Source: Escherichia coli
GTDB lineage: Bacteria; Pseudomonadota; Gammaproteobacteria; Enterobacterales; Enterobacteriaceae
Assembly (NCBI RefSeq): GCF_001677475.2
Contig: NZ_CP015229.1
DNA length: 64,000 nucleotides
Reading direction: 5' to 3' (one strand)
Shown here: piece by piece, positions 1 through 64,000 of the stretch
Position numbering within the stretch: position 1 is the stretch's first letter
Layout: every line of letters begins with the position of its first letter
Notes under the pieces: model-generated
What the model was told of the DNA's origin: nothing
The model's input: only the letters and a program-made list of their open reading frames with translations
Database searches by the model: none
Made by a program: the position numbers and the translations under genes

Positions 1-212
1 ACTACGTCGATGCCGATCCGGTGAACTCCTCACAGGAAACCAAAGCTCGTCGCCCACTGGCAGCTGCTGAAGTGGTGGTGGAAGAGGTGGAAGGTAATCC
101 GGGTTATTACGATGCCAAATTCTTCCTGCGCCCGCATTTTCAGCTTGAAGGGTTAACAGGATCACTGCGTCTGGTCACAAAACTGCCGTCTGTAAAACAG
201 GGTAATGCCTGA
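1..212 (+). CDS. tssC: T6SS contractile sheath large subunit TssC, C-terminal fragment (5' end outside window)
   Basis: Open frame runs in from window edge; C-terminal ...FFLRPHFQLEGLTGSLRLV... resembles TssC/VipB C-termini as I recall them; sits just upstream of hcp. Confidence 0.45.
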   Translation, partial: YVDADPVNSSQETKARRPLAAAEVVVEEVEGNPGYYDAKFFLRPHFQLEGLTGSLRLVTKLPSVKQGNA

Positions 213-262
213 TTTTTATGGATATTTTAATGAATGATGCCGGGTAATACACAGGGGAATAT

Positions 263-670
263 ATGGCATATGTTTATGGACTGGTAGATTCATTACAGGG
301 CACTGACATGGTGGGAATGGCGGGGGCAGGAGACAGAAAGGAATGTGTGTTCTTAGTTCAGGTATATGCACATGTGGGGAATACTGGAGCCTGGAAGCAG
401 GGGCGAAAGGTTTTTGGGGATAAATCGATCCCCAGAGGAACAGCAATTGCCACTTTTGTTAACGGAAAGTATCCCTCGAGGCAGAATGAGCATAAGCATG
501 CCGCTTTCTATCTGGAACAGGATAGTCAGTATATTTATGTTATGGACCAGTGGACAGGTAAAACCACGAAAGTCTCTGCACGCCCTATTTCCCGAAAAGG
601 TGGAATGCGCAGCGATGGAACATATCCTGATGCCAGTAATAATGCGGAAGCTTTTTATATTATTGAGTAG
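263..670 (+). CDS. Small Cys/His-containing hypothetical protein; candidate T6SS effector (amidase/peptidase-type)
   Basis: 135-aa ORF, no signal peptide, between tssC and hcp, followed by a signal-peptide protein; function not recognised. Confidence 0.35.
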   Translation: MAYVYGLVDSLQGTDMVGMAGAGDRKECVFLVQVYAHVGNTGAWKQGRKVFGDKSIPRGTAIATFVNGKYPSRQNEHKHAAFYLEQDSQYIYVMDQWTGKTTKVSARPISRKGGMRSDGTYPDASNNAEAFYIIE

Positions 671-682
671 AGGATAGATTCA

Positions 683-1135
683 ATGGGAACACGTTTTATT
701 TTTTCTCTGTTGTTGGGTTTTATGTTGTTTTATTCACCATTTGTTGCAGCGTGGGAAGTCAGTTGCCCCGTGTTTATCAATATAAAATCCTCAACAACAG
801 TACTGGAGCCAGATATATCTGCATCGTGGCAGAGATCTTCCCGCTATGAACCCCGTCTGTGGTTGGACGGGGTAGGGATGTCGCAGGGAAAACCTGAAAA
901 TCGGGTGGATCTAAAACCAGAGACAGAGACAATAAAGGGTGAAACCAGGCAAATATGGGATACCACAATGGCCAGTAATCAGAATAGTGAACGTTACTGG
1001 GTTTCCTGTATTTATAACCATGGACAGGTTTGGTTATCACAACCGGTCCCTGCATTGGCGACACAGTGCCAGGCATCTTCTTTGCCGGGGCAGCGGGTAC
1101 CAGGAGAGTCATCGGTATCTGTGACATGTAAATAG
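683..1135 (+). CDS. Secreted Cys-containing protein; candidate periplasmic immunity protein
   Basis: N-terminal hydrophobic signal peptide (MGTRFIFSLLLGFMLFYSPFVAAW...), several Cys; immediately downstream of 263..670. Confidence 0.35.
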   Translation: MGTRFIFSLLLGFMLFYSPFVAAWEVSCPVFINIKSSTTVLEPDISASWQRSSRYEPRLWLDGVGMSQGKPENRVDLKPETETIKGETRQIWDTTMASNQNSERYWVSCIYNHGQVWLSQPVPALATQCQASSLPGQRVPGESSVSVTCK

Positions 1136-1314
1136 AAGTAATACATTCATTTTGTGAATTAATGACGTGCCGGTATCTCATTACCGGAAATTATACAGCC
1201 TTCTATTCTTCTGAAATTAAGGAGAGGGGGGTCTGTACGGCCATGGTTTACCTGAATTCATATGCGAAGATAAACCAGGGATTATTTTAAGTAATTCTTA
1301 ATAAGGAAATGAAA

Positions 1315-1800
1315 ATGGCTTATGACATTTTTCTGAAAATTGACGGCATTGACGGCGAGTCAATGGATGACAAACATAAAAATGAAATTGAGGTGCTGAG
1401 CTGGCGCTGGAATATCCACCAGGAGTCCACCATGCACGCGGGTAGCGGTCTGGGATCCGGCAAAGTCTCCGTGACTAACCTGGAGTTTGAACATTACATC
1501 GATCGCGCTAGCCCGAACCTGTTCAAATACTGCGCCTCTGGTAAGCATATTCCAAAGTCCATCCTTGTCATGCGCAAAGCAGGCGGCAATCCGCTGGAAT
1601 ACCTCAAATATACCTTCACTGACCTGATTGTGGCTGTTGTTTCCCCCAGTGGTAGTAAGGAGGGTGAGATCGCCTCCCGCGAGAGAGTCGAACTATCTTT
1701 CAGCACCGTGAAGCAGGAATACGTGGTGCAGAACCAGCAGGGCGGCAGCGGCGGCACAATCACGGCAGGTTACGATTTCAAAGCTAACAAAGAAATTTAA
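1315..1800 (+). CDS. hcp: T6SS tube protein Hcp (TssD)
   Basis: Translation MAYDIFLKIDGIDGES... is a typical Hcp; RBS AAGGAA upstream of second ATG; strong terminator downstream. Confidence 0.92.
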   Translation: MAYDIFLKIDGIDGESMDDKHKNEIEVLSWRWNIHQESTMHAGSGLGSGKVSVTNLEFEHYIDRASPNLFKYCASGKHIPKSILVMRKAGGNPLEYLKYTFTDLIVAVVSPSGSKEGEIASRERVELSFSTVKQEYVVQNQQGGSGGTITAGYDFKANKEI

Positions 1801-1811
1801 GCAACATTTTC

Positions 1812-1844
1812 CCGGCCAGGTATATAGCCTGGCCGGTTTTTATT
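1812..1844 (+). terminator. Rho-independent terminator/attenuator after hcp
   Basis: Perfect 9-bp stem CCGGCCAGG/CCTGGCCGG followed by TTTTTATT. Confidence 0.6.
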
Positions 1845-1867
1845 ATTTGATTTTAAAGGAAATTACA

Positions 1868-2401
1868 GTGAATAAATGGCGTAACCCCGGTGGGTGGTTA
1901 TGTGCGGTAGCTTTGTCTTTTGTCTTCCTGCTTTCCGGGTGCAGCATTGACAGTGACGACGTGCCGGACCTGATGTCACAAAGACTCGATCTGGTGATTA
2001 AGGCTTCCGATAAGGTGAATCCTGACAATCAGAAAAAAGCCGCGCCCATAGAGATACGCATTTATGAACTGAAAAATGATGCAGCTTTCACGGCGGCGGA
2101 CTGGTGGTCCCTTCAGGACAATGACAAGGCTGTTCTTGCCGATGATTTACTCCACCGCGACAGCTTTATCCTGCGTCCGGGCGAGGAGAAAAAATTACGC
2201 CGCGCCCTCAATAAGGAAACTACCACGCTGGGGATCCTCGCCGGATACCGCAATCTGGGAAAATCGGTCTGGCGGGCTACATATAAAATTCCTGATCCAC
2301 CGGAAAAAAGTTGGTACAGCCGCTTTATGCCAAAGAAAAAAGTCGAATTGGATGCTGGCATAGAGCAAAGCGCCATAGTGATTAAAGAACGGGATGAGTA
2401 A
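1868..2401 (+). CDS. tssJ: T6SS outer-membrane lipoprotein TssJ
   Basis: Lipobox LLSGC after hydrophobic stretch; RBS AAAGGA before in-frame GTG; size and position typical of TssJ. Confidence 0.8.
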   Translation: MNKWRNPGGWLCAVALSFVFLLSGCSIDSDDVPDLMSQRLDLVIKASDKVNPDNQKKAAPIEIRIYELKNDAAFTAADWWSLQDNDKAVLADDLLHRDSFILRPGEEKKLRRALNKETTTLGILAGYRNLGKSVWRATYKIPDPPEKSWYSRFMPKKKVELDAGIEQSAIVIKERDE

Positions 2402-2404
2402 ATT

Positions 2405-3748
2405 ATGAGTTGGAATAACCGGGTGGTCTGGAGTGAAGGACAATTTTTGTTGCCACAGATGTTTCAGCAGCAGGAACGCTATCTGGAACATGTCATTCAT
2501 TATCGCAGTTTGCCTCTTTCACCTTTTTACTGGGGTTTCAATGAGTATGGTATTGGTAGTGAGGCGCTGAACATCGGAAAACTGGTACTTACGAAGGCTT
2601 CCGGGGTATTTGCTGACGGTACACCTTTTAATGCGCCGGGTCATACACCACTCCCGCCGCCGCTGACCATCCTTCCAGAACATCTTAACCAGTTGATTTA
2701 TCTGGCTGTGCCAATACGTACGCCGAACAGTGAAGAAACCAGTTTCGACAATAACCCTGAATCACTGGCACGTTTTTCGGTACATGAAAGTGAAATCCGT
2801 GATGCCAATTCGCTGGGGCGAGGCGCGCAACTGCTGCAACTTAGCCACCTGCGCTTGCGACTGTTACCGGAAAAGGCGGTGACAGACGCGTGGATCGGCC
2901 TGCCGCTGACGCGCATCACGGCGCTGCATCCCGATGGTCGGGTCGATATAGACAAAGAGTTGATCCCGCCAGTGGCGAACTACCAGGCCAGTACGCTGAT
3001 ATGTACCTGGCTGTCGTGGATTAACGATCTGATAAAAATGCGTGCAGATTCGCTGGCGGAACGATTGACGGGGAGCGACAAACACGGTCATGAAGCGGCG
3101 GAAGTGTCGGATTACCTGCTTCTGCAAGTTCTTAATCGTTTCGGCCCCTTATTGATCCATATGTCGAAAACGCCGCTATCGCCTGAAGTACTTTATCGTA
3201 ACCTCTGCGCACTGGCCGGAGAACTCTCTACCTACGTGCGTCCGCAAACACGTCGTCCGGAAGAATATAAAGAATATAAGCACCTGACGCCCTATGCCGG
3301 GCTGAAATCGGTGGTGGACGAGGTTCAGTATCTACTGAATGCTGTGCTAATACGTGGGGCGCAGCGAATCCCTCTGGAAGAGGGAACTTACGGTATTCTC
3401 AATGCGGTGGTTGAACCTACCGAACTGTCAGATTTCAGCTCGTTAGTATTGGCGGTGAAGGCACAGATGTCCGCCGACACCTTACTACAACATTTTTCGG
3501 CTCAGACCAAAATAGGGCCGTCAGAACGCCTGCCGGAACTGATTCGCTCGCACCTTCCTGGTCTTGTTCTACAGGTGCTGCCAGTGCCACCGCGTCAGAT
3601 CCCGTTCCAGTCCGGTTACATCTATTACGACATCCGCCGCGACGGCGTGTTGTGGGAACATATCGCCCGCTATGGTGGCATGGCAATGCATACCGCCGGA
3701 GAGTTTCCAGGGCTGGAGCTGGAGCTGTGGGGAGTTCGCGATAAATGA
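2405..3748 (+). CDS. tssK: T6SS baseplate protein TssK
   Basis: 447 aa; N-terminus W..GQFLLPQMFQQQERYLEH typical of TssK; order tssJ-tssK-tssL. Confidence 0.85.
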   Translation: MSWNNRVVWSEGQFLLPQMFQQQERYLEHVIHYRSLPLSPFYWGFNEYGIGSEALNIGKLVLTKASGVFADGTPFNAPGHTPLPPPLTILPEHLNQLIYLAVPIRTPNSEETSFDNNPESLARFSVHESEIRDANSLGRGAQLLQLSHLRLRLLPEKAVTDAWIGLPLTRITALHPDGRVDIDKELIPPVANYQASTLICTWLSWINDLIKMRADSLAERLTGSDKHGHEAAEVSDYLLLQVLNRFGPLLIHMSKTPLSPEVLYRNLCALAGELSTYVRPQTRRPEEYKEYKHLTPYAGLKSVVDEVQYLLNAVLIRGAQRIPLEEGTYGILNAVVEPTELSDFSSLVLAVKAQMSADTLLQHFSAQTKIGPSERLPELIRSHLPGLVLQVLPVPPRQIPFQSGYIYYDIRRDGVLWEHIARYGGMAMHTAGEFPGLELELWGVRDK

Positions 3749-4464
3749 CCGACGATATTCTGACGCAACCTGCGGTGAATACCCTGCAATTACAGCCTTC
3801 AATGAGGGGAACAAGGTCGCCTGATAATGACGGTTACGATACGCTCGTCCAGGACAGCCTTCGCAGGGAAGATATAAAGGTGGTGGTTGAAGACGGGCCA
3901 GATTTGAAGCTCCGCTTGGCTGAGATCACTGCTGCTGTGAATCCTCTTCTGGCGGCGGCCAGCCCTCTGTTATGCGCGCTGGCGCAAATGCCCCGTGAAC
4001 TTTCCCCTGGTTTTGTCGAACATTATCGCGCCCTACTGGAGCGTGAAGTCCGCCGGTATCAGACGCTGTGCGACCAGGCAAACCTGCGCCGCGAACATGT
4101 GCTGGCGGTACGTTACTGCGTGTGCACGGCGCTGGATGAAGCTGCCAACAACACCGTCTGGGGGCGACGCGGTGTCTGGGCCGGGAAGAGCCTGCTGGTG
4201 ACTTTTCATGGCGAAAGTGAAGGCGGCATCAAGCTGTTTCAGATAATCGGGCGTCTGGCCGCCAGCTTCCAGGAGCACAGCGATGTACTGGAAATCATTT
4301 ACCACATTCTGGGACTGGGTTTTGAAGGCCGCTACAGTGTACGGCCTGACGGGCGTAAACAACTGGACGATATCCGCCAGCAACTGCTGACTCAACTGGT
4401 CCAGCGTCGCGATCCGATCACGCCGACGCTCTTGCCGGGTTTTGCCGGTGCCGTCAGTGGGTGA
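3745..4464 (+). CDS. tssL: T6SS membrane-complex protein TssL (DotU-like), cytoplasmic domain; ends at in-frame TGA
   Basis: 239 aa, position after tssK; no TM helix in this ORF; next ORF is in the same frame. Confidence 0.75.
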   Translation: MTDDILTQPAVNTLQLQPSMRGTRSPDNDGYDTLVQDSLRREDIKVVVEDGPDLKLRLAEITAAVNPLLAAASPLLCALAQMPRELSPGFVEHYRALLEREVRRYQTLCDQANLRREHVLAVRYCVCTALDEAANNTVWGRRGVWAGKSLLVTFHGESEGGIKLFQIIGRLAASFQEHSDVLEIIYHILGLGFEGRYSVRPDGRKQLDDIRQQLLTQLVQRRDPITPTLLPGFAGAVSG

Positions 4465-5061
4465 ATGCGGCGGATGCGCCGGGTGCCGGTCTGGCTGAGC
4501 GCCGGAATCGCCCTGCTGGTGATGCTGACGCTGTTTGGCCTTTACAGCCACCGGATGAACCTCGCCACCGAAACCGTACAACAGCGTATCGACGCCATTG
4601 GTAAAAATCTTCCGCCGCCACCCGTTCCGGTGCATAAACTGCGGTTGAAAATCCTGCTGGCGAACGAAATCGCCCGTGGCCTGCTGACGGTGGAGGAAGA
4701 TGACCATCACAGCCGTGTAATCTTTCGTGGCGATACGATGTTTATACCGGGGCAGAAAACCGTGAATGATGCGCTGCGCCCGGTGATTGACAAGGCCGCG
4801 CGTGAGATTGCGCGTGTGGGGGGCGCGGTGACGGTGACCGGCCACACGGACAGCCAGCCGATCCACTCCGCTGAATTCCCGTCCAACCAGGTATTGTCGG
4901 AAAAACGTGCGGCAGAAGTAGCTTCGCTGCTGACATCTGGTGGCGTTCCGGCTAGCCGAATTCGGGGTGTCGGTAAAGGGGATACTATGCCGGTGGCTGA
5001 TAATAGTACTAAAACTGGACGAGCGCAGAATCGCCGGGTGGAAATTCTGGTGGTGGAGTGA
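4465..5061 (+). CDS. TM-anchored OmpA/MotB-like peptidoglycan-binding domain protein (TssL C-terminal part / TagL-like)
   Basis: N-terminal TM helix (VPVWLSAGIALLVMLTLFGL) then OmpA-like C-terminus (...VTGHTDSQP...RAQNRRVEILVVE); same frame as tssL. Confidence 0.8.
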   Translation: MRRMRRVPVWLSAGIALLVMLTLFGLYSHRMNLATETVQQRIDAIGKNLPPPPVPVHKLRLKILLANEIARGLLTVEEDDHHSRVIFRGDTMFIPGQKTVNDALRPVIDKAAREIARVGGAVTVTGHTDSQPIHSAEFPSNQVLSEKRAAEVASLLTSGGVPASRIRGVGKGDTMPVADNSTKTGRAQNRRVEILVVE

Positions 5062-5068
5062 ATTAATA

Positions 5069-5755
5069 ATGGAAAAGCTAGAGTGTAATGCGTCTAACCA
5101 TTCGCCAGTGTGGGGAGTAACAGAATTTATATTCTGGAAACTGGCGCCTAAAAAATGGGGGGGAGGCGTAGCATTTGGGCGTTATTTTAAAGATGGTTGG
5201 GTGAAGCATAACGGTCTTTTGATCAATGCAGCTGCAAATGCCTGGCATTTACCTGCCCCCTTACTTGCTGGAGTTTGTTGGATTGAAGTAGGGGGTGATC
5301 CTCAGATTATAGACACGCTGGCATTTGAATTTCGTGCTATGAGTTGGAGTGGGCCTGAATGGGTTGATGAACATATCACAATCGCTTCGAAACCAGAAAA
5401 AACTTCTTTTGGTGCGGTGAGTATGCAATTGCGAACTGCAGCCAGAACACTCGGGCTTGATGAGACTAAAATGGACAACTCTCAGTTGCGTGAGCTGGCA
5501 AATTGTCTCCAGCATGATGTGTTTAATATACAATTAGCTGCAAGACATCTTTATCAATTGGCTGAAAAAGATGGTTTTCAGGTATCCTTACCTCACCTGA
5601 CAAAAGAACAAATAAGAATTATTGGAGCTCGTTATAATCGAGGTGTTTCCCTTAGTCTGGAAAAAATAAAGGAAGATACCAGCTATGGCGATTTTATTAT
5701 AAATAACTGGTTACATTTCTCTAGTTTATTAATAACTACCTGGAAGTCTTCATGA
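5069..5755 (+). CDS. Lytic-transglycosylase/lysozyme-like (SLT-type) protein, T6SS-associated
   Basis: Motifs reminiscent of SLT domains (...WIEVGGDP..., ...FGAVSMQL..., ...GARYNRG...); no signal peptide; ATG with RBS downstream of track start. Confidence 0.45.
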   Translation: MEKLECNASNHSPVWGVTEFIFWKLAPKKWGGGVAFGRYFKDGWVKHNGLLINAAANAWHLPAPLLAGVCWIEVGGDPQIIDTLAFEFRAMSWSGPEWVDEHITIASKPEKTSFGAVSMQLRTAARTLGLDETKMDNSQLRELANCLQHDVFNIQLAARHLYQLAEKDGFQVSLPHLTKEQIRIIGARYNRGVSLSLEKIKEDTSYGDFIINNWLHFSSLLITTWKSS

Positions 5756-6039
5756 GAAAAATAATTCAGATATCAGGGTGGTTATTATTTATTATGGGAT
5801 TGGTCACTATCATGCTTTTTTCCGGGAGTGAGTACCAGTGGATGCAGGATATGGACCCTTCAATAACAGCATTACCTCAGGGAAACGGAAATAGAGATGT
5901 AATCAGAAAATTAATTTATTCTATTTCAGTGGCTATTCAGATTGTTCTTTATTTTCTTTCAGTATCGCGTACAGGAAAGGGATTTTCAGCCCTGGGTATT
6001 TTGCTATTACTGATTACCGCATGGAGCTCTGAACAATAA
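5752..6039 (+). CDS. Small integral membrane protein (2-3 TM helices); possible immunity/accessory
   Basis: 95 aa, hydrophobic helices; overlaps neighbours by ATGA/TAATG junctions. Confidence 0.4.
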   Translation: MRKIIQISGWLLFIMGLVTIMLFSGSEYQWMQDMDPSITALPQGNGNRDVIRKLIYSISVAIQIVLYFLSVSRTGKGFSALGILLLLITAWSSEQ

Positions 6040-9000
6040 TGCAAAAATTTCTCAGTCTGCTGTTTTCCCGCCGCACACTGGCCGTTGTCGGCGTGGTGGT
6101 GCTGGCGTTGCTGGTCTGGTTTATCGGGCCGCTGGTGGCGTTTGACACCTTGCATCCGCTTGCGTCCGTGGGTAGCCGGGTAGTCACTATCGTTCTGTTA
6201 CTGATGTTCCTTGCACTGTGGCTGGTTAACTGGTCGATGAGCATCATTGGCGTTACGGTTCTGTGCCTGGTTATCGGCTTTGTCTCACCGTTGCTGGCCT
6301 TCGGTGATGTTTATCCATTTGCGCCGCTGTGGCTGCGTCTGACGCTTATCGGCCTGATCCTTCTGTCTTATACGCTGTATGGCCTGTACCGATTGTGGCG
6401 GGCGCTGCGTCTGGATGAACAACTGCTGCGCCGTTTCCTGCATCCGCGCGGGGAAGATGTTCCGGTGGCAGGGGAAATTAAAGCCGACTTACGCACCGTC
6501 AGCCATATTGTCACTCGCGCTATTCGGCAACTGAAGCAACTGCGCGTAGACCTGCCGGGTTGGCGTAAGGTGCTGGAAGGAAAGCGTTTTCTGTACGAAC
6601 TGCCGTGGTTCATGGTTATCGGCAGCCCCGGTGATGGTAAAACTACCGCGCTGCTTAACACCGGGCTACAGTTTCCGCTGGCGGAGCAGATGGAGCAGAC
6701 CGCGCATATCCTTACCGTGCCGGGCGGCGGCACGCTGCACTGCGACTGGTGGTTCACCAACGAAGCGGTGCTCATTGACACTGCCGGGCGCTATGCCCGC
6801 CACGATGACGGCGGTGAAATCAGTGCGACCCAGCGCAACGCCGGGGAATGGCAGGGGTTTCTGGGACTGCTGCGTAAACACCGTCCCGGCGCACCGCTGA
6901 ACGGCGTTATCCTGACGCTAAACGTGGCGGATCTGACCGCGCAGTCCCCGGCGGAACGACTGGCTGCCTGTGCGGCTTTGCGTGCGCGGCTGGCTGAACT
7001 GCGTGAGACGCTGGGTATTCGTTTCCCGGTTTATCTGGTTGTCACTAAGATGGATCTGCTGCCGGGCTTTACGGAGTATTTCCGTGGGCTGACCAGTCAC
7101 CTGCGTGCCCAGGTCTGGGGCTTCACCCTGCCATACAGCCGCAGGCGTCACGCCAGCGATCCGCAGTCGTTGCATGCGCTCTGTGGCCAGGAACTGGCAA
7201 ATCTGACGCTGCGGCTGGATCAGGGGCTGGATACCCGGTTGCAGGAAGAGTACGACCTTAAAAGCCGTCAACGGCTCTACCGCTTTCCGCGCGAATTTGC
7301 CGCGCTGGGCGCGCCGCTGCTGGAAGCCATTGAACAGATTTTCCTCGATTCAAAATTTGACGCCACTCAGCTTAACAACACCCTACGCGGCGTATTTTTT
7401 ACCAGCGCCGCACAGGCGCAGGCAGACGCGGTGGCCGATCAGACGGGCATCTGGCAGCGCTTTGTCCGGGCGATCAAAGGGAAAGTGGAGTCACCTTCTC
7501 ATACCTTACCGGACGGCAACCGCAGCTATTTTCTTCATGACCTACTGACCCAGTTTATCTTCCGTGAAGCACACCTGGTGGAGCCGAATCTTCAATGGGC
7601 CTGGCGTTATCGCCTGCTGCGTACTGGCGGGCATCTGCTGGTACTAGCGTTGGCTTTCTGGTTGTGGCAGGGAATGCAGGGCAGCCAGCAGGGTAACAGC
7701 GGCTATCTGAATGAAATCGCCAGCCGGACGGTCCAACTGGATGGTGACGTCAAAGCCTATACCGGAAAACCTGCTATGCAGCCTGTCCCAGTCCTGTTGA
7801 ACCAGGCGCGGGCGCTCTCTGCCTGGCCGGGGCTGGACCCGGACTCACCGCCGCTGGCCTGGCGTTATGGTCTTTACAGCGTTCCGCCAGTAATGGAGAG
7901 CGTCGCATCCCTGTATGACCGTCTGCTGGACCAGCTCCTATTGCCGCCACTGGTGAAGCGCATGGAATATGTGCTTTCAGATGCCATTGCTCGTCAGGAC
8001 AGCAAAGCCGCGTATGACGCTCTGCATGTTTATCTGCTGCTGAATCTTGATAAAGACCACGAGGACAAATACAACGCAGCGGAGATCCACGCCTGGGTAC
8101 TGAACGATCTGGAAAACCGCGATAGCGTGGCGGAGTTCGGCGGCCGTGCAGCAGTGCTGGAACATATCGACGCCCTGTTTGACGGCAGCCGTGTGGTGCA
8201 TTCGCCTTATGACAAAGATGAGGGACTGATCCGCATGGCGCGGGCTTTCCTTGACGGTCATACCAGCACCGAGCGTATCTATACTCGAGCCCTGGCTTCC
8301 ATGGAGAGCGAAGCACCGCAGGAGTTTTCGCTGGTTCGCGCGGTGGGCGCGGATGCGGGGACGGTTTTTGTCCGCACGGATGGCGCGCCACTGGATAGGG
8401 GCGTGCCCGGCATCTTTACTCGCGAAGGCTACCGGGAACTGTTCGACAAACGGCTGTCGGAGTTTGTCGCCTCCGCATCAGCGGACGACGCCTGGGTAAT
8501 GGGCCGGGAAAACGCGCAAAAAAAAACGACTGATATTGTGATGAGCCAGTTGCCGGGGCAGGAACTCCCGGTTACCCGTGAGGTACGCCGCCTGTATCTG
8601 GCTGAATATGCCCGCCGCTGGCAGGATTTTCTGGCTAGTATTCACAGCATCAACAGTGCCGGGGAAGACGGTAGTCCCGGACTGGCGTATGACCTTCAGG
8701 TGCTTCGCACACTGGCCTCGCCTGACTCACCTCTGATGCGCCTGAGTAAAGCGGTGGTGGAGCAGACCACGCTGGTACCGCCGCTGGATGCGCAGGCCAG
8801 ACAAAAACAAATGGCCCAGCGCGCGCAGGACCGGCTCTCCGGTAATGCGGGTAAAGCAGTGCAGACGGCAAAGCTGTTGCAGGATATCCACCCGGAAGAG
8901 CGGCTGGAAAAATCGCTGGTGGATGACCGTTTCGCCGCTCTGCGGGAAGTGGTTTCCGGGCGGACGGACAGTGGACAGGGGGGCGGGGCGCCGCAGTTAA

Positions 9001-22598: not shown

Positions 22599-23072
22599 AT
22601 GGGCAGGATAAGCTCGGGAGGAATGATGTTTAAGGCAATAACGACAGTCGCCGCACTGGTCATCGCCACCAGTGCAATGGCACAGGATGATTTAACCATT
22701 AGCAGCCTTGCAAAGGGCGAAACCACCAAATCTGCATTTAATCAGATGGTGCAAGGGCATAAGCTGCCAGCCTGGGTGATGAAAGGCGGTACTTATACCC
22801 CTGCACAAACCGTGACATTGGGAGATGAGACGTATCAGGTGATGAGCGCGTGCAAACCGCATGACTGTGGCTCGCAACGTATCGCTGTGATGTGGTCCGA
22901 GAAATCTAATCAGATGACGGGGCTGTTCTCGACTATTGATGAGAAAACGTCGCAAGAGAAACTCACCTGGCTGAATGTGAACGATGCGCTTTCGATTGAT
23001 GGTAAAACGGTGCTGTTCGCGGCGTTGACCGGCAGCCTGGAAAACCATCCGGATGGCTTTAATTTTAAATAA
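22599..23072 (+). CDS. ivy: Inhibitor of vertebrate lysozyme Ivy
   Basis: 157 aa, signal peptide, CKPHDC motif; matches E. coli Ivy. Confidence 0.9.
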   Translation: MGRISSGGMMFKAITTVAALVIATSAMAQDDLTISSLAKGETTKSAFNQMVQGHKLPAWVMKGGTYTPAQTVTLGDETYQVMSACKPHDCGSQRIAVMWSEKSNQMTGLFSTIDEKTSQEKLTWLNVNDALSIDGKTVLFAALTGSLENHPDGFNFK

Positions 23073-23086
23073 TTAGCGGATAAAGA

Positions 23087-23108
23087 AACGGAGCCTTTCG
23101 GCTCCGTT
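23087..23108. terminator. Hairpin terminator between convergent ivy and fadE
   Basis: AACGGAGCC-TTTC-GGCTCCGTT. Confidence 0.45.
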
Positions 23109-23114
23109 ATTCAA

Positions 23115-25559
23115 TTACGCGGCTTCAACTTTCCGCACTTTCTCCGGCAACTTTACCGGCTTCGTCGCCAGCTCTTCCGGATCAAAGTCATCAACGTTAA
23201 TACTGCGCAGACGGCTTTCTTCAGCTTTCACCAGCATAGCGGCTTCATCTTTATCAATCAGCCCCTTCGCCAGCGCGTTGTGCGCCAGTTCATCCAGACG
23301 GGTAAACGGCAGGTTTTTACCCAGCTCTTTACAGATCCGCTGATGAATCGGGTCGGCGGCAATCACATCCACTAGCGCCTCTTCCAGTAAACCAACTGGG
23401 TTATGCTCGCTCGGCGTCAGGTACTGACCGCGACCAATGCGGGAACGGGTGGCGTTCGGCACTTGTAAAATCTTCGCCACCTTATGATCCAGCTTGTCAG
23501 ACGGTGCCAGATAATGACGTCCGGTCGGGAAGATCACCACATTCAGCAGCCCGGCAACCACGCGGTTCGGGAAGTTTTGCAGTAAATCGTCCATCGCCTG
23601 TTCTGCCTGATACAGCGCATCCTGTACGCCCCAGTGCACCAGCGGCAGGTCGGCTTCATTACGGCCTTCGTCGTCATAACGCTTCAGAACGGCAGAGGCG
23701 AGGTAAAGCTGGCTTAAAATATCCCCCAGACGTGCCGAGATACGCTCGCGACGTTTCAGGCTGCCGCCCAGCACAGCCATCGAGACATCAGAAAGCAGGG
23801 CGAGGTTGGCGCTCAGGCGGTTCAGGTGTTGATAGTAGCGTTTAGTGGCATCGCCGGTTGGCGTGCTGCTGGTTAAACCGCGCGTCAGGCCCAGCCAGAA
23901 GCTGCGAACTTTGTTGCTACCGACGTGACCGATATGTTTAAACAGGAGTTTATCGAACGCGTTGACGTCATTGTTCTTCGCCGCTTCCATCTCTTCCAGC
24001 ACGTACGGATGGCAACGAATCGCTCCTTGTCCGAAGATCATCATGCTGCGGGTCAGAATGTTAGCCCCTTCAACGGTGATGGCAATCGGTGCGCCCTGGT
24101 AAGCACGCGCCAGGAAGTTGCTCTGCCCGAGCATAATGCCTTTGCCACCAGTGATATCCATCGCATCAATAATCGACTGCTGCCCACGGTGGGTACAGTG
24201 ATACTTAACGATAGCCGACAGCACGGCAGGTTTCTCACCGAGCATAATGCCGTAGGTAATCAGCGACGCCGCAGCATCCATTACGTACGCATTACCGGCA
24301 ATACGCGCGAGCGGCTCTTCAATCCCTTCCATCTTACCAATAGAAATTTTGAACTGACGGCGAATGTGCGCATACGCACCCGTTGCCAGCGCTACCGATT
24401 TCACGCCGCCGGTTGAGTTGGAAGGCAGGGTGATGCCGCGGCCTACCGAGAGGCACTCCACCAGCATCCGCCAGCCTTGCCCGGCCATTTTTGGTCCGCC
24501 GATAATGTAATCGATCGGTACGAAGACATCTTTACCGCGCGTCGGTCCGTTCTGGAACGGTACGTTCAGCGGGAAATGGCGACGACCAATTTCCACGCCC
24601 GGCGTGGTGGTCGGGATCAGCGCACAGGTAATACCTAAATCTTCTGCGCCACCCAGCAGTTTTTCCGGGTCGGAGAGTTTAAACGCCAGCCCAAGCACGG
24701 TCGCAATCGGTGCCAGCGTAATGTAGCGTTTGTTCCAGGTCAGACGCATCCCCAGCACCTGCTGGCCCTGCCATTCCCCCATGCAGACAATTCCGGTATC
24801 CGGGATCGCGCCCGCATCGGAACCCGCTTCCGGGCTGGTCAGTGCAAAGCAAGGGATTTCCTGACCACGCGCCAGACGCGGCAGATAGTGATTTTTCTGC
24901 TCGTCAGTGCCGTAATGTTGCAGCAGCTCGCCCGGACCTAATGAGTTCGGCACGCCGACGGTAATCGCCAGGATCCCGCTCACGCCGGAGAGTTTTTGCA
25001 GCACGCGAGACTGGGCATAAGCCGAGAACTCCAGCCCGCCGTACTCTTTTTTGATGATCATCGCGAAGAAACGATGCTCTTTAAGGTACGCCCACAACTC
25101 CGGCGGCAAATCAGCCAGCTCATGAGTAATCTGGAAATCATTCGCCATCCGGCAGGCTTCTTCTACCGGGCCGTCGAGAAACGCTTGCTCTTCTGCGGTC
25201 AGGCGTGGCTGCGGATAGTTATGCAGCTTTTTCCAGTCCGGCTTGCCCTGGAACAAATCGCCTTCCCACCAGGTGGTGCCTGCGTCGATTGCTTCTTTCT
25301 CAGTGCGCGACATCGGCGGCATTACCTTACGGAAACCGCGAAATACCGGCGCGGAAATCATCGACTTACGCATAGGCGCAAAGTTAAATGGCACGAGGAT
25401 AATGGCCAGAGGCACCAGTACCCACGCCGACCACAGACCAGCAACGCCGAGGGCGGCTGTCCAGGCGAGCAAAATCAGACTGCTGATAAATAAGCTCACG
25501 CGGTGATAGAACAACGCGCCGAGCAGGACAACCGTAGCGAGAATACTCAAAATCATCAT
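23115..25559 (-). CDS. fadE: Acyl-CoA dehydrogenase FadE
   Basis: Matches E. coli FadE from [11 protein letters not shown]...; track ORF carries a 26-codon upstream extension. Confidence 0.92.
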
Positions 25560-25798
25560 AACGAAAAGCCCCTTACTTGTAGGAGGTCTGACCACTTGTG
25601 ATGATATGGTTGTAGTGGATGTAAAAACATTTAGCAATGTGTTTACAATATAATTACAACAAAGCTCACATTGTTGCTGTTTTTATCCGCACTTCAGGTC
25701 AAAAAGTCCTGGTCATAGCACCTGCCCGTACTTCTCGCTTTTGGCGGTATCCGGTACACTGCATTTTGTCTATTACATTTATGCTGAAGGATATCCTC

Positions 25799-26377
25799 AT
25801 GTACCAGGATCTTATTCGTAACGAACTGAACGAAGCGGCGGAAACGCTGGCTAACTTTTTAAAAGATGACGCCAATATTCACGCCATTCAGCGCGCGGCG
25901 GTCCTGTTAGCAGACAGCTTTAAAGCTGGTGGCAAAGTGCTTTCCTGCGGCAACGGCGGCTCCCATTGCGACGCTATGCACTTTGCCGAAGAGTTGACCG
26001 GTCGCTACCGTGAAAACCGTCCGGGCTACCCGGCGATTGCCATTTCTGACGTTAGTCATATTTCCTGCGTCGGTAACGATTTTGGTTTCAATGATATTTT
26101 CTCCCGTTACGTTGAAGCGGTAGGTCGCGAAGGCGATGTACTGCTGGGGATCTCCACCTCCGGTAACTCTGCAAACGTGATCAAAGCGATCGCGGCGGCG
26201 CGTGAGAAGGGGATGAAAGTGATCACCCTGACAGGTAAAGACGGCGGCAAAATGGCTGGCACGGCGGATATTGAAATTCGCGTTCCGCACTTTGGTTATG
26301 CCGACCGCATTCAGGAGATCCACATTAAAGTGATCCATATCCTGATCCAGTTAATTGAAAAAGAGATGGTTAAGTAA
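25799..26377 (+). CDS. gmhA: Phosphoheptose isomerase GmhA
   Basis: Matches E. coli GmhA from [15 protein letters not shown]... Confidence 0.92.
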
Positions 26378-26382
26378 GGGCT

Positions 26383-26440
26383 TTTCTCCCTCTCCCTTTC
26401 AGGGAGAGGGCCGGGGTGAGGGTAACAGCCTGCACCTTTT
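26383..26440. repeat. Half copy (inverse orientation) of GC-rich palindromic intergenic repeat; likely gmhA terminator hairpin
   Basis: CCCTCTCCC-TTTCA-GGGAGAGGG next to GGGGTGAGGG; same motifs as the copies at 46.6, 54.0 and 56.3 kb. Confidence 0.4.
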
Positions 26441-26498
26441 TACTTTTTAATCAATCTTCGCCGGGGGCCATGCGCTCCCGCTGTTGTGGAGGTTACCC

Positions 26499-27266
26499 AT
26501 GTGCGAATTGCTCGGGATGAGCGCCAACGTCCCTACCGATATCTGCTTTAGTTTCACCGGGCTTGTACAGCGTGGTGGTGGAACCGGGCCACATAAAGAT
26601 GGCTGGGGCATCACCTTTTACGAAGGTAAAGGCTGTCGCACATTTAAAGATCCACAACCCAGCTTTAATTCCCCCATCGCCAAACTTGTCCAGGACTACC
26701 CGATAAAATCCTGTTCGGTGGTGGCTCATATTCGCCAGGCGAATCGGGGCGAGGTGGCGCTGGAAAATACTCACCCATTTACCCGCGAGTTATGGGGGCG
26801 TAACTGGACTTATGCCCATAACGGACAACTGACGGGCTACAAATCACTGGAAACCGGCAACTTCCGCCCGGTCGGTGAAACCGACAGCGAAAAAGCCTTC
26901 TGCTGGCTCCTGCATAAATTAACGCAGCGTTACCCGCGTACGCCGGGCAATATGGCGGCAGTGTTTAAATATATCGCCTCACTGGCGGATGAACTGCGGC
27001 AGAAGGGCGTTTTCAACATGCTGCTTTCTGACGGGCGCTATGTAATGGCGTATTGCTCGACTAATTTACACTGGATCACCCGCCGCGCGCCGTTTGGCGT
27101 GGCAACGTTGCTGGATCAGGATGTGGAAATCGACTTCAGCTCGCAGACCACACCGAATGATGTGGTCACGGTGATTGCGACACAGCCGCTGACGGGCAAT
27201 GAAACCTGGCAAAAGATTATGCCAGGCGAATGGCGCTTATTTTGCCTCGGGGAGCGTGTAGTTTGA
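26499..27266 (+). CDS. yafJ: Class II glutamine amidotransferase YafJ
   Basis: N-terminal MCELLGMSA (Cys2 nucleophile); matches E. coli YafJ. Confidence 0.85.
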
Positions 27267-27977
27267 TGCCAGCTGTGGCTGCACAACTTCGTGGCTTAAC
27301 GGCTTGCTGACCACGTAACGACCATTGACCACAGAAACGGTCGGTGGCTTACGGGTTTGCTCAAAGTAGTCGTAACCTGGCTTCAGCTGCTCCCAGAAGT
27401 CCTTAAAGTTGGAATATTTATGGCGCTTCATATTGGCGTCGGTCATGCGGAACGGGTAAATACTCACTTGCACGCTCGGCTGACCAAACACCAGCGCACC
27501 AGTAACGAACTGGAAGATCTCATCAATACCCTGATTGGTCATCGCGTAGCAGCCGATGGAAACACAATCGCCGTGGATCATCAGATATTTCCCTTCATAA
27601 CCATGCGCACGGTCATAAGCATTGGGGAATCCAATATTAATCGCTTTGTAGTAACGGCTGTCTGGTTTTAACTGATTACGCTGGACGCTATAAAACCCTT
27701 CCGGGCTTTTGAAATCGCCCTGACGCTGTTTTGGCCCTAAGCCGCCGGAATATTTACAGATTTTATAGCTGTCGAGCAGTTGATATTGCTCGCCCATTTT
27801 GACGTAGAGATCGAGCGTACGTTCTTCCTTGAAGATCTGGATGTAGACAGGGGATCCCATCAACTGCTGCTTATACTCTTTGCTCACTGGCGTGGTCGAG
27901 CTACTGCTGCCCAGCAAACCGGCAAACGAAACGCACGGGATCAACAACATCGCAAGAATTAATGCGATTTTACGCAT
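27237..27977 (-). CDS. yafK: YkuD-family L,D-transpeptidase-like protein YafK
   Basis: Signal peptide plus conserved YafK sequence. Confidence 0.85.
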
Positions 27978-28132
27978 ACTGCTTATTCCTTGATAAAACG
28001 GTTACACACGCCAGGACGGCAAAATGGATCCCAAATCGGAATAGTCTGGATTTGGAAGGCTCACATTATCACCAAAAGAGTTTTACGCAAGCCTGTCGGC
28101 GCAGGGTTTACAAATTTCATCGGAAGCGGGCT

Positions 28133-28411
28133 TTACCCAAATAGCGCCGCGTGAGTTCCAGTTCTCTCAAATCGTAAAAGTTTATCGGTAAGTTTGTAAA
28201 TCAGGATCCAGTCCGGCTCGACATGAGCATCGCGATAACCTTTCCATGAACCTTGCAGCGGGTGGTCTTTATAAACAGCTGGAAGCGGTAAAGTATTATT
28301 GATAAGAAGCGTCATAAGATATTTCAATTTATTCATATCCTTATGACGCTTTTGTGCAAGTTTTACATCCTTTGAAAATTGTCCCGAGTATTCAATATCC
28401 CTTTGAATCAT
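28133..28411 (-). CDS. yafQ: Toxin YafQ (RelE-family mRNA interferase)
   Basis: 92 aa matching YafQ; downstream of dinJ in operon. Confidence 0.88.
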   Translation of the reverse strand: MIQRDIEYSGQFSKDVKLAQKRHKDMNKLKYLMTLLINNTLPLPAVYKDHPLQGSWKGYRDAHVEPDWILIYKLTDKLLRFERTGTHAALFG

Positions 28412-28413
28412 AT

Positions 28414-28674
28414 TTAAATTCCTAATTTATCAAATAAATCATCGGCGTCTTTGGCCTTATGAACATCAACGCCAGCTTCGCTGTTTTTAATTGATTGAAT
28501 GGTTAATTGATTAGGCTCGCGTAAATCAAACGGCAATGCCTTTTCACGCGCGACTTTTGTGAGGGTTATGCGAACCAGGTCAGAGATGGTCAGCCCCATC
28601 CCGGCCAGTACGTCCGCCGCCTGATTCTTCAGATCTTCATCGATTCGGGCGCGAACAAACGCGTTAGCAGCCAT
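28414..28674 (-). CDS. dinJ: Antitoxin DinJ
   Basis: 86 aa matching DinJ. Confidence 0.88.
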   Translation of the reverse strand: MAANAFVRARIDEDLKNQAADVLAGMGLTISDLVRITLTKVAREKALPFDLREPNQLTIQSIKNSEAGVDVHKAKDADDLFDKLGI

Positions 28675-28689
28675 TGGGGTATCTCCTGT

Positions 28690-28705
28690 GCTGTATATTT
28701 ATTCA
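28690..28705 (-). promoter_or_regulatory. LexA (SOS) box upstream of dinJ
   Basis: CTGAATAAATATACAG on the dinJ strand, close to CTGT-N8-ACAG, about 16 bp upstream of the start codon. Confidence 0.55.
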
Positions 28706-28883
28706 GCTTGAATTGTAGCTCAAATGAGCAACAGCGACAATCCATGAGTAATTTAATAAACGGATGTTTTTACATAATTAACTGAAATATATTTATTAAT
28801 TTTATAATAATGGTTTATTAAGTTTGTTCAGGTACGGGCCGGGATACACTGCAACATCAATGCATGACCAGCCATTATTGAGA

Positions 28884-29633
28884 ATGTCTTTGCCGTCGAT
28901 TCCCTCTTTTGTGTTGTCGGGATTATTGTTGCTTTGCTTGCCGTTTTCTTCATTTGCCAGCGCCACCACATCACATATCTCTTTCAGCTACGCCGCCCGC
29001 CAGCGGATGCAAAACCGTGCGCGTTTATTAAAACAGTACCAAACCCATCTGAAAAAACAGGCCAGCTATATTGTGGAAGGCAATGCCGAAAGCAGAAAGG
29101 CGCTGCGCCAGCACAACCGCGAACAGATAAAACAGCATCCAGAATGGTTTCCTGCGCCGCTCAAGGCGAGTGACAGACGCTGGCAGGCGCTGGCGGAGAA
29201 CAACCATTTCTTAAGCAGCGACCATCTACACAACATCACCGAAGTGGCGATTCACCGCCTGGAGCAGCAGCTTGGTAAGCCTTACGTCTGGGGCGGTACG
29301 CGGCCCGATCAAGGCTTCGACTGTAGCGGGTTGGTTTTTTATGCCTACAACAAGATCCTCGAGGCGAAGCTCCCGCGTACGGCCAATGAGATGTATCACT
29401 ACCATCGGGCAACGATTGTGGCGAATAACGACCTGCGCCGGGGAGATTTGCTGTTTTTCCATATTCACAGCCGTGAGATTGCCGATCATATGGGCGTGTA
29501 TCTGGGAGACGGGCAATTTATCGAATCGCCACGCACCGGGGAAACCATACGGGTAAGCCGGTTAGCCGAACCTTTCTGGCAGGATCATTTTTTGGGCGCG
29601 CGACGGATTTTGACGGAAGAGACGATTTTGTAG
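28884..29633 (+). CDS. yafL: NlpC/P60-family lipoprotein YafL
   Basis: Signal peptide; NlpC/P60 core ...GFDCSGLVFYAY...; matches YafL. Confidence 0.8.
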   Translation: MSLPSIPSFVLSGLLLLCLPFSSFASATTSHISFSYAARQRMQNRARLLKQYQTHLKKQASYIVEGNAESRKALRQHNREQIKQHPEWFPAPLKASDRRWQALAENNHFLSSDHLHNITEVAIHRLEQQLGKPYVWGGTRPDQGFDCSGLVFYAYNKILEAKLPRTANEMYHYHRATIVANNDLRRGDLLFFHIHSREIADHMGVYLGDGQFIESPRTGETIRVSRLAEPFWQDHFLGARRILTEETIL

Positions 29634-29635
29634 AA

Positions 29636-29725
29636 CGGATAAGGCGTTCACGCCGCATCCGGCGGTTATGCGCTGGTGCCTGATGCGACGCTGGCGCGTC
29701 TTATCAGGCCTACGAGTCTGAGAAT
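29636..29725. repeat. REP element(s)
   Basis: GCCGGATGCGGCGTGAACGCCTTATCC-type palindromic units. Confidence 0.55.
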
Positions 29726-29809
29726 TTTTTGCGAGCAGCTTTCCCGATGTAACACAACCTAATTGTCGACTTTTCCTTTTTCTCTTACCGTTGAGAAATA
29801 GGAGTCGCT

Positions 29810-30304
29810 ATGTCTGAATATCGTCGTTATTACATCAAGGGGGGAACATGGTTTTTCACGGTAAATTTACTGAATCGTCGAAGCCAGCTTTTGACCACCC
29901 AGTACCAGACGCTCCGTAACGCCATTGTTAAAGTTAAGCGAGCCAGACCTTTTGAAATTAACGCCTGGGTAGTTTTGCCGGAGCATATGCACTGTATCTG
30001 GACATTACCCGAAAGCGATGATGATTTTTCCTCTCGCTGGCGGGAGATTAAAAAGCAATTTACCCATGCTTGTGGATTGAAAAATATCTGGCAACCGCGT
30101 TTTTGGGAGCACGCCATCCGCAATACGAAAGATTATCGCCATCATATTGATTATATTTATATAAATCCAGTAAAGCATGGTTGGGTAAAGCAGGTGAGTG
30201 ATTGGCCATTCTCAACGTTCCATCGCGATGTCGCGCAAGGGTTATATCCCATCGATTGGGCGGGAGACGTAACGGATTTTAGTGCCGGGGAGCGTATCAT
30301 TTTA

Positions 30305-30307
<3 letters not shown>
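29810..30307 (+). CDS. rayT: REP-associated tyrosine transposase RayT
   Basis: 165 aa matching RayT/YafM; flanked by REP elements. Confidence 0.88.
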
Positions 30308-30510
<203 letters not shown>

Positions 30511-30518
30511 CCTGATGC

Positions 30519-32595
<2,077 letters not shown>

Positions 32596-32612
<17 letters not shown>

Positions 32613-33735
32613 CCAGTTTAAGCACCTCTTTGGGAATGGAAATATGTCTGTTCAGGGCCGGGCGCGGCTGTGCGCCCTCGCGCCAGTGTTTCATTTGCAG
32701 GACGTAGGTCAGAACGTGGGCGATAGCCCGGTAAAGCTGAAACGGAATTTGCTGGTTCACCTGGGTGGTGTAGTAAACCGAGCGCGCCAGTCGCGGGAAC
32801 TCGACCACTTCCACCTGATTCTCAGTGGCGACCTGGCGAATATAGAGGGCGATTTCATCGGTGCCTTTCGCCACCACAAACGGCGCGGCGGCGCGCGACT
32901 GGTCATACTGCAACGCCACGGCGTAGTGGGTCGGGTTGGTGATCACCACGTTGGCTTTCGGCACCACTTTGCGAATCTGCCCCATCGCCAGTTGCCGTTG
33001 CAGCCGCCGCACGCGTGCCTTCACTTCCGGCTTGCCTTCCTGATTTTTGTACTCTTCTTTCAGCTCTTGTTTGGTCATTTTTAGCCCTTTGGTGAACAGG
33101 GCTTTCGCCAGCGGCACGTCGATAAGTGCAAAGAAAATAAACAGGATTACAAAGTTGCGCATCACGCTGGCGTAGAGCGATAAACCATCGTTAATTGCCA
33201 GTTTGAACGGCAGCGCCTGCAGGCCGAGAAAGGCGGTAAAGTTATTGCGTAGGCTAATCCACAACATCACCAGCACCACCACCGACTTCACCGTCATCTT
33301 CCCCGTTTCCGCCAGATGTTCACTGGAGAACAGCCGCCCAATGCCTTTTAACGGGCTGATTTTGCTGAAATCCGGGAGGATTTTTTTCGGCAGAAACAGC
33401 CAGCCACCAGGCACCAGCGAAGAGAGCAGCGCGGCGGCGGGCATCGGCAGCAACGTAAGAATAAACTTGCCGAGAATTAACAGGTGATGGCGCAGAAACT
33501 GGCCGATAACGTCCGGGTTATTAATCTCCTGCGCGTACTGATGCACGCTGATAAAACTCTCGCGCACAAAATCGGCATACCATGGGAAGCTGCTGGAGAT
33601 CACCACAAACGCCGCAAACAGGCTCGCCGCCAGCCCCATATCCTTCGAGCGCGGCAGTTGCCCCTCTTCACGCGCTTTACGCAGCTTTTGCGCCGAGGGT
33701 TTCTCTGTTTTTTCTTCGCTGCTGCTATCCGCCAT
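32596..33735 (-). CDS. lfhB: Flag-2 export apparatus protein LfhB (FlhB homologue)
   Basis: 379 aa, N-terminal ...EKTEKPSAQKLRKAREEG... typical of FlhB. Confidence 0.9.
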
Positions 33736-34507
33736 AGTGACCTTTCAGCGCGTCGAGCTGTTGCAGGACAAAATTCGCCAGATGCAGATAGTGATCCGGC
33801 AGGTTGTAGAGCAGGGTGGCAAAGCAGACCAGCCCCGCCAGCATGTTGATGGGAAAGCCGAGCGAAAAGAGGTTCAGCGGCGGTGCAATACGGTTAAGCA
33901 GGCCAAAGCAGCCCTGCACAATCAGCATGATAAAAGTGGTCGGCAGCGCCAGTAGCGATGCGGATGCCAGCACCCAGCTAAAGGCCAGCGCGATGGTGCG
34001 CAGGGTTTGCGGATGCAGCGCGTTGCCGATCGGCCAGTAGGTGAAACCCTTATACAGCACGCTCACCAGCAGCAGATGCCCGTCCATGGCAAAAAACAGC
34101 AGGATCGTGTAGACGTTGATTAACTCCGCCAGCACGGTGGTCGATGCGCCGCTGCTCGGGTCGTTCATCACCGCCATGCTCATCCCCATATTGAACGAGA
34201 GAATTTGCCCGGCCAGTTGCAGCGCCAGAAACAGAAACTGAAACATCAGCCCGAATAACATGCCCCATAAAATTTGCTCCACCGTCAGGATCAGGCTGTT
34301 GAGCGATAACAGGTCGTGGGGAATGGGATGGGGGATCAACGGCGTGATGATAATTGCCAGCGCCAGCGACAAAATAATCCGCACGCGCACGGTCAGGGCG
34401 CTGTTATCCAGCACTGGCACATAGCGCAGAAACGCCATAATGCGCACGAAGGGAAACCACAGCCCCAGCGCCAGATCCATCAGTTGCGTAACGTCGCTTG
34501 TGCGCAT
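33725..34507 (-). CDS. lfiR: Flag-2 export apparatus protein LfiR (FliR homologue)
   Basis: Polytopic membrane protein; start chosen at internal Met by alignment logic with FliR. Confidence 0.8.
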   Translation of the reverse strand: MRTSDVTQLMDLALGLWFPFVRIMAFLRYVPVLDNSALTVRVRIILSLALAIIITPLIPHPIPHDLLSLNSLILTVEQILWGMLFGLMFQFLFLALQLAGQILSFNMGMSMAVMNDPSSGASTTVLAELINVYTILLFFAMDGHLLLVSVLYKGFTYWPIGNALHPQTLRTIALAFSWVLASASLLALPTTFIMLIVQGCFGLLNRIAPPLNLFSLGFPINMLAGLVCFATLLYNLPDHYLHLANFVLQQLDALKGHYGG

Positions 34508-34508
34508 C

Positions 34509-34781
34509 TTAATGAACCAGCAGGGCGGCCTGGGTAAACAGGTGAATGCACAGGTCATGCAACTGGATAATCATCCATTTGCCGCACACGCCCAGCACCA
34601 CCAGCGTGACAATCAGCCTCGGTAAAAAGCTCAGAGTCTGTTCGTTAATCTGCGTCACCGCCTGGAACACGCTCACCAGCAGGCCGACCAGTAAACTCGG
34701 TACCACCAGCACAGAAACCAGTAAAATCACCACTTTTATGCCGCTGGCGACAATGTCGGCGGCTACGTCTACGGTCAACAT
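34509..34781 (-). CDS. lfiQ: Flag-2 export apparatus protein LfiQ (FliQ homologue)
   Basis: 90 aa, two TM helices, ...QINEQTLSF... FliQ signature. Confidence 0.88.
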   Translation of the reverse strand: MLTVDVAADIVASGIKVVILLVSVLVVPSLLVGLLVSVFQAVTQINEQTLSFLPRLIVTLVVLGVCGKWMIIQLHDLCIHLFTQAALLVH

Positions 34782-34783
34782 AA

Positions 34784-35536
34784 TCAGCCCAGCCCCAGCC
34801 CGCGAATGCTGGTGGTGAGCGTACCGATGGTCAGCGACCAGCCGTCGATCAGCACAAACAGCATCAACTTAAAGGGCAGCGAAACAATCAGCGGCGACAG
34901 CATCATCATCCCCATCGCCATCAGTACGCTGGCGACAATCAGGTCGATAACCAGAAACGGGATGTAAATCATAAAGCCAATCTGGAAAGCGGTTTTCAGC
35001 TCGCTCAACACATAGGCGGGCACCACGATCGAGAGATCCTGATCGGCAGCATTGCCCTTCGCGCCGCCGATGGTCATGATTTGCGCCATCGCTTTTTTGT
35101 CAGTCTGCGCCAGCATAAAGCGTTTCAGCGGCGTAGCGGCGGTGCTCAACGCATCGGTCAGGGTAATCCGATCGTTTTCGAACGGCACCACAGCGTGGTC
35201 GTAAATATTGAGCCAGATGGGGCGCATCACCAGCATGGTGAGGGAGAGCGCAATGCCAATCAGAATGCGGTTCGGCGGCGTTTGTTGCAGCCCCAGCGCC
35301 TGGCGCAGCAGCGACAGCACGATAATAAAGCGCGTAAAGCAGGTCATCATCAGCACCATCGTCGGCAACAAACCGACGAGAGTCATCAGAATCAACACCT
35401 GAATTTTGACGCTGTATTCCTGAGTGTTGCCGTGGGTCACCACGTTAAGCAGCGCAATATCTCCGCCCTGGGCGAATGCCAGCGGGGCGAGCGCCAGCAG
35501 CCCAAGGCCCAGCGTCAGTTGAGTGCGGCGTTTCAT
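34784..35536 (-). CDS. lfiP: Flag-2 export apparatus protein LfiP (FliP homologue)
   Basis: 250 aa with signal peptide and FliP core. Confidence 0.9.
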   Translation of the reverse strand: MKRRTQLTLGLGLLALAPLAFAQGGDIALLNVVTHGNTQEYSVKIQVLILMTLVGLLPTMVLMMTCFTRFIIVLSLLRQALGLQQTPPNRILIGIALSLTMLVMRPIWLNIYDHAVVPFENDRITLTDALSTAATPLKRFMLAQTDKKAMAQIMTIGGAKGNAADQDLSIVVPAYVLSELKTAFQIGFMIYIPFLVIDLIVASVLMAMGMMMLSPLIVSLPFKLMLFVLIDGWSLTIGTLTTSIRGLGLG

Positions 35537-35904
35537 GGTGCCAGGTCGTTGATATCGCGGGTGTTAAATTCCAGCACGCGCAGGCCGTACTTCTCGTTGA
35601 CCACCACCACTTCCGCTTTGCCCAGCAGGATATTGTTCACTTTAATATCCAGCGGCTCTCCGGCAAGTTTATCCAGCTCAATCACCGTGTCGTCGTCGAT
35701 GTTAAGCAGGTCGGCTAACATGATTTCCACCGACGACACTTCCAGCGTTAAGGTCACCGGAATGCGTTTCAGCAGCGTCATCGAGTCGGAAAAGCGGTCT
35801 TCCAGGCGGGTGACCAGCGTTTCGGCGTCGGCGGATTTCGTGACAGGCGCAACTTCATCGGCGAGGCCAAAATCCCCGGCTAAAATATCGTCTTGTTTAC
35901 TCAT
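35533..35904 (-). CDS. lfiN: Flag-2 C-ring protein LfiN (FliN homologue)
   Basis: C-terminal SpoA/FliN domain; start at internal ATG (MSKQDD...). Confidence 0.8.
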   Translation of the reverse strand: MSKQDDILAGDFGLADEVAPVTKSADAETLVTRLEDRFSDSMTLLKRIPVTLTLEVSSVEIMLADLLNIDDDTVIELDKLAGEPLDIKVNNILLGKAEVVVVNEKYGLRVLEFNTRDINDLAP

Positions 35905-36748
35905 GGCTATTCTCATTTTTGCCCGCCAGCTCCGACAAAAACAGTTTGTCTTTGTCTTCCACAATCAGGGCGCTAAATAATTCAGATTGCCCAATCGCCA
36001 CCGGGAACGTGTCTCCCAGCGAAATGGGTAAAATATCCCCGGCTTTTATCTGCGCCAGATCGGCGACATTCATCGATAGCTCGGCGATTTTGACGTTCAG
36101 GGTCAACGGCAGGGAGCGGATGATTTCTTTAATCAGGGCCGGTTTATTAACCGATTTCGCCACCTGCTGCGGTTTACTGTGCTCGCTGTGGCGGATCAGA
36201 TTTAAAATAAAATCGGTGTGGGCGTCGTCGAGCAAAATACGAAAGCTGCTCTCTTCATCACCCGCGAGGGTAAAGGTTAATTGATACGCCCAGTGGGTAA
36301 TCACTGTGCTGCTGTCCAGCTTTAACTTCAGCGCAATACCGGAGGTTTGCAGATTAAATATCAGCGTGCAGATATCCAGCGCCAGTCGGTTCTTTAATCG
36401 TGTTTCGGTTTTGGTCGGCAGCCCGTTATGCGCTTTCGCCTCTTCAAGAGATGACTCCAGACCATAAAAATTGCCCAGCAGCATTAACAGCAAGGAGCGA
36501 TCAATATCAAACGCCAGATGCCCGACCTGGGAAACCATCAGTTCGGCGTTTTTATTAATAATATCCATTTCGCAGCCAATCTTTTTTAGGGTGATATTGC
36601 TGCGATGCTTTTTGAGAAAGTAGCTGCCAAGATGCGAATCAATCACGTCAAAATTCCCCGTAAACAGGGTCGGCAGGCGATGGTAGGGGCGTCCGAGCCG
36701 ATTACCTTCTAATTTAAAGATGCCTGGCGTTTTACTGTACTTCAGCAT
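35897..36748 (-). CDS. lfiM: Flag-2 C-ring protein LfiM (FliM homologue)
   Basis: About 283 aa upstream of and overlapping lfiN; start uncertain (ATG at 36748 or alternative codon at 36793). Confidence 0.75.
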   Translation of the reverse strand: MLKYSKTPGIFKLEGNRLGRPYHRLPTLFTGNFDVIDSHLGSYFLKKHRSNITLKKIGCEMDIINKNAELMVSQVGHLAFDIDRSLLLMLLGNFYGLESSLEEAKAHNGLPTKTETRLKNRLALDICTLIFNLQTSGIALKLKLDSSTVITHWAYQLTFTLAGDEESSFRILLDDAHTDFILNLIRHSEHSKPQQVAKSVNKPALIKEIIRSLPLTLNVKIAELSMNVADLAQIKAGDILPISLGDTFPVAIGQSELFSALIVEDKDKLFLSELAGKNENSHE

Positions 36749-36904
36749 GGCGTACTTTCTCTGCTGTAATGGTATGGGCGTTTTTGTGCACACAAATCCG
36801 GCAGTGACACAAGGTGAACTATTAAATAGAGGGGGCGTGAAAGGGGCAAATTATTAATAGGGTGAAAAAATAATTAAATTATTAAAGGGTGAGGTATCAG
36901 GCAT

Positions 36905-37020
<116 letters not shown>

Positions 37021-37134
37021 CATTGTTTAAACTAAAATAATATTTTTATTATCGTTTAATTCAAACTTATTAAGCCTGCCGGTGATACGCTTCAGAACAT
37101 CCTGATTATTGTCGCTACTTATATCGTTCACCCT

Positions 37135-38121
37135 ATGTCTGAACTTATTGCAACTGCCGCTTCCAGCATTAACGCTTTTACTCTGGCAAAGCGTGTCGCC
37201 GCATTTAACGTGCCGGTGCTCATTCAGGGCGAAACCGGCGCGGGCAAAGAATGCGTGGCGAAATATATTCACACCGTAGCCTTTGGTGAAAATGATAACG
37301 CGCCCTATATCGGCGTGAACTGCGCGGCGATCCCGGAAAACATGCTGGAAGCTACATTATTTGGCTACGACAAAGGCGCATTTACCGGCGCAATTGCCAG
37401 CGTGCCAGGCAAAATGGAACTGGCAAATAACGGCACCTTATTGCTCGATGAAATTGGCGATATGCCGCTGGCATTACAGGCCAAAATATTACGCGTATTG
37501 CAGGAACAGCAGGTTGAGCGATTAGGCAGCAACCGACAAATTAAACTCAATTTTCGCCTGATTGCCTGCACCAATAAAAACCTTGAACAGGAAGTCGCTG
37601 CCGGGCGTTTTCGTGAAGATCTCTATTATCGTCTGGCGGTTATTCCTATTACCATGCCGCCGCTGCGTGAACGTTTGAACGATATTATTCCGCTGGCAGA
37701 GTCATTTATAAAAAAATACTCCACGGTGCTGGTGAAAAATATCACCCTTTCGGAATCTACCCGCCGTGCGCTGCTGAATTACCGCTGGCCGGGTAATGTG
37801 CGCCAGCTGGAAAACGCCATTCAGCGGGGAATGATTTTAAATCGCGACGGCGTGATTTACCCGGACGCGTTAGGCCTGCCGGAAAATGACATTGCCGACC
37901 ACAGCGAACTGCAATGGCCCATTCAGCCCTCCGTATCTGTTGCGGAAACCAGCGATTTAGGCCAGGCCGGACGTAGCGCCCAGTATCAATATATCGCCGA
38001 CCTGATGCGTAAATATCAGGGCAACCGCAGCAAAATTGCCGACCTGTTAGGCATTACCCCGCGCGCACTGCGCTATCGACTGGCCTCCATGCGCAAGCAC
38101 GGTATTGAAGTTTTCTCCTGA
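37135..38121 (+). CDS. lafK: Sigma-54-dependent transcriptional activator LafK (no receiver domain)
   Basis: AAA+ sigma-54 interaction domain starts at about residue 20 (GETGAGKE Walker A); C-terminal HTH; 328 aa. Confidence 0.85.
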   Translation: MSELIATAASSINAFTLAKRVAAFNVPVLIQGETGAGKECVAKYIHTVAFGENDNAPYIGVNCAAIPENMLEATLFGYDKGAFTGAIASVPGKMELANNGTLLLDEIGDMPLALQAKILRVLQEQQVERLGSNRQIKLNFRLIACTNKNLEQEVAAGRFREDLYYRLAVIPITMPPLRERLNDIIPLAESFIKKYSTVLVKNITLSESTRRALLNYRWPGNVRQLENAIQRGMILNRDGVIYPDALGLPENDIADHSELQWPIQPSVSVAETSDLGQAGRSAQYQYIADLMRKYQGNRSKIADLLGITPRALRYRLASMRKHGIEVFS

Positions 38122-38135
38122 CCCGGAAGTTAAAA

Positions 38136-38477
38136 ATGAGCATTACTACAATCAACAGCACCATGCAGGCGCAAATCATGCAGGACGTGCAGCGGATGCA
38201 GGCCAACGCCCAGGCGCCGGTGCTTCCCGCCATGACCTTCAGTTCCACCGACCCGGACGTTTCGTTTAACCGCATTATGAGCGGCGCGTTCAGTCACGTT
38301 GACCAGTTCCAGCAGGTGGCGGAGCAGCAGCAAACGGCTATCGACACGGGCAAAAGTGATGACCTCGCCGGGGCGATGATCGCCAGCCAGCAGGCGTCGC
38401 TCTCGTTCTCCGCGCTGGTGCAGGTGCGCAACAAAATCGCCACCGGATTTAACGATCTGATGAGTATGTCGATCTAA
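38136..38477 (+). CDS. lfiE: Flag-2 basal body protein LfiE (FliE homologue)
   Basis: 113 aa with FliE-like C-terminus ...LVQVRNKIATGFNDLMSMSI. Confidence 0.8.
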   Translation: MSITTINSTMQAQIMQDVQRMQANAQAPVLPAMTFSSTDPDVSFNRIMSGAFSHVDQFQQVAEQQQTAIDTGKSDDLAGAMIASQQASLSFSALVQVRNKIATGFNDLMSMSI

Positions 38478-38481
38478 CCCT

Positions 38482-40128
38482 ATGAATGCACAAATAAAGA
38501 AGTTAACCCAGGCGTTTCCGGCGTTTCGACTGCGTCTCGCAGATAACAAACGCTGGGCGCTGATGGCGGTAGTGGGGCTTGCCGTGGCGGCAACGGCGAT
38601 TATCGTCAGCGTGCTGTGGACCGGTAATCGCGGCTACGTCTCGCTCTACGGACGCCAGGAAAATCTGCCCGTGTCGCAGATTGTCACCGTGCTGGATGGC
38701 GAAAAGCTCAGCTACCGCATCGACCCGCAAAGCGGGCAGATTCTGGTGCCGGAAGATGAACTGTCGAAAACGCGCATGACCCTTGCTGCCAAAGGCGTGC
38801 AGGCGATATTGCCCAGCGGCTACGAGCTGATGGACAAAGACGAAGTGCTCGGCAGCAGCCAGTTCGTGCAGAACGTGCGCTACAAACGCAGCCTCGAAGG
38901 GGAGCTGGCGCAGAGCATCATGTCGCTGGACGCGGTGGAGAGCGCGCGGGTGCATCTGGCGCTCAACGAAGAAAGCTCGTTTGTGGTCAGCGATGAGCCG
39001 CAAAACAGTGCCTCGGTGGTGGTGCGTCTGCACTACGGCGCGAAGCTGAATATGGACCAGGTGAACGCCATTGTGCATCTGGTTTCCGGCAGCATTCCGG
39101 GGCTGCACGCCAGCAAAGTTAGCGTCGTCGATCAGGCGGGAAATCTGCTAACCGACGGCATTGGCGCGGGCGAGGCGGTTTCTGCCGCTACCCGTAAACG
39201 CGATCAGATTCTCAAAGACATCCAGGACAAAACCCGCGCCAGCGTGGCAAACGTGCTGGATTCGCTGGTCGGCAGCGGGAATTACCGCGTCAGCGTGATG
39301 CCGGATCTCGACCTCAGCACCATCGACGAAACCCAGGAACACTACGGCGACGCGCCGAAAATCAACCGCGAAGAGAGCGTGCTGGACAGCGACACTAACC
39401 AGGTGGCGATGGGCGTGCCCGGTTCGCTCAGTAACCGTCCGCCGGTTGCGGCGAATCAGATGACCAACGGTACGGAAGAAAACCGCTCGCCGGAAGCGTT
39501 ATCCAAACACAGCGAAAGCAAGCGCGATTACTCTTACGACCGCAGCGTCCAGCATATTCAGCATCCCGGGTTTGCGGTGAAACGCCTCAACGTGGCGGTG
39601 GTGCTCAATCAAAACGCCCCGGCGCTGAAAAACTGGAAGCCGGAGCAGACTGCGCAACTGACCGCGTTGCTGAACAATGCCGCCGGGATCGACGTCCAGC
39701 GCGGTGACAATCTCACCTTATCGCTGCTTAACTTTGTGCCGCAGGCGGTGCCGGTCGAACCAATTATTCCGCTGTGGAAAGACGACAGCGTGCTGGCCTG
39801 GGTGCGGCTGATTGGCTGCGGCCTGCTGGCGCTGTTGTTGCTGTTCTTTGTGGTGCGCCCGGTAATGAAACGCCTGACGGCGGTACGTGCGCCGGTTATC
39901 CCGCCAGAACCGGAAGCCGTCAGCGAACCGTGGATCGCCATGCCGGAAGAGGAGCGCAAAAACGTCGATCTGCCGTCGCTACCCGGCGATGACAGCCTGC
40001 CGTCCCAGAGTTCCGGCCTCGAAGTAAAACTCGAGTTCCTGCAAAAACTGGCCATGAGCGACACCGATCGCGTAGCCGAAGTTCTCAGACAATGGATCAC
40101 CAGCAATGAGCGAATTGACAACAAATAA
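38482..40128 (+). CDS. lfiF: Flag-2 MS-ring protein LfiF (FliF homologue)
   Basis: 548 aa, TM near N-terminus and near C-terminus; FliF architecture. Confidence 0.9.
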   Translation: MNAQIKKLTQAFPAFRLRLADNKRWALMAVVGLAVAATAIIVSVLWTGNRGYVSLYGRQENLPVSQIVTVLDGEKLSYRIDPQSGQILVPEDELSKTRMTLAAKGVQAILPSGYELMDKDEVLGSSQFVQNVRYKRSLEGELAQSIMSLDAVESARVHLALNEESSFVVSDEPQNSASVVVRLHYGAKLNMDQVNAIVHLVSGSIPGLHASKVSVVDQAGNLLTDGIGAGEAVSAATRKRDQILKDIQDKTRASVANVLDSLVGSGNYRVSVMPDLDLSTIDETQEHYGDAPKINREESVLDSDTNQVAMGVPGSLSNRPPVAANQMTNGTEENRSPEALSKHSESKRDYSYDRSVQHIQHPGFAVKRLNVAVVLNQNAPALKNWKPEQTAQLTALLNNAAGIDVQRGDNLTLSLLNFVPQAVPVEPIIPLWKDDSVLAWVRLIGCGLLALLLLFFVVRPVMKRLTAVRAPVIPPEPEAVSEPWIAMPEEERKNVDLPSLPGDDSLPSQSSGLEVKLEFLQKLAMSDTDRVAEVLRQWITSNERIDNK

Positions 40129-41116
40129 AAGCAACAGCTACCTGGAACAGGCGGCGATCCTGCTGCTGTGTCTGGGCGAAGAGGCGGCGGCGACGGTGAT
40201 GCAAAAACTCAGCCGCGAAGAAGTGGTGCGCCTGAGCGAAAACATGGCGCGGCTTTCCGGCGTCAAAACCAGCATGGCGCGCAAAGTGATCAATAACTTC
40301 TTTGATGAGTTCCGCGAACAGAGCGGCATCAACGGCGCATCGCGATCCATGTTGCAGGGCATTCTCAACAAAGCCCTCGGCACCGAGATCGCCAGCAGCG
40401 TGATCAACGGCATCTACGGCGATGAGATCCGCTCACGGATGGCGCGTCTGCAATGGGTGGAACCACGCCAGCTGGCGATGCTGATCTCCGAAGAGCATCT
40501 GCAATTGCAGGCAGTGTTCCTCGCGTTTCTGACACCGGAAATCTCGGCGGCGGTGCTTTCATATCTCAACGAATCGGTACAAAACGAAATTCTCTATCGG
40601 GTGGCGAAACTCAACGACGTCAACCGCGACGTGGTGGATGAACTGGACAGGCTGATCGAACGCGGTCTGTCAGTACTTTCGGAGCACGGCTCGAAGGTGA
40701 AAGGCATCAAACAGGCGGCGGATATCGTCAACCGCTTTCAGGGCAACCAGCAGGTGATCCTCGACCAGATGCGCGAGCGTGACGAAAACGTGCTGGAGCA
40801 GCTCCAGGATGAGATGTATGACTTCTTTATCCTCAGCCGCCAGAACGAAGAGGTGCGCCGACGTCTGCTCGACGAAGTGCCGATGGAAGACTGGGCGGTG
40901 GCGCTGAAAGGTACTGAAGCTCTGCTGCGCCGTTCCATTTACGCGGTAATGCCAAAACGTCAGGCTCAGCAACTGGAAGCGATCACCGCGCGCCTGGGGC
41001 CGGTGCCGGTCAGCCGTATCGAACAGATCCGCCGCGAAATCATGGGCATTGCCCGTGAGCTGGAAGAGGCGGGCGAAATTCAGCTACAGCTTTTTGCGGA
41101 ACAGACGGCGGAGTAA
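40106..41116 (+). CDS. lfiG: Flag-2 rotor/switch protein LfiG (FliG homologue)
   Basis: 336 aa, FliG-like. Confidence 0.9.
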   Translation: MSELTTNKSNSYLEQAAILLLCLGEEAAATVMQKLSREEVVRLSENMARLSGVKTSMARKVINNFFDEFREQSGINGASRSMLQGILNKALGTEIASSVINGIYGDEIRSRMARLQWVEPRQLAMLISEEHLQLQAVFLAFLTPEISAAVLSYLNESVQNEILYRVAKLNDVNRDVVDELDRLIERGLSVLSEHGSKVKGIKQAADIVNRFQGNQQVILDQMRERDENVLEQLQDEMYDFFILSRQNEEVRRRLLDEVPMEDWAVALKGTEALLRRSIYAVMPKRQAQQLEAITARLGPVPVSRIEQIRREIMGIARELEEAGEIQLQLFAEQTAE

Positions 41117-41119
41117 CCC

Positions 41120-41830
41120 ATGACCATTGAAACACTGCGCGGGCGTTATCGTCTGCACCGTTTTCCGCCGCGCCAGCGAGCTATGGCGAGTGAACCACTG
41201 ACCGCAGGGATCAGCGCCGCCGACTACCAGCGCCAGTTAAAAGACGGTTTTCAGGAAGGGCTGCAAAAAGGCTTTGAGCAGGGGATGACCGAAGGGATCG
41301 ACCAGGGATTTCTTGAAGGTCATCAAAAAGGGTTTGAAGATGGGCGACGCCAGGGCTACACCGAAGGCAGCCTCTCTGGGCAGCAGGAAGGGCGCAAGCA
41401 GTTTGTGGAGGCGGCGCAGCCGCTGGAAGCCATCAGCGGAAAAGTGAACGACTTCCTCGCCCATATCGAACGTAAACAGCGGGAAGATTTGCTGCAACTG
41501 GTGGAAAAAGTCACCCGCCAGGTGATCCGCTGCGAACTGGCGCTGCAACCGACGCAATTGCTGGCGCTGGTGGAAGAGGCGCTGGCGGCGTTCCCTTCCA
41601 TGCCGGAAACCCTGCAAGTGATGATGAGTGCGGAAGAATTTAACCGCATCCGTGACGCGGTGCCGGAAAAAGTCAACGAATGGGGGCTGATGCCGTCACT
41701 CGACTTAGCGCCGGGTGAATGCCGGGTGATTACCGATAAATCCGAACTGGATATCGGCTGCGAGCACCGCCTTGAACAGTGCATGACAGCACTAAAAGAG
41801 ACCCTAACGCCGGAGTCGCAAAGTGAGTGA
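41120..41830 (+). CDS. lfiH: Flag-2 export regulator LfiH (FliH homologue)
   Basis: 236 aa with EGxxxGxxxG-type repeats typical of FliH N-termini; precedes the ATPase. Confidence 0.75.
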   Translation: MTIETLRGRYRLHRFPPRQRAMASEPLTAGISAADYQRQLKDGFQEGLQKGFEQGMTEGIDQGFLEGHQKGFEDGRRQGYTEGSLSGQQEGRKQFVEAAQPLEAISGKVNDFLAHIERKQREDLLQLVEKVTRQVIRCELALQPTQLLALVEEALAAFPSMPETLQVMMSAEEFNRIRDAVPEKVNEWGLMPSLDLAPGECRVITDKSELDIGCEHRLEQCMTALKETLTPESQSE

Positions 41831-43160
41831 TTTTTCCGCTTTCGATAACGCCCTGCGCTCGCTGGAGTCGATCCCATTAGCCCGCGTCGCCGGGCGACTG
41901 GTGCGCCTTAACGGCATCCTGCTGGAGAGCGTCGGTTGCCCGCTAATGACCGGACAACTGTGCCGCATCGAAAGCGCCAACCACACGCTGATCGACGCGC
42001 AGGCCGTGGGATTTAATCGCGACATCACCTACTTAATGCCGTTTAAACAGCCGGTCGGCTTGATGGCGGGCGCGCGCGTCTTCCCGGAGGAAAAAGCCCA
42101 CGACATCCTGATTGGCGAAAGCTGGCTAGGCCGCGTGGTGAATGGCCTCGGCGAGCCGCTGGATGGCAAAGGGCGCTTAAATGGCAGCGATCTTTTGCCG
42201 CCGCTGCCACCGTCGGTCAATCCCTTAACCCGGCGTTCAGTGGACGAACCGCTGGACGTGGGCGTGAAAGCGATCAACGGCCTGCTGACCATCGGCAAAG
42301 GCCAGCGCGTTGGGCTGATGGCGGGTAGCGGGGTGGGGAAAAGCGTACTGCTGGGGATGATCACCCGCCAGACCAAAGCCGACATCGTGGTGGTTGGGCT
42401 GATTGGCGAACGCGGGCGCGAAGTGAAAGAGTTTATCGACCATTCACTGGGCGAGGACGGGCTGGCGAAGTCCATCGTCGTTGTCGCGCCTGCCGATGAA
42501 TCGCCGCTGATGCGCCTGAAAGCCACCGAACTGTGCCACTCCATCGCCGCCTGGTTTCGCGACCGTGGGCATCACGTTTTACTGCTGGTGGATTCCCTGA
42601 CCCGCTACGCGATGGCGCAGCGTGAAATTGCCCTCTCGCTCGGCGAGCCGCCTGCCACCAAAGGCTATCCGCCATCGGCATTCGGTATGATCCCCAAACT
42701 GGTCGAAAGTGCAGGCAACAGCGAAAGCGCAGGATCGATGACCGCCATCTACACCGTGCTGGCGGAAGGCGACGACCAGCAAGATCCGATTGTAGACTGC
42801 GCCCGCGCGGTGCTGGACGGGCATATCGTATTAACCCGCAAACTGGCGGAAGCGGGGCATTATCCGGCCATTGATATCGGCCAGTCGATCAGCCGCTGTA
42901 TGAACCAGGTTACCAGCCTGGAACATCAGCAATCCGCCCGCGCGTTAAAGCAAAACTACGCCGCCTATATGGAGATCAAACCGCTGATCCCACTCGGCGG
43001 CTACGTGGCAGGCGCGGACGCCAGCGTCGATAAAGCGGTAAAAATGTACCCGACCATCGAGCGATTTTTGCGCCAGGAGATGCGCGAACCCGCCTCCCTC
43101 GAACTGGTGCAAAGCCGCCTGCAAATCCTCTTTCCTGGTGCCAAAAAGGCAGAACAGTAA
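41823..43160 (+). CDS. lfiI: Flag-2 export ATPase LfiI (FliI homologue)
   Basis: 445 aa, Walker A GSGVGKS, F1/T3SS ATPase family. Confidence 0.92.
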   Translation: MSDFSAFDNALRSLESIPLARVAGRLVRLNGILLESVGCPLMTGQLCRIESANHTLIDAQAVGFNRDITYLMPFKQPVGLMAGARVFPEEKAHDILIGESWLGRVVNGLGEPLDGKGRLNGSDLLPPLPPSVNPLTRRSVDEPLDVGVKAINGLLTIGKGQRVGLMAGSGVGKSVLLGMITRQTKADIVVVGLIGERGREVKEFIDHSLGEDGLAKSIVVVAPADESPLMRLKATELCHSIAAWFRDRGHHVLLLVDSLTRYAMAQREIALSLGEPPATKGYPPSAFGMIPKLVESAGNSESAGSMTAIYTVLAEGDDQQDPIVDCARAVLDGHIVLTRKLAEAGHYPAIDIGQSISRCMNQVTSLEHQQSARALKQNYAAYMEIKPLIPLGGYVAGADASVDKAVKMYPTIERFLRQEMREPASLELVQSRLQILFPGAKKAEQ

Positions 43161-43162
43161 CT

Positions 43163-43597
43163 ATGCGACAAATCATCGACACCCTCGCGCAGTTACAGCG
43201 CCTGCGGGATAAATCGGTCAAGGACAAAACCGTCGAGCTGGCAAAACAGAAACAGATTTGCGCGGGCTATGACAACAATATCAAAGCATTAGGTTACCTG
43301 GTGGAGAAAACCTCTGCGGGCGCGGCGGCATCGGTGGAATCGCTGAAAAACGTCAGCGGCTACAAAGGCACCCTGCGCAAGGTGATCGCCTGGCAAGAGC
43401 AGGAAAAAACGCTGGCTAACATCAAAGCCACGCGAATGCAGAAAAACCTGACGGCGGCGGCCTGCGAAGAGAAAGTGGTGGCTTTGACGCTGGACGACAA
43501 ACGCCGCGAGCAACAAGAAAGCGCCACGGCGAAAGCGCAGAAAGCGGTGGACGATATCGCCGTGCAGTGCTGGTTGCGGCACAAATTAGCGGAGTAG
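43163..43597 (+). CDS. lfiJ: Flag-2 export chaperone LfiJ (FliJ homologue)
   Basis: 144-aa coiled-coil protein immediately after the ATPase gene. Confidence 0.7.
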   Translation: MRQIIDTLAQLQRLRDKSVKDKTVELAKQKQICAGYDNNIKALGYLVEKTSAGAAASVESLKNVSGYKGTLRKVIAWQEQEKTLANIKATRMQKNLTAAACEEKVVALTLDDKRREQQESATAKAQKAVDDIAVQCWLRHKLAE

Positions 43598-43599
43598 CC

Positions 43600-43995
43600 A
43601 TGAAAACGGTCATCACCTTCGGCACCTTCGATGTGTTTCATGTCGGTCATCTGCGCCTTTTACAACGCGCCCGCGCATTGGGCGAGCGGCTGCTGGTCGG
43701 CGTGTCGTCAGACGCCCTGAACATCGCCAAAAAGGGCAGAGCGCCGGTTTACCATCAGGATGAACGCATGGCGATTATCGCCGGGCTGGCGTGTGTGGAT
43801 GGCGTATTTCTTGAGGAATCGCTGGAGCAAAAAGCAGAGTATTTGCGGGGGTACAGTGCGGATATTTTGGTGATGGGTGATGACTGGGCAGGGAAGTTTG
43901 ACAGCTTTGCGTATATTTGTGAGGTGGTGTATTTCCCCCGCACGCCATCGGTGTCGACGACGGGGATTATTGATGTGATTAGGGCGCTTTTATAA
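43600..43995 (+). CDS. Cytidylyltransferase (glycerol-3-phosphate cytidylyltransferase TagD-like)
   Basis: N-terminal TFGTFDVFHVGH (HxGH nucleotidyltransferase motif); about 131 aa; RBS GGAG. Confidence 0.7.
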   Translation: MKTVITFGTFDVFHVGHLRLLQRARALGERLLVGVSSDALNIAKKGRAPVYHQDERMAIIAGLACVDGVFLEESLEQKAEYLRGYSADILVMGDDWAGKFDSFAYICEVVYFPRTPSVSTTGIIDVIRALL

Positions 43996-44004
43996 AGTGC
44001 TAAC

Positions 44005-44100
44005 ACCCAGATGTTTGTTTCTTGCCGGATGCGGCGTAAACGCCTTATCCAGCCTACAAGACGTGATCGATCCGTAGGCCTGATAAGCGAAGCGCATCAG
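44005..44100. repeat. REP pair
   Basis: GCCGGATGCGGCGTAAACGCCTTATCC and CGTAGGCCTGATAAGCGAAGCGCATCAGGCAC. Confidence 0.5.
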
Positions 44101-44113
44101 GCACTTCTGTGGT

Positions 44114-46558
44114 TTACCCCAACGCCTCCACAATCACCATTGCCGCCCGTTCCCCCGCCTTGCCATCCATAAACGCGTCGCAATAGTGATGGCGAATCTC
44201 CGCCAGCTTCGCCTGCAACGCCTTCCAGTCAAACGCCTCTGACAGCAGATAACGCAGTTCCGCCATATCGTGAGCGACGGGTAATATCGCGCGGATTCGC
44301 TGATCGGCGCTTTCAGGCGTGGAGTAGCTTTGCTCGCCATCGAGCAGTTCCGTCATGCCCGAAAAGTCGAGCAGGATCACCCGCTTATCAACGTGGATAG
44401 CATCGAAAATAAAGCCGCTGTTATCGGTGAGCACGTAATCGGCCTTTGCCAGTAGCGCCAGCGTGTGACGGGCGGAGTCGGTGCGCTGTTTTAAATGTCT
44501 GCGCGCCAGGGCCAGCGACGCCGCTTCTTCCGGGCGCGCGCAGGTGCCGTGGTGCAGTTTGCAAATCAGGTTCACATCACCGCTTAAGCGCCCCAATTTT
44601 TCTGCCCAGTGGGGCAGGGAGCTTAATGTGCCAAACGTGGGGGCGTAGAGCACCGTAGTTTTACGAAAATCGGGTTGGATATTTTCCGGCAACGAACGAT
44701 CGAAAGTGCCGTTATGCCAGGTGTCGAAGCGCGGGTTGCCAACCACTTTTGCATTGCCGAAATGTTCCAGCGCCTGCTGGCTGTAGTGGCTGTAACACAA
44801 AATGCGCTGATAAAAACGGTTCCAGTCGGCATGGTTCCACGTCTCTTTGGCTAAGCCGTACATGGCGCGGATGTTCACGGGGGAAAGGCCATTGAGCGCA
44901 GGCGTGTGGTAGGGGCTGACCAGGCATTTCACCCGCTGACCGTGTGCCTGCATTTCAGATAAGCGCATACCTTTAAGCTGCGGATCGACGATACTTTTTA
45001 GCGTCGCCAGCATTTCATCAAGAAACGGTTTAAACACGCGGTCGTTGATCACCAGCGTGCAACTCTGCCCCTGCGCCTGTAGGGATGTGATGATGGGGCG
45101 GTACAGCGCGTAGTGAAAGGAGGTTTCCATAAAAAAGCCGATGGTGTCGGCGATGGGTAACGCGGATGGCGTTGTGGCTACGGGCAATTTATTGAAAAAG
45201 TGACTAATATTATCAGTCACTTTTTGCTCGATATCACTAAAGCCCGGTCGCTGGTAACAAAGGCTCGGATAACAGGCCAGCCATTTGTCGGCGCGTAGCA
45301 GCGACTGCCAACACTCTTCAAGTGAGTGCTCATCGTTGCTCATCTGCTGCGCCAGTTGCGGGTAGTAGCGGCTGTTCACCAGATAAGCGCACACTTTGCG
45401 GCAGTCCCGCGCGTGCACCAGCCCCGGCAAACTTTTTAGCATCGTTCCCTGCGAAATTTCGCCGCCAAGGATCATCACCTGCCAGGGAATTTTCGCCAGG
45501 CTGGCCAGCAGAGTGTTCAGCACCTGAATATGTTTCTCCTGCTTGAGAATGACCGCGTCATCTTCCAGTAAAAGGTAGTTTTGCCAGCCCTGCCGTTGCG
45601 CCAGGCGCAGCGCCTGCAAGTGTGACTGCTGGCGGCCCCGTTGACCGTTTTCATCTTCGCAGGCGGCAAGGCGGGTGATCTTCTCAGGCGGAATATGCAG
45701 CAAAGCCAGTTCTTCACGGATCTGTTGTAAGCGATCCGGGCGTTTATCCAGATTCAGCAGAACGATCTGATCGATCACCTGATGGTTGATCGCCTGATGA
45801 TGAGTGGCGTTATGCAGACTCAGATAAGCATTGCGGAGCAGCGGATCGCGGACGATATCCGTAAGCGTCGCGTTTACTGGCGTGCTGGCCCCGAGAATAA
45901 AGTCTTTATCAAAGGTGTTGTGGCTGTGCGAGATACACAGAATCGTGCGCTCACCGGGCAGTTGTAGCGGGTTAACGCTGAAGTTATCGGTGAAACTTTT
46001 CTCTTCACCTAAATTGCAATCGTCATCGTAGCGGTGCTTTTTCAGGTAGTTACGGTGATAGCAAAAGGTGCCGTTGAGGATGTTATGCGAGCCAAAGCAG
46101 CGGCTTTTGAAAATGCGGTTGATATGGCTGTACCAGATGGGGATCTGGTCGGAACCGGAGATGAGCGCCCGGTGTTTTTGCATCATGGCGATGGTGTACG
46201 AGATTTTATCTGCCGGGTAGTAGTCGTCATCGTCCATGCAGAGGATGTATTCGCCGCGCGCCAGTTCGTTGAGCATATTACGTTTTTTGCCCAGCGGCAG
46301 TTTTTCCGGGTGATGGATGTAGCGGATATTGAAGGACTCCGGCTTGCCATTGGTCAGGCGGTCGATGATGTGTTGATGGCTTTGCGGGGAGTCGTCGAGG
46401 ATGACCAGTTCGCGGCGGTCTGCCGGGTAGTCCTGATAGCGGTACATATAGAGCAGGTACAGCAGGAATGCGCCGCGATTCCAGGTTGGCGTGACGACGC
46501 TGACAAATGGTTTTTCGCGGTGGGTGGCGAGTGTTTTGATGATGGTTGGTGTTGGCAT
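44114..46558 (-). CDS. Large multi-domain glycosyltransferase (GT2-like + GT25-like + CDP-glycerol glycerophosphotransferase-like C-terminus)
   Basis: About 815 aa; N-terminal GT-A region with VVTPTWNR and DDDDYY (DxD); middle LLNLDKRPDRL (GT25-like); C-terminal ...LYAPTFG...KLHHG... reminiscent of TagB/TagF; start uncertain. Confidence 0.65.
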   Translation of the reverse strand: MPTPTIIKTLATHREKPFVSVVTPTWNRGAFLLYLLYMYRYQDYPADRRELVILDDSPQSHQHIIDRLTNGKPESFNIRYIHHPEKLPLGKKRNMLNELARGEYILCMDDDDYYPADKISYTIAMMQKHRALISGSDQIPIWYSHINRIFKSRCFGSHNILNGTFCYHRNYLKKHRYDDDCNLGEEKSFTDNFSVNPLQLPGERTILCISHSHNTFDKDFILGASTPVNATLTDIVRDPLLRNAYLSLHNATHHQAINHQVIDQIVLLNLDKRPDRLQQIREELALLHIPPEKITRLAACEDENGQRGRQQSHLQALRLAQRQGWQNYLLLEDDAVILKQEKHIQVLNTLLASLAKIPWQVMILGGEISQGTMLKSLPGLVHARDCRKVCAYLVNSRYYPQLAQQMSNDEHSLEECWQSLLRADKWLACYPSLCYQRPGFSDIEQKVTDNISHFFNKLPVATTPSALPIADTIGFFMETSFHYALYRPIITSLQAQGQSCTLVINDRVFKPFLDEMLATLKSIVDPQLKGMRLSEMQAHGQRVKCLVSPYHTPALNGLSPVNIRAMYGLAKETWNHADWNRFYQRILCYSHYSQQALEHFGNAKVVGNPRFDTWHNGTFDRSLPENIQPDFRKTTVLYAPTFGTLSSLPHWAEKLGRLSGDVNLICKLHHGTCARPEEAASLALARRHLKQRTDSARHTLALLAKADYVLTDNSGFIFDAIHVDKRVILLDFSGMTELLDGEQSYSTPESADQRIRAILPVAHDMAELRYLLSEAFDWKALQAKLAEIRHHYCDAFMDGKAGERAAMVIVEALG

Positions 46559-46599
46559 GGTGTTTGGGTGAGTTAAGGGGTGAATGTGATGAATGTGCG

Positions 46600-46725
46600 C
46601 GCTGATGCCCTCACCCCGACCCTCTCCCACAGGGAGAGGGAGAGAACCAGCGCCGATTTTAATACCGTGCTCGATCGGTTCCCTCGCCCCTTTGGGGAGA
46701 GGGTTAGGGTGAGGGGCAAAGCGCG
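46600..46725. repeat. GC-rich ~120-bp palindromic intergenic repeat (full copy)
   Basis: GCCCTCACCCCGACCCTCTCCCACAGGGAGAGGG ... GGGGAGAGGGTTAGGGTGAGGGG; near-identical copies at 53.96 and 56.24 kb. Confidence 0.5.
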
Positions 46726-46736
46726 CACAGAGCGAC

Positions 46737-47666
46737 TCACGTCAGCAGCGAAAACGCTGAAAGCAGCGGCTCTGCCGCACATAACGACTGAATTTGCTGG
46801 CGAATAAACAGCGCATTTTCACTGGTCCGCCAGCGTTCAAACATGGCGAAGAGGGCGAAAATATCCTCCTTCCGCAGCGGAGAACCATCCAGCGTCCATA
46901 AACTGATTAACGTGCGGATAAGATAAAAATCGCACACCAGCGGGAAATAATCCGCCCCGTCTGCCTGCCCGATCGCATCGTGGTAAACGCGGTAGATCAG
47001 GTAATTACGCAAAATCCAGGGTGAAGTGGTGAAATGCTGCTGCCAGGTAGTTTGCCACTGCGCCTGAAGCTGCTGATGTAACAGGGCTTCGCTGTTGGCG
47101 TCATGCAATGTCAGTAAAGAAACCTGCAACGGCAGCGAGGCTTTGCGCGGGCTTTCCGGCAGAATCGACCAGTCAAACGCAAAACTTCCGAGCAGCGTCA
47201 CCAGCTGGCGTGCCAGCTGTGGCACAGGTGGCAACTGGGCGAACTGTGCCTGTAGCGTACCTTTTCGCGCATGGTCGGCCAGCGCCTGCGGCAGCGTCGT
47301 CAAACGGGCCAGAGTATCGCCATTCTTGCCCGGCATTTTACTGGCGCGGGAGAGCAGGATACCGACGGCATACAGTGACAATTCCGGGGTTAAATCGGCG
47401 AGCGTAAGGGTGCTCAAAATGACCTGGTTTAATATCACATCGCGTGCGGAAAGCTCACTGGCACTCTCTTCCATAGACCGATAGGTGAGCTGTAATTCAA
47501 ACGCACTGGCGTCGTTGAGCACCGCTTCGCAGCTTTCTGGCTCTGTAAGCATCAGACTCAGGCGAATTTCATTTTTCCATACCTTGCGGACATACAAAGG
47601 CGAACCAGGATGTTGTGCAATAAATTTGCGCACAAATTCAGGTTCGTAACATTCAATAAAACTCAT
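46737..47666 (-). CDS. Hypothetical protein within Flag-2 locus
   Basis: Roughly 310-aa ORF, no recognised motifs; start uncertain. Confidence 0.45.
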   Translation of the reverse strand: MSFIECYEPEFVRKFIAQHPGSPLYVRKVWKNEIRLSLMLTEPESCEAVLNDASAFELQLTYRSMEESASELSARDVILNQVILSTLTLADLTPELSLYAVGILLSRASKMPGKNGDTLARLTTLPQALADHARKGTLQAQFAQLPPVPQLARQLVTLLGSFAFDWSILPESPRKASLPLQVSLLTLHDANSEALLHQQLQAQWQTTWQQHFTTSPWILRNYLIYRVYHDAIGQADGADYFPLVCDFYLIRTLISLWTLDGSPLRKEDIFALFAMFERWRTSENALFIRQQIQSLCAAEPLLSAFSLLT

Positions 47667-47793
47667 AGGAGGCTTCCAGTCTTTAATGCTGAACAGGAAT
47701 TGCAATTACCGTGCCGGAAAATTTTTTAATATAAAACAAAGAATTGTTTTTCAGGCGGAAAATCCATTTCCGCTATGGGGGAAGGAATGGTCA

Positions 47794-48222
47794 TTATTCC
47801 TGATAAATAAAATCCGCTTCGCTGCCTAAAAAAGACTGAATAAATTCATACTGACGAATCAACAATTCACCGTTTTTATCGTTATACGCCTTACAGCGTT
47901 CGGCTTTTTGTTCAAGTCGTTGCCACAAGCGTTGTGCCGCCTCTTTTTGTACGGCGGGTAACCAGTTAAAAATCTGCTCTAAACCTTCCCGATTGACACT
48001 GACGCCGAGAAATTTCAGCAGGCTGTGGCGTTGTTGGCTGTGGCTGTTTAACTGATCGTAGTGATGCATTATCTCATCATTCACCGCCAGTAATTCCTCA
48101 CTCGCGCGGCGAATCATGCAGATCCGCTGACGATGGAGAAGTTCGCGCAGGGAATCGTAAAGCGCGTCATCGTCACGAATTCCCTGCAACAACGCCTTCA
48201 CCTGTTGTAACCGGATACTCAC
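47794..48222 (-). CDS. lfgN: Flag-2 chaperone LfgN (FlgN homologue)
   Basis: 142 aa, position after flgM homologue. Confidence 0.65.
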   Translation of the reverse strand: MSIRLQQVKALLQGIRDDDALYDSLRELLHRQRICMIRRASEELLAVNDEIMHHYDQLNSHSQQRHSLLKFLGVSVNREGLEQIFNWLPAVQKEAAQRLWQRLEQKAERCKAYNDKNGELLIRQYEFIQSFLGSEADFIYQE

Positions 48223-48234
48223 TTCATCGGCCTC

Positions 48235-48513
48235 TTAGTTCTGGAAAAAACTCAGCATGTCGCTGGCTAACTGTTCGGTGTCCACTTGCAGGCTGCCGGA
48301 GGCCAGCATCGCCTGCATTTGCTCCACTTTGTCGCTGTCGATATCGCTCTCTTGCTGGTCGTTCAGCGTTTGCTGGGCAGACTGCAATCCCGCCTGGGTA
48401 ATGTCGTCGGCGCTTAGCGTCGTGGTGGTGGTCGCTGTGCTTTTACGCGGCTGGCTGGAGCCTGCCGTTGTGGCTGTCGGGCGATTGCCTGGCATAGTCG
48501 GGGTGATTTTCAT
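48235..48513 (-). CDS. lfgM: Flag-2 anti-sigma factor LfgM (FlgM homologue)
   Basis: 92 aa; Thr/Ser-rich N-terminus and FlgM-like C-terminal helix region. Confidence 0.7.
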   Translation of the reverse strand: MKITPTMPGNRPTATTAGSSQPRKSTATTTTTLSADDITQAGLQSAQQTLNDQQESDIDSDKVEQMQAMLASGSLQVDTEQLASDMLSFFQN

Positions 48514-48593
48514 CGCAACCTCGTCTCGGTATTTAGGTGGGTTACTCCGGTAAAGCGGTTAACAGGCGGCAAAACTTTAATCGCCTGCGCAAA

Positions 48594-49331
48594 TTACTCC
48601 GCGCCTACCGTCGTCACCACGCCGCTTTCCGCCACCATCGCGCTGATGACCCGCTGGCTGCTGGCGTTACGTACTTTCACCATCTCGCCTTTGCGACCAT
48701 TTTTCAGCGCCACGCCGGGCATCGAGGCGGTGATCCCCGCGTTCTGGAAAACAATCATCACCGGCTGATCGCGCTCGACCAGCACCGGAGACACCAGTTC
48801 TTCTTTGGTAAGCGGCCTGCCTGGTTGCAGCGCGTGCTTACTGCTTAAACCAATCGCGTCATCGAGCTCCATCAACACATCGCGACGCTGGGCGCTGACG
48901 TTGTAGGGCTTCAGCTCCACATCATTCGCGGTGAGAGGCGTATCGCGGGCAATCAGTGACTTCGCCATCACCACCGGCACCAGAACATCCGGGCGCACCG
49001 CCACGTTCATCTGCCAGCTTTGCGGGCAACTGACGGTGAAGTTCATGCGGTTGAGGGCGATTTCCGCAGGCGATGTCAGCGTGACGCCGGGTGTTGTAAT
49101 ACAGGGCGCGGCGGTCGCAATCTGCGACGGAATATAGACCTTAAAGGTGTAGCGATAGTCATGCCATTGCCGCTGTTGCGCCAGCGATTCAATTTCCTGG
49201 CTCGCGGCATTCAGCACCTGGGCGTTGACTTGTTCCCGCGCGCTGTGTTGCACGGGGTGGACGGCGGCGTAGCCCGGTAAGGCCAGCACCAGGAGGAAGA
49301 ACAACTTCCGCCTGCAAAATTGAAAACTCAT
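48594..49331 (-). CDS. lfgA: Flag-2 P-ring assembly chaperone LfgA (FlgA homologue)
   Basis: 245 aa, signal peptide, FlgA-like C-terminal domain; divergent from lfgB. Confidence 0.8.
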   Translation of the reverse strand: MSFQFCRRKLFFLLVLALPGYAAVHPVQHSAREQVNAQVLNAASQEIESLAQQRQWHDYRYTFKVYIPSQIATAAPCITTPGVTLTSPAEIALNRMNFTVSCPQSWQMNVAVRPDVLVPVVMAKSLIARDTPLTANDVELKPYNVSAQRRDVLMELDDAIGLSSKHALQPGRPLTKEELVSPVLVERDQPVMIVFQNAGITASMPGVALKNGRKGEMVKVRNASSQRVISAMVAESGVVTTVGAE

Positions 49332-49360
49332 AAACCCTTTCTCATCAGTGACTTAAAAAA

Positions 49361-49376
49361 TGGCACGGCGATTGCT
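49361..49376 (+). promoter_or_regulatory. Sigma-54 (-24/-12) promoter candidate for lfgB operon
   Basis: TGGCAC-GGCGA-TTGCT matches TGGCAC-N5-TTGCW, about 35 bp upstream of the lfgB start. Confidence 0.55.
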
Positions 49377-49412
49377 TAGCGTATGCGTATTGAAGCAGGA
49401 GTGACGCAGGAA

Positions 49413-49748
49413 ATGGGGATCAGTTTTCAACAGGCATTGGGAGTGCATCCGCAGGCAGTGAAGTTACGTCTTGAGAGGACCGAGCTACTGACTGCGAATC
49501 TGGCGAATGTCGATACGCCAAATTTCAAGGCTAAAGATATTGATTTTGCCAGGGAGATGCAACGGGCAAATAACGTGGCGGTGGATGTCCAGTACCGCGT
49601 GCCGATGCAGCCGTCGGAAGATGGCAACACCGTGGAACTGAACAGCGAACAGGCGCGGTTTTCACAAAATAGTATGGATTATCAAAGCAGTTTGACCTTT
49701 CTGAATCTGCAAATTAGCGGCATCAGAGAGGCCATTGAAGGGAAATAA
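49413..49748 (+). CDS. lfgB: Flag-2 rod protein LfgB (FlgB homologue)
   Basis: About 111 aa with ...ANLANVDTPNFKAKD... rod-protein N-terminal motif. Confidence 0.85.
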   Translation: MGISFQQALGVHPQAVKLRLERTELLTANLANVDTPNFKAKDIDFAREMQRANNVAVDVQYRVPMQPSEDGNTVELNSEQARFSQNSMDYQSSLTFLNLQISGIREAIEGK

Positions 49749-49750
49749 GC

Positions 49751-50182
49751 ATGTCATTTACTGATATCTATCAGATTTCCGGCTCGGCGATGACGGCGCA
49801 AACGCTACGTCTGAATACCGTCGCCAGTAACCTGGCGAATGCTAATGCGCCCGCCAGCAGCGAGGCGCAGGCGTATAAAGCGCGCAGCCCGGTGTTTGCG
49901 GCGGTGTATCACCACAGCTTGCTGGCGGGTACACATCGTCATGCCATTGACGGTGCCAGCGTGCAGGTGCAGGACGTGCTGCAAACCGGCGGGGCGGTGA
50001 AACGCTATGAACCGCATTCACCTCTGGCGGATGCTAACGGGGATGTCTGGTATCCCGACGTCAACGTGGTGGAACAGATGGCGGACATGATGTCGGCTTC
50101 GCGCGATTTTGAAACCAACGTCGATGTGCTCAACAACGTGAAAAGTATGCAGCAAAGTTTGCTGAAACTGGGAGAAGCCTGA
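49751..50182 (+). CDS. lfgC: Flag-2 rod protein LfgC (FlgC homologue)
   Basis: 143 aa, ...SNLANANAP... motif. Confidence 0.9.
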   Translation: MSFTDIYQISGSAMTAQTLRLNTVASNLANANAPASSEAQAYKARSPVFAAVYHHSLLAGTHRHAIDGASVQVQDVLQTGGAVKRYEPHSPLADANGDVWYPDVNVVEQMADMMSASRDFETNVDVLNNVKSMQQSLLKLGEA

Positions 50183-50895
50183 TGAATACCCTGGCGCTGA
50201 ATGCGCAATCGCCGCAGCCGACCGCCACGGCGGAAAGCAATAATGTGGCGGCCAGCGACACGACAAGCAGCAGCGATAGCTCGCCCGTCGATACCTTCCT
50301 GACGCTGTTTGTCGCCGAGATCCAAAACCAGGACCCGACCGACCCAACCGACGCCACCGAATATATCGACCAGCTTTCGTCGATGGCGCAGGTGGCGATG
50401 ATGGAAGAGATGAGCGTGCAGGCCAACACCAACGCGGTGCTGATGAGCAACATTCAGGTGATGGCGCTCGGCAACCTGGTGGGCGACGACATTATGGTAC
50501 AGACCTCCGCCTTGCAGGTAAGCGACCAGACTATTAACGGTCGCGCCACGCTGGACGATGCCTGTACCACTGCCGATCTCCACTTTACCGATGCCGCAGG
50601 CGATGACTACACCGTTTCTCTGATCCCGCAGGGCAGTTCGTCTGTCGGGCCAGGCCAGGTCGATTTCTCGATTAATCCGGCGGATTACGGTATCCCGCCG
50701 GGCGATTACGACGTCTCGGTAGTCACCAACACCGGGGAAGAAGAGGTGCCGATTGAAGTCTCCGGCGAAGTGGAAGATGTGCGCATCCCGCTCGACGGCA
50801 GCTCTCCGGTGCTCAACGTTGCAGGCGTCGGCGAAGTGCCGTTCACCATGATTAGCCAGTTTGGCGTACCCGATGCCGACAGTGATGTGGCGTGA
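50182..50895 (+). CDS. lfgD: Flag-2 hook capping protein LfgD (FlgD homologue)
   Basis: 237 aa; FlgD-like N-terminus (...DTFLTLFVAEIQNQDPTDP...). Confidence 0.8.
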   Translation: MNTLALNAQSPQPTATAESNNVAASDTTSSSDSSPVDTFLTLFVAEIQNQDPTDPTDATEYIDQLSSMAQVAMMEEMSVQANTNAVLMSNIQVMALGNLVGDDIMVQTSALQVSDQTINGRATLDDACTTADLHFTDAAGDDYTVSLIPQGSSSVGPGQVDFSINPADYGIPPGDYDVSVVTNTGEEEVPIEVSGEVEDVRIPLDGSSPVLNVAGVGEVPFTMISQFGVPDADSDVA

Positions 50896-50995
50896 TGTCC
50901 GGTGCCAAATTGCCTGATGCGCTTCGCTTATCAGGCCTACATGAATCTGCATGGTTTTGTAGGCCGGATAAGGTGTTCACGCCGCATCCGGCAAA
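50895..50995. repeat. REP pair
   Basis: GCCTGATGCGCTTCGCTTATCAGGCCTAC and GTAGGCCGGATAAGGTGTTCACGCCGCATCCGGC. Confidence 0.5.
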
Positions 50996-51038
50996 ACAAC
51001 GGGCACGCTGTCAAAATTTGAATTAACAGGAAGACACA

Positions 51039-52241
51039 ATGAGTTATGAAATTGCCGCAACGGGGCTGAATGCCGTTAACGAACAGCTGGACGGGATCAG
51101 TAACAACATCGCCAACGCCGGAACGGTGGGCTATAAGTCGATGACCACCCAGTTTTCCGCCATGTATGCCGGAAGTCAGGCGATGGGCGTCAGCGTGGCG
51201 GGCACCGCGCAAAGCATTTCGCGCGGCGGTTCGCTGGTCTCCACCGGTAACGCGCTCGATTTAGCGATTAACAACGATGGCTTTTTTGTTACCTGCGACA
51301 GCGCGGGCAACATTTCCTACACCCGCGCCGGATCGTTTGAAACCGACAAAAACGGCTATATCGTCAACGCCTCAGGCGCTTATTTGCAGGGCTACCCGGT
51401 CGATGACAGCGGCACTTTGCAAACCGGTACAGTCACAGATATCCAGATCAAAACCGGTAATATTCCGGCGCAGGCCAGCAGCAGCCTGACTTTTACCGCT
51501 AACTTCAACGCCAGCGATGAAGCTATCGACCGCACCACCGTACCGTTCGACCCGACCAACAGCAGCTCGTACACCGACAGCTACACCACCACGGTGTATG
51601 ACTCATTAGGCAACGAACATTCGGTATGCCAGTACTTCACCAAAACCAGCGATAACACCTGGGAAGTACAGTACACCTTCGACGGTCAGCAGCAGACCGG
51701 CGTTCCGGCGACGACGTTAACCTTCGACCCGAACACCGGGAAGCTGACTTCGCCAACCACGCCGCAGACCATTGAGTTTCAGACCGACGCAGCCGCACCC
51801 ATCGACTTAACCGTCGATTACTCGACCTGTACGCAATACGGCTCGGACTTCTCGGTCACCACCAACTCTGCCAACGGCTACGCTTCCGCGACTCAAAACG
51901 GTGTGCAGGTCGATGACGATGGCAAAGTTTACGCTACCTACAGCAACGGCGAGCGCATGTTGCAGGGGCAGGTGGTGCTGGCGACCTTCCCGAATGAAAA
52001 CGGCCTGGAGGCAGTGAGCGGCACCGCGTGGGTACAAACGGGCGAATCCGGCACCCCGCTGATTGGCGTTCCCGGCTCCGGCACCTGCGGCACGCTGTCG
52101 TCGGGCGTGCTCGAAAGCTCTAACGTCGATATCACCAGCGAACTGGTCAACCTGATGACCGCCCAGCGTAACTATCAGGCCAACACCAAAGTTATCGCTA
52201 CCAGCACGCAGCTCGATGACGCGCTGTTCCAGGCAATGTAA
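51039..52241 (+). CDS. lfgE: Flag-2 hook protein LfgE (FlgE homologue)
   Basis: 400 aa, conserved N- and C-terminal rod/hook motifs. Confidence 0.88.
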   Translation: MSYEIAATGLNAVNEQLDGISNNIANAGTVGYKSMTTQFSAMYAGSQAMGVSVAGTAQSISRGGSLVSTGNALDLAINNDGFFVTCDSAGNISYTRAGSFETDKNGYIVNASGAYLQGYPVDDSGTLQTGTVTDIQIKTGNIPAQASSSLTFTANFNASDEAIDRTTVPFDPTNSSSYTDSYTTTVYDSLGNEHSVCQYFTKTSDNTWEVQYTFDGQQQTGVPATTLTFDPNTGKLTSPTTPQTIEFQTDAAAPIDLTVDYSTCTQYGSDFSVTTNSANGYASATQNGVQVDDDGKVYATYSNGERMLQGQVVLATFPNENGLEAVSGTAWVQTGESGTPLIGVPGSGTCGTLSSGVLESSNVDITSELVNLMTAQRNYQANTKVIATSTQLDDALFQAM

Positions 52242-52978
52242 TGGATCGCTTGATTTATACCGCCCTGAGCGGTGCTTCTCAGACCCTGTACGAGCAGCAG
52301 ATTAGCGCAAACAACCTGGCGAACGTCAACACCAATGGTTTTCGCGCCGATATGGCAATGGCAACCAACGACAAGGTGAAAGGCGGCGGCTTCGACACGC
52401 GCTATATGGCGCAGGAAGGGGCCAGCGGCGTGAACGACAGCACGGGTGTAGCGGAGAAAACCGAACGCCCGCTGGACGTGGCGATTCAGGGCGCGGGTTA
52501 CATTGCGGTGCAGGATAAAAACGGCAACGAAGTTTATACCCGCAACGGCAACATTCAGCAGGACGACCAGGGTCAACTGACTATCGACGGCAATCTGGTG
52601 CTGGGGGATAACGGGCCGATCATTCTGCCGCCGAACGCCATTGCTTCGTTTGGCAGCGACGGCACGTTGTCGGTGACGCCCGATGACGGCGACGTGACCG
52701 CGACGATGGATATCGACCGCCTGAAGCTGGTGGATATTCCGGTCGCTAACCTGGCGAAAAACGGCGAAGGGATGCTGGTAACTGCCGACGGCGTACCGGC
52801 TCAGCGCGATGAAAACATCAAAGTTAGCGGTGGTTTTCTGGAGGGCAGTAACGTCTCGGCGGTGAGTGAGATGATGTCGTCCATCGCCATGAACCGCCAG
52901 TTCGAAGCGCAGATCAAGATGATGAAAACCGCCGAAGATATCAGCGACGCGGGCAACCGCTTATTGCGCGGCTCGTAA
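52241..52978 (+). CDS. lfgF: Flag-2 rod protein LfgF (FlgF homologue)
   Basis: 245 aa rod-family protein. Confidence 0.88.
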   Translation: MDRLIYTALSGASQTLYEQQISANNLANVNTNGFRADMAMATNDKVKGGGFDTRYMAQEGASGVNDSTGVAEKTERPLDVAIQGAGYIAVQDKNGNEVYTRNGNIQQDDQGQLTIDGNLVLGDNGPIILPPNAIASFGSDGTLSVTPDDGDVTATMDIDRLKLVDIPVANLAKNGEGMLVTADGVPAQRDENIKVSGGFLEGSNVSAVSEMMSSIAMNRQFEAQIKMMKTAEDISDAGNRLLRGS

Positions 52979-52979
52979 C

Positions 52980-53115
52980 CGCACATCGTAGGCCGGATAA
53001 GGCGTTCACGCCGCATCCGGCAGTTATGCGGTGGCGCCTGATGCGACGCTTTGCGTCTTATCAGGCCTACAAGCCTGTGCCCAAACCGTAGGCCGGATAA
53101 GGCGTTCACGCCGCA
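52980..53115. repeat. REP cluster (three units)
   Basis: Three copies of GCCGGATAAGGCGTTCACGCCGCATCCGGC-type units in alternating orientation. Confidence 0.55.
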
Positions 53116-53156
53116 TCCGGCAATCGGCGGCAAAAAACAACACGGAATTTACCACC

Positions 53157-53942
53157 ATGAACGCAGCACTATGGAGCAGCAAAACCGGCCTCTCAGCGCA
53201 GGATGCTGAAATGAGCGCGATTGCCAACAACATCGCCAACGTTAACACCACCGGCTTCAAGCGTGACCGGGTGATGTTTCAGGATCTGTTCTACCAGACC
53301 CAGGAAGCGCCGGGCGCGATGCTCGACCAGAACAACATCATGCCGACCGGGCTGCAATTCGGTAGCGGCGTGCGCATTGTCGGCACCCAAAAAACCTTCA
53401 CCGAAGGCAACGTCGAAACCACCGACAACGCGATGAATGTCGCCATTATGGGGCAGGGGTTTTTGCAGGTGCAAAAGGCTAATGGCGATATCGCCTATAC
53501 CCGCGACGGCAATTTGCAGGTGAACGCCGACGGCGTACTGACCAACTCGCAGGGCTTGCCGTTGCAGCCGGAAATCGATGTTCCGGCGGGGGCGACCAAT
53601 GTTGCGTTTGGCGAAGATGGTACGGTGACGGCGATTCTTCCTGGCGACAGCGACGTGACCGAGTTAGGGCAACTGACGCTGGTTAACTTCGCTAACCCGG
53701 CGGGGCTTTCCGCTGAGGGTGACAACCTCTATCTGGAAACCGCCGCCAGCGGTCAGCCGACCGAAGGTGTGCCGGGCGAAGATGGGCTTGGCACTTTGCA
53801 GGACAATGCACTGGAAGGCTCGAACGTGGATATCGTCAACGAAATGGTGGCGATGATTACGGTGCAACGCGCGTACGAGATGAACGCCAAAATGGTGTCG
53901 GCAGCGGACGATATGTTGCAGTACATCAGCCAGACGCTGTAA
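53157..53942 (+). CDS. lfgG: Flag-2 distal rod protein LfgG (FlgG homologue)
   Basis: About 261 aa from MNAALWSSKTGLSAQ...; upstream part of track ORF is REP sequence. Confidence 0.9.
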   Translation: MNAALWSSKTGLSAQDAEMSAIANNIANVNTTGFKRDRVMFQDLFYQTQEAPGAMLDQNNIMPTGLQFGSGVRIVGTQKTFTEGNVETTDNAMNVAIMGQGFLQVQKANGDIAYTRDGNLQVNADGVLTNSQGLPLQPEIDVPAGATNVAFGEDGTVTAILPGDSDVTELGQLTLVNFANPAGLSAEGDNLYLETAASGQPTEGVPGEDGLGTLQDNALEGSNVDIVNEMVAMITVQRAYEMNAKMVSAADDMLQYISQTL

Positions 53943-53954
53943 GGGCGTGGGGGC

Positions 53955-54085
53955 AATGTGTGGCCTGATGCCCTCACCCCGGCCCTCTCCCACAGGGAGA
54001 GGGAGAAAAGCGGCGCACGATGTAACAACGCGCACAGGTCAGTCCCCTCGCCCCTTCGGGGAGAGGGTTAGGGTGAGGGGGAACA
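53955..54085. repeat. GC-rich ~120-bp palindromic intergenic repeat (full copy)
   Basis: Same element as at 46.6 kb. Confidence 0.5.
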
Positions 54086-54148
54086 AACAGCTCCGCACCC
54101 ACCAAACAACCGGCCACCCCGTGGCCTGCAACACTAAACAGGCAGAAC

Positions 54149-54814
54149 GTGAAAAATTATCTCTGGCTGGTGGCACTGCTTCCCCTGCTTAGCGGGTGTG
54201 AATCGCAGGCTATTCTGGTCAAAAAAGACGACGCATACTTTGCGCCACCGAAAACCGAAGCGCCGCCTCCGGCAGACGGGCGTGCCGGAGGCGTGTTTGA
54301 AACTGGCTACAACTGGTCGCTCACCGCCGACCGACGAGCTTACCGTGTGGGCGATATCCTGACGGTGATTCTCGAAGAATCGACCCAGTCGAGCAAACAG
54401 GCGAAAACCAACTTTGGCAAAAGCAACAGTGTCGATATCACCGCGCCAACGGTATTCGGTCACACCAAAAATAAGCTTTCCGGTTCCATCGACGCCAACC
54501 GCGACTTTGACGGCAGCGCCACCTCCCAGCAGCAGAATAGCCTGCGCGGGGAGATCACCGTTTCCGTCCATGCGGTGCAGCCCAACGGCATCCTGGAAAT
54601 TCGCGGCGAGAAATGGCTCACCCTCAACCAGGGTGATGAGTACATCCGCTTGAGCGGCCTGGTACGCGCCGATGATATCCAGAACGACAACTCGGTTTCC
54701 TCCCAGCGGATCGCCGATGCCCGCATCTCCTATGCCGGACGCGGCGCGTTAAGCGACGCCAACGCCGCAGGTTGGCTGACGCGGCTGTTTAACCATCCTC
54801 TGTTCCCGATTTAA
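54149..54814 (+). CDS. lfgH: Flag-2 L-ring lipoprotein LfgH (FlgH homologue)
   Basis: Lipobox LLSGC; FlgH-like. Confidence 0.88.
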
Positions 54815-54828
54815 TGCCGGAGAGTGCA

Positions 54829-55929
54829 ATGCAAAACTGGATAAAGACGGTGATGATCGCCGTAAGCCTGGTGCTGCCCGGCGTGGCGCTGGCGCAATCG
54901 CTGGAGTCGCTGGTCAACGTACAGGGCGTGCGTGAAAACCAACTGGTCGGCTATAGCCTGGTGGTCGGCCTTGACGGCACTGGCGATAAAAACCAGGTCA
55001 AATTCACTAACCAGACCATCACCAATATGCTGCGCCAGTTTGGCGTGCAACTGCCGAATAAAATCGACCCGAAGGTGAAAAACGTCGCCGCGGTGGCGGT
55101 GAGCGCCACGCTGCCGCCGATGTACTCGCGCGGGCAAACCATTGACGTCACCGTCTCGTCGATTGGCGATGCCAAAAGTATTCGCGGCGGCACTTTGCTG
55201 CTGACCCAACTGCACGGCGCAGATGGCGAAGTTTATGCCCTGGCGCAGGGTAGCGTGGTGGTCGGCGGGATGAATGCCACCGGGGCCAGCGGCTCAAGCG
55301 TAACGGTTAATACGCCAACCGCCGGGTTAATTCCCAACGGCGCGACGGTGGAGCGCGAGATCCCCAGCGATTTTCAGATGGGCGATACCATCACCCTCAA
55401 CCTGAAACGTCCGTCGTTTAAAGATGCCAACCACATTGCAGCAGCGATCAACGCCTCGTTTGGCGGCATCGCCACCGCGCAGAGTTCCACCAACGTTACC
55501 GTGCGTGCCCCCACCAGCCCCGGCGCGCGGGTGGCGTTTATGTCGCAACTGGATGATGTGCAGGTGCAGGCGGAGAAAATCCGCGCCCGCGTGGTGTTTA
55601 ACTCACGCACCGGCACGGTGGTAATGGGTGACGGTATCGCGTTGCATGCGGCGGCGGTGTCGCACGGCAGTCTTACTGTCTCGATTAACGAAACCAGCAA
55701 CGTCAGCCAGCCGAATGCCTTTGCCGGTGGGCGCACGGCGGTGACGCCGCAGAGCAATATCGCGGTGAATCATGCGCGCCCTGGCGTGGTGAGCTTGCCG
55801 GAGTCGAGCAGCCTGAAAACGCTGGTGAATGCCCTGAACAGTTTAGGCGCAACGCCGGACGACATTATGTCGATTTTGCAGGCGCTGCATGAAGCGGGCG
55901 CGCTGGATGCCGACCTGGAGGTGATCTGA
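54829..55929 (+). CDS. lfgI: Flag-2 P-ring protein LfgI (FlgI homologue)
   Basis: Signal peptide; FlgI-like; RBS GGAGAG before internal ATG. Confidence 0.9.
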
Positions 55930-56228
55930 TGAAAGTGAACGCCAGCGGTGGGATTGACGGCAGCGACGCGTTAATGGGGCCGAAGGTTCAGGCCAATGAT
56001 ATCAAGCAGGCCGCGGAACAGTTCGAGGCGATTTTTTTACGCAACATGTTGAAAGAGATGCGTAAAACCAACGAGTTGTTTGATTCGAAAGATAACCCAT
56101 TTAACAGCGATTCGGTGCGCATGATGCAGGGGTTTTATGACGATGAGTTGTGTAACACCCTGGCGCAGCAGCACGGGATTGGGATTGCGGCGATGATTGT
56201 AAAGCAGTTGTCGCCGAAGGGGAAATGA
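55929..56228 (+). CDS. lfgJ: Flag-2 FlgJ-like rod-binding protein lacking muramidase domain (LfgJ)
   Basis: 99 aa corresponding to the FlgJ N-terminal rod-binding domain only. Confidence 0.65.
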   Translation: MKVNASGGIDGSDALMGPKVQANDIKQAAEQFEAIFLRNMLKEMRKTNELFDSKDNPFNSDSVRMMQGFYDDELCNTLAQQHGIGIAAMIVKQLSPKGK

Positions 56229-56231
56229 GGG

Positions 56232-56350
56232 GAGGTGCACGCTGATGCCCTCACCCCGGCCCTCTCACTAGGAGAGGGAGCAGACTGGTGCCGTATTTAA
56301 CAATGTGCTCGATCGGTCCCCTCTCCCTTGAGGGAGAGGGTTAGGGTGAG
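56232..56350. repeat. GC-rich ~120-bp palindromic intergenic repeat (full copy, diverged centre)
   Basis: GCCCTCACCCCGGCCCTCTCACTAGGAGAGGGAG ... GAGGGAGAGGGTTAGGGTGAGGGGGC. Confidence 0.5.

Positions 56351-64000: not shown

What the first reader, a model, noticed from the sequence alone, without database searches (positions are those of the whole stretch)
3745..5061. TssL split from its TM/OmpA-like domain by an in-frame TGA
ORFs 3745..4464 and 4465..5061 are in the same reading frame and separated only by TGA (GGG TGA ATG CGG). The first part has no TM helix; the second starts with the TM helix and carries an OmpA-like peptidoglycan-binding C-terminus. This is either a natural two-gene arrangement with tight TGA-ATG coupling, a nonsense mutation that would cripple the membrane complex, or stop-codon readthrough giving a fused TssL-OmpA protein.
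Basis: seen in the sequence. Interest (0 to 1): 0.55.

Follow-up and report, generated by a model that had tools for sequence, protein, structure and literature searches.

The report
Strain-specific nonsense mutation in tssL
A single C-to-T change has put a premature stop codon into the tssL gene of an E. coli type VI secretion system, cutting the cytoplasmic domain off from its membrane anchor and cell-wall-binding domain; this is an ordinary, recent gene-inactivating mutation, not a designed two-gene layout or recoding signal.

Summary
ORF 3745..4464 (239 aa, DotU domain) and ORF 4465..5061 (198 aa, TM helix plus OmpA-like domain) are in one frame, separated only by TGA 4462-4464.

The two pieces are consecutive halves of one gene, tssL long form. 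They match positions 17-234 and 238-432 of the same 432-position NCBIfam profile.

All 8 orthologous E. coli loci I aligned have a single 1317-nt tssL with CGA or CGG (Arg) at codon 240. None of 5,426 complete E. coli genomes carries the 65-mer with TGA. Homologues in other genera are fused proteins of about 430-460 aa, and the Met after the stop is Leu in five other-genus homologues, so it is not a conserved start.

Only two substitutions in the gene are unique to this strain: S230L and R240*. The window is identical to GCA_002516285.1 contig NJSK01000030.1, and the exact 239-aa product occurs on only 4 contigs.

There is no SECIS or Rfam hit. In EAEC, a TssL stopped just before its TM segment is stable, cytoplasmic and non-functional.

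Verdict: a recent nonsense mutation (R240*) that most likely disables this T6SS-2. Low interest.

The parts
3745..4461 (+). tssL 5' fragment, codons 1-239: the cytoplasmic DotU domain without its membrane anchor. Its ATG overlaps the tssK stop (ATGA).
   Evidence: TIGR03349 DotU E 3.8e-53, but only profile positions 1-171 of 211. PRK08126 positions 17-234 of 432. PDB 4V3I, V. cholerae TssL cytoplasmic domain, E 1e-20. Pfam PF09850 is precomputed for the called gene.
4433..4433 (+). Strain-unique C>T substitution, TCG>TTG (S230L). It is the only other change in tssL not shared with any of the 8 orthologues.
   Evidence: Column-by-column comparison with 8 orthologous loci.
4462..4464 (+). Premature stop codon TGA at codon 240 (R240*). 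It arose by C>T at 4462 from CGA.
   Evidence: 7 of 8 orthologues have CGA and one has CGG at this codon. No complete E. coli genome has the TGA 65-mer.
4465..5061 (+). tssL 3' fragment, codons 241-438 plus the stop: the juxtamembrane MRRMRR stretch, the TM helix and the periplasmic OmpA-like peptidoglycan-binding domain. If translated at all, this would be by reinitiation at ATG 4465 or ATG 4474, or from GTG 4483.
   Evidence: PRK08126 positions 238-432 of 432; TIGR03350 E 2.7e-49. PDB 4B62 TssL1 E 1.5e-26. A gene caller picked GTG 4483, giving 192 aa.
4483..4545 (+). The single transmembrane anchor of TssL (residues 247-267, VPVWLSAGIALLVMLTLFGLY), now separated from the DotU domain.
   Evidence: Kyte-Doolittle 19-residue window maxima of 2.06-2.08 start at residues 247-249.
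4885..4932 (+). Intact peptidoglycan-binding motif NQVLSEKRAAEVASLL (N-x2-L-S-x2-R-A...).
   Evidence: Regex match at residues 381-396. The equivalent TagL residues N494, L497, S498, R501 and A502 are required for cell-wall binding (PMC8253398).
2405..3748 (+). tssK (context), intact at 447 aa.
   Evidence: TIGR03353 E 5e-120.
6039..9905 (+). tssM (context), intact at 1288 aa. It lies downstream in the same orientation, so it could suffer polarity if the tssL 3' fragment is poorly translated (inferred).
   Evidence: TIGR03348 scores 1052 bits.

Best explanation
tssL (long form) of the T6SS-2 cluster of this E. coli strain carries a recent, lineage-restricted nonsense mutation, CGA>TGA (R240*), seven codons before the transmembrane segment.

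Shown: the two ORFs are halves of one gene, and the stop replaces an Arg codon present in every orthologue examined.

Inferred: translation ends at codon 239 and releases a soluble, unanchored DotU domain. The TM plus OmpA-like part is made, if at all, as a separate signal-anchored protein, by termination-reinitiation at the adjacent ATG.

TssL must be anchored in the inner membrane to work. It follows, again by inference, that the TssJLM membrane complex cannot be built properly and this T6SS is probably inactive or severely impaired. The locus is an early-stage pseudogene.
For: - One gene, not two. The N and C pieces match contiguous parts of one profile, PRK08126 positions 17-234 and 238-432. 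The intact orthologue matches positions 26-432 at 654 bits.
- Annotated orthologues are single genes. RefSeq annotates the orthologues in strains A20, PapRG-06-5 and SCU-113 as a single 1317-nt 'TssL, long form' CDS at the same position between tssK and tssM.
- Arg in all orthologues. All 8 orthologous loci have CGA or CGG at codon 240. Only two positions in the gene are unique to the window, S230L and R240*, both C>T.
- Rare allele. 0 of 5,426 complete E. coli genomes hold the TGA-containing 65-mer, while 21 hold it with one mismatch, all inside a tssL long-form CDS. The exact 239-aa product is on only 4 contigs, against clusters of 298, 210 and 76 members for 438-aa forms.
- Fused across genera. 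Homologues from Citrobacter, Enterobacter, Snodgrassella and Burkholderia-group genera are fused DotU+OmpA proteins of about 430-460 aa. In the five I read (Citrobacter, Enterobacter, Snodgrassella, Burkholderia), residue 241 is Leu, so the ATG is not a conserved start.
- TM region removed. The DotU profile is matched over 1-171 of 211 in the fragment, against 1-209 in the intact protein.
- Experimental precedent. EAEC TssL-deltaTM, made by a stop codon a few residues before the TM, is produced at normal levels and fractionates with the cytoplasm. It fails to restore Hcp release or biofilm formation (PMC3426401).
- Other lesions nearby. The same genome has a 1-nt insertion in the 187-aa gene after clpV. 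Relatives carry independent tssB, tssM and hcp lesions. T6SS loss in E. coli lineages is documented (PMC10711316).
Against: - The rest of the cluster visible here looks intact: tssB, tssC, hcp, tssJ, tssK, tssM, vgrG and clpV. So there is no long decay; this is consistent with a recent event but also with retained function.
- The stop is immediately followed by ATG (0-nt spacing). Termination-reinitiation works in E. coli at that range (PMC10666635), so the C piece may well be made. The EAEC experiment did not test co-expression of the two halves, and it used a short-form TssL from a different T6SS subtype.
- UGA is the leakiest stop, with 2-4% readthrough in K-12 reporters (PMC10570021), and UGAA binds RF2 relatively weakly (PMC5373646).
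- No read-level data were available to exclude a base-call error.
Confidence: 0.86

Rival explanations
1. The split is tolerated. Function would be retained either by low-level readthrough of UGA-A by tRNA-Trp, giving full-length TssL(R240W), or by non-covalent cooperation of a soluble DotU domain with a separately made TM-OmpA protein reinitiated at the abutting ATG. The second route would mimic the natural TssL + TagL division of labour.
For: - UGA readthrough is 2-4% in K-12 reporters, and UGAA is a relatively weak RF2 signal.
- The TGA|ATG spacing of 0 nt lies within the -8..+10 nt range where termination-reinitiation operates.
- The C piece starts with MRRMRR followed by a 21-residue hydrophobic helix. 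That is a plausible N-in signal anchor (the topology is inferred).
- Position 240 is variable: R, Q or K among the homologues read.
- The neighbouring core genes are intact.
Against: - With the RF2 allele of non-K-12 strains, readthrough products of native UGA stops become undetectable (PMC5373646).
- Each membrane complex needs many TssL copies (stoichiometry from my own knowledge, not checked here). An excess of unanchored DotU domain would be expected to compete for partner proteins (inferred).
- Unanchored TssL is non-functional in EAEC.
- Natural short TssL proteins keep their own TM. No orthologue, and no homologue I read, shows a TM-less DotU plus a separate TM-OmpA.
- There is no recognisable SD at a useful distance from ATG 4465 (my reading).
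Confidence: 0.07
2. Sequencing or assembly error: the real genome has CGA, and the TGA is a consensus artefact of a draft assembly.
For: - The source is a draft assembly, GCA_002516285.1, contig NJSK01000030.1.
- The difference is a single base.
- The same assembly shows another single-base lesion nearby.
Against: - The exact 239-aa product is recorded from both NCBI and Logan sources, on 4 contigs (one 50-200 kb, three 20-50 kb). So at least one independent assembly reproduces it.
- Substitution errors in consensus sequence are rare, and the site is not in a homopolymer.
Confidence: 0.05
3. A conserved, natural two-gene arrangement or programmed recoding (selenocysteine or programmed readthrough) at UGA.
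For: Only the local appearance: an in-frame TGA directly followed by ATG, and domain boundaries that fall neatly on either side of it.
Against: - 8 of 8 orthologues have Arg codons, and 0 of 5,426 complete genomes have the TGA 65-mer.
- Homologues in other genera are fused.
- Met241 is Leu in other genera.
- Rfam gave no hit even at E<=10 over 4200-4800.
- The RNA fold downstream is unremarkable, z = -1.36, with 17 of 200 shuffles folding at least as well.
Confidence: 0.02

Closest known systems
TssL, long form ('specialized TssL': DotU cytoplasmic domain + one TM + C-terminal OmpA/Pal/MotB-type peptidoglycan-binding domain; NCBIfam TIGR03349 + TIGR03350)
   Same: The gene sits in the same position between tssK and tssM, has the same 1317-nt length, and is 91-97.5% identical in nucleotides to intact E. 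coli orthologues. It has both domains, the TM segment and the PG-binding motif.
   Different: Codon 240 is TGA instead of CGA or CGG. The polypeptide is therefore broken between the DotU domain and the TM anchor.
Engineered EAEC Sci-1 TssL-deltaTM (stop codon at Y184, a few residues before the TM; Aschtgen et al. 2012, PMC3426401)
   Same: A stop codon lies a few residues upstream of the TM segment, leaving a soluble DotU domain. In EAEC that protein is stable, cytoplasmic and unable to complement a tssL mutant.
   Different: The EAEC protein is a short-form TssL from a different T6SS subtype, with no OmpA domain. In the window, the downstream TM+OmpA part could still be translated separately, which was not tested in that work.
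Natural division of labour: short TssL plus a separate PG-binding accessory protein (TagL, TagP, TagN, TagW)
   Same: The cytoplasmic or baseplate-docking function and the cell-wall anchoring function would sit on two polypeptides (PMC8253398).
   Different: In natural systems the short TssL keeps its own TM anchor and the arrangement is conserved. Here the DotU piece has no anchor and the arrangement is unique to one strain.
Lineage-specific inactivation of E. coli T6SS genes (for example tssM interrupted by ISEc12 in ST131 clade C, and a 21-kb deletion in ST410-B; PMC10711316)
   Same: An essential membrane-complex gene of an otherwise complete chromosomal T6SS is disabled in one lineage. 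Relatives of this allele also carry tssB, tssM and hcp lesions.
   Different: The lesion here is a point nonsense mutation in tssL, not an IS insertion or a deletion, and it is seen on only about 4 contigs.

Membership tests
TssL long form (intact, functional member) | DotU/TssL cytoplasmic domain | tested here: met
   TIGR03349 E 3.8e-53. PDB 4V3I E 1e-20.
TssL long form (intact, functional member) | The TM anchor lies on the same polypeptide as the DotU domain (single uninterrupted ORF of about 430-460 aa) | tested here: not met
   TGA at codon 240. The DotU profile is covered over 1-171 of 211 in the fragment, against 1-209 in the orthologue.
TssL long form (intact, functional member) | C-terminal OmpA-like PG-binding domain with the N-x2-L-S-x2-R-A motif | tested here: met
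   TIGR03350 E 2.7e-49. Motif at residues 381-389. PDB 4B62 E 1.5e-26.
TssL long form (intact, functional member) | Encoded in a T6SS cluster next to tssK and tssM | tested here: met
   tssK is at 2405-3748 and tssM at 6039-9905. The cluster layout is shown.
Natural two-gene TssL + PG-binding accessory arrangement | The split is conserved in orthologues and relatives | tested here: not met
   8 of 8 orthologues are fused. 0 of 5,426 complete genomes carry the TGA 65-mer. Homologues in other genera are fused.
Natural two-gene TssL + PG-binding accessory arrangement | The TssL part retains its own TM anchor | tested here: not met
   The only strong hydrophobic segment (residues 247-267) lies after the stop.
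Natural two-gene TssL + PG-binding accessory arrangement | The downstream gene has a conserved independent start codon | tested here: not met
   Residue 241 is Met only in Escherichia. It is Leu in Citrobacter, Enterobacter, Snodgrassella and Burkholderia.
Programmed UGA recoding (selenocysteine or programmed readthrough) | UGA conserved among orthologues | tested here: not met
   Orthologues have CGA or CGG.
Programmed UGA recoding (selenocysteine or programmed readthrough) | A SECIS or other stimulatory RNA element just downstream | tested here: not met
   No Rfam hit at E<=10. The fold has z = -1.36.
Pseudogene by nonsense mutation | The stop differs by one base from a sense codon conserved in orthologues, and is restricted to one lineage | tested here: met
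   CGA>TGA. The exact product is on 4 contigs only. It is absent from complete genomes.
Pseudogene by nonsense mutation | Loss of function of the product | not testable with these tools
   Inferred from the EAEC TssL-deltaTM result (PMC3426401). It needs an Hcp secretion or killing assay in this strain.

The most novel reading that the evidence does not exclude
The strain still fires its T6SS-2 despite the stop. This could happen because a few per cent of ribosomes read UGA-A as Trp and make enough full-length TssL. Alternatively, the soluble DotU domain and a reinitiated TM-OmpA protein could reassemble. In that second case the strain would be a natural experiment showing that covalent linkage of TssL to its anchor is dispensable, and a snapshot of how TssL + TagL-type split systems could arise.
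Probability: 0.05. Interest if true: 0.4.

Novelty: already known. Interest (0 to 1): 0.1.

Why it matters
It matters little beyond this strain. It predicts that this isolate's T6SS-2 is inactive, adding one more case to the known pattern of T6SS decay in E. coli lineages.

For annotation, the two ORFs should be merged and flagged as one tssL pseudogene with an internal stop, not reported as a 'DotU protein' plus an 'OmpA family protein'.

The strain could serve as a ready-made test of whether TssL tolerates separation from its anchor, but there is no evidence that it does.

Tried and rejected
- **Selenocysteine or a structured recoding signal.** Rfam at E<=10 over 4200-4800 gave nothing. Folding 4455-4530 gave z = -1.36. 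Rejected.
- **Conserved split arrangement.** I searched E. coli complete genomes, the 5.8-billion-protein set and orthologous contigs. All were fused. Rejected.
- **A non-E. coli Escherichia source.** I considered this because the T6SS and Flag-2 regions are only 89-96% identical to E. coli. However, fadE is 98.6% identical, so this is E. coli carrying divergent island alleles.
- **Exact look-up of the 198-aa C piece.** It was not in the collection, because gene callers started it at GTG 4483, giving 192 aa. This is uninformative.
- **Selection analysis (dN/dS) on the window lineage.** Not attempted. Only two lineage-specific substitutions exist, so there is no power.
- **Rest of the cluster in the source genome.** I could not see tssA, tssE, tssF and tssG, because the locus fetch reaches only 10 kb upstream.
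- **Other samples with the truncated product.** The tool collapses similar places, so I could not list the other samples.

Full report
**Observation**

The sequence at 4456-4476 reads AGT GGG TGA ATG CGG CGG ATG. TGA occupies 4462-4464 and ATG occupies 4465-4467. ORFs 3745..4464 (239 aa) and 4465..5061 (198 aa) are in the same frame, and one continuous translation shows a single internal stop. The tssL start ATG at 3745 overlaps the tssK stop (ATGA), which is the usual operon junction.

**What the two pieces are**

Against NCBIfam, the N piece matches DotU/TssL (TIGR03349, E 3.8e-53). It covers only profile positions 1-171 of 211. The C piece matches the 'TssL long form' OmpA-like domain (TIGR03350, E 2.7e-49).

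Both pieces hit the same full-length model, PRK08126, over positions 17-234 and 238-432 of 432. They are therefore consecutive halves of one protein. An intact E. coli orthologue matches positions 26-432 at 654 bits and covers the DotU model over 1-209 of 211.

Solved structures agree. The N piece aligns to the cytoplasmic domain of V. cholerae TssL (4V3I). The C piece aligns to the periplasmic domain of P. aeruginosa TssL1 (4B62).

The only strong hydrophobic segment is residues 247-267, seven residues after the stop. The PG-binding motif N-x2-L-S-x2-R-A is intact at residues 381-389. The equivalent TagL residues are required for cell-wall binding (PMC8253398).

**Source**

The window is identical over 10,464 bases to GCA_002516285.1 contig NJSK01000030.1. 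fadE at 23115-25637 is 98.6% identical to E. coli, so the organism is E. coli. The T6SS-2 and Flag-2 islands are more divergent alleles, at 89-96% identity.

**Comparison with orthologues**

- In strains A20, PapRG-06-5 and SCU-113, RefSeq annotates one 1317-nt CDS, 'TssL, long form'. It is exactly as long as 3745-5061 and lies between tssK and tssM.
- Across 8 orthologous loci that are 91-97.5% identical in this gene, codon 240 is CGA in seven and CGG in one.
- Only two positions in the whole gene are unique to the window: TCG>TTG (S230L, position 4433) and CGA>TGA (R240*, position 4462). Both are C>T transitions.
- A 65-mer spanning the stop has no perfect match in 5,426 complete E. coli genomes. 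Twenty-one genomes match with one mismatch, all inside a tssL long-form CDS.
- In the large protein collection, the closest clusters are 438-aa proteins with 298, 210 and 76 members. Homologues from Citrobacter, Enterobacter, Snodgrassella and Burkholderia-group genera are fused DotU+OmpA proteins of about 430-460 aa.
- In the homologues I read, position 240 is R, Q or K. Position 241 is Leu outside Escherichia, so the ATG after the stop is an accident of the Escherichia sequence and not a conserved start.
- The exact 239-aa product is recorded on only 4 contigs, from NCBI and Logan sources.

**Recoding**

Rfam finds nothing at E<=10 in 4200-4800. The RNA downstream of the UGA folds no better than shuffled sequence, with z = -1.36. 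Because the UGA is also not conserved, selenocysteine and programmed readthrough are excluded.

**Mechanism and consequences (inferred)**

Ribosomes terminate at codon 240 and release a soluble DotU domain. The abutting ATG lies at 0-nt spacing, within the -8..+10 nt range in which termination-reinitiation operates in E. coli (PMC10666635). A separate protein starting MRRMRR plus the TM helix could therefore be made, and it would plausibly insert N-in with the OmpA-like domain in the periplasm. If reinitiation is poor, about 600 nt of untranslated RNA could also cause polarity on tssM.

The closest experimental precedent is EAEC TssL-deltaTM, made by a stop codon a few residues before the TM. 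It is produced at normal levels and fractionates with the cytoplasm. It cannot restore Hcp release or biofilm formation (PMC3426401). That experiment has limits: it used a short-form TssL from another T6SS subtype and did not co-express the anchor.

Background UGA readthrough is 2-4% in K-12 reporters (PMC10570021), and UGAA binds RF2 relatively weakly. With the RF2 variant of E. coli B, readthrough products of native UGA stops disappear (PMC5373646). That wild isolates also carry this variant is from my own knowledge, not from the paper. I therefore expect very little full-length protein, and a large excess of unanchored DotU domain.

**Context of decay**

About 2.7 kb upstream of the window, the same genome has a 1-nt insertion that frameshifts the 187-aa gene after clpV. 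Close relatives with intact tssL carry other lesions. One has split tssB and tssM. Strain A20 has an IS21 element next to a truncated hcp, plus a frameshifted tssM. Parallel T6SS loss in E. coli lineages is published (PMC10711316). The other core genes visible in this strain are intact: clpV, tssB, tssC, hcp, tssJ, tssK, tssM and vgrG. This fits a recent event.

**Verdict**

This is a real, strain-specific nonsense mutation (R240*) in a well-known gene, so the locus should be annotated as a tssL pseudogene. The residual alternatives are a tolerated split or leaky readthrough (about 7%), a base-call error (about 5%), and a conserved arrangement or recoding (about 2%). Interest is low.

Noticed in passing
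L011:3465-4029 (source contig NJSK01000030.1, about 2.7 kb upstream of window position 1): The 187-aa gene just after clpV is split into 39-aa and 128-aa ORFs by a 1-nt insertion relative to L007, L008 and L009. This is a second small lesion in the same T6SS cluster of the same genome.
   Followed up: partly
window 263-670 and 683-1135: A BPSL0067-family protein (135 aa) and an STY0301-family protein (150 aa) sit between tssC and hcp, exactly where related clusters carry Tae4/Tai4. This looks like a swappable effector/immunity slot.
   Followed up: partly
window 5069-5755 and 5752-6039: A 228-aa protein with no Pfam or NCBIfam hit and a 95-aa protein lie between tssL and tssM. The 95-aa protein at the corresponding position in relatives has a weak DUF2645 hit. 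Other strains carry a Tlde1-domain protein plus a 147-aa protein in this slot, so this may be an uncharacterised effector/immunity pair.
   Followed up: partly
window 10152-10847 and 10844-11320: A Rap1a-like protein (231 aa) is immediately followed by a Tae4-like amidase (158 aa), downstream of tssM. Next come TagF, VgrG (13452-15665) and a PAAR-Rhs protein (16153-20295).
   Followed up: no
L005/L006 (GCA_023870785.1, SRR21849213) and L001 (E. coli A20): Among the relatives compared, the tssL-intact ones carry other T6SS lesions. In L005, tssB is split (93 + 86 aa) and tssM is split (833 + 454 aa). In A20, hcp is truncated next to an IS21-family element and tssM is frameshifted. These are independent hits on the same cluster type.
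   Followed up: partly
window about 1-21000 (T6SS-2) and about 36000-60000 (Flag-2 lateral flagellar cluster), versus 23115-25637 (fadE): The two islands are only about 89-96% identical to the best E. coli complete genomes, while the core gene fadE between them is 98.6% identical. So the islands are divergent alleles, probably exchanged by recombination. By ORF lengths, the Flag-2 genes look intact compared with strain FREC5.
   Followed up: partly
window 4033-4866 (- strand) and 4940-5755 (+ strand): A long antisense ORF (277 aa, GTG start) lies opposite tssL. A GTG-extended version of the 228-aa gene overlaps the tssL 3' end. Neither corresponds to a CDS annotated in relatives; the 228-aa gene itself is annotated from the shorter start. 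They are probably spurious ORFs of a GC-rich region.
   Followed up: no

Follow-up and report, generated by a model that had tools for sequence, protein, structure and literature searches.

Between tssL and tssM of a T6SS cluster in Escherichia coli (NZ_CP015229.1) lie two small genes, here called A and B, and the question they raise is whether the cell uses their products to build its own secretion apparatus or delivers one of them into its neighbours. The initial annotation had offered both readings, a peptidoglycan-remodelling factor for T6SS assembly or a glycoside-hydrolase effector with a membrane immunity protein. The second is supported by the mobility of the pair, its linkage to T6SS genes, the exchange of cargo at its slot, the fusions of the enzyme domain and the retention of B where A has decayed. 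The first is not supported, as A has no export signal, the pair is found mostly outside T6SS clusters and the slot is exchangeable. We propose, with a probability of about 0.75, that this E. coli T6SS carries A and B as cargo, in the form of a horizontally acquired cassette of an antibacterial effector and its immunity protein.

The stretch of DNA that was analysed (the window, 64,000 nucleotides) begins with 16 kb of an E. coli-type T6SS cluster, 97% identical to that of E. coli A20 over positions 4400-6400. It encodes hcp (1309-1800), tssJ (1847-2401), tssK (2405-3748), the long form of tssL (3745-5061), the ORFs of A (5069-5755, 228 aa) and B (5752-6039, 95 aa) on the plus strand, and tssM (6039-9905), followed by tagF (11506-12276), vgrG (13452-15665) and, downstream of vgrG, an Rhs-type ORF (16153-20295). 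Cargo pairs of known type flank the core genes, namely a BPSL0067-family (Tlde1-like)/STY0301-family pair at 263-1135 and a Rap1a/Tai-family immunity gene with Tae4 at 10152-11320. Another low-GC overlapping pair is located between tagF and vgrG (12343-13427). It encodes a 233-aa HExxH protein (12343-13044, GC 0.36) with an HEAGH motif, for which Pfam and PADLOC gave no match, and a 128-aa protein (13041-13427, GC 0.35) with a signal-peptide-like N-terminus. Both products are 'hypothetical' in RefSeq; together they are probably another unannotated effector-immunity pair, the larger of them possibly a metallopeptidase.

The tssL gene of the window carries an in-frame TGA at 4462-4464, a codon that is CGA in E. 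coli 2012C-4221 and CGG in A20. This stop splits the gene into a cytoplasmic DotU part (3745-4464) and a TM and OmpA part that restarts at the next codon, ATG 4465, and because of it the T6SS of this strain is possibly unable to fire; the system may be impaired, or a split TssL may still function. In E. coli A20 (locus L001), whose cluster is the nearest relative of that in the window, hcp is split by the IS21-like element ISEc62 (3788-6401) and tssM is annotated as frameshifted (10640-14505). The T6SS clusters of the window and of A20 may both be decaying, and this T6SS type appears to decay in some lineages while its cargo genes persist.

The A-B cassette sits seamlessly within the tssJKL-tssM operon. 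At the tssL/A junction (5055..5071, plus strand), a Shine-Dalgarno-like GGAG (5055-5058) lies within the 3' end of tssL, directly before its stop TGA (5059-5061) and ten bases upstream of the ATG of A (5069-5071). As read from the sequence, the stop codon of A and the start codon of B overlap in ATGA (5752..5755, plus strand), indicating translational coupling of the two, and a TAATG overlap of the B stop and the tssM start (6037..6041, plus strand) would couple B to tssM as well. RefSeq lists both products as hypothetical proteins. A and B are real genes and not chance ORFs. The GC content is 0.413 for A (GC3 0.32) and 0.368 for B (GC3 0.34), against 0.588 for the C-terminal part of tssL, 0.594 for tssM and 0.49-0.65 for the core genes of the cluster. 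In this the pair resembles the cargo cassettes of the same cluster (Tai4 0.379, Tae4 0.405, HExxH 0.359, 128-aa protein 0.354) and is unlike the core genes. The pair had been described as AT-rich between tssL-OmpA and tssM; the composition is as claimed (0.41 and 0.37 against 0.58-0.59), but 'tssL-OmpA' corresponds to the C-terminal half of a tssL of the long form that an in-frame stop codon has split.

Protein A had been singled out for motifs resembling those of SLT domains, and CWIEVGGDP, FGAVSMQLRT and GARYNRG are all present in the 228-aa translation of 5069-5755. The claim that it carries no export signal is likewise upheld, as a plain hydropathy scan found an N-terminus free of hydrophobic segments and no signal peptide (maximum Kyte-Doolittle 19-residue mean 1.12 overall and 0.3 in the first 40 windows); A has no lipobox and no TM segment. 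Searches of sequence families were uninformative: A has no match in Pfam even at E<=10, SLT (PF01464) included, and none in NCBIfam, a phmmer search of the PDB gave only a spurious match to Tpp49 (E 1.1) and no Tse3, and the A1 profile had no meaningful match in the PDB and found no SLT protein there. The family itself is large, with 323 homologues at E<=1e-3, among which aligned beta- and gammaproteobacterial relatives are 51-63% identical. A profile search of 1.84 billion representative proteins recovered 441 clusters, and the range of the family (more than 400 representative clusters) takes in Proteobacteria, Cyanobacteria, Actinobacteria and Bacteroidota. Pfam SLT matches were obtained for just six of 68 distant relatives (E 0.004-0.1), and AFDB50 relatives are either uncharacterised or named 'Transglycosylase SLT domain-containing protein'.

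Structure prediction, which had been suggested as a check, did return a lysozyme/SLT-like fold. In comparisons with known structures A came closest to Slt (10.1) and MltE (9.8), followed by MltC (9.4), MltF (9.2), Slt70 (9.1) and goose-type lysozyme (8.4), and the best PDB matches in Foldseek were MltE and g-type lysozymes, both weak (E 0.08-0.6). Of the residues aligned over 122 representatives, E73, G76 and S113 alone are invariant, and Q120, R188, Y189, N190, G192, Y206 and G207 are nearly so. Motifs of SLT type occur in the canonical order (E73, G115-x-V-S-x-Q120, R188-Y-N-R-G192), and the family as a whole is marked by TSFGxVSxQ (112-120), RYNRG (188-192) and YG (206-207). At the level of prediction, a lysozyme/SLT-like fold with a catalytic Glu is well supported for A, and the putative catalytic residue is Glu73 (codon 5285-5287). 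On profile searches A would formally be a member of neither the Pfam SLT family nor the Tse3 family. A broad profile (A4) reached Tse3 in the PDB at a non-significant E of ~0.4, its best 'matches' being spurious and of low complexity (protein A repeats, STIM2), and the weak Tse3 alignment is the only one among them that is biologically coherent. It places E73 of A on the Glu of ...ILAEQ... (residue 250 in 3wa5 numbering), which we take to be the catalytic E250 of Tse3, and TSFG..Q on TSIGLGQ. Residues 76-117 of A form a highly conserved insertion (consensus DPxFIDRVAFEVRxFDWSGPxWxDxxLTITxxPxKTSFG) that is absent from canonical SLT domains. Its pLDDT was ~40 with A modelled alone and ~90 in an AF2 model of A fused to B through a linker, in runs that used different alignments; the fused model has a pTM of 0.66 and comes from a run that reports no contacts, so that it neither shows nor excludes an interface.

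The architecture of longer relatives suggests what the domain is used for. In 121 representatives the A domain is nearly always C-terminal, preceded by N-terminal extensions of 0-679 aa. The N-terminal regions of 68 long relatives contain eCIS_core/DUF4157 (10), OmpA (5), PG_binding_1 (4-6) and PAAR (2-3) domains, as well as DUF4280, RHS, WXG100, TseH and Pesticin domains, and RHS, WXG100, PAAR, SPP1-portal-type and peptidoglycan-binding domains accompany it in AFDB architectures. That some relatives are fused to peptidoglycan-binding domains supports a target in the cell wall. A 460-aa Streptomyces protein carries the domain at its C-terminus and is encoded in a polymorphic-toxin neighbourhood. 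Another C-terminal A domain is found in a 1491-aa protein encoded on plasmid2 of Nostoc sp. HK-01 (L011, 2251-7866); the next ORF there is not that of a three-TM partner but encodes 349 aa annotated as arginyl-tRNA synthetase (argS_2). Judged by its architectures, the A domain behaves as a polymorphic-toxin module.

Next to A a 95-aa multi-TM protein had been predicted, and the ORF at 5752-6039 indeed encodes three hydrophobic segments, centred near residues 7-25, 50-70 and 77-92. Directly past TM1 lies a motif, (K/E)Y-x-W-M...D-P-S-I (Y28, D35-I38). The N-terminus is basic, as is the TM2-TM3 loop, so that by the positive-inside rule B is predicted to be N-in/C-out, with the conserved motif facing the periplasm. 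Sequence searches with B returned 30 homologues, nearly all from E. coli-type samples. The partnership is far wider than this, as at nearly all A loci the product of the downstream gene is 94-115 aa long, shares the three-TM layout and has a conserved motif past TM1, and an HMM built from six partners recovers the ORF downstream of A in ~50 loci. Partners have diverged far more than the enzymes, with 24-34% against 51-63% identity in aligned relatives.

A relationship to DUF2645 (PF10840), a family of inner-membrane proteins of unknown function that includes YgiZ and YjeO of K-12, is indicated from several sides. B homologues that are 78-80% identical carry precomputed PF10840 matches, and of 26 partner proteins the DUF2645 HMM matches three at E<=0.001 and 11 at E<=0.1, with no DUF2645 score reached by B of the window itself. 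An hhalign comparison of the B family with E. coli YgiZ gave a probability of 84.6% over 29 columns, and BLASTP of B against YgiZ was non-significant. The two families are alike in size and three-TM architecture and share a (K/E)Y-D/Q-W-M motif past TM1, and DUF2645 proteins are encoded downstream of A-like genes on a Serratia plasmid and in an hcp island of E. coli. From these comparisons, the B family would be distantly related to DUF2645.

The partner outlasts the enzyme. The A gene has decayed at eight loci (L014, L048, L049, L050, L055, L073, L075 and L076): it is frameshifted, cut short by an ISAs1 element (in Burkholderia latens), or no more than its last 50-60 codons are left. The three-TM gene is intact at seven of them, a count that leaves out L076, from Moraxella porci. 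Genomes in which B has outlived A in this way include E. coli E69, Siccibacter colletis, Burkholderia puraquae, B. latens, Paracidovorax anthurii, Pluralibacter and Phytobacter diazotrophicus. Because it stays intact where A has decayed, B behaves like an antidote.

The distribution of the pair fits mobile cargo rather than a structural component. It is spread over Proteobacteria, mostly away from T6SS clusters, and stands alone as a two-gene unit, in surroundings of unrelated kinds, in Yersinia pseudotuberculosis, Burkholderia ambifaria, Methylobacter and Rhodanobacter. A T6SS marker lies near A-B in ~15 of 63 genome loci, with about three quarters having none within 10 kb; the search (BLAST and iterated HMMs) was seeded from E. 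coli proteins and is insensitive, and so underestimates the linkage. Repeating it with the Hcp proteins of Serratia and of the E. coli island brought in no further members. Orphan pairs are common for T6SS cargo. Where linkage exists it takes several forms, from the operon of the window to neighbouring hcp and vgrG genes and to PAAR or Rhs relatives. The tssL-tssM slot is occupied by A-B in E. coli and one other lineage, and the pair follows tagF in Snodgrassella. Triads of hcp, A and B occur on a Serratia fonticola plasmid, in Pseudomonas caricapapayae, in a Burkholderiaceae MAG and in an E. coli chromosomal island, and five other Pseudomonas genomes have a convergent hcp beside the pair. At two loci vgrG adjoins A-B, and at four Rhs is nearby or fused. 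A Salmonella enterica contig has A-B as the first member of an array that continues with Rap1a-Tae4, Glucosaminidase-Tgi2PP and DUF2195x2-Tlde1 and ends at vgrG. Even in E. coli the slot is variable: just 98 of 5426 complete genomes have A-B there, and in E. coli 2012C-4221 and several others a tlde1-domain gene (122 aa) and a gene for a 147-aa hypothetical protein are found instead (L077, 2254-3067). The tssL-tssM junction is a cargo-exchange slot in this type of E. coli T6SS.

The E. coli island deserves separate mention. At the mdaB-qseC locus (L079, 4456-5987) an orphan hcp is followed by a 236-aa paralogue of A (A', 37% identity, E 1e-32) and then by ygiZ, a DUF2645 gene. The hcp-A'-ygiZ island occurs in full in 1262 of the 5426 complete E. 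coli genomes, and most of the sampled remainder have ygiZ alone. Since most of these keep ygiZ without the enzyme, as expected of an orphan immunity gene, the pattern suggests that K-12 YgiZ is an orphan T6SS immunity protein. In the literature searched, no paper linked YgiZ or DUF2645 to T6SS or immunity. If the suggestion is correct, most E. coli would be keeping ygiZ, and perhaps yjeO, as protection from strains that carry the hcp-A'-ygiZ island.

Taking these observations together, we propose that A would be synthesised in the cytoplasm, without a signal peptide, and probably loaded into the Hcp tube, a route we favour because A is small and its homologues are often encoded right behind an orphan hcp. 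Injection into the periplasm of Gram-negative neighbours would follow, where the goose-lysozyme/SLT-like domain, acting through Glu73 as general acid, would cleave the MurNAc-GlcNAc backbone of peptidoglycan, whether as a hydrolase or as a lytic transglycosylase, and cause lysis. B, in the inner membrane, would present the short conserved loop (Y-x-W-M...DPSI) at the periplasmic face and may shield the producer and related cells by binding A as it comes in, or sequestering it, at the membrane. Several points speak against this cassette reading, among them the many loci without a nearby T6SS marker, the non-significant link to Tse3, the missing Pfam SLT match and the stop codon in tssL. So does the form of the antidote, as a polytopic B would be atypical and neutralisation by a loop of ~25 residues would be hard to explain. 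Tsi3, Tgi2 and the other known immunity proteins of T6SS muramidases lie in the periplasm as soluble proteins or lipoproteins and are not polytopic membrane proteins, and no second case is known to us in which a polytopic membrane protein gives immunity to a peptidoglycan glycosidase.

One explanation for this difficulty is that A is an injected toxin on a lysozyme-like scaffold whose substrate is something other than mature peptidoglycan, such as lipid II or nascent uncross-linked strands, or that it acts by binding and not by catalysis. A membrane-proximal substrate would account for an antidote that is an integral membrane protein, and the family-specific insertion 76-117 may take part in such a variant. 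We consider this unlikely.

Another possibility is that A and B are a domesticated endolysin-holin-like pair, in which a cytoplasmic muramidase is freed through the small three-TM protein, for controlled lysis or for protein release of holin/endolysin type by the producer. A match to PHROG 11932, of unknown function, is the sole hint of phage. A tblastn search found no match in 50,697 phage genomes, and the inspected contexts included no lysis module or prophage. The predicted N-in/C-out topology with a periplasmic motif would also be unlike that of known class I holins, and the enzyme domain is fused in relatives to toxin-delivery domains. Furthermore, destruction of the enzyme gene leaves B intact, and nearly all E. 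coli have ygiZ even when they lack the enzyme; a partner retained in this way fits an antidote and not a holin. The non-phage contexts and the retained orphan partners led us to drop the idea, which now seems very improbable. Anti-phage defence, prompted by RM and ResIII neighbours in Rhodanobacter, was also dropped, as that context is not conserved and neither A nor B matched any PADLOC family at E<=0.1.

The least likely account is that A is a dedicated enzyme that locally opens the producer's own wall for TssJLM assembly, with B as a membrane tether or regulator, in analogy to the recruitment of MltE by TssM in EAEC and to TagX in Acinetobacter. We regard it as very improbable. A lacks a signal peptide, a lipobox and a TM segment, and no route is known by which it could reach the periplasm of the producer. 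Most homologous pairs are at loci without T6SS genes, and within T6SS clusters the pair is found at different places, behind tagF in Snodgrassella and among an array of effectors in Salmonella. In E. coli the slot is rarely occupied by A-B and is filled by a Tlde1 cassette in sister clusters, the GC content is that of cargo and not of core genes, and in relatives the domain is joined to delivery domains of PAAR, Rhs, WXG100 and eCIS type.

If A and B are an effector-immunity cassette, a broader statement may be made with less assurance. We lean, by a little, towards regarding A-B as an undescribed and widespread polymorphic-toxin module, in which a cell-wall toxin of SLT/goose-lysozyme fold, delivered by T6SS and, in the fused relatives, apparently by eCIS, T7SS and Rhs, is paired with an antidote of the DUF2645 superfamily that spans the membrane with three helices. 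No description of the family was found in the literature searched on muramidase effectors, membrane immunity and orphan hcp islands. Peptidoglycan glycosidases are a known class of T6SS effector (Tge1-3, VgrG3, TseP), and one more would be unsurprising; what sets the A family apart is that it is unseen by Pfam and NCBIfam, is associated with several delivery platforms and has a polytopic membrane partner. The mechanistic question is whether a loop of ~25 residues at the membrane surface can neutralise a soluble muramidase or whether the true substrate is membrane-proximal. DUF2645 proteins, K-12 YgiZ included, gain a testable candidate function. Present annotation pipelines call the products of both A and B 'hypothetical protein'.

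Comparison with known systems places the pair beside, and not within, the families that were compared; the family was set apart from Tse3/Tge1 and Tge2 in a comparison that did not include Tge3 (YP_109165.1). Tse3/Tge1, the muramidase that the P. aeruginosa H1-T6SS pairs with Tsi3 (PDB 4luq, 3wa5, 4n80), has no significant sequence similarity to A (E ~0.4) and is 16% identical to it in structural alignment. It is represented by PDB chains of ~400 aa, whereas A is a single-domain protein of 228 aa. Tsi3 is a soluble periplasmic beta-protein, unrelated to the 95-aa three-TM partner found here. Tge2/Tgi2 of P. protegens and Salmonella SPI-6 is of glucosaminidase type (Pfam Glucosaminidase/T6SS_Tgi2PP) and belongs to another family, without sequence similarity to A; Tgi2 is a soluble periplasmic protein. 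The family-1 lytic transglycosylases of GH23 (Slt70, MltE, MltC, MltD, MltF) and the goose-type lysozymes have E-S at the catalytic position where A has E-V; A differs from GH23 also in the conserved ~40-residue insertion between the Glu and the G-x-x-Q motif, in lacking an export signal and in being paired with a dedicated membrane protein. MltE, recruited by TssM of the EAEC Sci-1 system, and TagX of Acinetobacter are like A in that a peptidoglycan-cleaving fold is tied to T6SS membrane-complex genes. These two enzymes are exported to the periplasm of the producer and act there in cis. A, unlike them, lacks an export signal; it is mobile, lies mostly apart from T6SS cores and has an immunity-like gene as its partner.

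Follow-up and report, generated by a model that had tools for sequence, protein, structure and literature searches.

The dinJ-yafQ locus in the analysed DNA (a stretch of 64,000 nt, the window in what follows) is the well-studied and already known type II toxin-antitoxin pair of Escherichia coli. It is an accessory, optional cassette with clean presence and absence alleles. As judged from the compared promoters, its LexA box is peculiar to Escherichia and was added to a promoter that is conserved and autorepressed. We are confident of the account as a whole, namely that this is an Escherichia dinJ-yafQ operon that would be controlled by autorepression at a palindrome together with a modest LexA layer, that its two genes are probably translated in a coupled manner, and that it encodes an mRNase, YafQ, neutralised by DinJ.

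Genes and products of the locus

Two adjoining minus-strand open reading frames were listed at the locus, 28133-28411 (92 aa) and 28414-28674 (86 aa). The antitoxin gene lies directly upstream of the toxin gene in one operon arrangement, and a gap of 2 nt separates them in the window sequence. The genes and their ribosome-binding sequences are given below.

28133-28411, minus strand: yafQ, RelE-superfamily ribosome-dependent mRNA endonuclease toxin, 92 aa (ORF with PF15738, TIGR00053 and PDB 4ML2/4Q2U)
28414-28674, minus strand: dinJ, RelB/DinJ-family antitoxin and autorepressor, 86 aa (ORF with PF04221, TIGR02384 and PDB 4ML0/4Q2U)
28420-28423, minus strand: Shine-Dalgarno-like AGGA for yafQ, within the final dinJ codons and 8 nt before the yafQ ATG (read from the sequence)
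28683-28687, minus strand: Shine-Dalgarno sequence AGGAG of dinJ, 8 nt 5' of the dinJ ATG (read from the sequence)

In the profile search, DinJ matched PF04221 with an E-value of 3.4e-34 (117 bits, cutoff 22.4) and scored above threshold with TIGR02384 (83.7 bits, cutoff 45.65). Its matches to PDB 4ML0/4Q2U had E-values of about 6e-51 to 7e-51 (7e-51 for 4Q2U_A). YafQ matched PF15738 with an E-value of 4.5e-32 (110.6 bits, cutoff 30), scored above threshold with TIGR00053 (120.9 bits, cutoff 87.25), and also matched TIGR02385 RelE_StbE at 93.4 bits. Its matches to PDB 4ML2/4Q2U had E-values near 1e-60 (1.9e-60 for 4ML2_A, residues 1-92). Both proteins match the structures 4Q2U, 4ML0 and 4ML2 over their full length, with E-values of 1e-51 to 1e-60. 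The preliminary description had placed a dinJ-yafQ toxin-antitoxin operon here, and the open reading frames, the Pfam and NCBIfam matches and the solved structures all bear this out. It had also called the locus ordinary, and rightly so, as the locus, the structures, the toxin mechanism and the LexA box are all in the literature.

Each protein differs from its K-12 (MG1655) counterpart at a single residue. The change in DinJ is I69V, the window having V69, and the change in YafQ is Y12F, the window having F12. Since F12 was found in 15/15 aligned YafQ homologues, it is the family-wide state and the Y12 of K-12 is the derived one. We considered Y12F as a toxin-disabling substitution and rejected it for the same reason, F12 being present in all 15 aligned homologues. 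The YafQ residues H50, D61, H63, D67, H87 and F91 are all present and invariant across the 15 aligned homologues, and the residues proposed for mRNA cleavage are His50/His63, His87, Asp67, Asp61 and Phe91 (PMC4652777). According to the abstract of PMC4996492, the K-12 protein cuts in-frame AAA-G/A codons on the ribosome. Toxicity and neutralisation by DinJ are known for this K-12 protein, one residue away, and are assumed for the F12 allele by likeness. Free YafQ would then enter the ribosomal A site and cleave in-frame AAA-G/A codons, which would halt translation, with His50/His63 presumably acting as base and His87 as acid. The identity of the genes and the presence of the catalytic residues come from the present analysis; the cleavage specificity and the heterotetramer are taken from the literature.

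The N-terminus of DinJ is described as a ribbon-helix-helix that binds DNA as a dimer and its C-terminus as binding YafQ to give a heterotetramer (PMC6529426 and PMC4996492). In the operon studied here, the C-terminus of DinJ would likewise wrap YafQ and neutralise the toxin. The distance of 2 nt from the dinJ stop to the yafQ ATG, together with the AGGA inside dinJ, suggests that translation of the two genes is coupled, and PMC4996492 places the yafQ ribosome-binding site in the 3' part of dinJ. We take such coupling of dinJ and yafQ to be probable. On the other side of the operon, a scan for intrinsic terminators between yafQ and dpaA found none, and the RNA fold of 27975-28140 was no better than those of shuffled sequences (z -1.26).

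The promoter, its palindrome and the LexA box

On the gene strand, the region 5' of dinJ is laid out as TTGTCG-CTGTTGCTCATTTGAGC-TACAAT-TCAAG-CTGAATAAATATACAG-CAC-AGGAG-ATACCCCA-ATG. The elements recognised in it are as follows.

28691-28706 (plus-strand coordinates, read on the gene strand), minus strand: LexA (SOS) box CTGAATAAATATACAG, 14/16 to the core consensus
28712-28717, minus strand: predicted -10 element TACAAT (consensus scan; 9/12 match together with the -35 element, 17-nt spacer)
28715-28732, minus strand: 18-bp palindrome GTTGCTCA-TT-TGAGCTAC, filling the -35/-10 spacer and overlapping the -10 element; putative DinJ / DinJ-YafQ operator
28735-28740, minus strand: predicted -35 element TTGTCG (consensus scan)

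We infer that the palindrome at 28715-28732 is the best candidate for the DinJ operator. As is typical of the palindromic operators through which type II toxin-antitoxin modules regulate themselves, it overlaps the core promoter and, in the sequence comparison described below, is kept along with the antitoxin. DinJ and DinJ-YafQ have been reported to repress the operon at a palindrome that overlaps promoter elements (PMC6529426).

The LexA box lies 17 nt upstream of the dinJ ATG, between the predicted -10 element and the Shine-Dalgarno sequence and over the predicted transcription start. It begins 5 nt downstream of the -10 element of the consensus-predicted promoter, and a box over the expected start would be in the usual position for repression by LexA. 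The preliminary description had put a box just upstream of dinJ, within 28133-28710, and it was found there as CTGAATAAATATACAG at 28691-28706. In comparison with the K-12 promoter, 28675-28792 was identical to MG1655, with the box at the same offset and neither displaced nor mutated.

In order of increasing length, three forms of the LexA motif were scanned in the window. The bare CTG-N10-CAG had 27 matches against 15.1 expected, a count that 0/100 shuffles reached, and nearly all of the matches were GC-rich and located elsewhere. The simplest explanation for this excess is the abundance of CTG and CAG codons, not the presence of LexA sites. The 16-nt core CTGTATATATATACAG with at most 2 mismatches had a single match in 64 kb, the one at this locus, with 0.00 expected from 100 shuffles; with at most 3 mismatches this was still the only match, with 0.04 expected. 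The 20-mer TACTG(TA)5CAGTA at up to 3 mismatches had no match in the 64-kb window, and by our own count the box agrees with the full 20-mer consensus at 15/20 positions, the outer TA..TA positions being unmatched. Since the bare motif was uninformative and the 20-mer matchless, the 16-nt core was used as the test. By that measure the box has the sequence that marks members of the LexA regulon, a CTG-N10-CAG palindrome with an AT-rich spacer near the consensus (14/16). Because the flanks of the 20-mer are poor, the term near-consensus, which had been applied to the box as such, holds for the 16-nt core only and fails for the 20-mer. The dinJ box reportedly has a published heterology index near 7, a value that we did not use.

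A scan for DinJ in one genome per species gave 30 loci, among them loci in Escherichia sp., Yersinia, Xenorhabdus, Photorhabdus, Pectobacterium and several MAGs, and a plasmid search added one dinJ copy on a Citrobacter plasmid. A YafQ homologue was located immediately downstream of dinJ in most loci of the species scan, and the dpaA and yafL flanks were present only at the Escherichia locus among the scanned loci. With the window counted, 27/31 homologous promoters have, at the corresponding place, a fit to GTAGCTCA-NN-TGAGCTAC with 2 mismatches or fewer. Among the 31 loci, the window and Escherichia sp. MOD1-EC7003 alone had CTG-N10-CAG between the -10 element and the Shine-Dalgarno sequence, and a LexA box sought in the 29 non-Escherichia homologous loci was absent from all of them. 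The non-Escherichia genera examined are expected to use the same LexA motif. As these homologues lack the box, the module can work without it. In the window and MOD1-EC7003 the distance between operator and ATG exceeds that of most relatives by 7-8 nt (-58 vs about -50). Aligned with the window, the Citrobacter plasmid promoter keeps the -35 element, the palindrome and the -10 element and has unrelated sequence at the place of the box.

Within E. coli the 71-nt dinJ promoter was 100% identical in 2,330 of the 3,253 records. The box was intact in all full-length promoter variants sampled, and four strains had changes outside it. In the promoter allele of FORC_031, with EC96 listed alongside, the box reads CTGTATAAATATACAG and has one mismatch to the 16-nt consensus, not two. 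If LexA matters at this promoter, the CTGTATAAATATACAG allele should be more tightly repressed. As a separate observation, the dinJ promoter of E. coli EC96 (NZ_CP060748.1 3622586-3622756) can be followed intact as far as the middle of the box (CTGTATAAATAT), where unrelated sequence takes over, so that a deletion or rearrangement junction lies inside the LexA box.

The literature on regulation by LexA is mixed. LexA is reported to bind the dinJ promoter (Ruangprasert 2014, as cited in PMC4996492), a LexA consensus is described there (PMC6529426), and YafQ/DinJ is named among the LexA-regulated toxin-antitoxin systems in reviews (PMC9040746). PMC4996492, citing Armalyte 2012 and Fernandez de Henestrosa 2000, states that induction of dinJ-yafQ by DNA damage "has not been seen", whereas deletion of both lexA and sulA raised the expression of a dinJ-lacZ fusion 2-3 fold (PMC6015884). 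In that study the fusion was likewise higher in a dnaA mutant, a DnaA box overlapped the site, and repression by DnaA and LexA was independent and additive (PMC6015884). Given these two statements, the label SOS box in the preliminary description is sound for the sequence and for the reported binding, and too strong where regulation is meant. We conclude that the box is, as far as its sequence tells, a genuine LexA site whose effect is modest. This effect is probably masked by DinJ autorepression, and SOS control may plausibly be a weak layer confined to Escherichia. A modest LexA effect fits the restriction of the box to one genus, and that restriction in turn agrees with clear SOS induction having long eluded detection.

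Two other explanations of the box were weighed. In one of them CTG-N10-CAG would be a chance palindrome, AT-rich like the leader around it and without regulatory function, and control would be left to autorepression by DinJ and DinJ-YafQ only. The bare motif is indeed common in the window (27 matches), but a core match of 14/16 is expected 0.00 times per 64 kb, and this one is placed just 3' of the predicted -10 element, the classic position for LexA repression. The absence of the motif from 29/29 non-Escherichia homologous loci, which retain the palindromic operator, speaks for this explanation; against it, the substitutions in the sampled variant E. coli promoters lie outside the box or bring it closer to the consensus. 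According to PMC4996492 no induction by damage has been observed, but the paper also reports LexA binding, and loss of LexA gave a 2-3 fold derepression (PMC6015884). On balance a chance origin appears improbable to us.

The other explanation would have the region of the box serve mainly a non-LexA regulator, either DnaA or a second, low-affinity DinJ site, with the LexA match being secondary. The overlapping DnaA box and the additive repression of dinJ by DnaA and LexA (PMC6015884) speak for it, but no good DnaA consensus was seen by eye in the region, the nearest candidate having about 2 mismatches, and CTG and CAG arms spaced by 10 are exactly the determinants of LexA. A second DinJ site is disfavoured because the conserved DinJ-type palindrome (GCTCA-N2-TGAGC) differs in sequence from the box. 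We regard a main role of another regulator as very unlikely, still more so than a chance match.

The reading that we prefer is a LexA site of modest effect next to a DinJ operator. Transcription would run leftward from a sigma-70 promoter, TTGTCG-17-TACAAT, bearing two stacked operators. At the first, the palindrome in the spacer and -10 element, DinJ dimers, alone or as DinJ2-YafQ2, would autorepress. At the second, the box over the predicted start, a LexA dimer would add further, modest repression. Of this reading, the anatomy of the promoter and operators, the identity of the box with that of K-12 and the pattern in which each operator is conserved come from the present analysis, and DNA binding by DinJ and LexA from the literature. 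The assignment of the palindrome to DinJ, the location of the box at +1 and an SOS input that is real but weak are what we infer.

Presence, absence and chromosomal context of the cassette

The preliminary description had considered the pair to be conserved housekeeping, and this did not hold. The dinJ-yafQ segment was present (at least 80% of 28000-28850) in 3,325 of the 5,426 complete E. coli genomes (~61%), there is a clean empty allele, and outside Escherichia the module occupies other sites and a plasmid. The pair is also phylogroup-limited, yafQ-dinJ having been described as restricted to the E/B1/A lineage and phylogroup F (PMC6896753), a phylogroup restriction described in PMC10790755 as well. 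For annotators this means that dinJ-yafQ is not housekeeping and is unsuitable as a core marker. The segments used to describe the locus and its surroundings are listed below, without strand, in order of position.

21700-26400: yafV-ivy-fadE-lpcA, best identity 97.7% to any complete E. coli genome
27631-28851: near-identical tract of 1,221 nt, 1 difference from E. coli ECCWS199, flanks 2-6% diverged
28000-28850: dinJ-yafQ segment, best identity 99.9% to any complete E. coli genome
28118-28950: presence/absence segment with dinJ-yafQ, the shared intergenic region and the first ~22 yafL codons; unrelated ~224 bp in cassette-less E. coli
28850-30310: yafL-rayT, best identity 95.0% to any complete E. 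coli genome
30400-55000: Flag-2 locus, best identity ~94% to complete E. coli genomes

Complete E. coli genomes without the cassette stop matching at 28117. The left boundary lies precisely at 28117|28118 and the right one falls between 28947 and ~28953. In ECONIH5 the sequence from 28118 to about 28950 is swapped for about 224 bp of unrelated sequence, and remnants of dinJ or yafQ sought in this empty allele were not found. The replacement encodes a different YafL signal peptide before a nearly identical mature YafL. The two YafL signal-peptide haplotypes, MSLPSIPSFVLSGLLLLCLPFSSFASA in the window (28884-28950) vs MSFMSSFLLGRFLHPGVFSLCVLLPLFASA at the comparison locus (4270-4342), are unrelated, and in the two compared alleles (window/K-12 vs ECONIH5) the type of signal peptide follows whether dinJ-yafQ is present. 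One E. coli dinJ recorded on a plasmid at 100% identity was rejected as a mobile copy, since it is a linear chromosomal fragment with fadE-lpcA-dpaA flanks.

The window has a mosaic make-up: compared with ECCWS199, divergence is about 2% to the left and about 6% to the right of 27631-28851. We rejected the view that the flanks are ordinary, mainstream E. coli, their best identities among the 5,426 complete genomes being 97.7%, 95.0% and 94%. The lineage of the window is represented among draft assemblies, GCA_019139975.1 matching it at 99.9-100% over 6.5 kb. The simplest reading of these identity profiles, on which the argument for import rests, is that the cassette, flanked by short arms of homology, probably reached a divergent Escherichia background in a recent recombinational import. 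If so, the locus would be a tidy example of a chromosomal toxin-antitoxin module moving by recombination.

With some reserve we incline to a fuller scenario that joins the box and the cassette. In it, the SOS box would be a recent, Escherichia-only graft that goes with a leader lengthened by ~7-8 nt. The promoter that received it has a DinJ-operator core conserved as far as Photorhabdus and still more distant proteobacterial (MAG) relatives, and the LexA site would be an evolutionary add-on of marginal weight. Homologous recombination would recently have carried the cassette, with homology arms of about 500 bp and 100 bp, out of mainstream E. coli into the divergent lineage of Escherichia to which the window belongs, and the cassette would be spreading between lineages as a selfish unit. 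That the palindrome of the autorepressor would be the deeply conserved control element and the LexA box confined to Escherichia is a small comparative gain.

The wider surroundings were also noted. An intact Flag-2 (lateral flagella) locus follows rayT at 30400-64000, with flhA, fliF, fliI, flgE, flgK, fliD, flgL and a glycosyltransferase; K-12 retains only the lfhA'/lafU' remnants of Flag-2. The part at 30400-55000 is covered to at least 80% in 1,251 of the 5,426 complete E. coli genomes, the best full-length matches being 94-95% identical. Upstream of fadE, at ~3000-21600, are a type VI secretion cluster (tssM, tssL, Vgr) and an RHS-repeat protein, and 3000-27900 is covered to at least 80% in only 9 complete E. 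coli genomes, at about 94% identity. Clusters of REP-like repeats flank rayT (a REP-associated tyrosine transposase) at 29630-29720 and 30308-30500 and cross-match several places of the comparison loci, so that the places-per-genome counts of the Flag-2 and yafL-rayT searches are inflated. After lpcA/gmhA, at 26378-26446, there is a short GC-rich palindromic sequence, CTCCCTCTCCCTTTCAGGGAGAGGGCCGGGGTGAGGG, where ECCWS199 has about 150 bp of REP-type repeats.

Comparison with known systems

E. coli relBE belongs to the same superfamilies, with a RelB-fold ribbon-helix-helix antitoxin, a RelE-fold ribosome-dependent mRNase and autoregulation at a palindrome in the promoter. DinJ fell below the equivalog cutoff of NF008412 (35.7 vs 96 bits), and the name attached to that model is only the generic RelB/DinJ-family; we take it to be the RelB model (PRK11235). 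relBE is not known to have a LexA box. The codon preference of RelE differs from that of YafQ.

Two further loci resemble dinJ-yafQ in having a LexA box. E. coli dinB-yafNOP is another toxin-antitoxin locus under a LexA box near its start, at a different locus, and yafNO is SOS-induced (PMC2814082). The Salmonella Typhimurium gene STM14_4236, also named dinJ, appears in a table of SOS genes with values that we interpret as a fold induction of 7.82, 1 box, a box distance of 14 and a heterology index of 8.27 (PMC8072944). It is a LexA-boxed gene at a different locus and was not retrieved by the scan for close relatives of DinJ; it may be an orthologue of the dinJ studied here or a DinJ-family pair that came under LexA independently.

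The non-Escherichia homologues (Citrobacter portucalensis pSTN0717-27-3, Yersinia, Xenorhabdus, Photorhabdus and Pectobacterium) have the same antitoxin-toxin order and the same core of -35 element, palindrome and -10 element. Compared with the window, their chromosomal and plasmid copies are 70-86% identical in DinJ and 63-79% in YafQ and lack the LexA box. In most of them the operator is 7-8 nt nearer to the ATG, and they occupy other genomic sites, without dpaA or yafL flanks.

The K-12 dinJ-yafQ locus (b0226-b0225; 4Q2U/4ML0/4ML2) has the same genes in the same order and with the same neighbours, dpaA/yafK and yafL. It differs from the window in Y12 of YafQ (F12 in the window) and I69 of DinJ (V69 in the window), and K-12 has lost the Flag-2 locus, which is intact in the window beyond rayT, the gene that follows yafL. 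The two sequences differ at 9 nucleotides over 833 nt, but from the ATG to -118 the promoter is identical, including the LexA box, the palindrome and the -10 and -35 elements.

Follow-up and report, generated by a model that had tools for sequence, protein, structure and literature searches.

Which promoters does a sigma-54 activator without a sensory domain act on, through which sites does it reach them, and how is its activity controlled? These questions are raised by the Flag-2 (lateral-type) flagellar locus in the 64-kb stretch of Escherichia DNA analysed here, hereafter the window. The locus contains lafK (37135..38121, plus strand), recognised from its open reading frame, translation, Pfam domains, motifs and synteny as the gene of a 328-aa, receiver-less sigma-54 activator. 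The Flag-2 locus is known from E. coli 042 (Ren et al. 2005, cited in PMC6993521), where the LafK protein (CAH19120.1) is the product of the same gene, flanked by the same neighbours, with lfiM divergent and lfiE-J downstream; a nucleotide divergence of ~4% from that locus points to a sister Escherichia lineage. We found the Flag-2 region in 1275 of 5426 complete E. coli genomes (about a quarter), and a screen of Enterobacterales reported it in ~15% (PMC6993521). Little work has so far been done on how it is regulated and what it does. None of the Flag-2 reading frames of the window appears to be interrupted, and the locus is apparently intact over the part covered, the window ending inside cluster 3.

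That the Flag-2 regulator LafK of Escherichia lacks a sensory domain is already described, and our finding adds no new kind of regulator. The detail that is new against the literature searched is a conserved repeat ahead of three promoters, which is probably the site that LafK binds.

LafK and its orthologues

The lafK gene heads the lafK-lfiEFGHIJ operon, according to the ORF map and synteny. There is no in-frame start upstream of it: between the preceding in-frame stop and its ATG no other start codon is possible, which rules out an N-terminal extension. Pfam places Sigma54_activat (PF00158, E = 6.5e-64) at residues 6-172, which marks LafK as an AAA+ protein of the sigma-54 interaction type, followed by AAA_lid_14 at residues 178-246 and HTH_8 at residues 284-317, with no receiver or other domain N-terminal to the AAA+ domain. 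A preliminary description of this locus had LafK begin shortly before its Walker A motif and lack an N-terminal regulatory domain. Both statements hold, except that the distance, given there as ~20 residues, comes to ~31, since Walker A (GETGAGKE) begins at residue 32. Every motif that we checked is intact, including the sigma-54-contact loop GAFTGA (residues 81-86), Walker B (LLLDE, at residue 102), FREDLYYRL (at 159) and PGNVRQL (at 219). Judged by these motifs and domains, LafK is complete for ATP hydrolysis and sigma-54 contact, and is a bacterial enhancer-binding protein cut down to the AAA+ motor and a Fis-type HTH. The HTH_8 segment (37984..38085, plus strand; PF02954, E = 7.4e-9) aligns with that of Vibrio LafK, in which the recognition-helix region is kept. 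The ORFs and Pfam matches of the window make LafK the sole enhancer-binding protein encoded in the Flag-2 locus. The rpoN gene is located outside the window.

Is the short form peculiar to this genome? LafK has 97% identity with the E. coli cluster of LafK proteins (328 aa) and 59-84% with other Enterobacterales orthologues, which measure 324-348 aa and have the identical domain set in more than 12 enterobacterial genera, among them Citrobacter, Leminorella, Enterobacter, Pseudescherichia, Scandinavium, Atlantibacter, Siccibacter, Budvicia, Pantoea, Hafnia, Pragia and Regiella. Synteny around the gene is identical in three of the other short-LafK genera, and a dN/dS of 0.05-0.11 indicates purifying selection. 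The position of lafK, divergent from lfiM..lfhA and directly 5' of lfiE-J, fits the LafK orthologous group and is equal in Vibrio campbellii, except that motY_L lies upstream there. V. campbellii LafK (444 aa; 48% identity across the AAA+ domain and HTH) retains a degenerate N-terminal receiver of ~120 aa, whose Pfam score is sub-threshold and whose phospho-acceptor position lacks an Asp. In the alignment, the first residue of the window LafK corresponds to residue 123 of this protein, and tblastn with the Vibrio N-terminus as query detected no receiver remnant in the DNA upstream of lafK. The concern raised earlier, that orthologues might carry an N-terminal domain missing here through assembly error, is borne out as regards the Vibrio receiver but not as regards its cause: on these comparisons, the receiver-less LafK is a lineage-wide, selected state in Enterobacterales and not an assembly error.

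Two metagenome proteins, P0056 and P0065 (463 and 462 aa), join a receiver to a LafK-like C-terminus. We rejected P0056 as a chimeric assembly, its identity rising from ~45% to ~97% at FREDLYYRL, and P0065 was dismissed as chimeric by analogy with P0056, without an alignment. A search of 1.84 billion representative proteins was dominated by generic activators and served only to pick short FlrC-like proteins; receiver-less FlrC-like genes occupy the same slot, upstream of fliE-fliF, in other Gammaproteobacteria.

Predicted sigma-54 promoters

Exact matches to TGGCAC-N5-TTGC number only two on both strands of the window, where 0.27 would be expected from shuffled sequences (two matches were reached in 2 of 100 shuffles). 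Both had been proposed as sigma-54 sites in the preliminary description; they are present as quoted there and conserved across ~30 species, their distance from lfgB and lafB being fixed. The first (49361..49375, plus strand; TGGCACGGCGATTGC, with 49361-49376 reading TGGCACGGCGATTGCT) is the predicted -24/-12 promoter of lfgBCDEFGHIJKL, and the second (62204..62218, plus strand; TGGCACGCCTTTTGC, with 62204-62219 reading TGGCACGCCTTTTGCC) that of the lafB operon. Each is intergenic and lies on the same strand as the downstream operon. A third candidate, absent from the earlier list, lies at 47702..47716 on the minus strand (CGGCACGGTAATTGC) and precedes the flagellin-modification operon in variable region 1. 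All three have GG and GC ten bases apart, are oriented correctly and stand 20-50 nt 5' of a start codon.

The lfgB transcript is predicted to start near 49387 and that of lafB near 62230. The filament cap gene lafB (FliD-like; 62251..63567, plus strand) has its ATG at 62251. For the rod protein gene lfgB, the ATG of the ORF list (49383) lies 5' of the predicted transcription start, and the ATG at 49413 (MGISFQQ...), where the alignments of all homologues begin, is likely to be the true start; we corrected lfgB to 49413..49748 (plus strand). Behind the third promoter comes first a FliB-like gene (46737..47666, minus strand), whose 309-aa product is a distant relative of flagellin lysine-N-methylase (NCBIfam NF038110 at 48.6 bits, under the cut-off of 85; no Pfam match), and then a gene for an 838-aa family-2 glycosyltransferase (44114..46630, minus strand; PF00535).

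Comparison among enterobacterial loci found TGGCA[CT]-N5-TTGC ahead of lfgB in 30 of 30 cases (33-47 nt from the ATG), ahead of lafB in 25 of 25 other loci and ahead of the FliB-like gene in 18 of 20. The N5 spacer varies from locus to locus while TGGCA[CT] and TTGC persist. We strongly infer that the lfgB-L, lafB and flagellin-modification operons carry conserved predicted -24/-12 promoters, three sites that Ren et al. 2005 may already have listed.

An inverted repeat upstream of the promoters

Enhancer-like inverted repeats, which the preliminary description proposed to look for upstream of these promoters, were searched for and found, in the form GGAAR-N5-YTTCC. Candidate LafK enhancers of this form lie at 49295..49309 (GGAAGAACAACTTCC), 51 nt 5' of the -24 element of lfgB and overlapping the first codons of the divergent lfgA, and at 62148..62162 (GGAAACACGCTTTCC), 41 nt 5' of the -24 element of lafB. 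The repeat ahead of the third promoter (47757..47771; GGAAATGGATTTTCC read on the minus strand) is 40 nt upstream. These are the three exact copies in 64 kb, one for each promoter and 40-51 nt upstream of it, a count that is circular within the window because the pattern was derived from these very sites; the independent test is the cross-species comparison only, and the species compared are related. Here the repeat stands without mismatch at the corresponding place in 30 of 30 independent loci for lfgB, 25 of 25 for lafB and 17 of 18 for the third promoter, its centre (N5) varying freely. It is found without mismatch in ~30 other species and in Vibrio. Of the 83 exact copies counted in 761 kb of sequence from enterobacterial loci, 73 sit 5' of such a promoter, and the gaps between repeat and promoter group at 40-41, 50-53 and 61 nt, that is, in steps of one helical turn. 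A conserved dyad kept in this way on one helical face upstream of promoters has the architecture of an enhancer. The same arrangement of repeat, IHF-like site and promoter occurs at V. campbellii flgB_L and fliD_L. Records from Aeromonas caviae and Vibrio breoganii were discarded as comparison loci, as they hold polar or other flagellar clusters with no repeat.

Most enhancer-binding activators of this kind use at least two sites. We found one strong dyad per promoter, which we count against the repeat being a LafK enhancer. On the lafB side there is a second, weaker copy (62125..62139; GGCAGGCTTTTTTCC, one mismatch) 23 bp 5' of the main repeat, of which the 3' half-site alone is widely conserved. 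NtrC sites are of the 6-N5-6 type, and by analogy the 5-N5-5 geometry of our dyad would suit a dimeric HTH_8 domain; the HTH_8 of LafK is the presumed reader of the repeat.

The lafB module also has a perfect match to the IHF consensus between repeat and promoter (62174..62186, minus strand; AATCAAGAGATTG, that is, WATCAANNNNTTR). The IHF-like site of the third promoter (47737..47749, minus strand; AAACAATTCTTTG) has one mismatch and is perfect in Citrobacter, and that of lfgB (49343..49355, plus strand; CATCAGTGACTTA) has two, with zero or one in Citrobacter, Phytobacter and others. Taken as consensus matches only, such sites are perfect in 19 of 74 modules (26%) and have one mismatch in 30 of 74, against 0.7% and 11%, respectively, in shuffled spacers, and the position of the real sites is fixed. 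The lfgB site lies nearer the promoter and in the opposite orientation relative to the other two, and may be something other than an IHF site.

The literature we searched contains no description of a LafK binding site. We think the balance tips slightly in favour of GGAAR-N5-YTTCC being an undescribed LafK recognition element (a 'LafK box') common to lateral flagellar systems from Vibrio to Enterobacterales, with or without a pseudo-receiver in LafK, and of a conversion of an FlrC-type checkpoint activator through receiver loss. If this is true, DNA sequence would suffice to delineate the LafK regulon, by way of the LafK box combined with the -24/-12 element, and Enterobacterales would have turned an FlrC-type checkpoint activator into a hard-wired one by losing the receiver. 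The gene of this hard-wired LafK would share its transcript with genes for the MS ring, C ring and export apparatus, structures that FlrC-type systems normally monitor for completion. The 15-bp repeat is open to mutation and offers a pattern with which genomes can be searched for further LafK targets.

Cluster 1 and the lfiM-lafK intergenic region

No comparable site had been seen upstream of lfiM or lafK in the preliminary description, and our scans agree. The divergent intergenic region (36749..37134) is AT-rich (~43% GC vs 54% for the window) and contains neither a sigma-54 site on either strand (at most two mismatches, GG/GC fixed) nor GGAAR-N5-YTTCC. At up to one mismatch, no sigma-54 site was found upstream of lfiM or lafK in Citrobacter, Leminorella, Hafnia or V. 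campbellii, and the cluster 1 operons (lfiM and lafK) are without both elements in five genera. A sigma-70 scan of the region returned one weak match towards lfiM, at chance level, and outside Escherichia and Citrobacter the intergenic sequences diverge too far to be aligned for footprinting. The region holds a REP/BIME element with an naRNA4 match (36931-37007). We rejected the presence of a riboswitch or other known RNA family in the leader of lafK, this REP-derived family being the only one matched here and none being matched in Citrobacter. The lfiM and lafK promoters are presumed from these scans to be class I, that is, LafK-independent.

A model of LafK action and its alternatives

How would these elements work together? 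We consider it probable, from the sequence comparisons above, that LafK is controlled via its own transcription, binds the repeats and activates the three sigma-54 operons. LafK dimers would bind (gc)GGAAR-N5-YTTCC(gc), with its centre between about -75 and -85, hexamer assembly would be aided by a weaker half-site lying another two helical turns 5', and an IHF-type bend would deliver the hexamer to the closed sigma-54 holoenzyme for ATP-driven opening. The targets would be lfgB-L (rod, hook and rings), the operon beginning with lafB (cap and chaperones, to which the published gene order adds the motor and LafS, a sigma-28 factor) and the flagellin-modification operon. As lfiMNPQR-lfhBA and lafK-lfiEFGHIJ are without both elements, LafK would be made from LafK-independent promoters, and would be co-produced with the MS ring, the C ring and the export apparatus.

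Since it has no receiver, LafK is probably active once made, constitutively so by analogy. Against this, receiver deletion inactivates some NtrC-type activators. Control would lie in lafK transcription, through the AT-rich upstream region and possibly with LafZ or host-factor input, and not in phosphorylation. LafZ (59801..60694, minus strand) is a candidate controller of lafK expression: it is a CadC/ToxR-like regulator with an N-terminal winged helix (Pfam Trans_reg_C, residues 42-114; weak NCBIfam CadC-like match), termed a 'transmembrane regulator' in PMC6993521. The map yields a testable three-tier hierarchy, with the lfiM and lafK operons as class I, the lfgB, lafB and flagellin-modification operons as class II (LafK/sigma-54) and a class III that is presumably sigma-28-dependent. 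By-eye inspection of 60695-61128 did not settle on a sigma-28 promoter for lafA.

Is LafK free of any partner? A protein or ligand could gate its AAA+ domain post-translationally, as in the pairs PspA-PspF and HrpV-HrpS or with FleN and c-di-GMP acting on FleQ, and LafK would then not be constitutive. To our knowledge, all well-studied receiver-less activators have a gating partner. In V. parahaemolyticus, LafV, a degenerate EAL protein, represses surface genes 'in the presence of LafK' (PMC9303241). Against such gating, a non-systematic search recognised no PspA-, HrpV-, FleN- or LafV-like gene among the Flag-2 genes of the window, and we consider it unlikely, though by no means far-fetched. 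A partner of LafK could be encoded outside the window.

Alternatively, the repeat may be the target of another DNA-binding protein, such as LafZ, a regulator of the host or a protein of the nucleoid, with LafK acting from elsewhere on the DNA or from solution in the manner of activators that have no DNA-binding domain. LafZ is indeed a DNA-binding regulator encoded in the locus, and the flagellar activators FlgR and FleT work without DNA binding (PMC3162934). However, the HTH_8 of LafK is conserved under purifying selection, the repeat is strictly tied to sigma-54 promoters, as the 73 of 83 copies illustrate, and it stands at V. campbellii lateral promoters, where LafK is present and tblastn found no LafZ homologue in two stretches (~47 kb). 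Winged-helix proteins of the CadC/ToxR type usually read direct repeats and not dyads, which also speaks against LafZ as the repeat binder. A binder other than LafK thus appears distinctly improbable.

The idea that lafK is short through decay or mis-assembly of a receiver-bearing gene, and that the locus is cryptic, for which one could invoke the ~120-aa degenerate receiver of Vibrio LafK, the two database proteins with a receiver fused to a LafK-like C-terminus, and strains with a non-functional Flag-2, such as E. coli 042 and those with various deletions (PMC4481668, PMC6993521), is barely credible in view of the equal length and domain set of orthologues from more than 12 genera, the low dN/dS and intact motifs, the lack of any receiver trace upstream of lafK by tblastn, the metagenomic origin of those two proteins (P0056 chimeric, P0065 judged by analogy) and the Flag-2 reading frames of the window, which all appear open.

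Comparison with known systems

LafK has been grouped before with PspF and HrpRS among activators without a signal domain (Francke 2011, PMC3162934), and in V. parahaemolyticus, where it is the master activator of the lateral flagella, it acts with sigma-54 on the class II lateral flagellar genes, whose expression is reported to require it (PMC4481668). LafK of V. parahaemolyticus and V. campbellii is likewise a sigma-54 activator encoded directly upstream of the lateral fliE-J, but the Vibrio protein has 444 aa with a degenerate receiver and its gene is preceded by motY_L, whereas the window LafK has 328 aa and no receiver. Many lateral flagellar operons of Aeromonas hydrophila are reported to be LafK-independent (PMC4481668), so the LafK hierarchy is not universal.

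The likeness to PspF put forward in the preliminary description applies to architecture and not to sequence. The two proteins have a common domain plan, with the AAA+ domain near residue 1, a C-terminal HTH and no sensory domain. LafK scores 237.2 bits with the PspF model TIGR02974, against a cut-off of 443.55, and 205 against 529 with PRK11608; its PDB match to PspF has E = 2.5e-53, against 5e-75 for the AAA+ domain of V. cholerae FlrC (4qhs), its nearest solved structure. These model scores and E values place LafK closer to FlrC than to PspF. In NCBIfam, FlbD is the top flagellar match and FlgR ranks lower, with all scores far below the cut-offs. PspF also uses an enhancer and IHF arrangement. 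A non-exhaustive look at the locus ORFs in the window recognised no PspA-type inhibitor gene.

HrpR/S form a hetero-hexamer restrained by HrpV. HrpR/HrpS and FleT (type Ic of Francke et al. 2011, PMC3162934) represent LafK's architectural class and, as with LafK, control secretion-type or flagellar machines; FleT is without an HTH (PMC3162934), whereas LafK has an HTH and is encoded by one gene.

FlrC, FleR, FlgR and FlbD carry a phosphorylatable receiver and have a partner kinase, whereas LafK has neither, the ORFs of the window including no kinase gene in the Flag-2 locus. In genomic position LafK nevertheless resembles FlrC and FleR: lafK fills the flrC/fleR slot directly 5' of fliE-fliFGHIJ, and its predicted targets include the rod/hook operon.

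LafK and its short form

The window protein is LafK of the Flag-2 locus, which has been described for E. coli 042 (PMC6993521). Its gene (37135-38121, plus strand, 328 aa) is flanked by the divergent lfiMNPQR-lfhBA genes and, downstream, by lfiEFGHIJ. At the DNA level the locus shares 95.7% identity with E. coli; the region is present in 1275/5426 complete E. coli genomes, which annotate this very protein of 328 aa. A RayT-type REP-associated tyrosine transposase gene (29810-30307, plus strand; NCBIfam 177.7 bits, cut-off 80) adjoins lfhA on its outer side. REP/BIME elements occur in the lfiM-lafK intergenic region (36931-37007; Rfam naRNA4, 82.6 bits) and downstream of lafA (62046-62080). Positions 1-20300 hold a type VI secretion cluster (TssK, TssM/IcmF, VgrG and a 1380-aa prePAAR-PAAR-Rhs effector), separated from Flag-2 by fadE-, gmhA-, yafK- and yafL-like genes.

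Pfam places the sigma-54 interaction AAA+ domain of LafK at residues 6-172, the AAA+ lid at 178-246 and a Fis-type HTH_8 at 284-317, with no further domain N-terminal to the AAA+ domain. The lafK ATG is the first possible start past an in-frame stop, so a longer LafK is impossible. The lack of an N-terminal regulatory domain, seen in the preliminary description, is thus borne out; its short lead before Walker A stands too, although this counts 31 residues rather than about 20, which leaves the point unchanged. All motifs are intact (Walker A GETGAGKE at residue 32, GAFTGA 81, Walker B 102, FREDLYYRL 159, PGNVRQL 219).

Could the domain have been lost here by assembly error? Orthologues from 12 genera (Citrobacter, Leminorella, Enterobacter, Pseudescherichia, Scandinavium, Atlantibacter, Siccibacter, Budvicia, Pantoea, Hafnia, Pragia and Regiella) are 59-98% identical, all 324-348 aa long and share the same domains. 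Synteny is identical in 3/3 genera examined, and dN/dS is 0.05-0.11 against E. coli, Citrobacter and Leminorella. By these comparisons the short form is real. Two metagenome 'proteins' (P0056 in locus L081, P0065 in L082) join a receiver and a foreign AAA+ N-half to a LafK-like C-half. We rejected both as receiver-bearing LafK: in P0056, identity jumps abruptly at FREDLYYRL from ~45% to ~97% with E. coli LafK, the mark of a chimeric assembly, and P0065 was set aside by analogy. Both are probably assembly chimeras, of a type that could mislead surveys of domain architecture.

Three conserved, predicted sigma-54 promoters

The window has just two exact matches to TGGCAC-N5-TTGC, one at 49361 and one at 62204 (0.27 expected from shuffles). 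Both are intergenic, on the correct strand for the downstream operon, and correspond to the promoters already proposed for lfgB and lafB. The lfgB start must be placed at ATG 49413, the position from which all homologues align; the predicted transcript would start near 49387. With mismatches permitted everywhere except in the invariant GG and GC, a scan gave a third site, CGGCACGGTAATTGC (47716-47702, minus strand). The gene 35 nt downstream of it encodes a distant 309-aa relative of FliB (flagellin lysine-N-methylase) and is followed by a family-2 glycosyltransferase gene. This methylase operon is the flagellin-modification cargo carried in variable region 1 (PMC6993521).

Conservation was assessed in species-representative genomes, using 76 loci that surround LfgI homologues, ~30 of them enterobacterial. 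In the enterobacterial loci TGGCA[CT]-N5-TTGC is kept upstream of lfgB (30/30), lafB (25/25) and the FliB-like gene (18/20), with N5 varying but the spacing to the start codon constant; the sites are absent from the betaproteobacterial relatives in the sample. Some records are possibly odd. Among L002 and L015, one titled Chryseobacterium sp. 18061 bears an enterobacterial-type Flag-2 locus (LfgI 79% identical), and in Pseudocitrobacter vendiensis LfgI is 99% identical to that of the window. The PLSDB 'plasmids' NZ_CP050465.1 and NZ_AP026896.1 are a Vibrio replicon of 2.06 Mb, probably chromosome II, and an Aeromonas chromosome of 4.9 Mb.

An inverted repeat upstream of each promoter

By comparing the three upstream regions with one another, we found the kind of enhancer-like repeat that the preliminary description had proposed to look for: GGAAR-N5-YTTCC, at lfgB, lafB and the methylase operon. 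Its three exact copies in the 64-kb window (47757, 49295, 62148) pair one to one with the promoters, preceding the -24 element by 40-51 nt; this count is circular, since the pattern was derived from those sites, and the independent test is provided by other genomes. There the repeat occurs without mismatch at the corresponding place in 30/30 (lfgB), 25/25 (lafB) and 17/18 (FliB-like gene) loci, its central five bases varying freely, and 73/83 exact copies in 761 kb of enterobacterial loci are promoter-associated. Flanks extend the dyad to gcGGAAR-N5-YTTCCgc, and a YTTCC half-site, two helical turns further up, is conserved in front of lafB and of the methylase operon. Repeat-to-promoter gaps cluster at 40-41, 50-53 and 61 nt, which keeps the repeat on one helix face. 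Between repeat and promoter, at a fixed position, is an IHF-like site, perfect at lafB; perfect matches occur in 26% of all repeat-spacer-promoter modules versus 0.7% of shuffled spacers.

The lfgB repeat falls inside the signal-peptide codons of divergent lfgA, whose start codon (49331, minus strand) lies between repeat and promoter (49295-49331); the repeat therefore encodes the RKLFFL part of the LfgA signal peptide. The promoter of lfgA has to overlap either the promoter or the 5' end of lfgB, and none was recognised for lfgAMN.

No -24/-12 site and no copy of the repeat is present in the lfiM-lafK intergenic region or the short lafK-lfiE gap, whether in the window, Citrobacter, Leminorella, Hafnia or Vibrio campbellii, so the absence first noted upstream of lfiM and lafK extends to four further genera. 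The lfiM-lafK region, AT-rich at 32-43% GC, shows little conservation and measures ~630 nt in Citrobacter, Leminorella and Hafnia versus ~386 nt in Escherichia. Escherichia has gained REP/BIME there and is missing ~190 nt found in Citrobacter immediately before the lafK start (comparison locus L078:7373-8000 versus window 36749-37134). The AT-rich lafZ-lafA region (60695-61128, 434 nt) likewise has neither element, and inspection by eye placed no clean sigma-28 promoter there for lafA, which encodes the flagellin.

The architecture of LafK and the conservation of all these cis elements are direct observations, around which we propose the following scheme. The lfiMNPQR-lfhBA and lafK-lfiEFGHIJ operons would be transcribed independently of LafK. 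LafK, receiver-less and presumably constitutive, would probably be active once made; it would be the protein reading the repeat, an IHF-type bend, presumably through IHF binding at the IHF-like site, would bring it to the promoter, and it would open sigma-54 holoenzyme at the three operons. LafZ, a CadC/ToxR-like protein of the locus, is one candidate for the upstream signal.

LafK, its missing sensory domain and the Flag-2 locus are already in the literature. The large comparative Flag-2 paper is silent on promoters (PMC6993521), and we found no definition of a LafK binding site in the literature searched, which did not cover the original Flag-2 and Vibrio papers; the repeat is thus possibly new. 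It is an incremental cis-element prediction inside the textbook design of enhancer, IHF and sigma-54.

Comparison with Vibrio LafK, PspF and FlrC

Vibrio campbellii shares the arrangement at flgB_L (GGAAGCGAGGCTTCC, 41 nt with a perfect IHF consensus, then TGGCATGCATCTTGT) and fliD_L (GGAAAAGCCGCTTCC, 53 nt, then AGGCACACATCTTGC). In Pseudomonas otitidis (L037:15640-15750) a FliD homologue is preceded by TGGCATCGGCCTTGC and, 77 nt further upstream, by a near-copy of the repeat, GGAAACCTGCATTCC, with flanks gc...tc, a hint that the element extends to a second flagellar system, in Pseudomonas.

The LafK ORF on Vibrio campbellii chromosome II, preceded by motY_L, is 444 aa long against 328 aa in the window and, unlike enterobacterial LafK, begins with a degenerate receiver (PF00072 22 bits, below threshold; no Asp at the acceptor position). 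The family is not receiver-less throughout. Residue 1 of window LafK aligns to Vibrio residue 123 and no receiver remnant is detectable in the DNA upstream of window lafK, so LafK of the enterobacteria is a clean truncation that is lineage-wide.

LafK has been listed with PspF and HrpRS among activators without a signal domain (Francke et al. 2011, PMC3162934). Its proposed resemblance to PspF holds for this architecture but not for sequence, which scores far under curated PspF cut-offs. Among solved structures LafK is closest to the FlrC AAA+ domain from V. cholerae; NifA, NtrC1 and FleQ follow, and PspF ranks much lower. The flrC/fleR slot is also occupied by receiver-less FlrC-like genes in two MAGs, one from Pseudomonadales and one from Steroidobacteraceae, and in one metagenome contig. 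In the Pseudomonadales MAG (L084:7772-11400), a FleQ gene and a gene for a 251-aa histidine kinase, apparently left without a receiver, are followed by a 350-aa receiver-less FlrC/FleR-like activator directly upstream of fliE; similar activators precede fliE in the non-enterobacterial loci L083 and L085 (~9300-11400). In Flag-2, lafK occupies the slot equivalent to that of flrC/fleR, directly upstream of fliE-fliFGHIJ.

Follow-up and report, generated by a model that had tools for sequence, protein, structure and literature searches.

BoxC repeats arranged head to head in the Flag-2 locus of Escherichia coli

Judged by their sequences, the GC-rich palindromic repeats that recur in the 64-kb window (the whole stretch of E. 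coli DNA analysed here) are copies of BoxC (also named PIT, TMECO or HPG1/HPG2), a family of intergenic repeats of E. coli that has been in the catalogues since the 1990s. Three elements of ~135 bp sit in the Flag-2 (secondary flagellar) locus, where they are non-coding and occupy most of each spacer; in each, a pair of complete BoxC units, one per strand, meets head to head across a short centre that is richer in AT. The best explanation overall, which we hold to be very probable, is that these BoxC copies have no dedicated role and were inherited passively: they would be structure-prone filler DNA, selfish or neutral, and not dedicated regulators. The BoxC copies described here are an already known, ordinary finding.

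The repeats and their family

The whole window contains seven arms of one repeat, in three composites and one solo arm. A search for GGGAGAGGGNNRGGGTGAGGG with at most 2 mismatches gave 7 matches (0.00 expected from 100 shuffles), a looser pattern with 3 mismatches gave the identical 7 and none extra (0.6 expected), and the hairpin core CCCTCNCCC-N3-7-GGGNGAGGG gave 6 matches against 0 expected. The three two-arm copies and the half-copy of the first-pass annotation therefore make up a complete list for the window, and their positions agree with its coordinates or exceed them by a few bases. By the gene positions in the window, each of the four loci falls between genes, and the G+C content of the elements is 62–65%, against 53.7% for the window. 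At K-12 density 0.25 BoxC loci would be expected in 64 kb, where the window has four (Poisson P = 1.3e-4), a clustering for which neutral filler does not account.

Composite A (46594–46729, 136 bp) consists of a type-B unit (−), a spacer of ~40 nt and a type-A unit (+), and takes up 76% of the 178-bp spacer between the start of a GT2 glycosyltransferase gene (46558, −) and the stop of an upstream hypothetical gene (46737, −); the latter adjoins flgN, and the site belongs to the cargo region of the flagellar locus. Its type-B core (46607–46640, −), CCCTCTCCCTGTGGGAGAGGGTCGGGGTGAGGGC, fits the TMECO pattern and has the same sequence as K-12 TMECO no. 20, and its type-A core (46681–46716, +), CCCTCGCCCCTTTGGGGAGAGGGTTAGGGTGAGGGG, is identical to K-12 TMECO nos 7, 11 and 15 and includes the HPG1 21-mer (Kaplan 2016, PMC5100583). 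The 50-nt arms of its inverted repeat are 74% complementary. Composite B (53957–54096, 140 bp) fills 68% of the 206-bp FlgG-FlgH spacer; its type-B core (53970–54003, −) is identical to K-12 TMECO nos 1 and 4 and includes the HPG2 21-mer (Kaplan 2016, PMC5100583), and its type-A core (54045–54080, +) fits the pattern and is one edit from K-12 nos 6, 7, 11, 15 and 23. Composite C (56234–56367, 134 bp) fills 64% of the 208-bp spacer between a rod-binding (FlgJ-like) gene and FlgK. Its type-A core (56319–56353, +) fits the pattern and is one edit from K-12 nos 2 and 17, but its type-B core (56247–56278, −) is degenerate: it fails the strict pattern, being 4 edits from K-12 nos 1 and 4, with a 2-nt deletion and substitutions in the hairpin and one mismatch in the 21-mer. 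The solo type-B unit (26381–26435; core 26388–26423, +), one edit from K-12 no. 10, has a T-rich lead on its 5′ side and a AACAGCCTGCAC tail on its 3′ side, and lies in the core genome, in the lpcA(gmhA)-yafJ spacer.

The three composites share one plan. They lie between co-directional genes, directly past a stop codon, with their G-rich ends outward and a spacer of ~36–40 nt between 50-nt inverted arms; the loop is CCG or TCG in every left arm (−) and TTA in every right arm (+). Because a type-B and a type-A unit stand head to head on opposite strands, the whole element is a long imperfect palindrome. The initial description of the copies as lying between flagellar genes holds for composites B (FlgG/FlgH) and C (FlgJ-like/FlgK) but not for composite A, whose neighbours are the glycosyltransferase and the hypothetical gene.

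The assignment to BoxC rests on comparison with the published pattern CCCTCNCCC-N3-6-GGGNGAGGG-N3-GGGNGAGGG[G/T/C], with which Holder et al. (2015, PMC4666352) define TMECO, a triplex motif whose name reflects how abundant it is in E. coli and which is equated there with BoxC and with PIT (potential intrastrand triplex), the element of Hoyne & Maher (2000, 2002) summarised in the same source. Six of the seven arms match this pattern, and the edit distance to the K-12 entries in Table 1 of Holder 2015 is 0 for three arms and 1 for three more. The three blocks CCCTCNCCC, GGGNGAGGG and GGGNGAGGG, the two variants, A with a TTA loop and B with a CCG loop, and a strictly intergenic location, at ~20 copies per E. 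coli genome in the published family, are common to both sets. HPG1 and HPG2, presented as putative G-quadruplex motifs by Kaplan et al. (2016, PMC5100583), are 21-mers that correspond to the type-A and type-B cores. The suggestion in the first-pass annotation that this was possibly one of the described E. coli intergenic repeat families was therefore right, and the comparison with catalogued families that it proposed gives the name.

Of 5426 complete E. coli genomes, 5361 contain the BoxC family, at a median of 16 places per genome. The window composites lie in the accessory Flag-2 locus, which we take to be deleted in K-12, and are for this reason absent from the K-12 lists. K-12 has pairs as well, described in Holder 2015 (PMC4666352) as one A unit and one B unit on opposite strands; as read from the strands and coordinates of Table 1, with the orientation of the lldD-trmL and ygfF-gcvP pairs verified directly on the sequence, only one of five (lldD-trmL) has its G-rich ends outward as in the window, and the other four have them inward.

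Over the full composites, alignment gives pairwise identities of 80.1% (A/B), 81.2% (A/C) and 75.2% (B/C). These are copies of one family, but at 75–81% they are not the near-identical copies of the earlier reading, and this level of identity suggests that they are old. Nor is divergence confined to the loop (ACAGGGAGAGGG versus CTAGGAGAGGG), as had been thought, since the alignment shows the outer flanks and the central spacer to be the most divergent parts. The terminal motifs GCCCTCACCCC...GGGGTGAGGG are present, but the elements reach ~12 nt further, into another inverted repeat, which in composite A reads TGTGCGCGCTGATG...CAAAGCGCGCACA. The central spacer is homologous among unrelated loci, namely sites A, B and C of the window and the yjdP-phnP copy of K-12.

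Variation of the sites among E. coli strains

All three sites are polymorphic. The element is carried at site A by only 745 E. coli genomes, at site B by only 193 and at site C by only 33, where by our own reading of coverage a carrier is a genome that covers at least 80% of a ~0.5-kb query spanning the site. In the lfgG-lfgH and lfgJ-lfgK spacers, other E. coli have REP/BIME where the window has its BoxC pair, and some strains have unrelated sequence in the site A spacer. At site C most E. coli have REP/BIME and one (O158:H23) has a short repeat-free allele, with no clean junction and no direct repeat. The alternative alleles of the three sites are thus replaced sequence (REP/BIME or unrelated) and not simply empty, and among them we saw neither a clean empty site nor a clear target-site duplication. 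As a DNA palindrome, each composite would make its spacer prone to deletion and replacement, which would explain why other strains have REP/BIME or other sequence in the same spacers. The polymorphism agrees with the excess of intergenic change around TMECO sites reported in Holder 2015 (PMC4666352).

Composite A and its orthologue at site A of E. coli A10 differ at 7 of 136 positions (hand count from the alignment), and the flanks are 94% identical, about as much as the element; some of the A10 changes hit the G-tract core, e.g. GGGGACAGGG and GGGGGAGGGG. Deletions that disrupt the hairpin are found in composite C and in the orthologue of the solo arm in E. coli SCU-171, which has lost 6 nt of the hairpin.

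Predicted structure and possible activity

In RNA structure prediction every composite folds into one long inter-arm hairpin, at −63 to −89 kcal/mol with z of −4 to −9 (composite A, −88.6 kcal/mol, z −8.9; composite B, −66.7 kcal/mol, z −4.05; composite C, −67.8 kcal/mol, z −4.3), which bears out the initial view of a structured, palindromic intergenic element. A transcribed composite would accordingly be expected to form a long imperfect hairpin of roughly 45–55 pairs. Neither strand has a U-tract after any of the copies, so that this hairpin would not be a canonical intrinsic terminator, and no predicted terminator in a terminator scan overlaps any element; the idea that the copies may add terminators is not borne out. 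Like Rho-independent terminators, the composites are GC-rich stem-loops past a stop codon, but their stem is several times longer than that of a typical terminator and the 3′ U-tract is missing. A search of Rfam returned no family at the gathering threshold for the BoxC copies, and composite A scored far below threshold against plant microRNA precursor models (33 bits where 168 are required, 30 where 90 are).

REP can stabilise upstream mRNA and BIMEs can attenuate transcription. It is conceivable, if somewhat unlikely, that the long hairpin acts in the same way in transcribed flagellar operons, shielding the upstream 3′ end from exonucleases or partly attenuating read-through, and so sets the FlgG:FlgH and FlgJ:FlgK ratios. 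The position of all three composites just past a stop codon between co-directional genes and the very stable predicted folds would fit such a role, as would the REP/BIME, also hairpin-forming repeats of this general type, that occupy the same spacers in other E. coli, and those in the lfgD-lfgE and lfgF-lfgG spacers of the window itself. Against it, besides the missing U-tract, stands the work of Hoyne & Maher (2002), which as summarised in Holder 2015 (PMC4666352) found PIT/BoxC to be inactive as promoter or terminator and without influence on RNA polymerase; the tests reported there concern single BoxC units, and a head-to-head composite is a much longer hairpin. The first-pass annotation named as its own refutation a repeat already in the catalogues that leaves flanking transcription unchanged: catalogued it is, and the lack of effect applies, by way of this literature, to single units only. 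Further, the copies decay at about the rate of their flanks, and the unrelated sequence at site A and the short allele at site C in some strains make the element dispensable. As passively inherited filler, a composite would at most behave like REP, its 3′ hairpin holding back exonucleases or causing a weak pause.

We give less credit to a role at the DNA level, which we consider unlikely and in which the G-rich strand would adopt an intrastrand purine triplex or G-quadruplex that competes with hairpin or duplex, and replication or transcription would stall there, leading to local genomic variability or to regulation. The cores are perfect G3-N3-G3-N3-G3-N3-G3 motifs, Holder 2015 (PMC4666352) reports triplex in vitro by circular dichroism and NMR together with excess variability around TMECO loci, Kaplan 2016 (PMC5100583) gives circular-dichroism support for a hairpin/G-quadruplex equilibrium, and sites A, B and C all vary among E. 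coli. However, in vivo DMS footprinting in Holder 2015 (PMC4666352) lacked the protection expected of a triplex, and a thermodynamic model favours the inter-arm hairpin over the G-quadruplex by a wide margin when both arms are present; when G-quadruplexes were permitted in folding, the minimum-energy structure stayed unchanged. The variability near the sites is accounted for equally well by any palindromic repeat.

One property of the hairpins sits less easily with neutral filler. Among 70 distinct hairpin loops, 46% gain one or more extra Watson-Crick pairs, against 16% in shuffles, so that palindromy persists outside the conserved core. This pairing, together with the exact cores in distant bacteria described below, hints at a constraint or an active copying mechanism, and both the kept palindromy and the recurrence of exact cores are left unexplained if the copies are neutral.

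Mobility, other bacteria and other repeat families

The B...A architecture with exact cores occurs at at least 120 places in bacteria. Among the matches listed, hosts of B...A composites are Pseudomonas, Enterobacter, Kluyvera, Pantoea, Rhizobium, Devosia, Asticcacaulis and Polaromonas, and also metagenome-assembled genomes labelled Planctomycetota, Verrucomicrobiia and Peregrinibacteria; one P. nitritireducens genome has 25 such loci among these matches. This distribution would suit a non-autonomous mobile element, resembling a MITE or a REPIN, that is active or was so until recently, with the A+B composite as the moving unit and a putative enzyme acting in trans, as would the terminal inverted repeats, the many copies, the central spacer shared by unrelated loci and the presence or absence of the element in different strains. 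We nevertheless regard recent mobility as quite improbable. The three loci offer neither a clean empty site nor a clear target-site duplication, their alternative alleles being replaced; plasmids account for only 45 of the 77441 E. coli places; and the window copies, at 75–81% alike, would be old. No transposase was found among 2107 ORFs in 120 loci fetched around composite matches in other bacteria, and six recurrent ORF clusters near composites, checked by Pfam, proved to be large paralogue families. Holder 2015 (PMC4666352) likewise found no link to transposons, phages or plasmids. The label MITE-like thus suits the shape and the terminal inverted repeats but not the rest, as target-site duplication, clean empty site and transposase were not found at the loci searched. 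That the copies are unrelated and alike through chance or low complexity is practically excluded: there are 7 matches against 0 expected, the 75–81% identity extends across ~135 nt, non-repetitive spacer included, and arms are identical to published BoxC members. Nothing speaks for it except a G/C-rich, repetitive composition.

BoxC resembles other repeat families in form. The MITEs ERIC/IRU (RU-1), YPAL (RU-2) and Correia are likewise intergenic, co-transcribed elements of ~100–170 bp with terminal inverted repeats and a stable stem-loop, but BoxC has neither a TA or other clear target duplication nor a cognate IS element; in the window, the ERIC2 primer sequence gives 0 matches at up to 3 mismatches. 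RU-3 was also set aside, its printed 103-nt sequence (Delihas 2007) being a REP pair (gccggatgcggcgtaaacgcc...), that is REP/BIME, and unrelated to the window copies. Like REP/BIME, BoxC units are short, GC-rich palindromes outside genes, come in two sequence subtypes that form inverted pairs, and use the same intercistronic slots. REP/BIME are mobilised by a RAYT transposase; to our knowledge no RAYT-type gene is known for BoxC, and none was present in the 120 loci fetched around composite matches. REPINs, which Bertels and Rainey in 2011 reportedly described as REP doublets forming hairpins, similarly have two inverted short palindromic units, a short spacer, one long hairpin and many intergenic copies, but the flanked RAYT gene that defines them is missing at the BoxC loci fetched, and recent proliferation is not evident in this genome. 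In sequence, REP is unrelated to BoxC: the BoxC copies have neither the REP consensus (GCCGGATGCGGCG...CTTATCCGGCCTAC) nor a match to Rfam naRNA4 (RF02564), which the REP copies of the window do match, and the latter are separate repeat families. The rayT gene of the window (29810–30307) is flanked by REP, not by BoxC.

BoxC identity of the repeats

The 21-mer GGGAGAGGGNNRGGGTGAGGG, searched with up to 2 mismatches, occurs at 7 sites in the window, where none would be expected from 100 dinucleotide-preserving shuffles, and a looser pattern with 3 mismatches returned again those 7 sites only. The hairpin core CCCTCNCCC-N3-7-GGGNGAGGG gave 6 matches in the window against 0 expected. The seven arms make up three composites, that is, paired units with arms on opposite strands, named A (46594-46729), B (53957-54096) and C (56234-56367), and one solo arm (26381-26435) between lpcA (gmhA) and yafJ. 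The left arms are all minus-strand type B and the right arms all plus-strand type A; G+C makes up 62-65% of the elements, compared with 53.7% of the whole window. A repeat finder sorted the copies into the direct-repeat families D5, D7, D10 and D13, and placed within composite A an inverted repeat, I11, of 50 nt, 74% complementary and 36 nt apart. Reading the sequence at each of the four loci named in the first-pass annotation, we found the described motifs at all of them. The copies had been called near-identical, with divergence confined to a central loop; they are clearly related, but pairwise identity between composites is only 80.1%, 81.2% and 75.2%, and an alignment, in which arms and central spacer are both homologous, shows differences that are not limited to a single loop.

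The MG1655 RefSeq annotation carries no repeat feature at the K-12 copy between yjdP and phnP, and the name of the family therefore had to be taken from the literature, where a full-text search with the two nonamers led to PMC4666352 and PMC5100583. The first of these (Holder et al. 2015) defines TMECO as CCCTCNCCC-N3-6-GGGNGAGGG-N3-GGGNGAGGG[G/T/C], equates it with the earlier BoxC (Bergler 1992) and PIT (Hoyne & Maher 2000), and lists 23 copies in K-12, of type A (TTA second loop) or type B (CCG), with A paired with B on opposite strands at five places. In the second, Kaplan et al. (2016) rediscovered the BoxC cores as HPG1, GGGAGAGGGTTAGGGTGAGGG, and HPG2, GGGAGAGGGCCGGGGTGAGGG, and noted the opposite-strand pairs. 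BoxC also figures in the list of known stem-loop families of E. coli given by Petrillo et al. (2008), with a 56-bp unit and 32 copies taken from older literature. The published TMECO pattern is satisfied by six of the seven window arms. Three arms are identical to K-12 entries (one to no. 20, one to nos 7, 11 and 15, one to nos 1 and 4) and three further ones are a single edit away, while the left arm of composite C is degenerate, four edits from K-12 entries. The fit to the pattern, the K-12 identities and the strand pairing therefore establish that the window copies belong to BoxC/TMECO, which bears out the first guess, a family already catalogued for E. coli. Both the elements and their A/B pairing have been published before: the family was described in 1992 and restudied in 2000, 2002, 2015 and 2016, and the window copies are ordinary members of it. 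An annotation as BoxC/TMECO is enough to keep them from being taken for terminators, small RNAs or novel mobile elements.

Other catalogues gave no competing name. The elements fall under no Rfam family, at gathering or at E-value thresholds; naRNA4 is matched by REP pairs alone, and copy A draws meaningless sub-threshold matches to plant microRNA precursors. The 103-bp 'RU-3' of Delihas was rejected, its printed sequence being a REP pair (BoxC goes unmentioned in the Delihas 2008 review), and ERIC is absent from the window. By BLAST with copy B, the family is present in 5361 of 5426 E. coli genomes, at a median of 16 places per genome (range 1 to 30), and 3556 genomes hold at least one near-full-length composite. 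At K-12 density 0.25 BoxC loci would be expected in 64 kb, against the 4 found (P = 1.3e-4), and the region is therefore locally enriched. This enrichment agrees with the excess of intergenic change that Holder et al. (PMC4666352) describe around TMECO sites and is qualitatively nothing new.

The arms carry conserved extensions beyond the 34-36-nt TMECO core, whose consensus strings were drawn by eye from printed sequences rather than computed: a T-rich (T)TTCT 5' of type B units, roughly GTGCTCGATCGGTC 5' of type A units, and roughly nAnCAGCGCGCAC 3' of both. With their extensions the full units measure ~55-62 nt, in line with the 56-bp BoxC unit given in earlier work. The two units of each window pair meet 5' end to 5' end, so that the G-rich ends point outward. 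By our own reading of strands and coordinates in Table 1 of PMC4666352, this arrangement occurs once in K-12, at lldD-trmL, with a partly deleted example at yjdP-phnP, and the remaining four K-12 pairs have their G-rich ends inward; the orientations at lldD-trmL and ygfF-gcvP were checked directly on the sequence. Window copies A, B and C share a homologous spacer with the yjdP-phnP pair, and copying has therefore involved the composite as a whole.

Genomic setting and allelic turnover

Of 5426 complete E. coli genomes, 1090 carry a locus that matches the whole of the 46-57 kb stretch at 94% identity and is annotated there as flgN, flgM, flgA, a basal-body protein, flgC, FlgD, flgE, FlgF, flgG, flgH, FlgI, a rod-binding protein, flgK and flgL. 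It adjoins fadE, lpcA, yafJ, dinJ, yafL, rayT and a truncated flhA, the site at which Ren et al. (2005) reportedly placed Flag-2, the secondary flagellar cluster. PMC6993521 describes how this locus is built; looking through it for intergenic or palindromic features brought up no earlier mention of the window copies. Pfam identifies FlgG, FlgH, a rod-binding protein and a GT2 glycosyltransferase as the neighbours of the elements, and the gene calls of contig NJSK01000030.1 (GCA_002516285.1), 100% identical to the window over 7368 bases, agree. Composite A accounts for 76% of the 178 bp that separate the glycosyltransferase gene from a hypothetical gene adjoining flgN, within the cargo region VR1; composite B takes up 68% of the 206-bp FlgG-FlgH spacer; and the rod-binding (FlgJ-like) gene and FlgK are 208 bp apart, with 64% of that spacer taken by composite C. 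Compared with the best of the 5426 complete E. coli genomes, the core genes (fadE-yafL) are only ~97% and the Flag-2 region ~94% identical, and the source is probably a divergent lineage of Escherichia, at some distance from the E. coli genomes sequenced.

The spacers holding the composites (sites A, B and C) are all variable among E. coli strains with the locus. A BoxC pair occupies site C in only 33 genomes (e.g. L005); the other alleles have one REP in most (as in L001), three in SMS-3-5, and a short form in one O158:H23 strain. At site B the pair is found in 193 genomes and elsewhere one REP (O26:H11) or two, and at site A the element is found in 745 genomes and elsewhere unrelated sequence. 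No clean empty site or clear target duplication was found among the E. coli alleles at these three sites. Within the window itself, REP/BIME fill the lfgD-lfgE (50908-50994) and lfgF-lfgG (52984-53126) spacers, and other copies lie at 36911-37014, 44016-44106 and 62051-62090. Together with the BoxC pairs at lfgG-lfgH and lfgJ-lfgK, where other E. coli carry REP/BIME instead, palindromic repeats of one kind or the other therefore sit in four spacers of a single flagellar gene cluster. The Flag-2 spacers amount to a natural experiment, since a given position may hold a BoxC pair, REP/BIME or hardly any of the two, depending on the E. coli lineage, and the alleles at lfgG-lfgH and lfgJ-lfgK (BoxC pair, REP, triple REP, short) form a natural series on which to test what BoxC pairs do.

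Several further features of the surroundings were recorded. Directly past composite C, at ~56378-56404, stands TAAGAATC-N11-GCCGCTTT, conserved in the four site-C alleles aligned; judged by the sigma-28 consensus, it is a weak candidate for a flagellar class 3 promoter that would serve the FlgK gene, and if so composite C would lie at an operon end and not within an operon. The rayT (yafM) orthologue, a REP-associated tyrosine transposase identified by E. coli orthology as a 165-aa ORF (29810-30307, plus strand), has REP/BIME on both sides (29626-29730 and 30293-30524), whose REP pairs score as naRNA4 in Rfam, and Flag-2 lfhA (30519-32612, minus strand) starts just past rayT and its REP copies. 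Positions 1-9000 hold the type VI secretion genes tssM, tssK, tssL, tssJ and hcp by E. coli annotation; matches to this region, at ~96% identity, are limited to 145 of the 5426 complete E. coli genomes.

Predicted structure and likely effect

Fold prediction gives each composite, as RNA of either strand, one long inter-arm hairpin. On the transcribed strand the energies are -88.6 kcal/mol (z -8.9) for A, -66.7 kcal/mol (z -4.05) for B and -67.8 kcal/mol (z -4.3) for C, and the solo arm forms a 10-pair hairpin only (z -1.5). Most likely the elements are passive, structure-prone intergenic DNA. The main alternative is that such hairpins might act at the 3' ends of messages on mRNA decay, in the manner of REP.

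A dedicated regulatory role is a weaker candidate. Hoyne & Maher (2002), as relayed in PMC4666352, report that PIT/BoxC block DNA polymerase in vitro with no effect in vivo, leave RNA polymerase unaffected and are devoid of promoter or terminator activity, and DMS footprinting in vivo did not show triplex protection (Holder et al., PMC4666352). Copy A differs from its orthologue in E. coli A10 at 7 of 136 positions (counted by hand from the alignment), a divergence similar to that of the 94%-identical flanks, with some changes hitting the G-tract core; copy C and the E. coli solo arm bear hairpin-damaging deletions. Given the negative assays, the flank-like divergence and these deletions, we therefore rate a dedicated role of the composites as unlikely. 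The suggestion that they may add terminators is unsupported and was rejected, since no T-run, and hence no U-tract, follows any copy, and all 26 terminator-like sites of a scan of 44-58.5 kb lie elsewhere, with 0 on an element. A G-quadruplex in the transcript was likewise rejected, as ViennaRNA with G-quadruplexes allowed keeps the long hairpin as the minimum-energy fold of the composites.

The solo unit (26381-26435) has an orthologue in E. coli SCU-171 (L007:4378-4494), which has lost 6 nt of the C-rich hairpin half, a case of decay in place.

Composites in other bacteria

One genome per species was scanned for exact cores in B...A order, CCCTCACCCCNNCCCTCTC-N55-85-GGGAGAGGGTTAGGGTGAGGG, which gave at least 120 loci. 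Among the matches listed, 25 loci come from one Pseudomonas nitritireducens genome and many from P. fragi and Pseudomonas sp. PDM18; the other isolate genomes are of Enterobacter sp. Ag1, Kluyvera, Pantoea, Rhizobium leucaenae, Devosia, Asticcacaulis and Polaromonas, so that the isolates listed cover three classes of Proteobacteria with exact cores. Metagenome bins among these matches, whose assignment is less secure than that of isolates, are of Deltaproteobacteria, Planctomycetota, Verrucomicrobiia and Peregrinibacteria; in this set Planctomycetota, Verrucomicrobiia and the candidate phylum are represented by bins only. The spacer of the listed composites is lineage-specific, and their cores are fixed by the scan pattern itself. 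Of their 70 distinct hairpin loops, 46% add at least one Watson-Crick pair to the stem, against 16% in shuffles, so palindromy is maintained. Before this, Holder et al. (PMC4666352) had counted 3610 TMECO across 262 genomes of Proteobacteria, and the breadth seen here therefore extends known data and is no discovery. Enterobacter asburiae LF7a, for one, is rich in copies, with 143 TMECO.

A mobilising gene was sought among 2107 clustered ORFs of the 120 composite-bearing loci listed, and no transposase was found. Six recurrent clusters are, by Pfam, ABC ATPases, short-chain dehydrogenases, chemoreceptors, aldehyde dehydrogenase and a sigma-54 activator, mostly members of large families, and the genes bracketed by two composites are ordinary ones, an M20 peptidase and an unassigned ORF. 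The MITE-like nature proposed for the composites in the first-pass annotation is unproven. We consider it rather doubtful that the ~100-135-bp head-to-head A+B composite, and not the 36-56-bp BoxC unit, is a REPIN-like unit of spread, copied by an enzyme and moved between distant bacteria. Were it true, the Escherichia composite would compete with REP/BIME for the same intercistronic slots, which would mean either that the two prefer the same targets or that they can stand in for each other at the RNA level.

Two unusual arrangements appeared in metagenome bins. In Planctomycetota bin VGYW01 (L038:1-213 and L039:1721-1933), several B-type units stand in tandem ahead of A-type units, at a period of 45 nt; these clustered arrays recall those of BIME, an arrangement not seen in Escherichia. 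In Deltaproteobacteria bin VGSJ01, a ninefold repeat was considered as an IS element and rejected: it is a ~240-bp MITE with a composite as internal cargo. At least 9 copies (L115-L123, e.g. L115:5349-5592) are 96-100% identical, with terminal inverted repeats CAATGCGGTTCACTTA...TAAGTGAACAGCATTG and an apparent flanking duplication of ~10 bp. This MITE is inserted in another short repeat and carries the BoxC-type A+B composite mid-element, and several contigs end within it.

Follow-up and report, generated by a model that had tools for sequence, protein, structure and literature searches.

Sequence comparison identifies three probable class 3 promoters in the Flag-2 lateral flagellar locus of this E. 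coli DNA, upstream of lfgMN, lfgKL and lafA. LafS, the Flag-2 paralogue of sigma-28, is most likely the subunit with which RNA polymerase reads them. For the window, by which we mean the whole 64-kb stretch that was analyzed, the outcome is a modest one: late promoters that a known cluster was expected to have are now placed at the nucleotide level.

The Flag-2 (lateral-type, secondary) flagellar locus extends from about 30.5 kb to the end of the window at 64 kb. The stretch from 47700 to 49400 is about 92% identical to the Flag-2 locus found in 1279 of 5426 complete E. coli genomes, and in the genomes with the matching stretch the genes are annotated flgN, flgM and flgA; the window LfgI is 99% identical to LfgI of Pseudocitrobacter vendiensis and Escherichia whittamii. 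Gene order in the syntenic E. coli locus is lfhAB ... lafK ... lfgNMA/BCDEFGHIJKL, lafW, lafZ, lafA, lafBCDEF, a FliA/WhiG sigma gene (lafS), motA and lafU. The first gene behind the lfgM promoter is lfgM itself, which encodes an anti-sigma-28 factor (48235-48513, minus strand; Pfam FlgM, 40 bits against a cut-off of 25; E. coli orthologue annotated flgM), and it is followed by lfgN (47794-48222, minus strand; Pfam FlgN, 67.7 bits; E. coli orthologue annotated flgN). On the plus strand lie lfgK, for hook-associated protein 1 (56437-57804; Pfam FlgK_D1, 218 bits, and E. coli orthologue annotation), with lfgL next after it (57795-58748), and lafA, for the lateral flagellin (61129-62043; Pfam Flagellin_N, 119.9 bits, and Flagellin_C, 76.6 bits; E. 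coli orthologue annotated 'lateral flagellin LafA'). The first-pass annotation of this DNA had placed lafS outside the window, and by synteny this is where it would lie: the window stops in lafC, and in the syntenic E. coli locus (L001) lafS is found at 38843-39559, seven genes downstream of lafA.

The lfgM promoter lies entirely within the 80-bp gap between lfgA and lfgM (48514-48593), which reads ...gcgaTTAAAGTTTtgccgcctgttaACCGCTTTAccggagtaaccc...gaggttgcgATG on the minus strand. Its -35 box, TAAAGTTT (48579-48572, minus strand), can be read directly, just as the first-pass annotation had reported an exact box on this strand, and its counterparts in all Enterobacterales orthologues read T(T/A)AAGTTT. 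After a spacer of 12 nt comes the -10 box ACCGCTTTAC (48550-48559, minus strand; octamer ACCGCTTT at 48559-48552, with its CG at 48557-48556), for which the orthologues have G(T/C)CGCTTT(T)A; the minus strand here reads gaTTAAAGTTTtgccgcctgttaACCGCTTTAccgg, and the octamer ends 38 nt ahead of the lfgM ATG (48513). Upstream of lafA, in the context ...cgaatttttttcatagcggtTTTAAGTTTgctcccgaggtGTCGTTTTTAcaggg... ahead of the ATG at 61129, a -35 box TTAAGTTT (61057-61064, plus strand; identical in 21 of the 32 listed lafA upstream regions) and a -10 box GTCGTTTTTA (61076-61085, plus strand; octamer GTCGTTTT at 61076-61083) are separated by 11 nt. The GTCGTTTTTAC of this -10 box is invariant from Escherichia to Citrobacter and Phytobacter, and the spacer varies. 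The earlier description of a GC-containing -10-like region following each -35 box after 11-12 nt thus holds for both genes; the lafA -35 box had been recognized as well, but at about 61047-61054, which is 10 nt too low.

The best of the three sites was absent from that annotation. It precedes lfgK, where the gap holds cacTTAAGAATccacaacctaacGCCGCTTTTAaccgg, which ends 30 nt short of the lfgK ATG, with a -35 box TTAAGAAT (56377-56384, plus strand; TTAAGAA is invariant in most orthologues), a spacer of 12 nt and a -10 box GCCGCTTTTA (56397-56406, plus strand); it is an exact instance of TTAAG-N17-CGYTTT, a pattern expected 0.09 times per window. The three -10 boxes, ACCGCTTTA, GCCGCTTTTA and GTCGTTTTTA, agree with one another far better than any of them agrees with the canonical GCCGATAA. 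If the CG corresponds to positions -13/-12, transcription would start near 48544 on the minus strand, 56412 and 61091, giving leaders of about 31, 25 and 38 nt, respectively. In sigma-28-type promoters the start lies some 7-8 nt past the -10 octamer. A sigma-70 promoter scan around the lfgM, lfgK and lafA sites gave no coinciding match at any of the three.

Scored against the canonical consensus TAAAGTTT-N10-13-GCCGATAA, the lfgM site matches at 12 of 16 positions and the lafA site at 11 of 16; 224 sites in the window pass the same loose filter, several of which outscore both, and the exact TAAAGTTT occurs 3 times against an expectation of 1.24. The first-pass annotation had called the matches weak, and by the FliA consensus this is right, as they are no better than chance; by the LafS-type consensus described below they are strong. 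Because the canonical consensus does not distinguish the lfgM and lafA sites from chance, we replaced it with a two-block weight matrix derived from orthologues, using 56 distinct sites of other genera and leaving the window and all Escherichia-like loci out of the training. The training sites were picked with a seed consensus, which somewhat inflates column conservation in the matrix but cannot account for the result in the independent window. Across both strands of the window (128 kb), the three highest scores fall on lfgK (30.1 bits), lafA (25.4 bits) and lfgM (21.2 bits), so that the sigma-28-type promoters first proposed for lfgM and lafA both exist as paired boxes and rank third and second. 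Over 100 simulated windows from a first-order Markov model, the highest score averaged 14.0 bits (sd 2.2) and was at most 19.8. Since the orthologue-trained matrix ranks the three sites first to third, above all 100 simulations, they stand far above chance; in the complete E. coli Flag-2 locus the lfgK, lafA and lfgM sites are again the top in-cluster matches.

Conservation was followed through a scan with LfgI of one-genome-per-species contigs, which returned 76 loci taken with 10-kb flanks; about 30 of the 76 are Enterobacterales Flag-2 loci, from Citrobacter, Phytobacter, Enterobacter, Pseudescherichia, Leminorella, Rahnella, Rosenbergiella and Tatumella. We extracted 160 nt upstream of the lfgM, lfgK and lafA orthologues, and nearly every such region contains T(T/A)AAG(T/A)(T/A)T followed, 17 nt (rarely 16) from its G, by the CG of G(T/C)CG(C/T)TTT(T)A. 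The best consensus match in the real upstream regions averages 14.97 of 18, as against 10.80 (sd 0.97) in shuffled ones. Motif and spacing persist in loci whose LfgM shares as little as 30-47% identity with that of the window; spacers and flanks drift. MAFFT alignments made blind to the motif lead to the same picture: conservation falls on the two boxes, an A/T tract, the ribosome-binding site and the ATG, and the spacers differ freely. The distance from the G of TTAAG to the CG is 17 nt in 52 of the 56 distinct sites and 16 nt in 3, which matches the N11/N12 geometry of sigma-28 promoters, and in most Enterobacterales loci the sites lie 27-92 nt from the start codons.

The A/T tract is represented at lafA by a T-tract at 61040-61046 (plus strand), 10 nt upstream of the -35 box and part of a conserved AAAAATTTTT-type tract that stands out as conserved columns in the motif-blind alignment of 15 loci. 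A tract of this type is found about 10 nt upstream of the -35 box at lafA in nearly all Enterobacterales loci, and at lfgM in Citrobacter; that at lafA resembles an UP element for the polymerase alpha subunit and may act as one. Some lafA genes have tandem LafS-type sites about 120-130 nt apart, as in a Citrobacter freundii strain (locus L017, 16424-16452 and 16541-16570) and in Rahnella laticis (locus L024, 16680-16709 and 16811-16840).

Canonical sigma-28 promoters follow the consensus TAAAGTTT-N11-GCCGATAA (PMC2859248) and conserve C-13 G-12 A T A A (10.1101/2020.01.02.893370). The -11A of the non-template strand flips into a cavity that the sigma-2 specificity loop forms and stacks there on a conserved tyrosine; no other non-template base is read in this way, and this flip is the key step of canonical promoter melting (PMC12784957). 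Much of this architecture recurs in Flag-2. As in the FliA class 3 promoters of E. coli and Salmonella, the sites are bipartite, with a T-A-A-G core, a spacer of 11-12 nt and a -10 box that begins G-x-C-G; they stand upstream of flagellin, hook-associated protein and flgM genes, in systems whose sigma factor belongs to the same FliA/WhiG family. The T-x-A-A-G core of the -35 box is present at lfgM (TAAAGTTT), lafA (TTAAGTTT) and lfgK (TTAAGAAT) and kept in the orthologues, and the spacing is likewise of sigma-28 type (12 nt at lfgM and lfgK, 11 nt at lafA; 16 or 17 nt from G to CG in 55 of the 56 orthologous sites). Unlike FliA promoters, those of Flag-2 mostly have TTAAG rather than TAAAG at -35 and a usual spacer of 12 rather than 11 nt, and above all their -10 box runs on as (C/T)TTT(T)A, not as ATAA. 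The CG is invariant (56/56) and a G stands two bases upstream of it in 53/56, the lfgM site of the window having A at that position; after the CG stands a C (34 sites) or a T (22 sites), never an A among the 56, and a T-run comes next. From the CG onward the window sites read CGCTTT, CGCTTT and CGTTTT, in place of the canonical -11A and TAA.

Since the -10 box continues as (C/T)TTT(T)A, the flipped -11A would have no counterpart in the Flag-2 promoters. The flipped position would be a pyrimidine if the CG sits at -13/-12, a register suggested by the distance of 16-17 nt from the -35 box to the CG as compared with 16 nt in FliA promoters; since the canonical N11 is usually exceeded by 1 nt, it could instead be the G of the CG that occupies the -11 pocket. 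The first-pass annotation had supposed that the lateral sigma factor may have a divergent -10 preference, and at the level of sequence comparison the systematic departure from GCCGATAA, together with changed residues in LafS, speaks in favor of this idea.

LafS of the E. coli Flag-2 locus is a FliA/WhiG-family sigma factor (NF009091, 447 bits against a cut-off of 339; TIGR02479, 200.6 bits against a cut-off of 189.6). We compared it with the sigma-28 proteins of E. coli and P. aeruginosa from the cryo-EM entries 6PMI and 9WSM, in alignments of 12 and of about 140 sequences. In FliA, R58 and R74 are reported to contact -13C, R91 the extended -10 element and R94 position -11, while R34 contacts the template -11T, R98 the template -12/-11, T69 the -9A and Q63 the -11A (10.1101/2020.01.02.893370). 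LafS-type sigmas keep the equivalents of R58, R74, R84 and R91, a set that serves -13/-12 and the extended -10, and those of R94, D81 and Y70. They change R34 to Q or H, R98 to H, and T69 to G, S, R, A or F, and the loop that carries Q63 is remodelled: D60 becomes G or P, G64 becomes D, and the Q63 position is P in most and also Y, M, L or Q, the common form being G-x-P-D-x-x-F, often one residue shorter. Region 4.2 ends in Q-L-H-K as opposed to Q-L-H-S/T/A. Most of the residues with reported -11/-9 contacts are therefore changed and those for -13/-12 (and R94) kept, a correlation that mirrors the retention of GxCG and the replacement of ATAA in the promoters. The R95Q and the region 4.2 Ser-to-Cys substitutions were ruled out as LafS-specific, being common across FliA homologues in the alignment of about 140 sequences; as some substitutions first thought to be specific to LafS are family-wide in this way, the structural argument is a correlative one.

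Related motifs accompany LafS-like sigmas beyond the Enterobacterales. A comparison of E. coli LafS with 1.84 billion representative proteins returned 21 at E <= 1e-30 and 5062 at E <= 1e-10; among the small high-scoring group are sigmas of Metapseudomonas otitidis, Shewanella piezotolerans WP3, Pandoraea and Photobacterium, encoded in lateral flagellar clusters that have the same order of genes. Shewanella piezotolerans has TTAAGTCT-N12-GTCGCTTCTA upstream of flgK (21.2 bits) and TTCAGTTT-N11-GTCGTTTTAT upstream of lafA (19.5 bits), and Photobacterium lutimaris has TTAAGAAC-N12-GTCGCCTTAT upstream of fliD (20.6 bits) and TTAAGGGG-N11-GTCGTTTTAT upstream of lafA. Aeromonas hydrophila lafA2 is preceded by TTCAAGTCT-N12-GTCGCTTCTC and the lafA of a Vibrio by TTAATCTT-N12-TCCGCCTCTA, the Vibrio and Aeromonas -35 variants being TTAAT and TCAAG, and beta-proteobacterial loci (Ideonella, Aquincola, Craterilacuibacter, Comamonas) show TTAAGTC...GGTCGCC upstream of flgK or flagellin genes. 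A more distant locus (L048) has the canonical TAAAGCTT-N11-GCCGATAA ahead of flgK, which means that the variant is not imposed by the procedure.

These data bear on how the boxes might be read other than by LafS. They could be ordinary weak sigma-28 promoters used by the primary FliA, with LafS having no distinct specificity and the two flagellar systems sharing control of their late genes. The -35 box, the spacer length and the GxCG start all follow the FliA layout, the two sigma factors are of one family, and the lfgM -35 box is the exact TAAAGTTT. The deviation from GCCGATAA is conserved, however, with none of the 56 sites having A after the CG, whereas canonical promoters conserve C-13 G-12 ATAA and flip the -11A as the key melting step. 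The motif also persists in Leminorella grimontii (locus L025), which reportedly lacks a flag-1 locus (PMC6993521), and in Aeromonas separate sets of genes are reportedly controlled by the polar and the lateral regulators (PMC4960245). Given the systematic absence of the -11A and the persistence in Leminorella, we regard general use by FliA as unlikely; some use at lfgM is possible because its -35 box is perfectly canonical.

Conservation alone would not separate a promoter from an operator, and lafZ, which adjoins lafA, encodes a protein with a Trans_reg_C DNA-binding domain (Pfam; an OmpR-type C-terminal domain protein), so that one may ask whether the boxes are binding sites for LafZ or LafK instead of sigma elements. 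This is very improbable, because the boxes are asymmetric, keep a fixed offset, look like sigma-28 elements and are present in clusters with no lafZ-like gene. The half-sites are dissimilar, with neither direct nor inverted symmetry, and stay 16-17 nt apart at 27-92 nt from the start codons in most Enterobacterales loci, resembling the sigma-28 -35 and GCCG; in Shewanella, where the motif is found, no lafZ-like gene is called between lafW and lafA; and LafK-type activators work together with sigma-54 at promoters of the form TGGCAC-N5-TTGC, present elsewhere, at lfgB and lafB. That the resemblance arose by chance and has no function can be considered negligible: many random window sites do equal the canonical scores of 12/16 and 11/16, but under the independently trained matrix the sites take the top three ranks above every simulation, and they are conserved across families and classes while neighboring bases drift.

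LafS-directed transcription of the three units also agrees with what is reported for other lateral systems. In Plesiomonas shigelloides, which has a lateral cluster of the same type, RNA-seq, qRT-PCR and lux fusions showed that FliA_L positively regulates fliC_L, flgMN_L, flgKL_L and the fliD...lafTU operon; the study gives neither a motif nor FliA_L binding (PMC11242183). The motif described here precedes the counterparts of fliC_L, flgMN_L and flgKL_L, whose expression is lost in a fliA_L mutant of that organism (PMC11242183). In contrast to the control of fliD...lafTU by FliA_L (PMC11242183), the matrix scan of the E. coli Flag-2 locus found no LafS-type site upstream of lafB or lafT. The published hierarchy has two tiers, LafK with sigma-54 and then the lateral sigma-28 (PMC4481668; PMC3930126). 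The same gene set and the same order of sigma-54 before sigma-28 link the present locus, known from its sequence, to the LafS/FliA_L class 3 genes of Vibrio parahaemolyticus, Aeromonas hydrophila and P. shigelloides. Its promoters of the sigma-54 type (TGGCAC-N5-TTGC) include TGGCACgccttTTGC upstream of lafB (62204-62219, plus strand), which by synteny heads the operon with lafS, and a perfect match upstream of lfgB (49361-49376, plus strand). Another lies at 47701-47716 (minus strand), upstream of a flagellin lysine-N-methylase gene of variable region 1, suggesting that the LafK tier extends to this cargo gene.

The most likely sequence of events is that LafK and sigma-54 would turn on the basal-body operons and the lafB...lafS operon, and that LfgM, by analogy with the FliA/FlgM paradigm, would keep LafS inactive until the hook-basal body can export LfgM. 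Free LafS would then fire lafA (filament), lfgKL (hook-filament junction) and lfgMN, the last of these closing a negative feedback loop like that of FliA/FlgM in Salmonella. In Salmonella, as Gillen and Hughes are said to have described in 1993, flgAMN and flgMN are transcribed from dual promoters, flgM lying downstream of flgA with its own sigma-28 promoter, so that the anti-sigma factor is autoregulated. Here too lfgM lies downstream of lfgA with its own late promoter immediately upstream; unlike the Salmonella arrangement, this promoter occupies a discrete 80-bp intergenic gap and has a LafS-type -10 box. The gene would have two sources of transcript, read-through from lfgA and the late promoter in the gap. 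The altered -10 box, finally, may keep the Flag-2 promoters separate from the FliA of the primary flagellum in the same cell.

The matrix scan also drew attention to lafK. The fourth-best match in the window (17.1 bits) is TTCAGAAC-N12-GTCGCTACTT at 37091-37120 (plus strand), in the lfiM-lafK intergenic gap (36794-37134) and ends 14 nt short of the lafK ATG; E. coli has this site as well, and it is unconserved at that position in Citrobacter, Leminorella, Pseudescherichia and Hafnia. In each of these four the lafK strand carries a match of 17-21 bits at a distance of about 80-100 nt from the start codon of lfiM and 270-510 nt upstream of lafK (688-717 in locus L082, 656-685 in L083, 898-927 in L084 and 659-688 in L085), with an A/T tract just upstream in three of the four and none in the Citrobacter locus L082. 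When each of these regions is shuffled, the fraction of shuffles that reach the observed score is 0 to 0.008. This suggests a LafS-type promoter pointing at lafK, which may create a positive feedback loop or may serve an unannotated transcript.

A wider generalization is tempting, and we offer it tentatively, judging it somewhat less probable than its alternatives taken together: within group 3 (sigma-28), the LafS-type sigmas may constitute a specificity class of their own, in which the near-universal flipped -11A gives way to a pyrimidine and a T-run that would be read by the remodelled loop (approximately G-x-P-D-x-x-F as compared with D-P-x-x-G-x-x-F-T), insulating the two flagellar systems of a cell at the promoter level, and in which a LafS-type promoter between lfiM and lafK may close a positive loop on LafK. 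Many Enterobacterales, Vibrio, Aeromonas and Shewanella have two complete flagellar systems that must not cross-activate, and a LafS consensus that departs from the FliA one at the bases used by canonical sigma-28 in melting would give a simple sequence-level explanation for their separation. It would also let the LafS regulon be predicted in any genome, including the cargo genes of Flag-2 variable regions, and FliA and LafS would be a natural pair for studying how a group 3 sigma picks the base flipped at -11. Sigma-28-dependent late promoters in lateral systems are already established; the nucleotide-level LafS consensus without -11A, its spread over gamma- and beta-proteobacteria and the matching sigma substitutions may be new. 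A full-text literature search found no statement of a LafS consensus, the key older papers on lateral promoters lying outside its reach, and priority is uncertain.

Several further features of the locus deserve mention. On the lafZ strand, about 190 nt ahead of that gene and within the divergent lafZ-lafA control region, TTAAGATT-N-CGCGTTTT (60881-60908, minus strand) is an exact TTAAG-N17-CGYTTT; with the full matrix its score is no more than 6.6 bits, since it lacks the G-Y ahead of the CG, and it is probably a chance match. The lafA leader (61086-61128, CAGGGTATCGAAACGAAAACGATTAATCCCAAGGAGCAGTATC) is almost invariant from Escherichia to Citrobacter, well past the ribosome-binding site, and contains GGA motifs; RNAalifold gave 0 consensus pairs for it, and with no consensus secondary structure the idea of a structured leader was dropped. 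The only Rfam match is to naRNA4 (CssrE), a REP-derived nucleoid-associated RNA family, at 52991-53067 (plus strand; 76.6 bits, gathering score 59.5) in the lfgF-lfgG gap. Between lfgJ and the lfgK promoter there is a long inverted repeat (ccctctccc...gggagaggg) that is missing in the E. coli and Citrobacter orthologues, where other insertions occur. Repeat elements are inserted in Flag-2 gaps at 62046-62090, 36930-37010 and 56240-56350, and REP/BIME-like palindromes occur after the lafA stop codon and before lafK.

Follow-up and report, generated by a model that had tools for sequence, protein, structure and literature searches.

The window analysed here, a 64,000-nucleotide stretch of an Escherichia chromosome, carries a type VI secretion cluster (roughly 1-20,600), a group of core genes (yafV, ivy, fadE, lpcA, yafJ, dpaA/yafK, yafL and rayT) and, beyond these, a Flag-2 (lateral-type) flagellar locus which extends from lfhA through lafC (30,519 to the window end). 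At the DNA level the window is approximately 93-96% identical to E. coli Flag-2 loci and approximately 88-94% identical to E. whittamii, and with respect to the former it represents another Escherichia lineage. Some E. coli carry a defective Flag-2 system (PMC6993521); the window's Flag-2 locus is apparently intact.

Within this locus the gene order is lfgH-lfgI-lfgJ-lfgK-lfgL, and the same order was found in all 66 of the related loci described below. The gene under study, lfgJ (55929..56228, forward strand), starts with an ATG at 55929, ends with a TGA at 56226-56228 and comprises 99 codons, as determined from the open reading frame list and by reading of the sequence, in agreement with the coordinates and length given for it in the first-pass annotation. 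Directly upstream lies lfgI (54814..55929, forward strand), encoding the P-ring protein, and downstream lies lfgK (56437..57804, forward strand), encoding hook-associated protein 1. The translation-initiation context of lfgJ (55917..55931, forward strand) was read from the sequence and consists of a GGAGG Shine-Dalgarno core at 55917-55921, seven bases before the ATG, followed by a TGATG in which the lfgI stop and the lfgJ start codon share one base. This one-base overlap and the GGAGG core suggest that translation of lfgJ is coupled to that of the P-ring gene.

The orthologue from E. coli Flag-2 (RefSeq WP_000867281.1) is also 99 aa in length, is likewise located between lfgI and lfgK and differs from LfgJ of the window by few substitutions only (approximately 97% identity). 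As RefSeq/PGAP names this orthologue "rod-binding protein", and as single-domain FlgJ proteins form a well-described class, the feature is already known. The TGATG overlap and the Shine-Dalgarno core, together with the PF10135 match and the TIGR02541 core alignment presented in the following section, indicate that lfgJ is a real gene.

Domain content and predicted structure of LfgJ

Analysis of LfgJ against Pfam returned a single domain, Rod-binding (PF10135), at residues 42-93 (56052..56207, forward strand), with an E-value of 3e-14 and a score of 53.7 bits versus a cut-off of 25.1. The match spans the full 51-position model and lies above the gathering threshold. No PF01832 (GH73 glucosaminidase) was detected in LfgJ by the Pfam search, and a custom GH73 profile was also negative. 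The domain search which the first-pass annotation had proposed, and which found PF10135 alone and no lytic domain, bears out its statement that the protein consists of the rod-binding domain only and has no muramidase domain. When compared with the dual-domain FlgJ equivalog TIGR02541, LfgJ scored 67.9 bits, below the cut-off of 193, and aligned through model positions 20-90 of 294 only. This sub-threshold score and the missing GH73 match place LfgJ, as judged from its sequence, outside the canonical dual-domain FlgJ class, and the combination of a Rod-binding domain above threshold, no lytic domain and a site in the rod/ring operon between flgI and flgK assigns it to the single-domain FlgJ class.

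The top NCBIfam matches of LfgJ were short PRK12708-type models (NF009349, NF009351 and others; 97-140 positions) which bear the name "peptidoglycan hydrolase", with scores below the respective cut-offs (best 87.9 bits versus 141, and 87.5 versus 183). Because models of 97-140 positions are too short for a hydrolase domain, this name is probably a legacy misnomer.

The FlgJ proteins of Salmonella and of the E. coli Flag-1 system (approximately 313-316 aa) combine a Rod-binding domain with a GH73 beta-N-acetylglucosaminidase domain. Their N-terminal rod-binding core is homologous to LfgJ (model positions 20-90), the Flag-1 flgJ gene occupies the same position after flgI, and a role as rod cap is presumed to be common to both. 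In contrast, the linker and the entire GH73 domain of Flag-1 FlgJ are missing from LfgJ. While the first-pass annotation had equated the 99 residues of LfgJ with the length of the FlgJ N-terminal domain, LfgJ is shorter than the N-terminal half of the Salmonella protein (roughly 150 residues) and matches the conserved core of that half only.

An AlphaFold2 model of LfgJ was generated from 52 homologues and is of modest confidence (pLDDT 68). Helices are predicted at residues 22-51, 61-80 and 86-94. The N-terminus (codons 1-21; 55929..55991, forward strand) has no secondary structure in the model and is predicted to be disordered, with pLDDT values below 50 for residues 1-10, and it is poorly conserved, the corresponding alignment columns being variable. 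From what is described for Salmonella FlgJ we infer that this segment would act as a flagellar type III export signal; a Sec-type hydrophobic signal peptide was not evident at the N-terminus. The residues invariant in the LfgJ alignment are F32, E33, M44, R45, D71, G85, Q93 and L94. Neither a sequence search nor a fold search retrieved a solved rod-cap structure resembling LfgJ.

Conservation of the short FlgJ in enterobacterial Flag-2 loci

A word-indexed search with LfgJ gave 104 relatives, with full-length close homologues of approximately 95-109 aa in E. coli, Citrobacter, Scandinavium, Leclercia, Dryocola and Pseudescherichia. Among the nearest relatives in a collection of 1.84 billion representatives, all proteins were short down to approximately 45% identity, and below this level short and long forms were mixed; the first long forms examined came from polar-type loci and had a Rod-binding plus Glucosaminidase architecture.

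Loci were collected by a scan with an alignment of lateral FlgI proteins, using one genome per species, which gave 80 loci. Of these, 66 were Flag-2 loci of enterobacteria which have the diagnostic lafW gene, and lafZ was also present in most of the gene orders printed. Genera represented among the 66 include Escherichia, Pseudocitrobacter, Citrobacter, Phytobacter, Enterobacter, Buttiauxella, Lelliottia, Kluyvera, Cedecea and Yersinia, as well as Rahnella, Serratia, Budvicia, Pragia, Rosenbergiella, Tatumella, Pantoea, Erwinia, Mangrovibacter and Ca. Fukatsuia. A FlgJ of 97-139 aa was encoded directly after lfgI in every one of them (66/66), and Pfam analysis of representatives of this set returned the Rod-binding domain only. 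Variants of 129-139 aa carry a conserved C-terminal tail which ends in GQE.

The dN/dS ratio of lfgJ was 0.078 versus E. coli and 0.045 versus another Escherichia. With respect to Citrobacter, synonymous sites were saturated, but the protein was still approximately 80% identical. These values indicate that lfgJ is under purifying selection. Taken across the 66 loci, the comparison indicates that a FlgJ with the rod-binding domain only is no truncation but ancestral to the entire enterobacterial Flag-2 lineage, in which it has remained stable. The short form is the normal state of the gene across enterobacteria and is already annotated.

The lfgJ-lfgK gap

The intergenic gap between lfgJ and lfgK measures 208 bp (56229..56436) and holds no coding remnant of a lytic domain. 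Translation of the gap gave no open frame across it, with stops in all three forward frames. Custom profiles were used to search the whole 64-kb window in six frames without filtering, one for GH73, built from the C-termini of dual-domain FlgJ proteins, and a narrow one for SLT; no GH73- or SLT-like sequence better than E ~5 was obtained. A motif search of the whole window for the GLMQ...AYNxG motifs of lytic transglycosylases was also negative, and no promoter or terminator was found in a scan of the gap.

The gap is occupied by a dispersed palindromic intergenic repeat (56248..56353) with inverted arms at 56248-56269 and 56331-56352. More copies are located near 53970-54085 in the lfgG-lfgH gap, at 46608-46715 in the gap at approximately 46.6-46.7 kb, and at 26401; five matches were obtained in the search as compared with zero expected. 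In a set of 69 related loci, lfgJ and lfgK are separated by a median of 13 bp, and the longer gap in the Escherichia lineage is due solely to insertion of the palindromic repeat.

The canonical gammaproteobacterial FlgJ is a dual-domain protein (PMC8517470), as is the lateral FlgJ of Plesiomonas, and LfgJ could on that basis be regarded as the stump of such a protein, its muramidase domain having been cut off by a frameshift, a nonsense mutation or a sequencing error. The first-pass annotation had itself allowed for a muramidase domain encoded in frame downstream and missed through a sequencing frameshift, and this is ruled out by the stops in the 208-bp gap and by the negative six-frame profile searches. 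The lfgJ stop codon is moreover kept within a few codons among Escherichia/Citrobacter-type relatives, the short FlgJ and short median gap of the 66 species leave no room for a lytic domain in any locus, and lfgJ evolves with a dN/dS of 0.05-0.08. A frameshifted or truncated dual-domain FlgJ is refuted by the gap stops, the six-frame searches, the conserved short length and the low dN/dS, and we give this reading practically no weight.

Other FlgJ architectures in lateral-type systems

The lateral locus of Plesiomonas shigelloides shares the Flag-2-type gene order (flgB-L, lafA, fliD, fliS and so on; PMC4481668). Its lateral FlgJ, however, is 328 aa in length and carries a C-terminal GH73 glucosaminidase domain which LfgJ does not have. 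Separate dual-domain FlgJ proteins serve the polar and the lateral systems of this organism.

The FlgI scan also recovered 14 lateral-type loci from Pseudomonas/Stutzerimonas. These carry lafW homologues and, where checked, also lafZ or lafK, in common with the enterobacterial system. Unlike LfgJ, their FlgJ proteins (342-396 aa as the open reading frames were called) have the Rod-binding domain fused to an SLT lytic-transglycosylase domain: the SLT profile matched all 14, a Rod-binding plus SLT architecture was returned for all five proteins scanned against Pfam, and the ES, GLMQ and AYNAG catalytic motifs were intact in the three inspected. In a neighbour-joining tree of FlgI with a polar root, calculated without support values and without Vibrio or Aeromonas, Plesiomonas was basal and the Pseudomonas group was sister to one clade which contained all enterobacterial Flag-2 loci. 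The comparison of lateral FlgJ proteins covers the enterobacterial, Plesiomonas and Pseudomonas/Stutzerimonas systems; cluster look-ups for lateral FlgJ of Vibrio or Aeromonas gave Buttiauxella, Tatumella, Enterobacter and Vogesella only.

One flagellar family therefore presents a single FlgJ scaffold in three states, with GH73, with SLT or with no lytic domain. Because lateral-type relatives fuse GH73 or SLT to this scaffold, the comparison suggests a general advantage of lytic activity at the rod tip in the lateral family. It also suggests that a tethered lytic domain was lost from, or never present in, the enterobacterial Flag-2 lineage, which is stable without one.

Search for a wall hydrolase in and around Flag-2

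The open reading frames of the Flag-2 part of the window encode named flagellar or flagellin-modification proteins, or were checked individually by Pfam, NCBIfam or PDB-sequence searches. The modification cargo consists of a cytidylyltransferase, an 838-aa GT2 glycosyltransferase and a 321-aa FliB-like open reading frame. No recognisable peptidoglycan hydrolase was present in the Flag-2 part of the window, as the first-pass annotation had also concluded, and none was found in the PGAP annotation of a complete E. coli Flag-2 locus. The SLT and GH73 profiles matched no open reading frame in the 66 related loci, which were inspected within 10 kb on either side of lfgI. Further hydrolase classes were covered through Pfam analysis of recurrent unknown open reading frames, for which 295 unmatched frames from the 66 loci were clustered and representatives of the 20 most recurrent clusters were scanned. 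No wall hydrolase was identified by Pfam among these 20 representatives, several of which had no match at all; the clusters with matches comprised glycosyltransferases, methyltransferases, an aminotransferase, divergent FlgM- and FliJ-like proteins and similar. A separate lytic enzyme gene of the SltF, BB0259 or PleA type was likewise found neither in the window nor in the related Flag-2 loci inspected.

The first-pass annotation had advised looking for a lytic transglycosylase elsewhere in the locus or genome. None was recognised in the locus, and just outside Flag-2 that annotation had missed yafL, of the NlpC/P60 family (28824-29633), the wall-active dpaA/yafK (27237-27977), and the Tae4 amidase of the type VI secretion cluster. 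Other wall-related genes outside Flag-2 are the lysozyme inhibitor gene ivy and the Rap1a-type immunity gene which accompanies Tae4. Nothing links yafL, dpaA/yafK, ivy or the Tae4 amidase to the lateral rod. Both yafL and dpaA/yafK belong to wall-active families and lie to the left of Flag-2 within approximately 3.3 kb of lfhA, a position from which they might be thought to serve the lateral rod. Against this, they are core E. coli genes which, like ivy, are annotated irrespective of Flag-2, and K-12, which has lost Flag-2 by deletion, carries both. Of 5426 genomes, 5425 matched the flanking region, but only 706 matched at least 80% of a query crossing into Flag-2. As rayT separates yafL from Flag-2, and as yafL is convergent with lfhA, yafL is not part of a Flag-2 operon. 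A role for this pair at the lateral rod is very unlikely.

Two products of the Flag-2 locus had no Pfam match, namely LafW (58765-59742), a conserved protein of no assigned function which is present in every Flag-2 locus examined, and the protein encoded by the 321-aa open reading frame (46737-47705), and either could be proposed as a novel peptidoglycan-lytic enzyme which replaces the missing domain. An AlphaFold2 model of LafW (55 homologues, pLDDT 71), however, matched flagellins and hook-associated proteins when compared with the PDB by Foldseek (E 2e-7 to P. aeruginosa FliC), and LafW is thus predicted to have a flagellin/HAP-like rather than a lysozyme-like fold. LafW also does not track the missing domain and would not compensate for it, since it has homologues also in those Pseudomonas loci in which FlgJ is already fused to SLT. 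The 321-aa open reading frame lies among glycosylation genes and is weakly similar to the flagellin lysine-N-methylase FliB (E 9e-13, below cut-off). We regard a lytic function for either protein as exceedingly improbable.

Discussion

We consider it highly probable that LfgJ is a genuine single-domain FlgJ rod cap without lytic activity, that this is the ancestral state, and that wall opening is encoded outside Flag-2. LfgJ is predicted to be small and helical, with an N-terminus that is disordered. Taking the N-terminal half of the Salmonella protein as a model, it would be exported via the Flag-2 type III apparatus. As proposed from the same model, it would then cap and scaffold the growing rod (LfgB/C/F/G) and would be displaced once the rod is complete, and the opening of the wall for the lateral rod would be supplied by a factor encoded outside the locus. 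The two De Maayer papers on Flag-2 make no mention of FlgJ or peptidoglycan.

As the most likely source of this activity we favour, with modest confidence, housekeeping enzymes of the host periplasm (one or several lytic transglycosylases or endopeptidases), either recruited or simply exploited. A single-domain FlgJ which works with a separate, Sec-exported transglycosylase has been described in Rhodobacter (SltF; PMC7277832) and in Borrelia (BB0259; PMC8517470). Like LfgJ, the FlgJ proteins of the Rhodobacter sphaeroides Fla1 system and of Borrelia burgdorferi are scaffold only, and lysis is performed by a separate protein. The Rhodobacter transglycosylase gene is located in the flgG operon, however, whereas the Flag-2 part of the window and the inspected flanks of the 66 related loci contain no such gene. 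A more specific version of the favoured reading, which we put forward tentatively and hold to be rather doubtful, is that a specific unlinked lytic transglycosylase or endopeptidase of the host is recruited to the rod tip by the minimal LfgJ of 99-139 aa, which would make a tethered domain dispensable. The GQE-ending C-terminal tail of the 129-139-aa variants could in that case be a docking peptide for the host enzyme.

With respect to dedicated lysis, the first-pass annotation had held that a separate peptidoglycan hydrolase must serve rod penetration. This expectation is reasonable in view of the GH73 and SLT fusions of the relatives. It is not a necessity, and "must" overstates the case: in a review which cites Hirano et al. 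2001 (PMC8781033), Salmonella devoid of the muramidase activity of FlgJ is reported still to swim, slowly and after long incubation. The same report would fit a rod assembled with no dedicated lysis at all, in which the thin lateral rod makes use of gaps that already exist or are just forming in the growing peptidoglycan of the sacculus and the cap alone is enough; the stability of the short form across a deep enterobacterial radiation is also consistent with such a rod. In the studied single-domain cases of Rhodobacter and Borrelia, however, a separate enzyme is required (PMC7277832, PMC8517470). The closest non-enterobacterial lateral systems have, moreover, independently kept or acquired GH73 or SLT on FlgJ, and we regard assembly without dedicated lysis as unlikely.

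Most Flag-2 hosts, Escherichia included, also carry Flag-1 with a dual-domain FlgJ. Together with the lack of a lytic gene inside Flag-2, this raises the prospect that the Flag-1 FlgJ glucosaminidase opens the wall for Flag-2 rods in trans, which would have allowed the lateral system to lose its own domain. Budvicia aquatica, Pragia fontium and Tatumella ptyseos, however, are reported to be motile without flag-1 (De Maayer et al., PMC6993521), and the loci of Budvicia, Pragia and T. ptyseos in our set encode the same short, rod-binding-only FlgJ (106, 103 and 124 aa, respectively); B. aquatica DSM 5075 and T. ptyseos ATCC 33301 of the locus set are the strains named in that study. As these Flag-2-only motile genera have a short FlgJ, borrowing from Flag-1 cannot be a general requirement. 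Flag-1 FlgJ is also exported through, and active at, its own rod tip, and Plesiomonas keeps a dual-domain FlgJ in both its polar and its lateral system. We therefore consider borrowing from Flag-1 to be improbable. The probability left beyond the housekeeping enzymes, assembly without lysis and the Flag-1 protein falls to other sources of lysis.

For the window itself these results are of little consequence, the automated annotation of lfgJ being already correct. More widely, the "peptidoglycan hydrolase" names attached to short lateral FlgJ proteins, as by the PRK12708-type models, are likely wrong and could lead metabolic or cell-wall inventories astray. The occurrence of three FlgJ architectures in one family, together with motile genera which have Flag-2 only, offers a tractable route to the wall-opening enzyme of Flag-2 rods. 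Should recruitment of a host enzyme by LfgJ prove true, the presence of no lytic domain, GH73 or SLT on one and the same scaffold would constitute a natural experiment on the coupling of wall lysis to rod assembly.

Domain Architecture of Lateral FlgJ Proteins

FlgJ proteins encoded by lateral-type loci of Pseudomonas and Stutzerimonas were found to carry the rod-binding domain fused to an SLT lytic-transglycosylase domain in all 14 loci (L076-L079 and L081-L090), with the corresponding ORF located at approximately 11,000-12,400 in each. The ES, GLMQ and AYNAG motifs were present in each of the three SLT-fused sequences inspected out of these 14. A lafW homologue was identified in all 14 loci, accompanied by lafZ or lafK where gene order was checked. 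No discussion of this rod-binding and SLT architecture was found in the accessible literature.

In the Plesiomonas shigelloides lateral locus (L009:10001-10987), FlgJ is a 328-aa protein in which the rod-binding domain is joined to a GH73 glucosaminidase domain, a dual-domain arrangement that differs from all 66 other enterobacterial Flag-2 loci. The best matches of this protein beyond its own cluster were longer FlgJ-family proteins from other organisms. Among named relatives, the nearest was a Plesiomonas FlgJ of 322 aa, which agrees with the published length of the polar FlgJ; it is therefore possible from these sequence matches that the domain was captured from the polar gene.

Variation in length was also observed among LfgJ proteins themselves. 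While the Escherichia protein is 99 aa in length (55929-56228, plus strand), alignment of LfgJ variants from related loci (A4) revealed forms of 129-139 aa in Enterobacter, Cedecea, Lelliottia, Kluyvera and others (for example L032:11114-11506, L036:11111-11500 and L073:11111-11503), which bear a C-terminal extension of 30-40 residues with a conserved GQE at its end that is missing from the Escherichia form. With respect to naming, four NCBIfam models (NF009349, NF009351, NF009352 and NF009350) carry the product name "peptidoglycan hydrolase" yet span 97-140 positions, a length which allows coverage of the rod-binding part of FlgJ only. Through these short models, lateral FlgJ proteins probably receive a wrong enzymatic annotation.

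Other Features of the Window and Record Labels

Five occurrences of a GC-rich dispersed palindromic intergenic repeat, whose core is AGGGAGAGGGTTAGGGTGAGGG, were counted in the window versus zero expected, with copies at 56248-56353, 53970-54085, 46608-46715 and 26401-26422; three Flag-2 intergenic gaps contain copies. At 29810-30307 is rayT, which encodes a REP-associated tyrosine transposase. Peptidoglycan-related genes that are not part of Flag-2 are clustered close to it, and encode a Tae4 amidase effector with a Rap1a-type immunity protein (10152-11320), the lysozyme inhibitor Ivy (22599-23072), DpaA/YafK (27237-27977) and YafL (NlpC/P60; 28824-29633).

The long form of the T6SS gene tssL (3745-5061) contains an in-frame TGA at 4462-4464, directly followed by ATG, where E. 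coli A20 has CGG. This stop divides the membrane portion of tssL from its C-terminal portion, leaving it as a pseudogene or as a split gene.

Among the related loci, the record labelled Chryseobacterium sp. 18061 (L024) is probably mislabelled or contaminated, since its Flag-2 locus is typical of enterobacteria and near that of Citrobacter sp. 18056. LfgI from two records labelled Pseudocitrobacter (L011 and L013) was 98-99% identical to the Escherichia form.

LafW, Its Neighbouring ORF and a Putative Flagellin-Modification Region

Every Flag-2 locus examined carries a conserved LafW (58765-59742 in the window), as do the lateral-type loci of Pseudomonas. Pfam and NCBIfam searches with LafW returned no match; its AF2 model (pLDDT 71), disordered at the N-terminus, resembled flagellins and hook-associated proteins. 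Between lafW and lafZ, 50 of 66 enterobacterial Flag-2 loci (among L016-L075) contain a minus-strand ORF of approximately 150-200 aa at about 15,000-15,600 (e.g., L060:15028-15624; L005:13732-14199), which had no Pfam match and was not present in the window or in the E. coli locus examined. In L005, the sole locus with coordinates checked, this ORF overlaps the end of lafZ. Its product is a possible partner of LafZ, a ToxR-like regulator.

The variable region from lfiJ to lfgN (43567-47705) encodes a cytidylyltransferase, a GT2 glycosyltransferase of 838 aa whose C-terminus gave a weak glycerophosphotransferase-like match, and a 321-aa distant FliB-like protein. The gene content of this region suggests that the lateral flagellin is modified.
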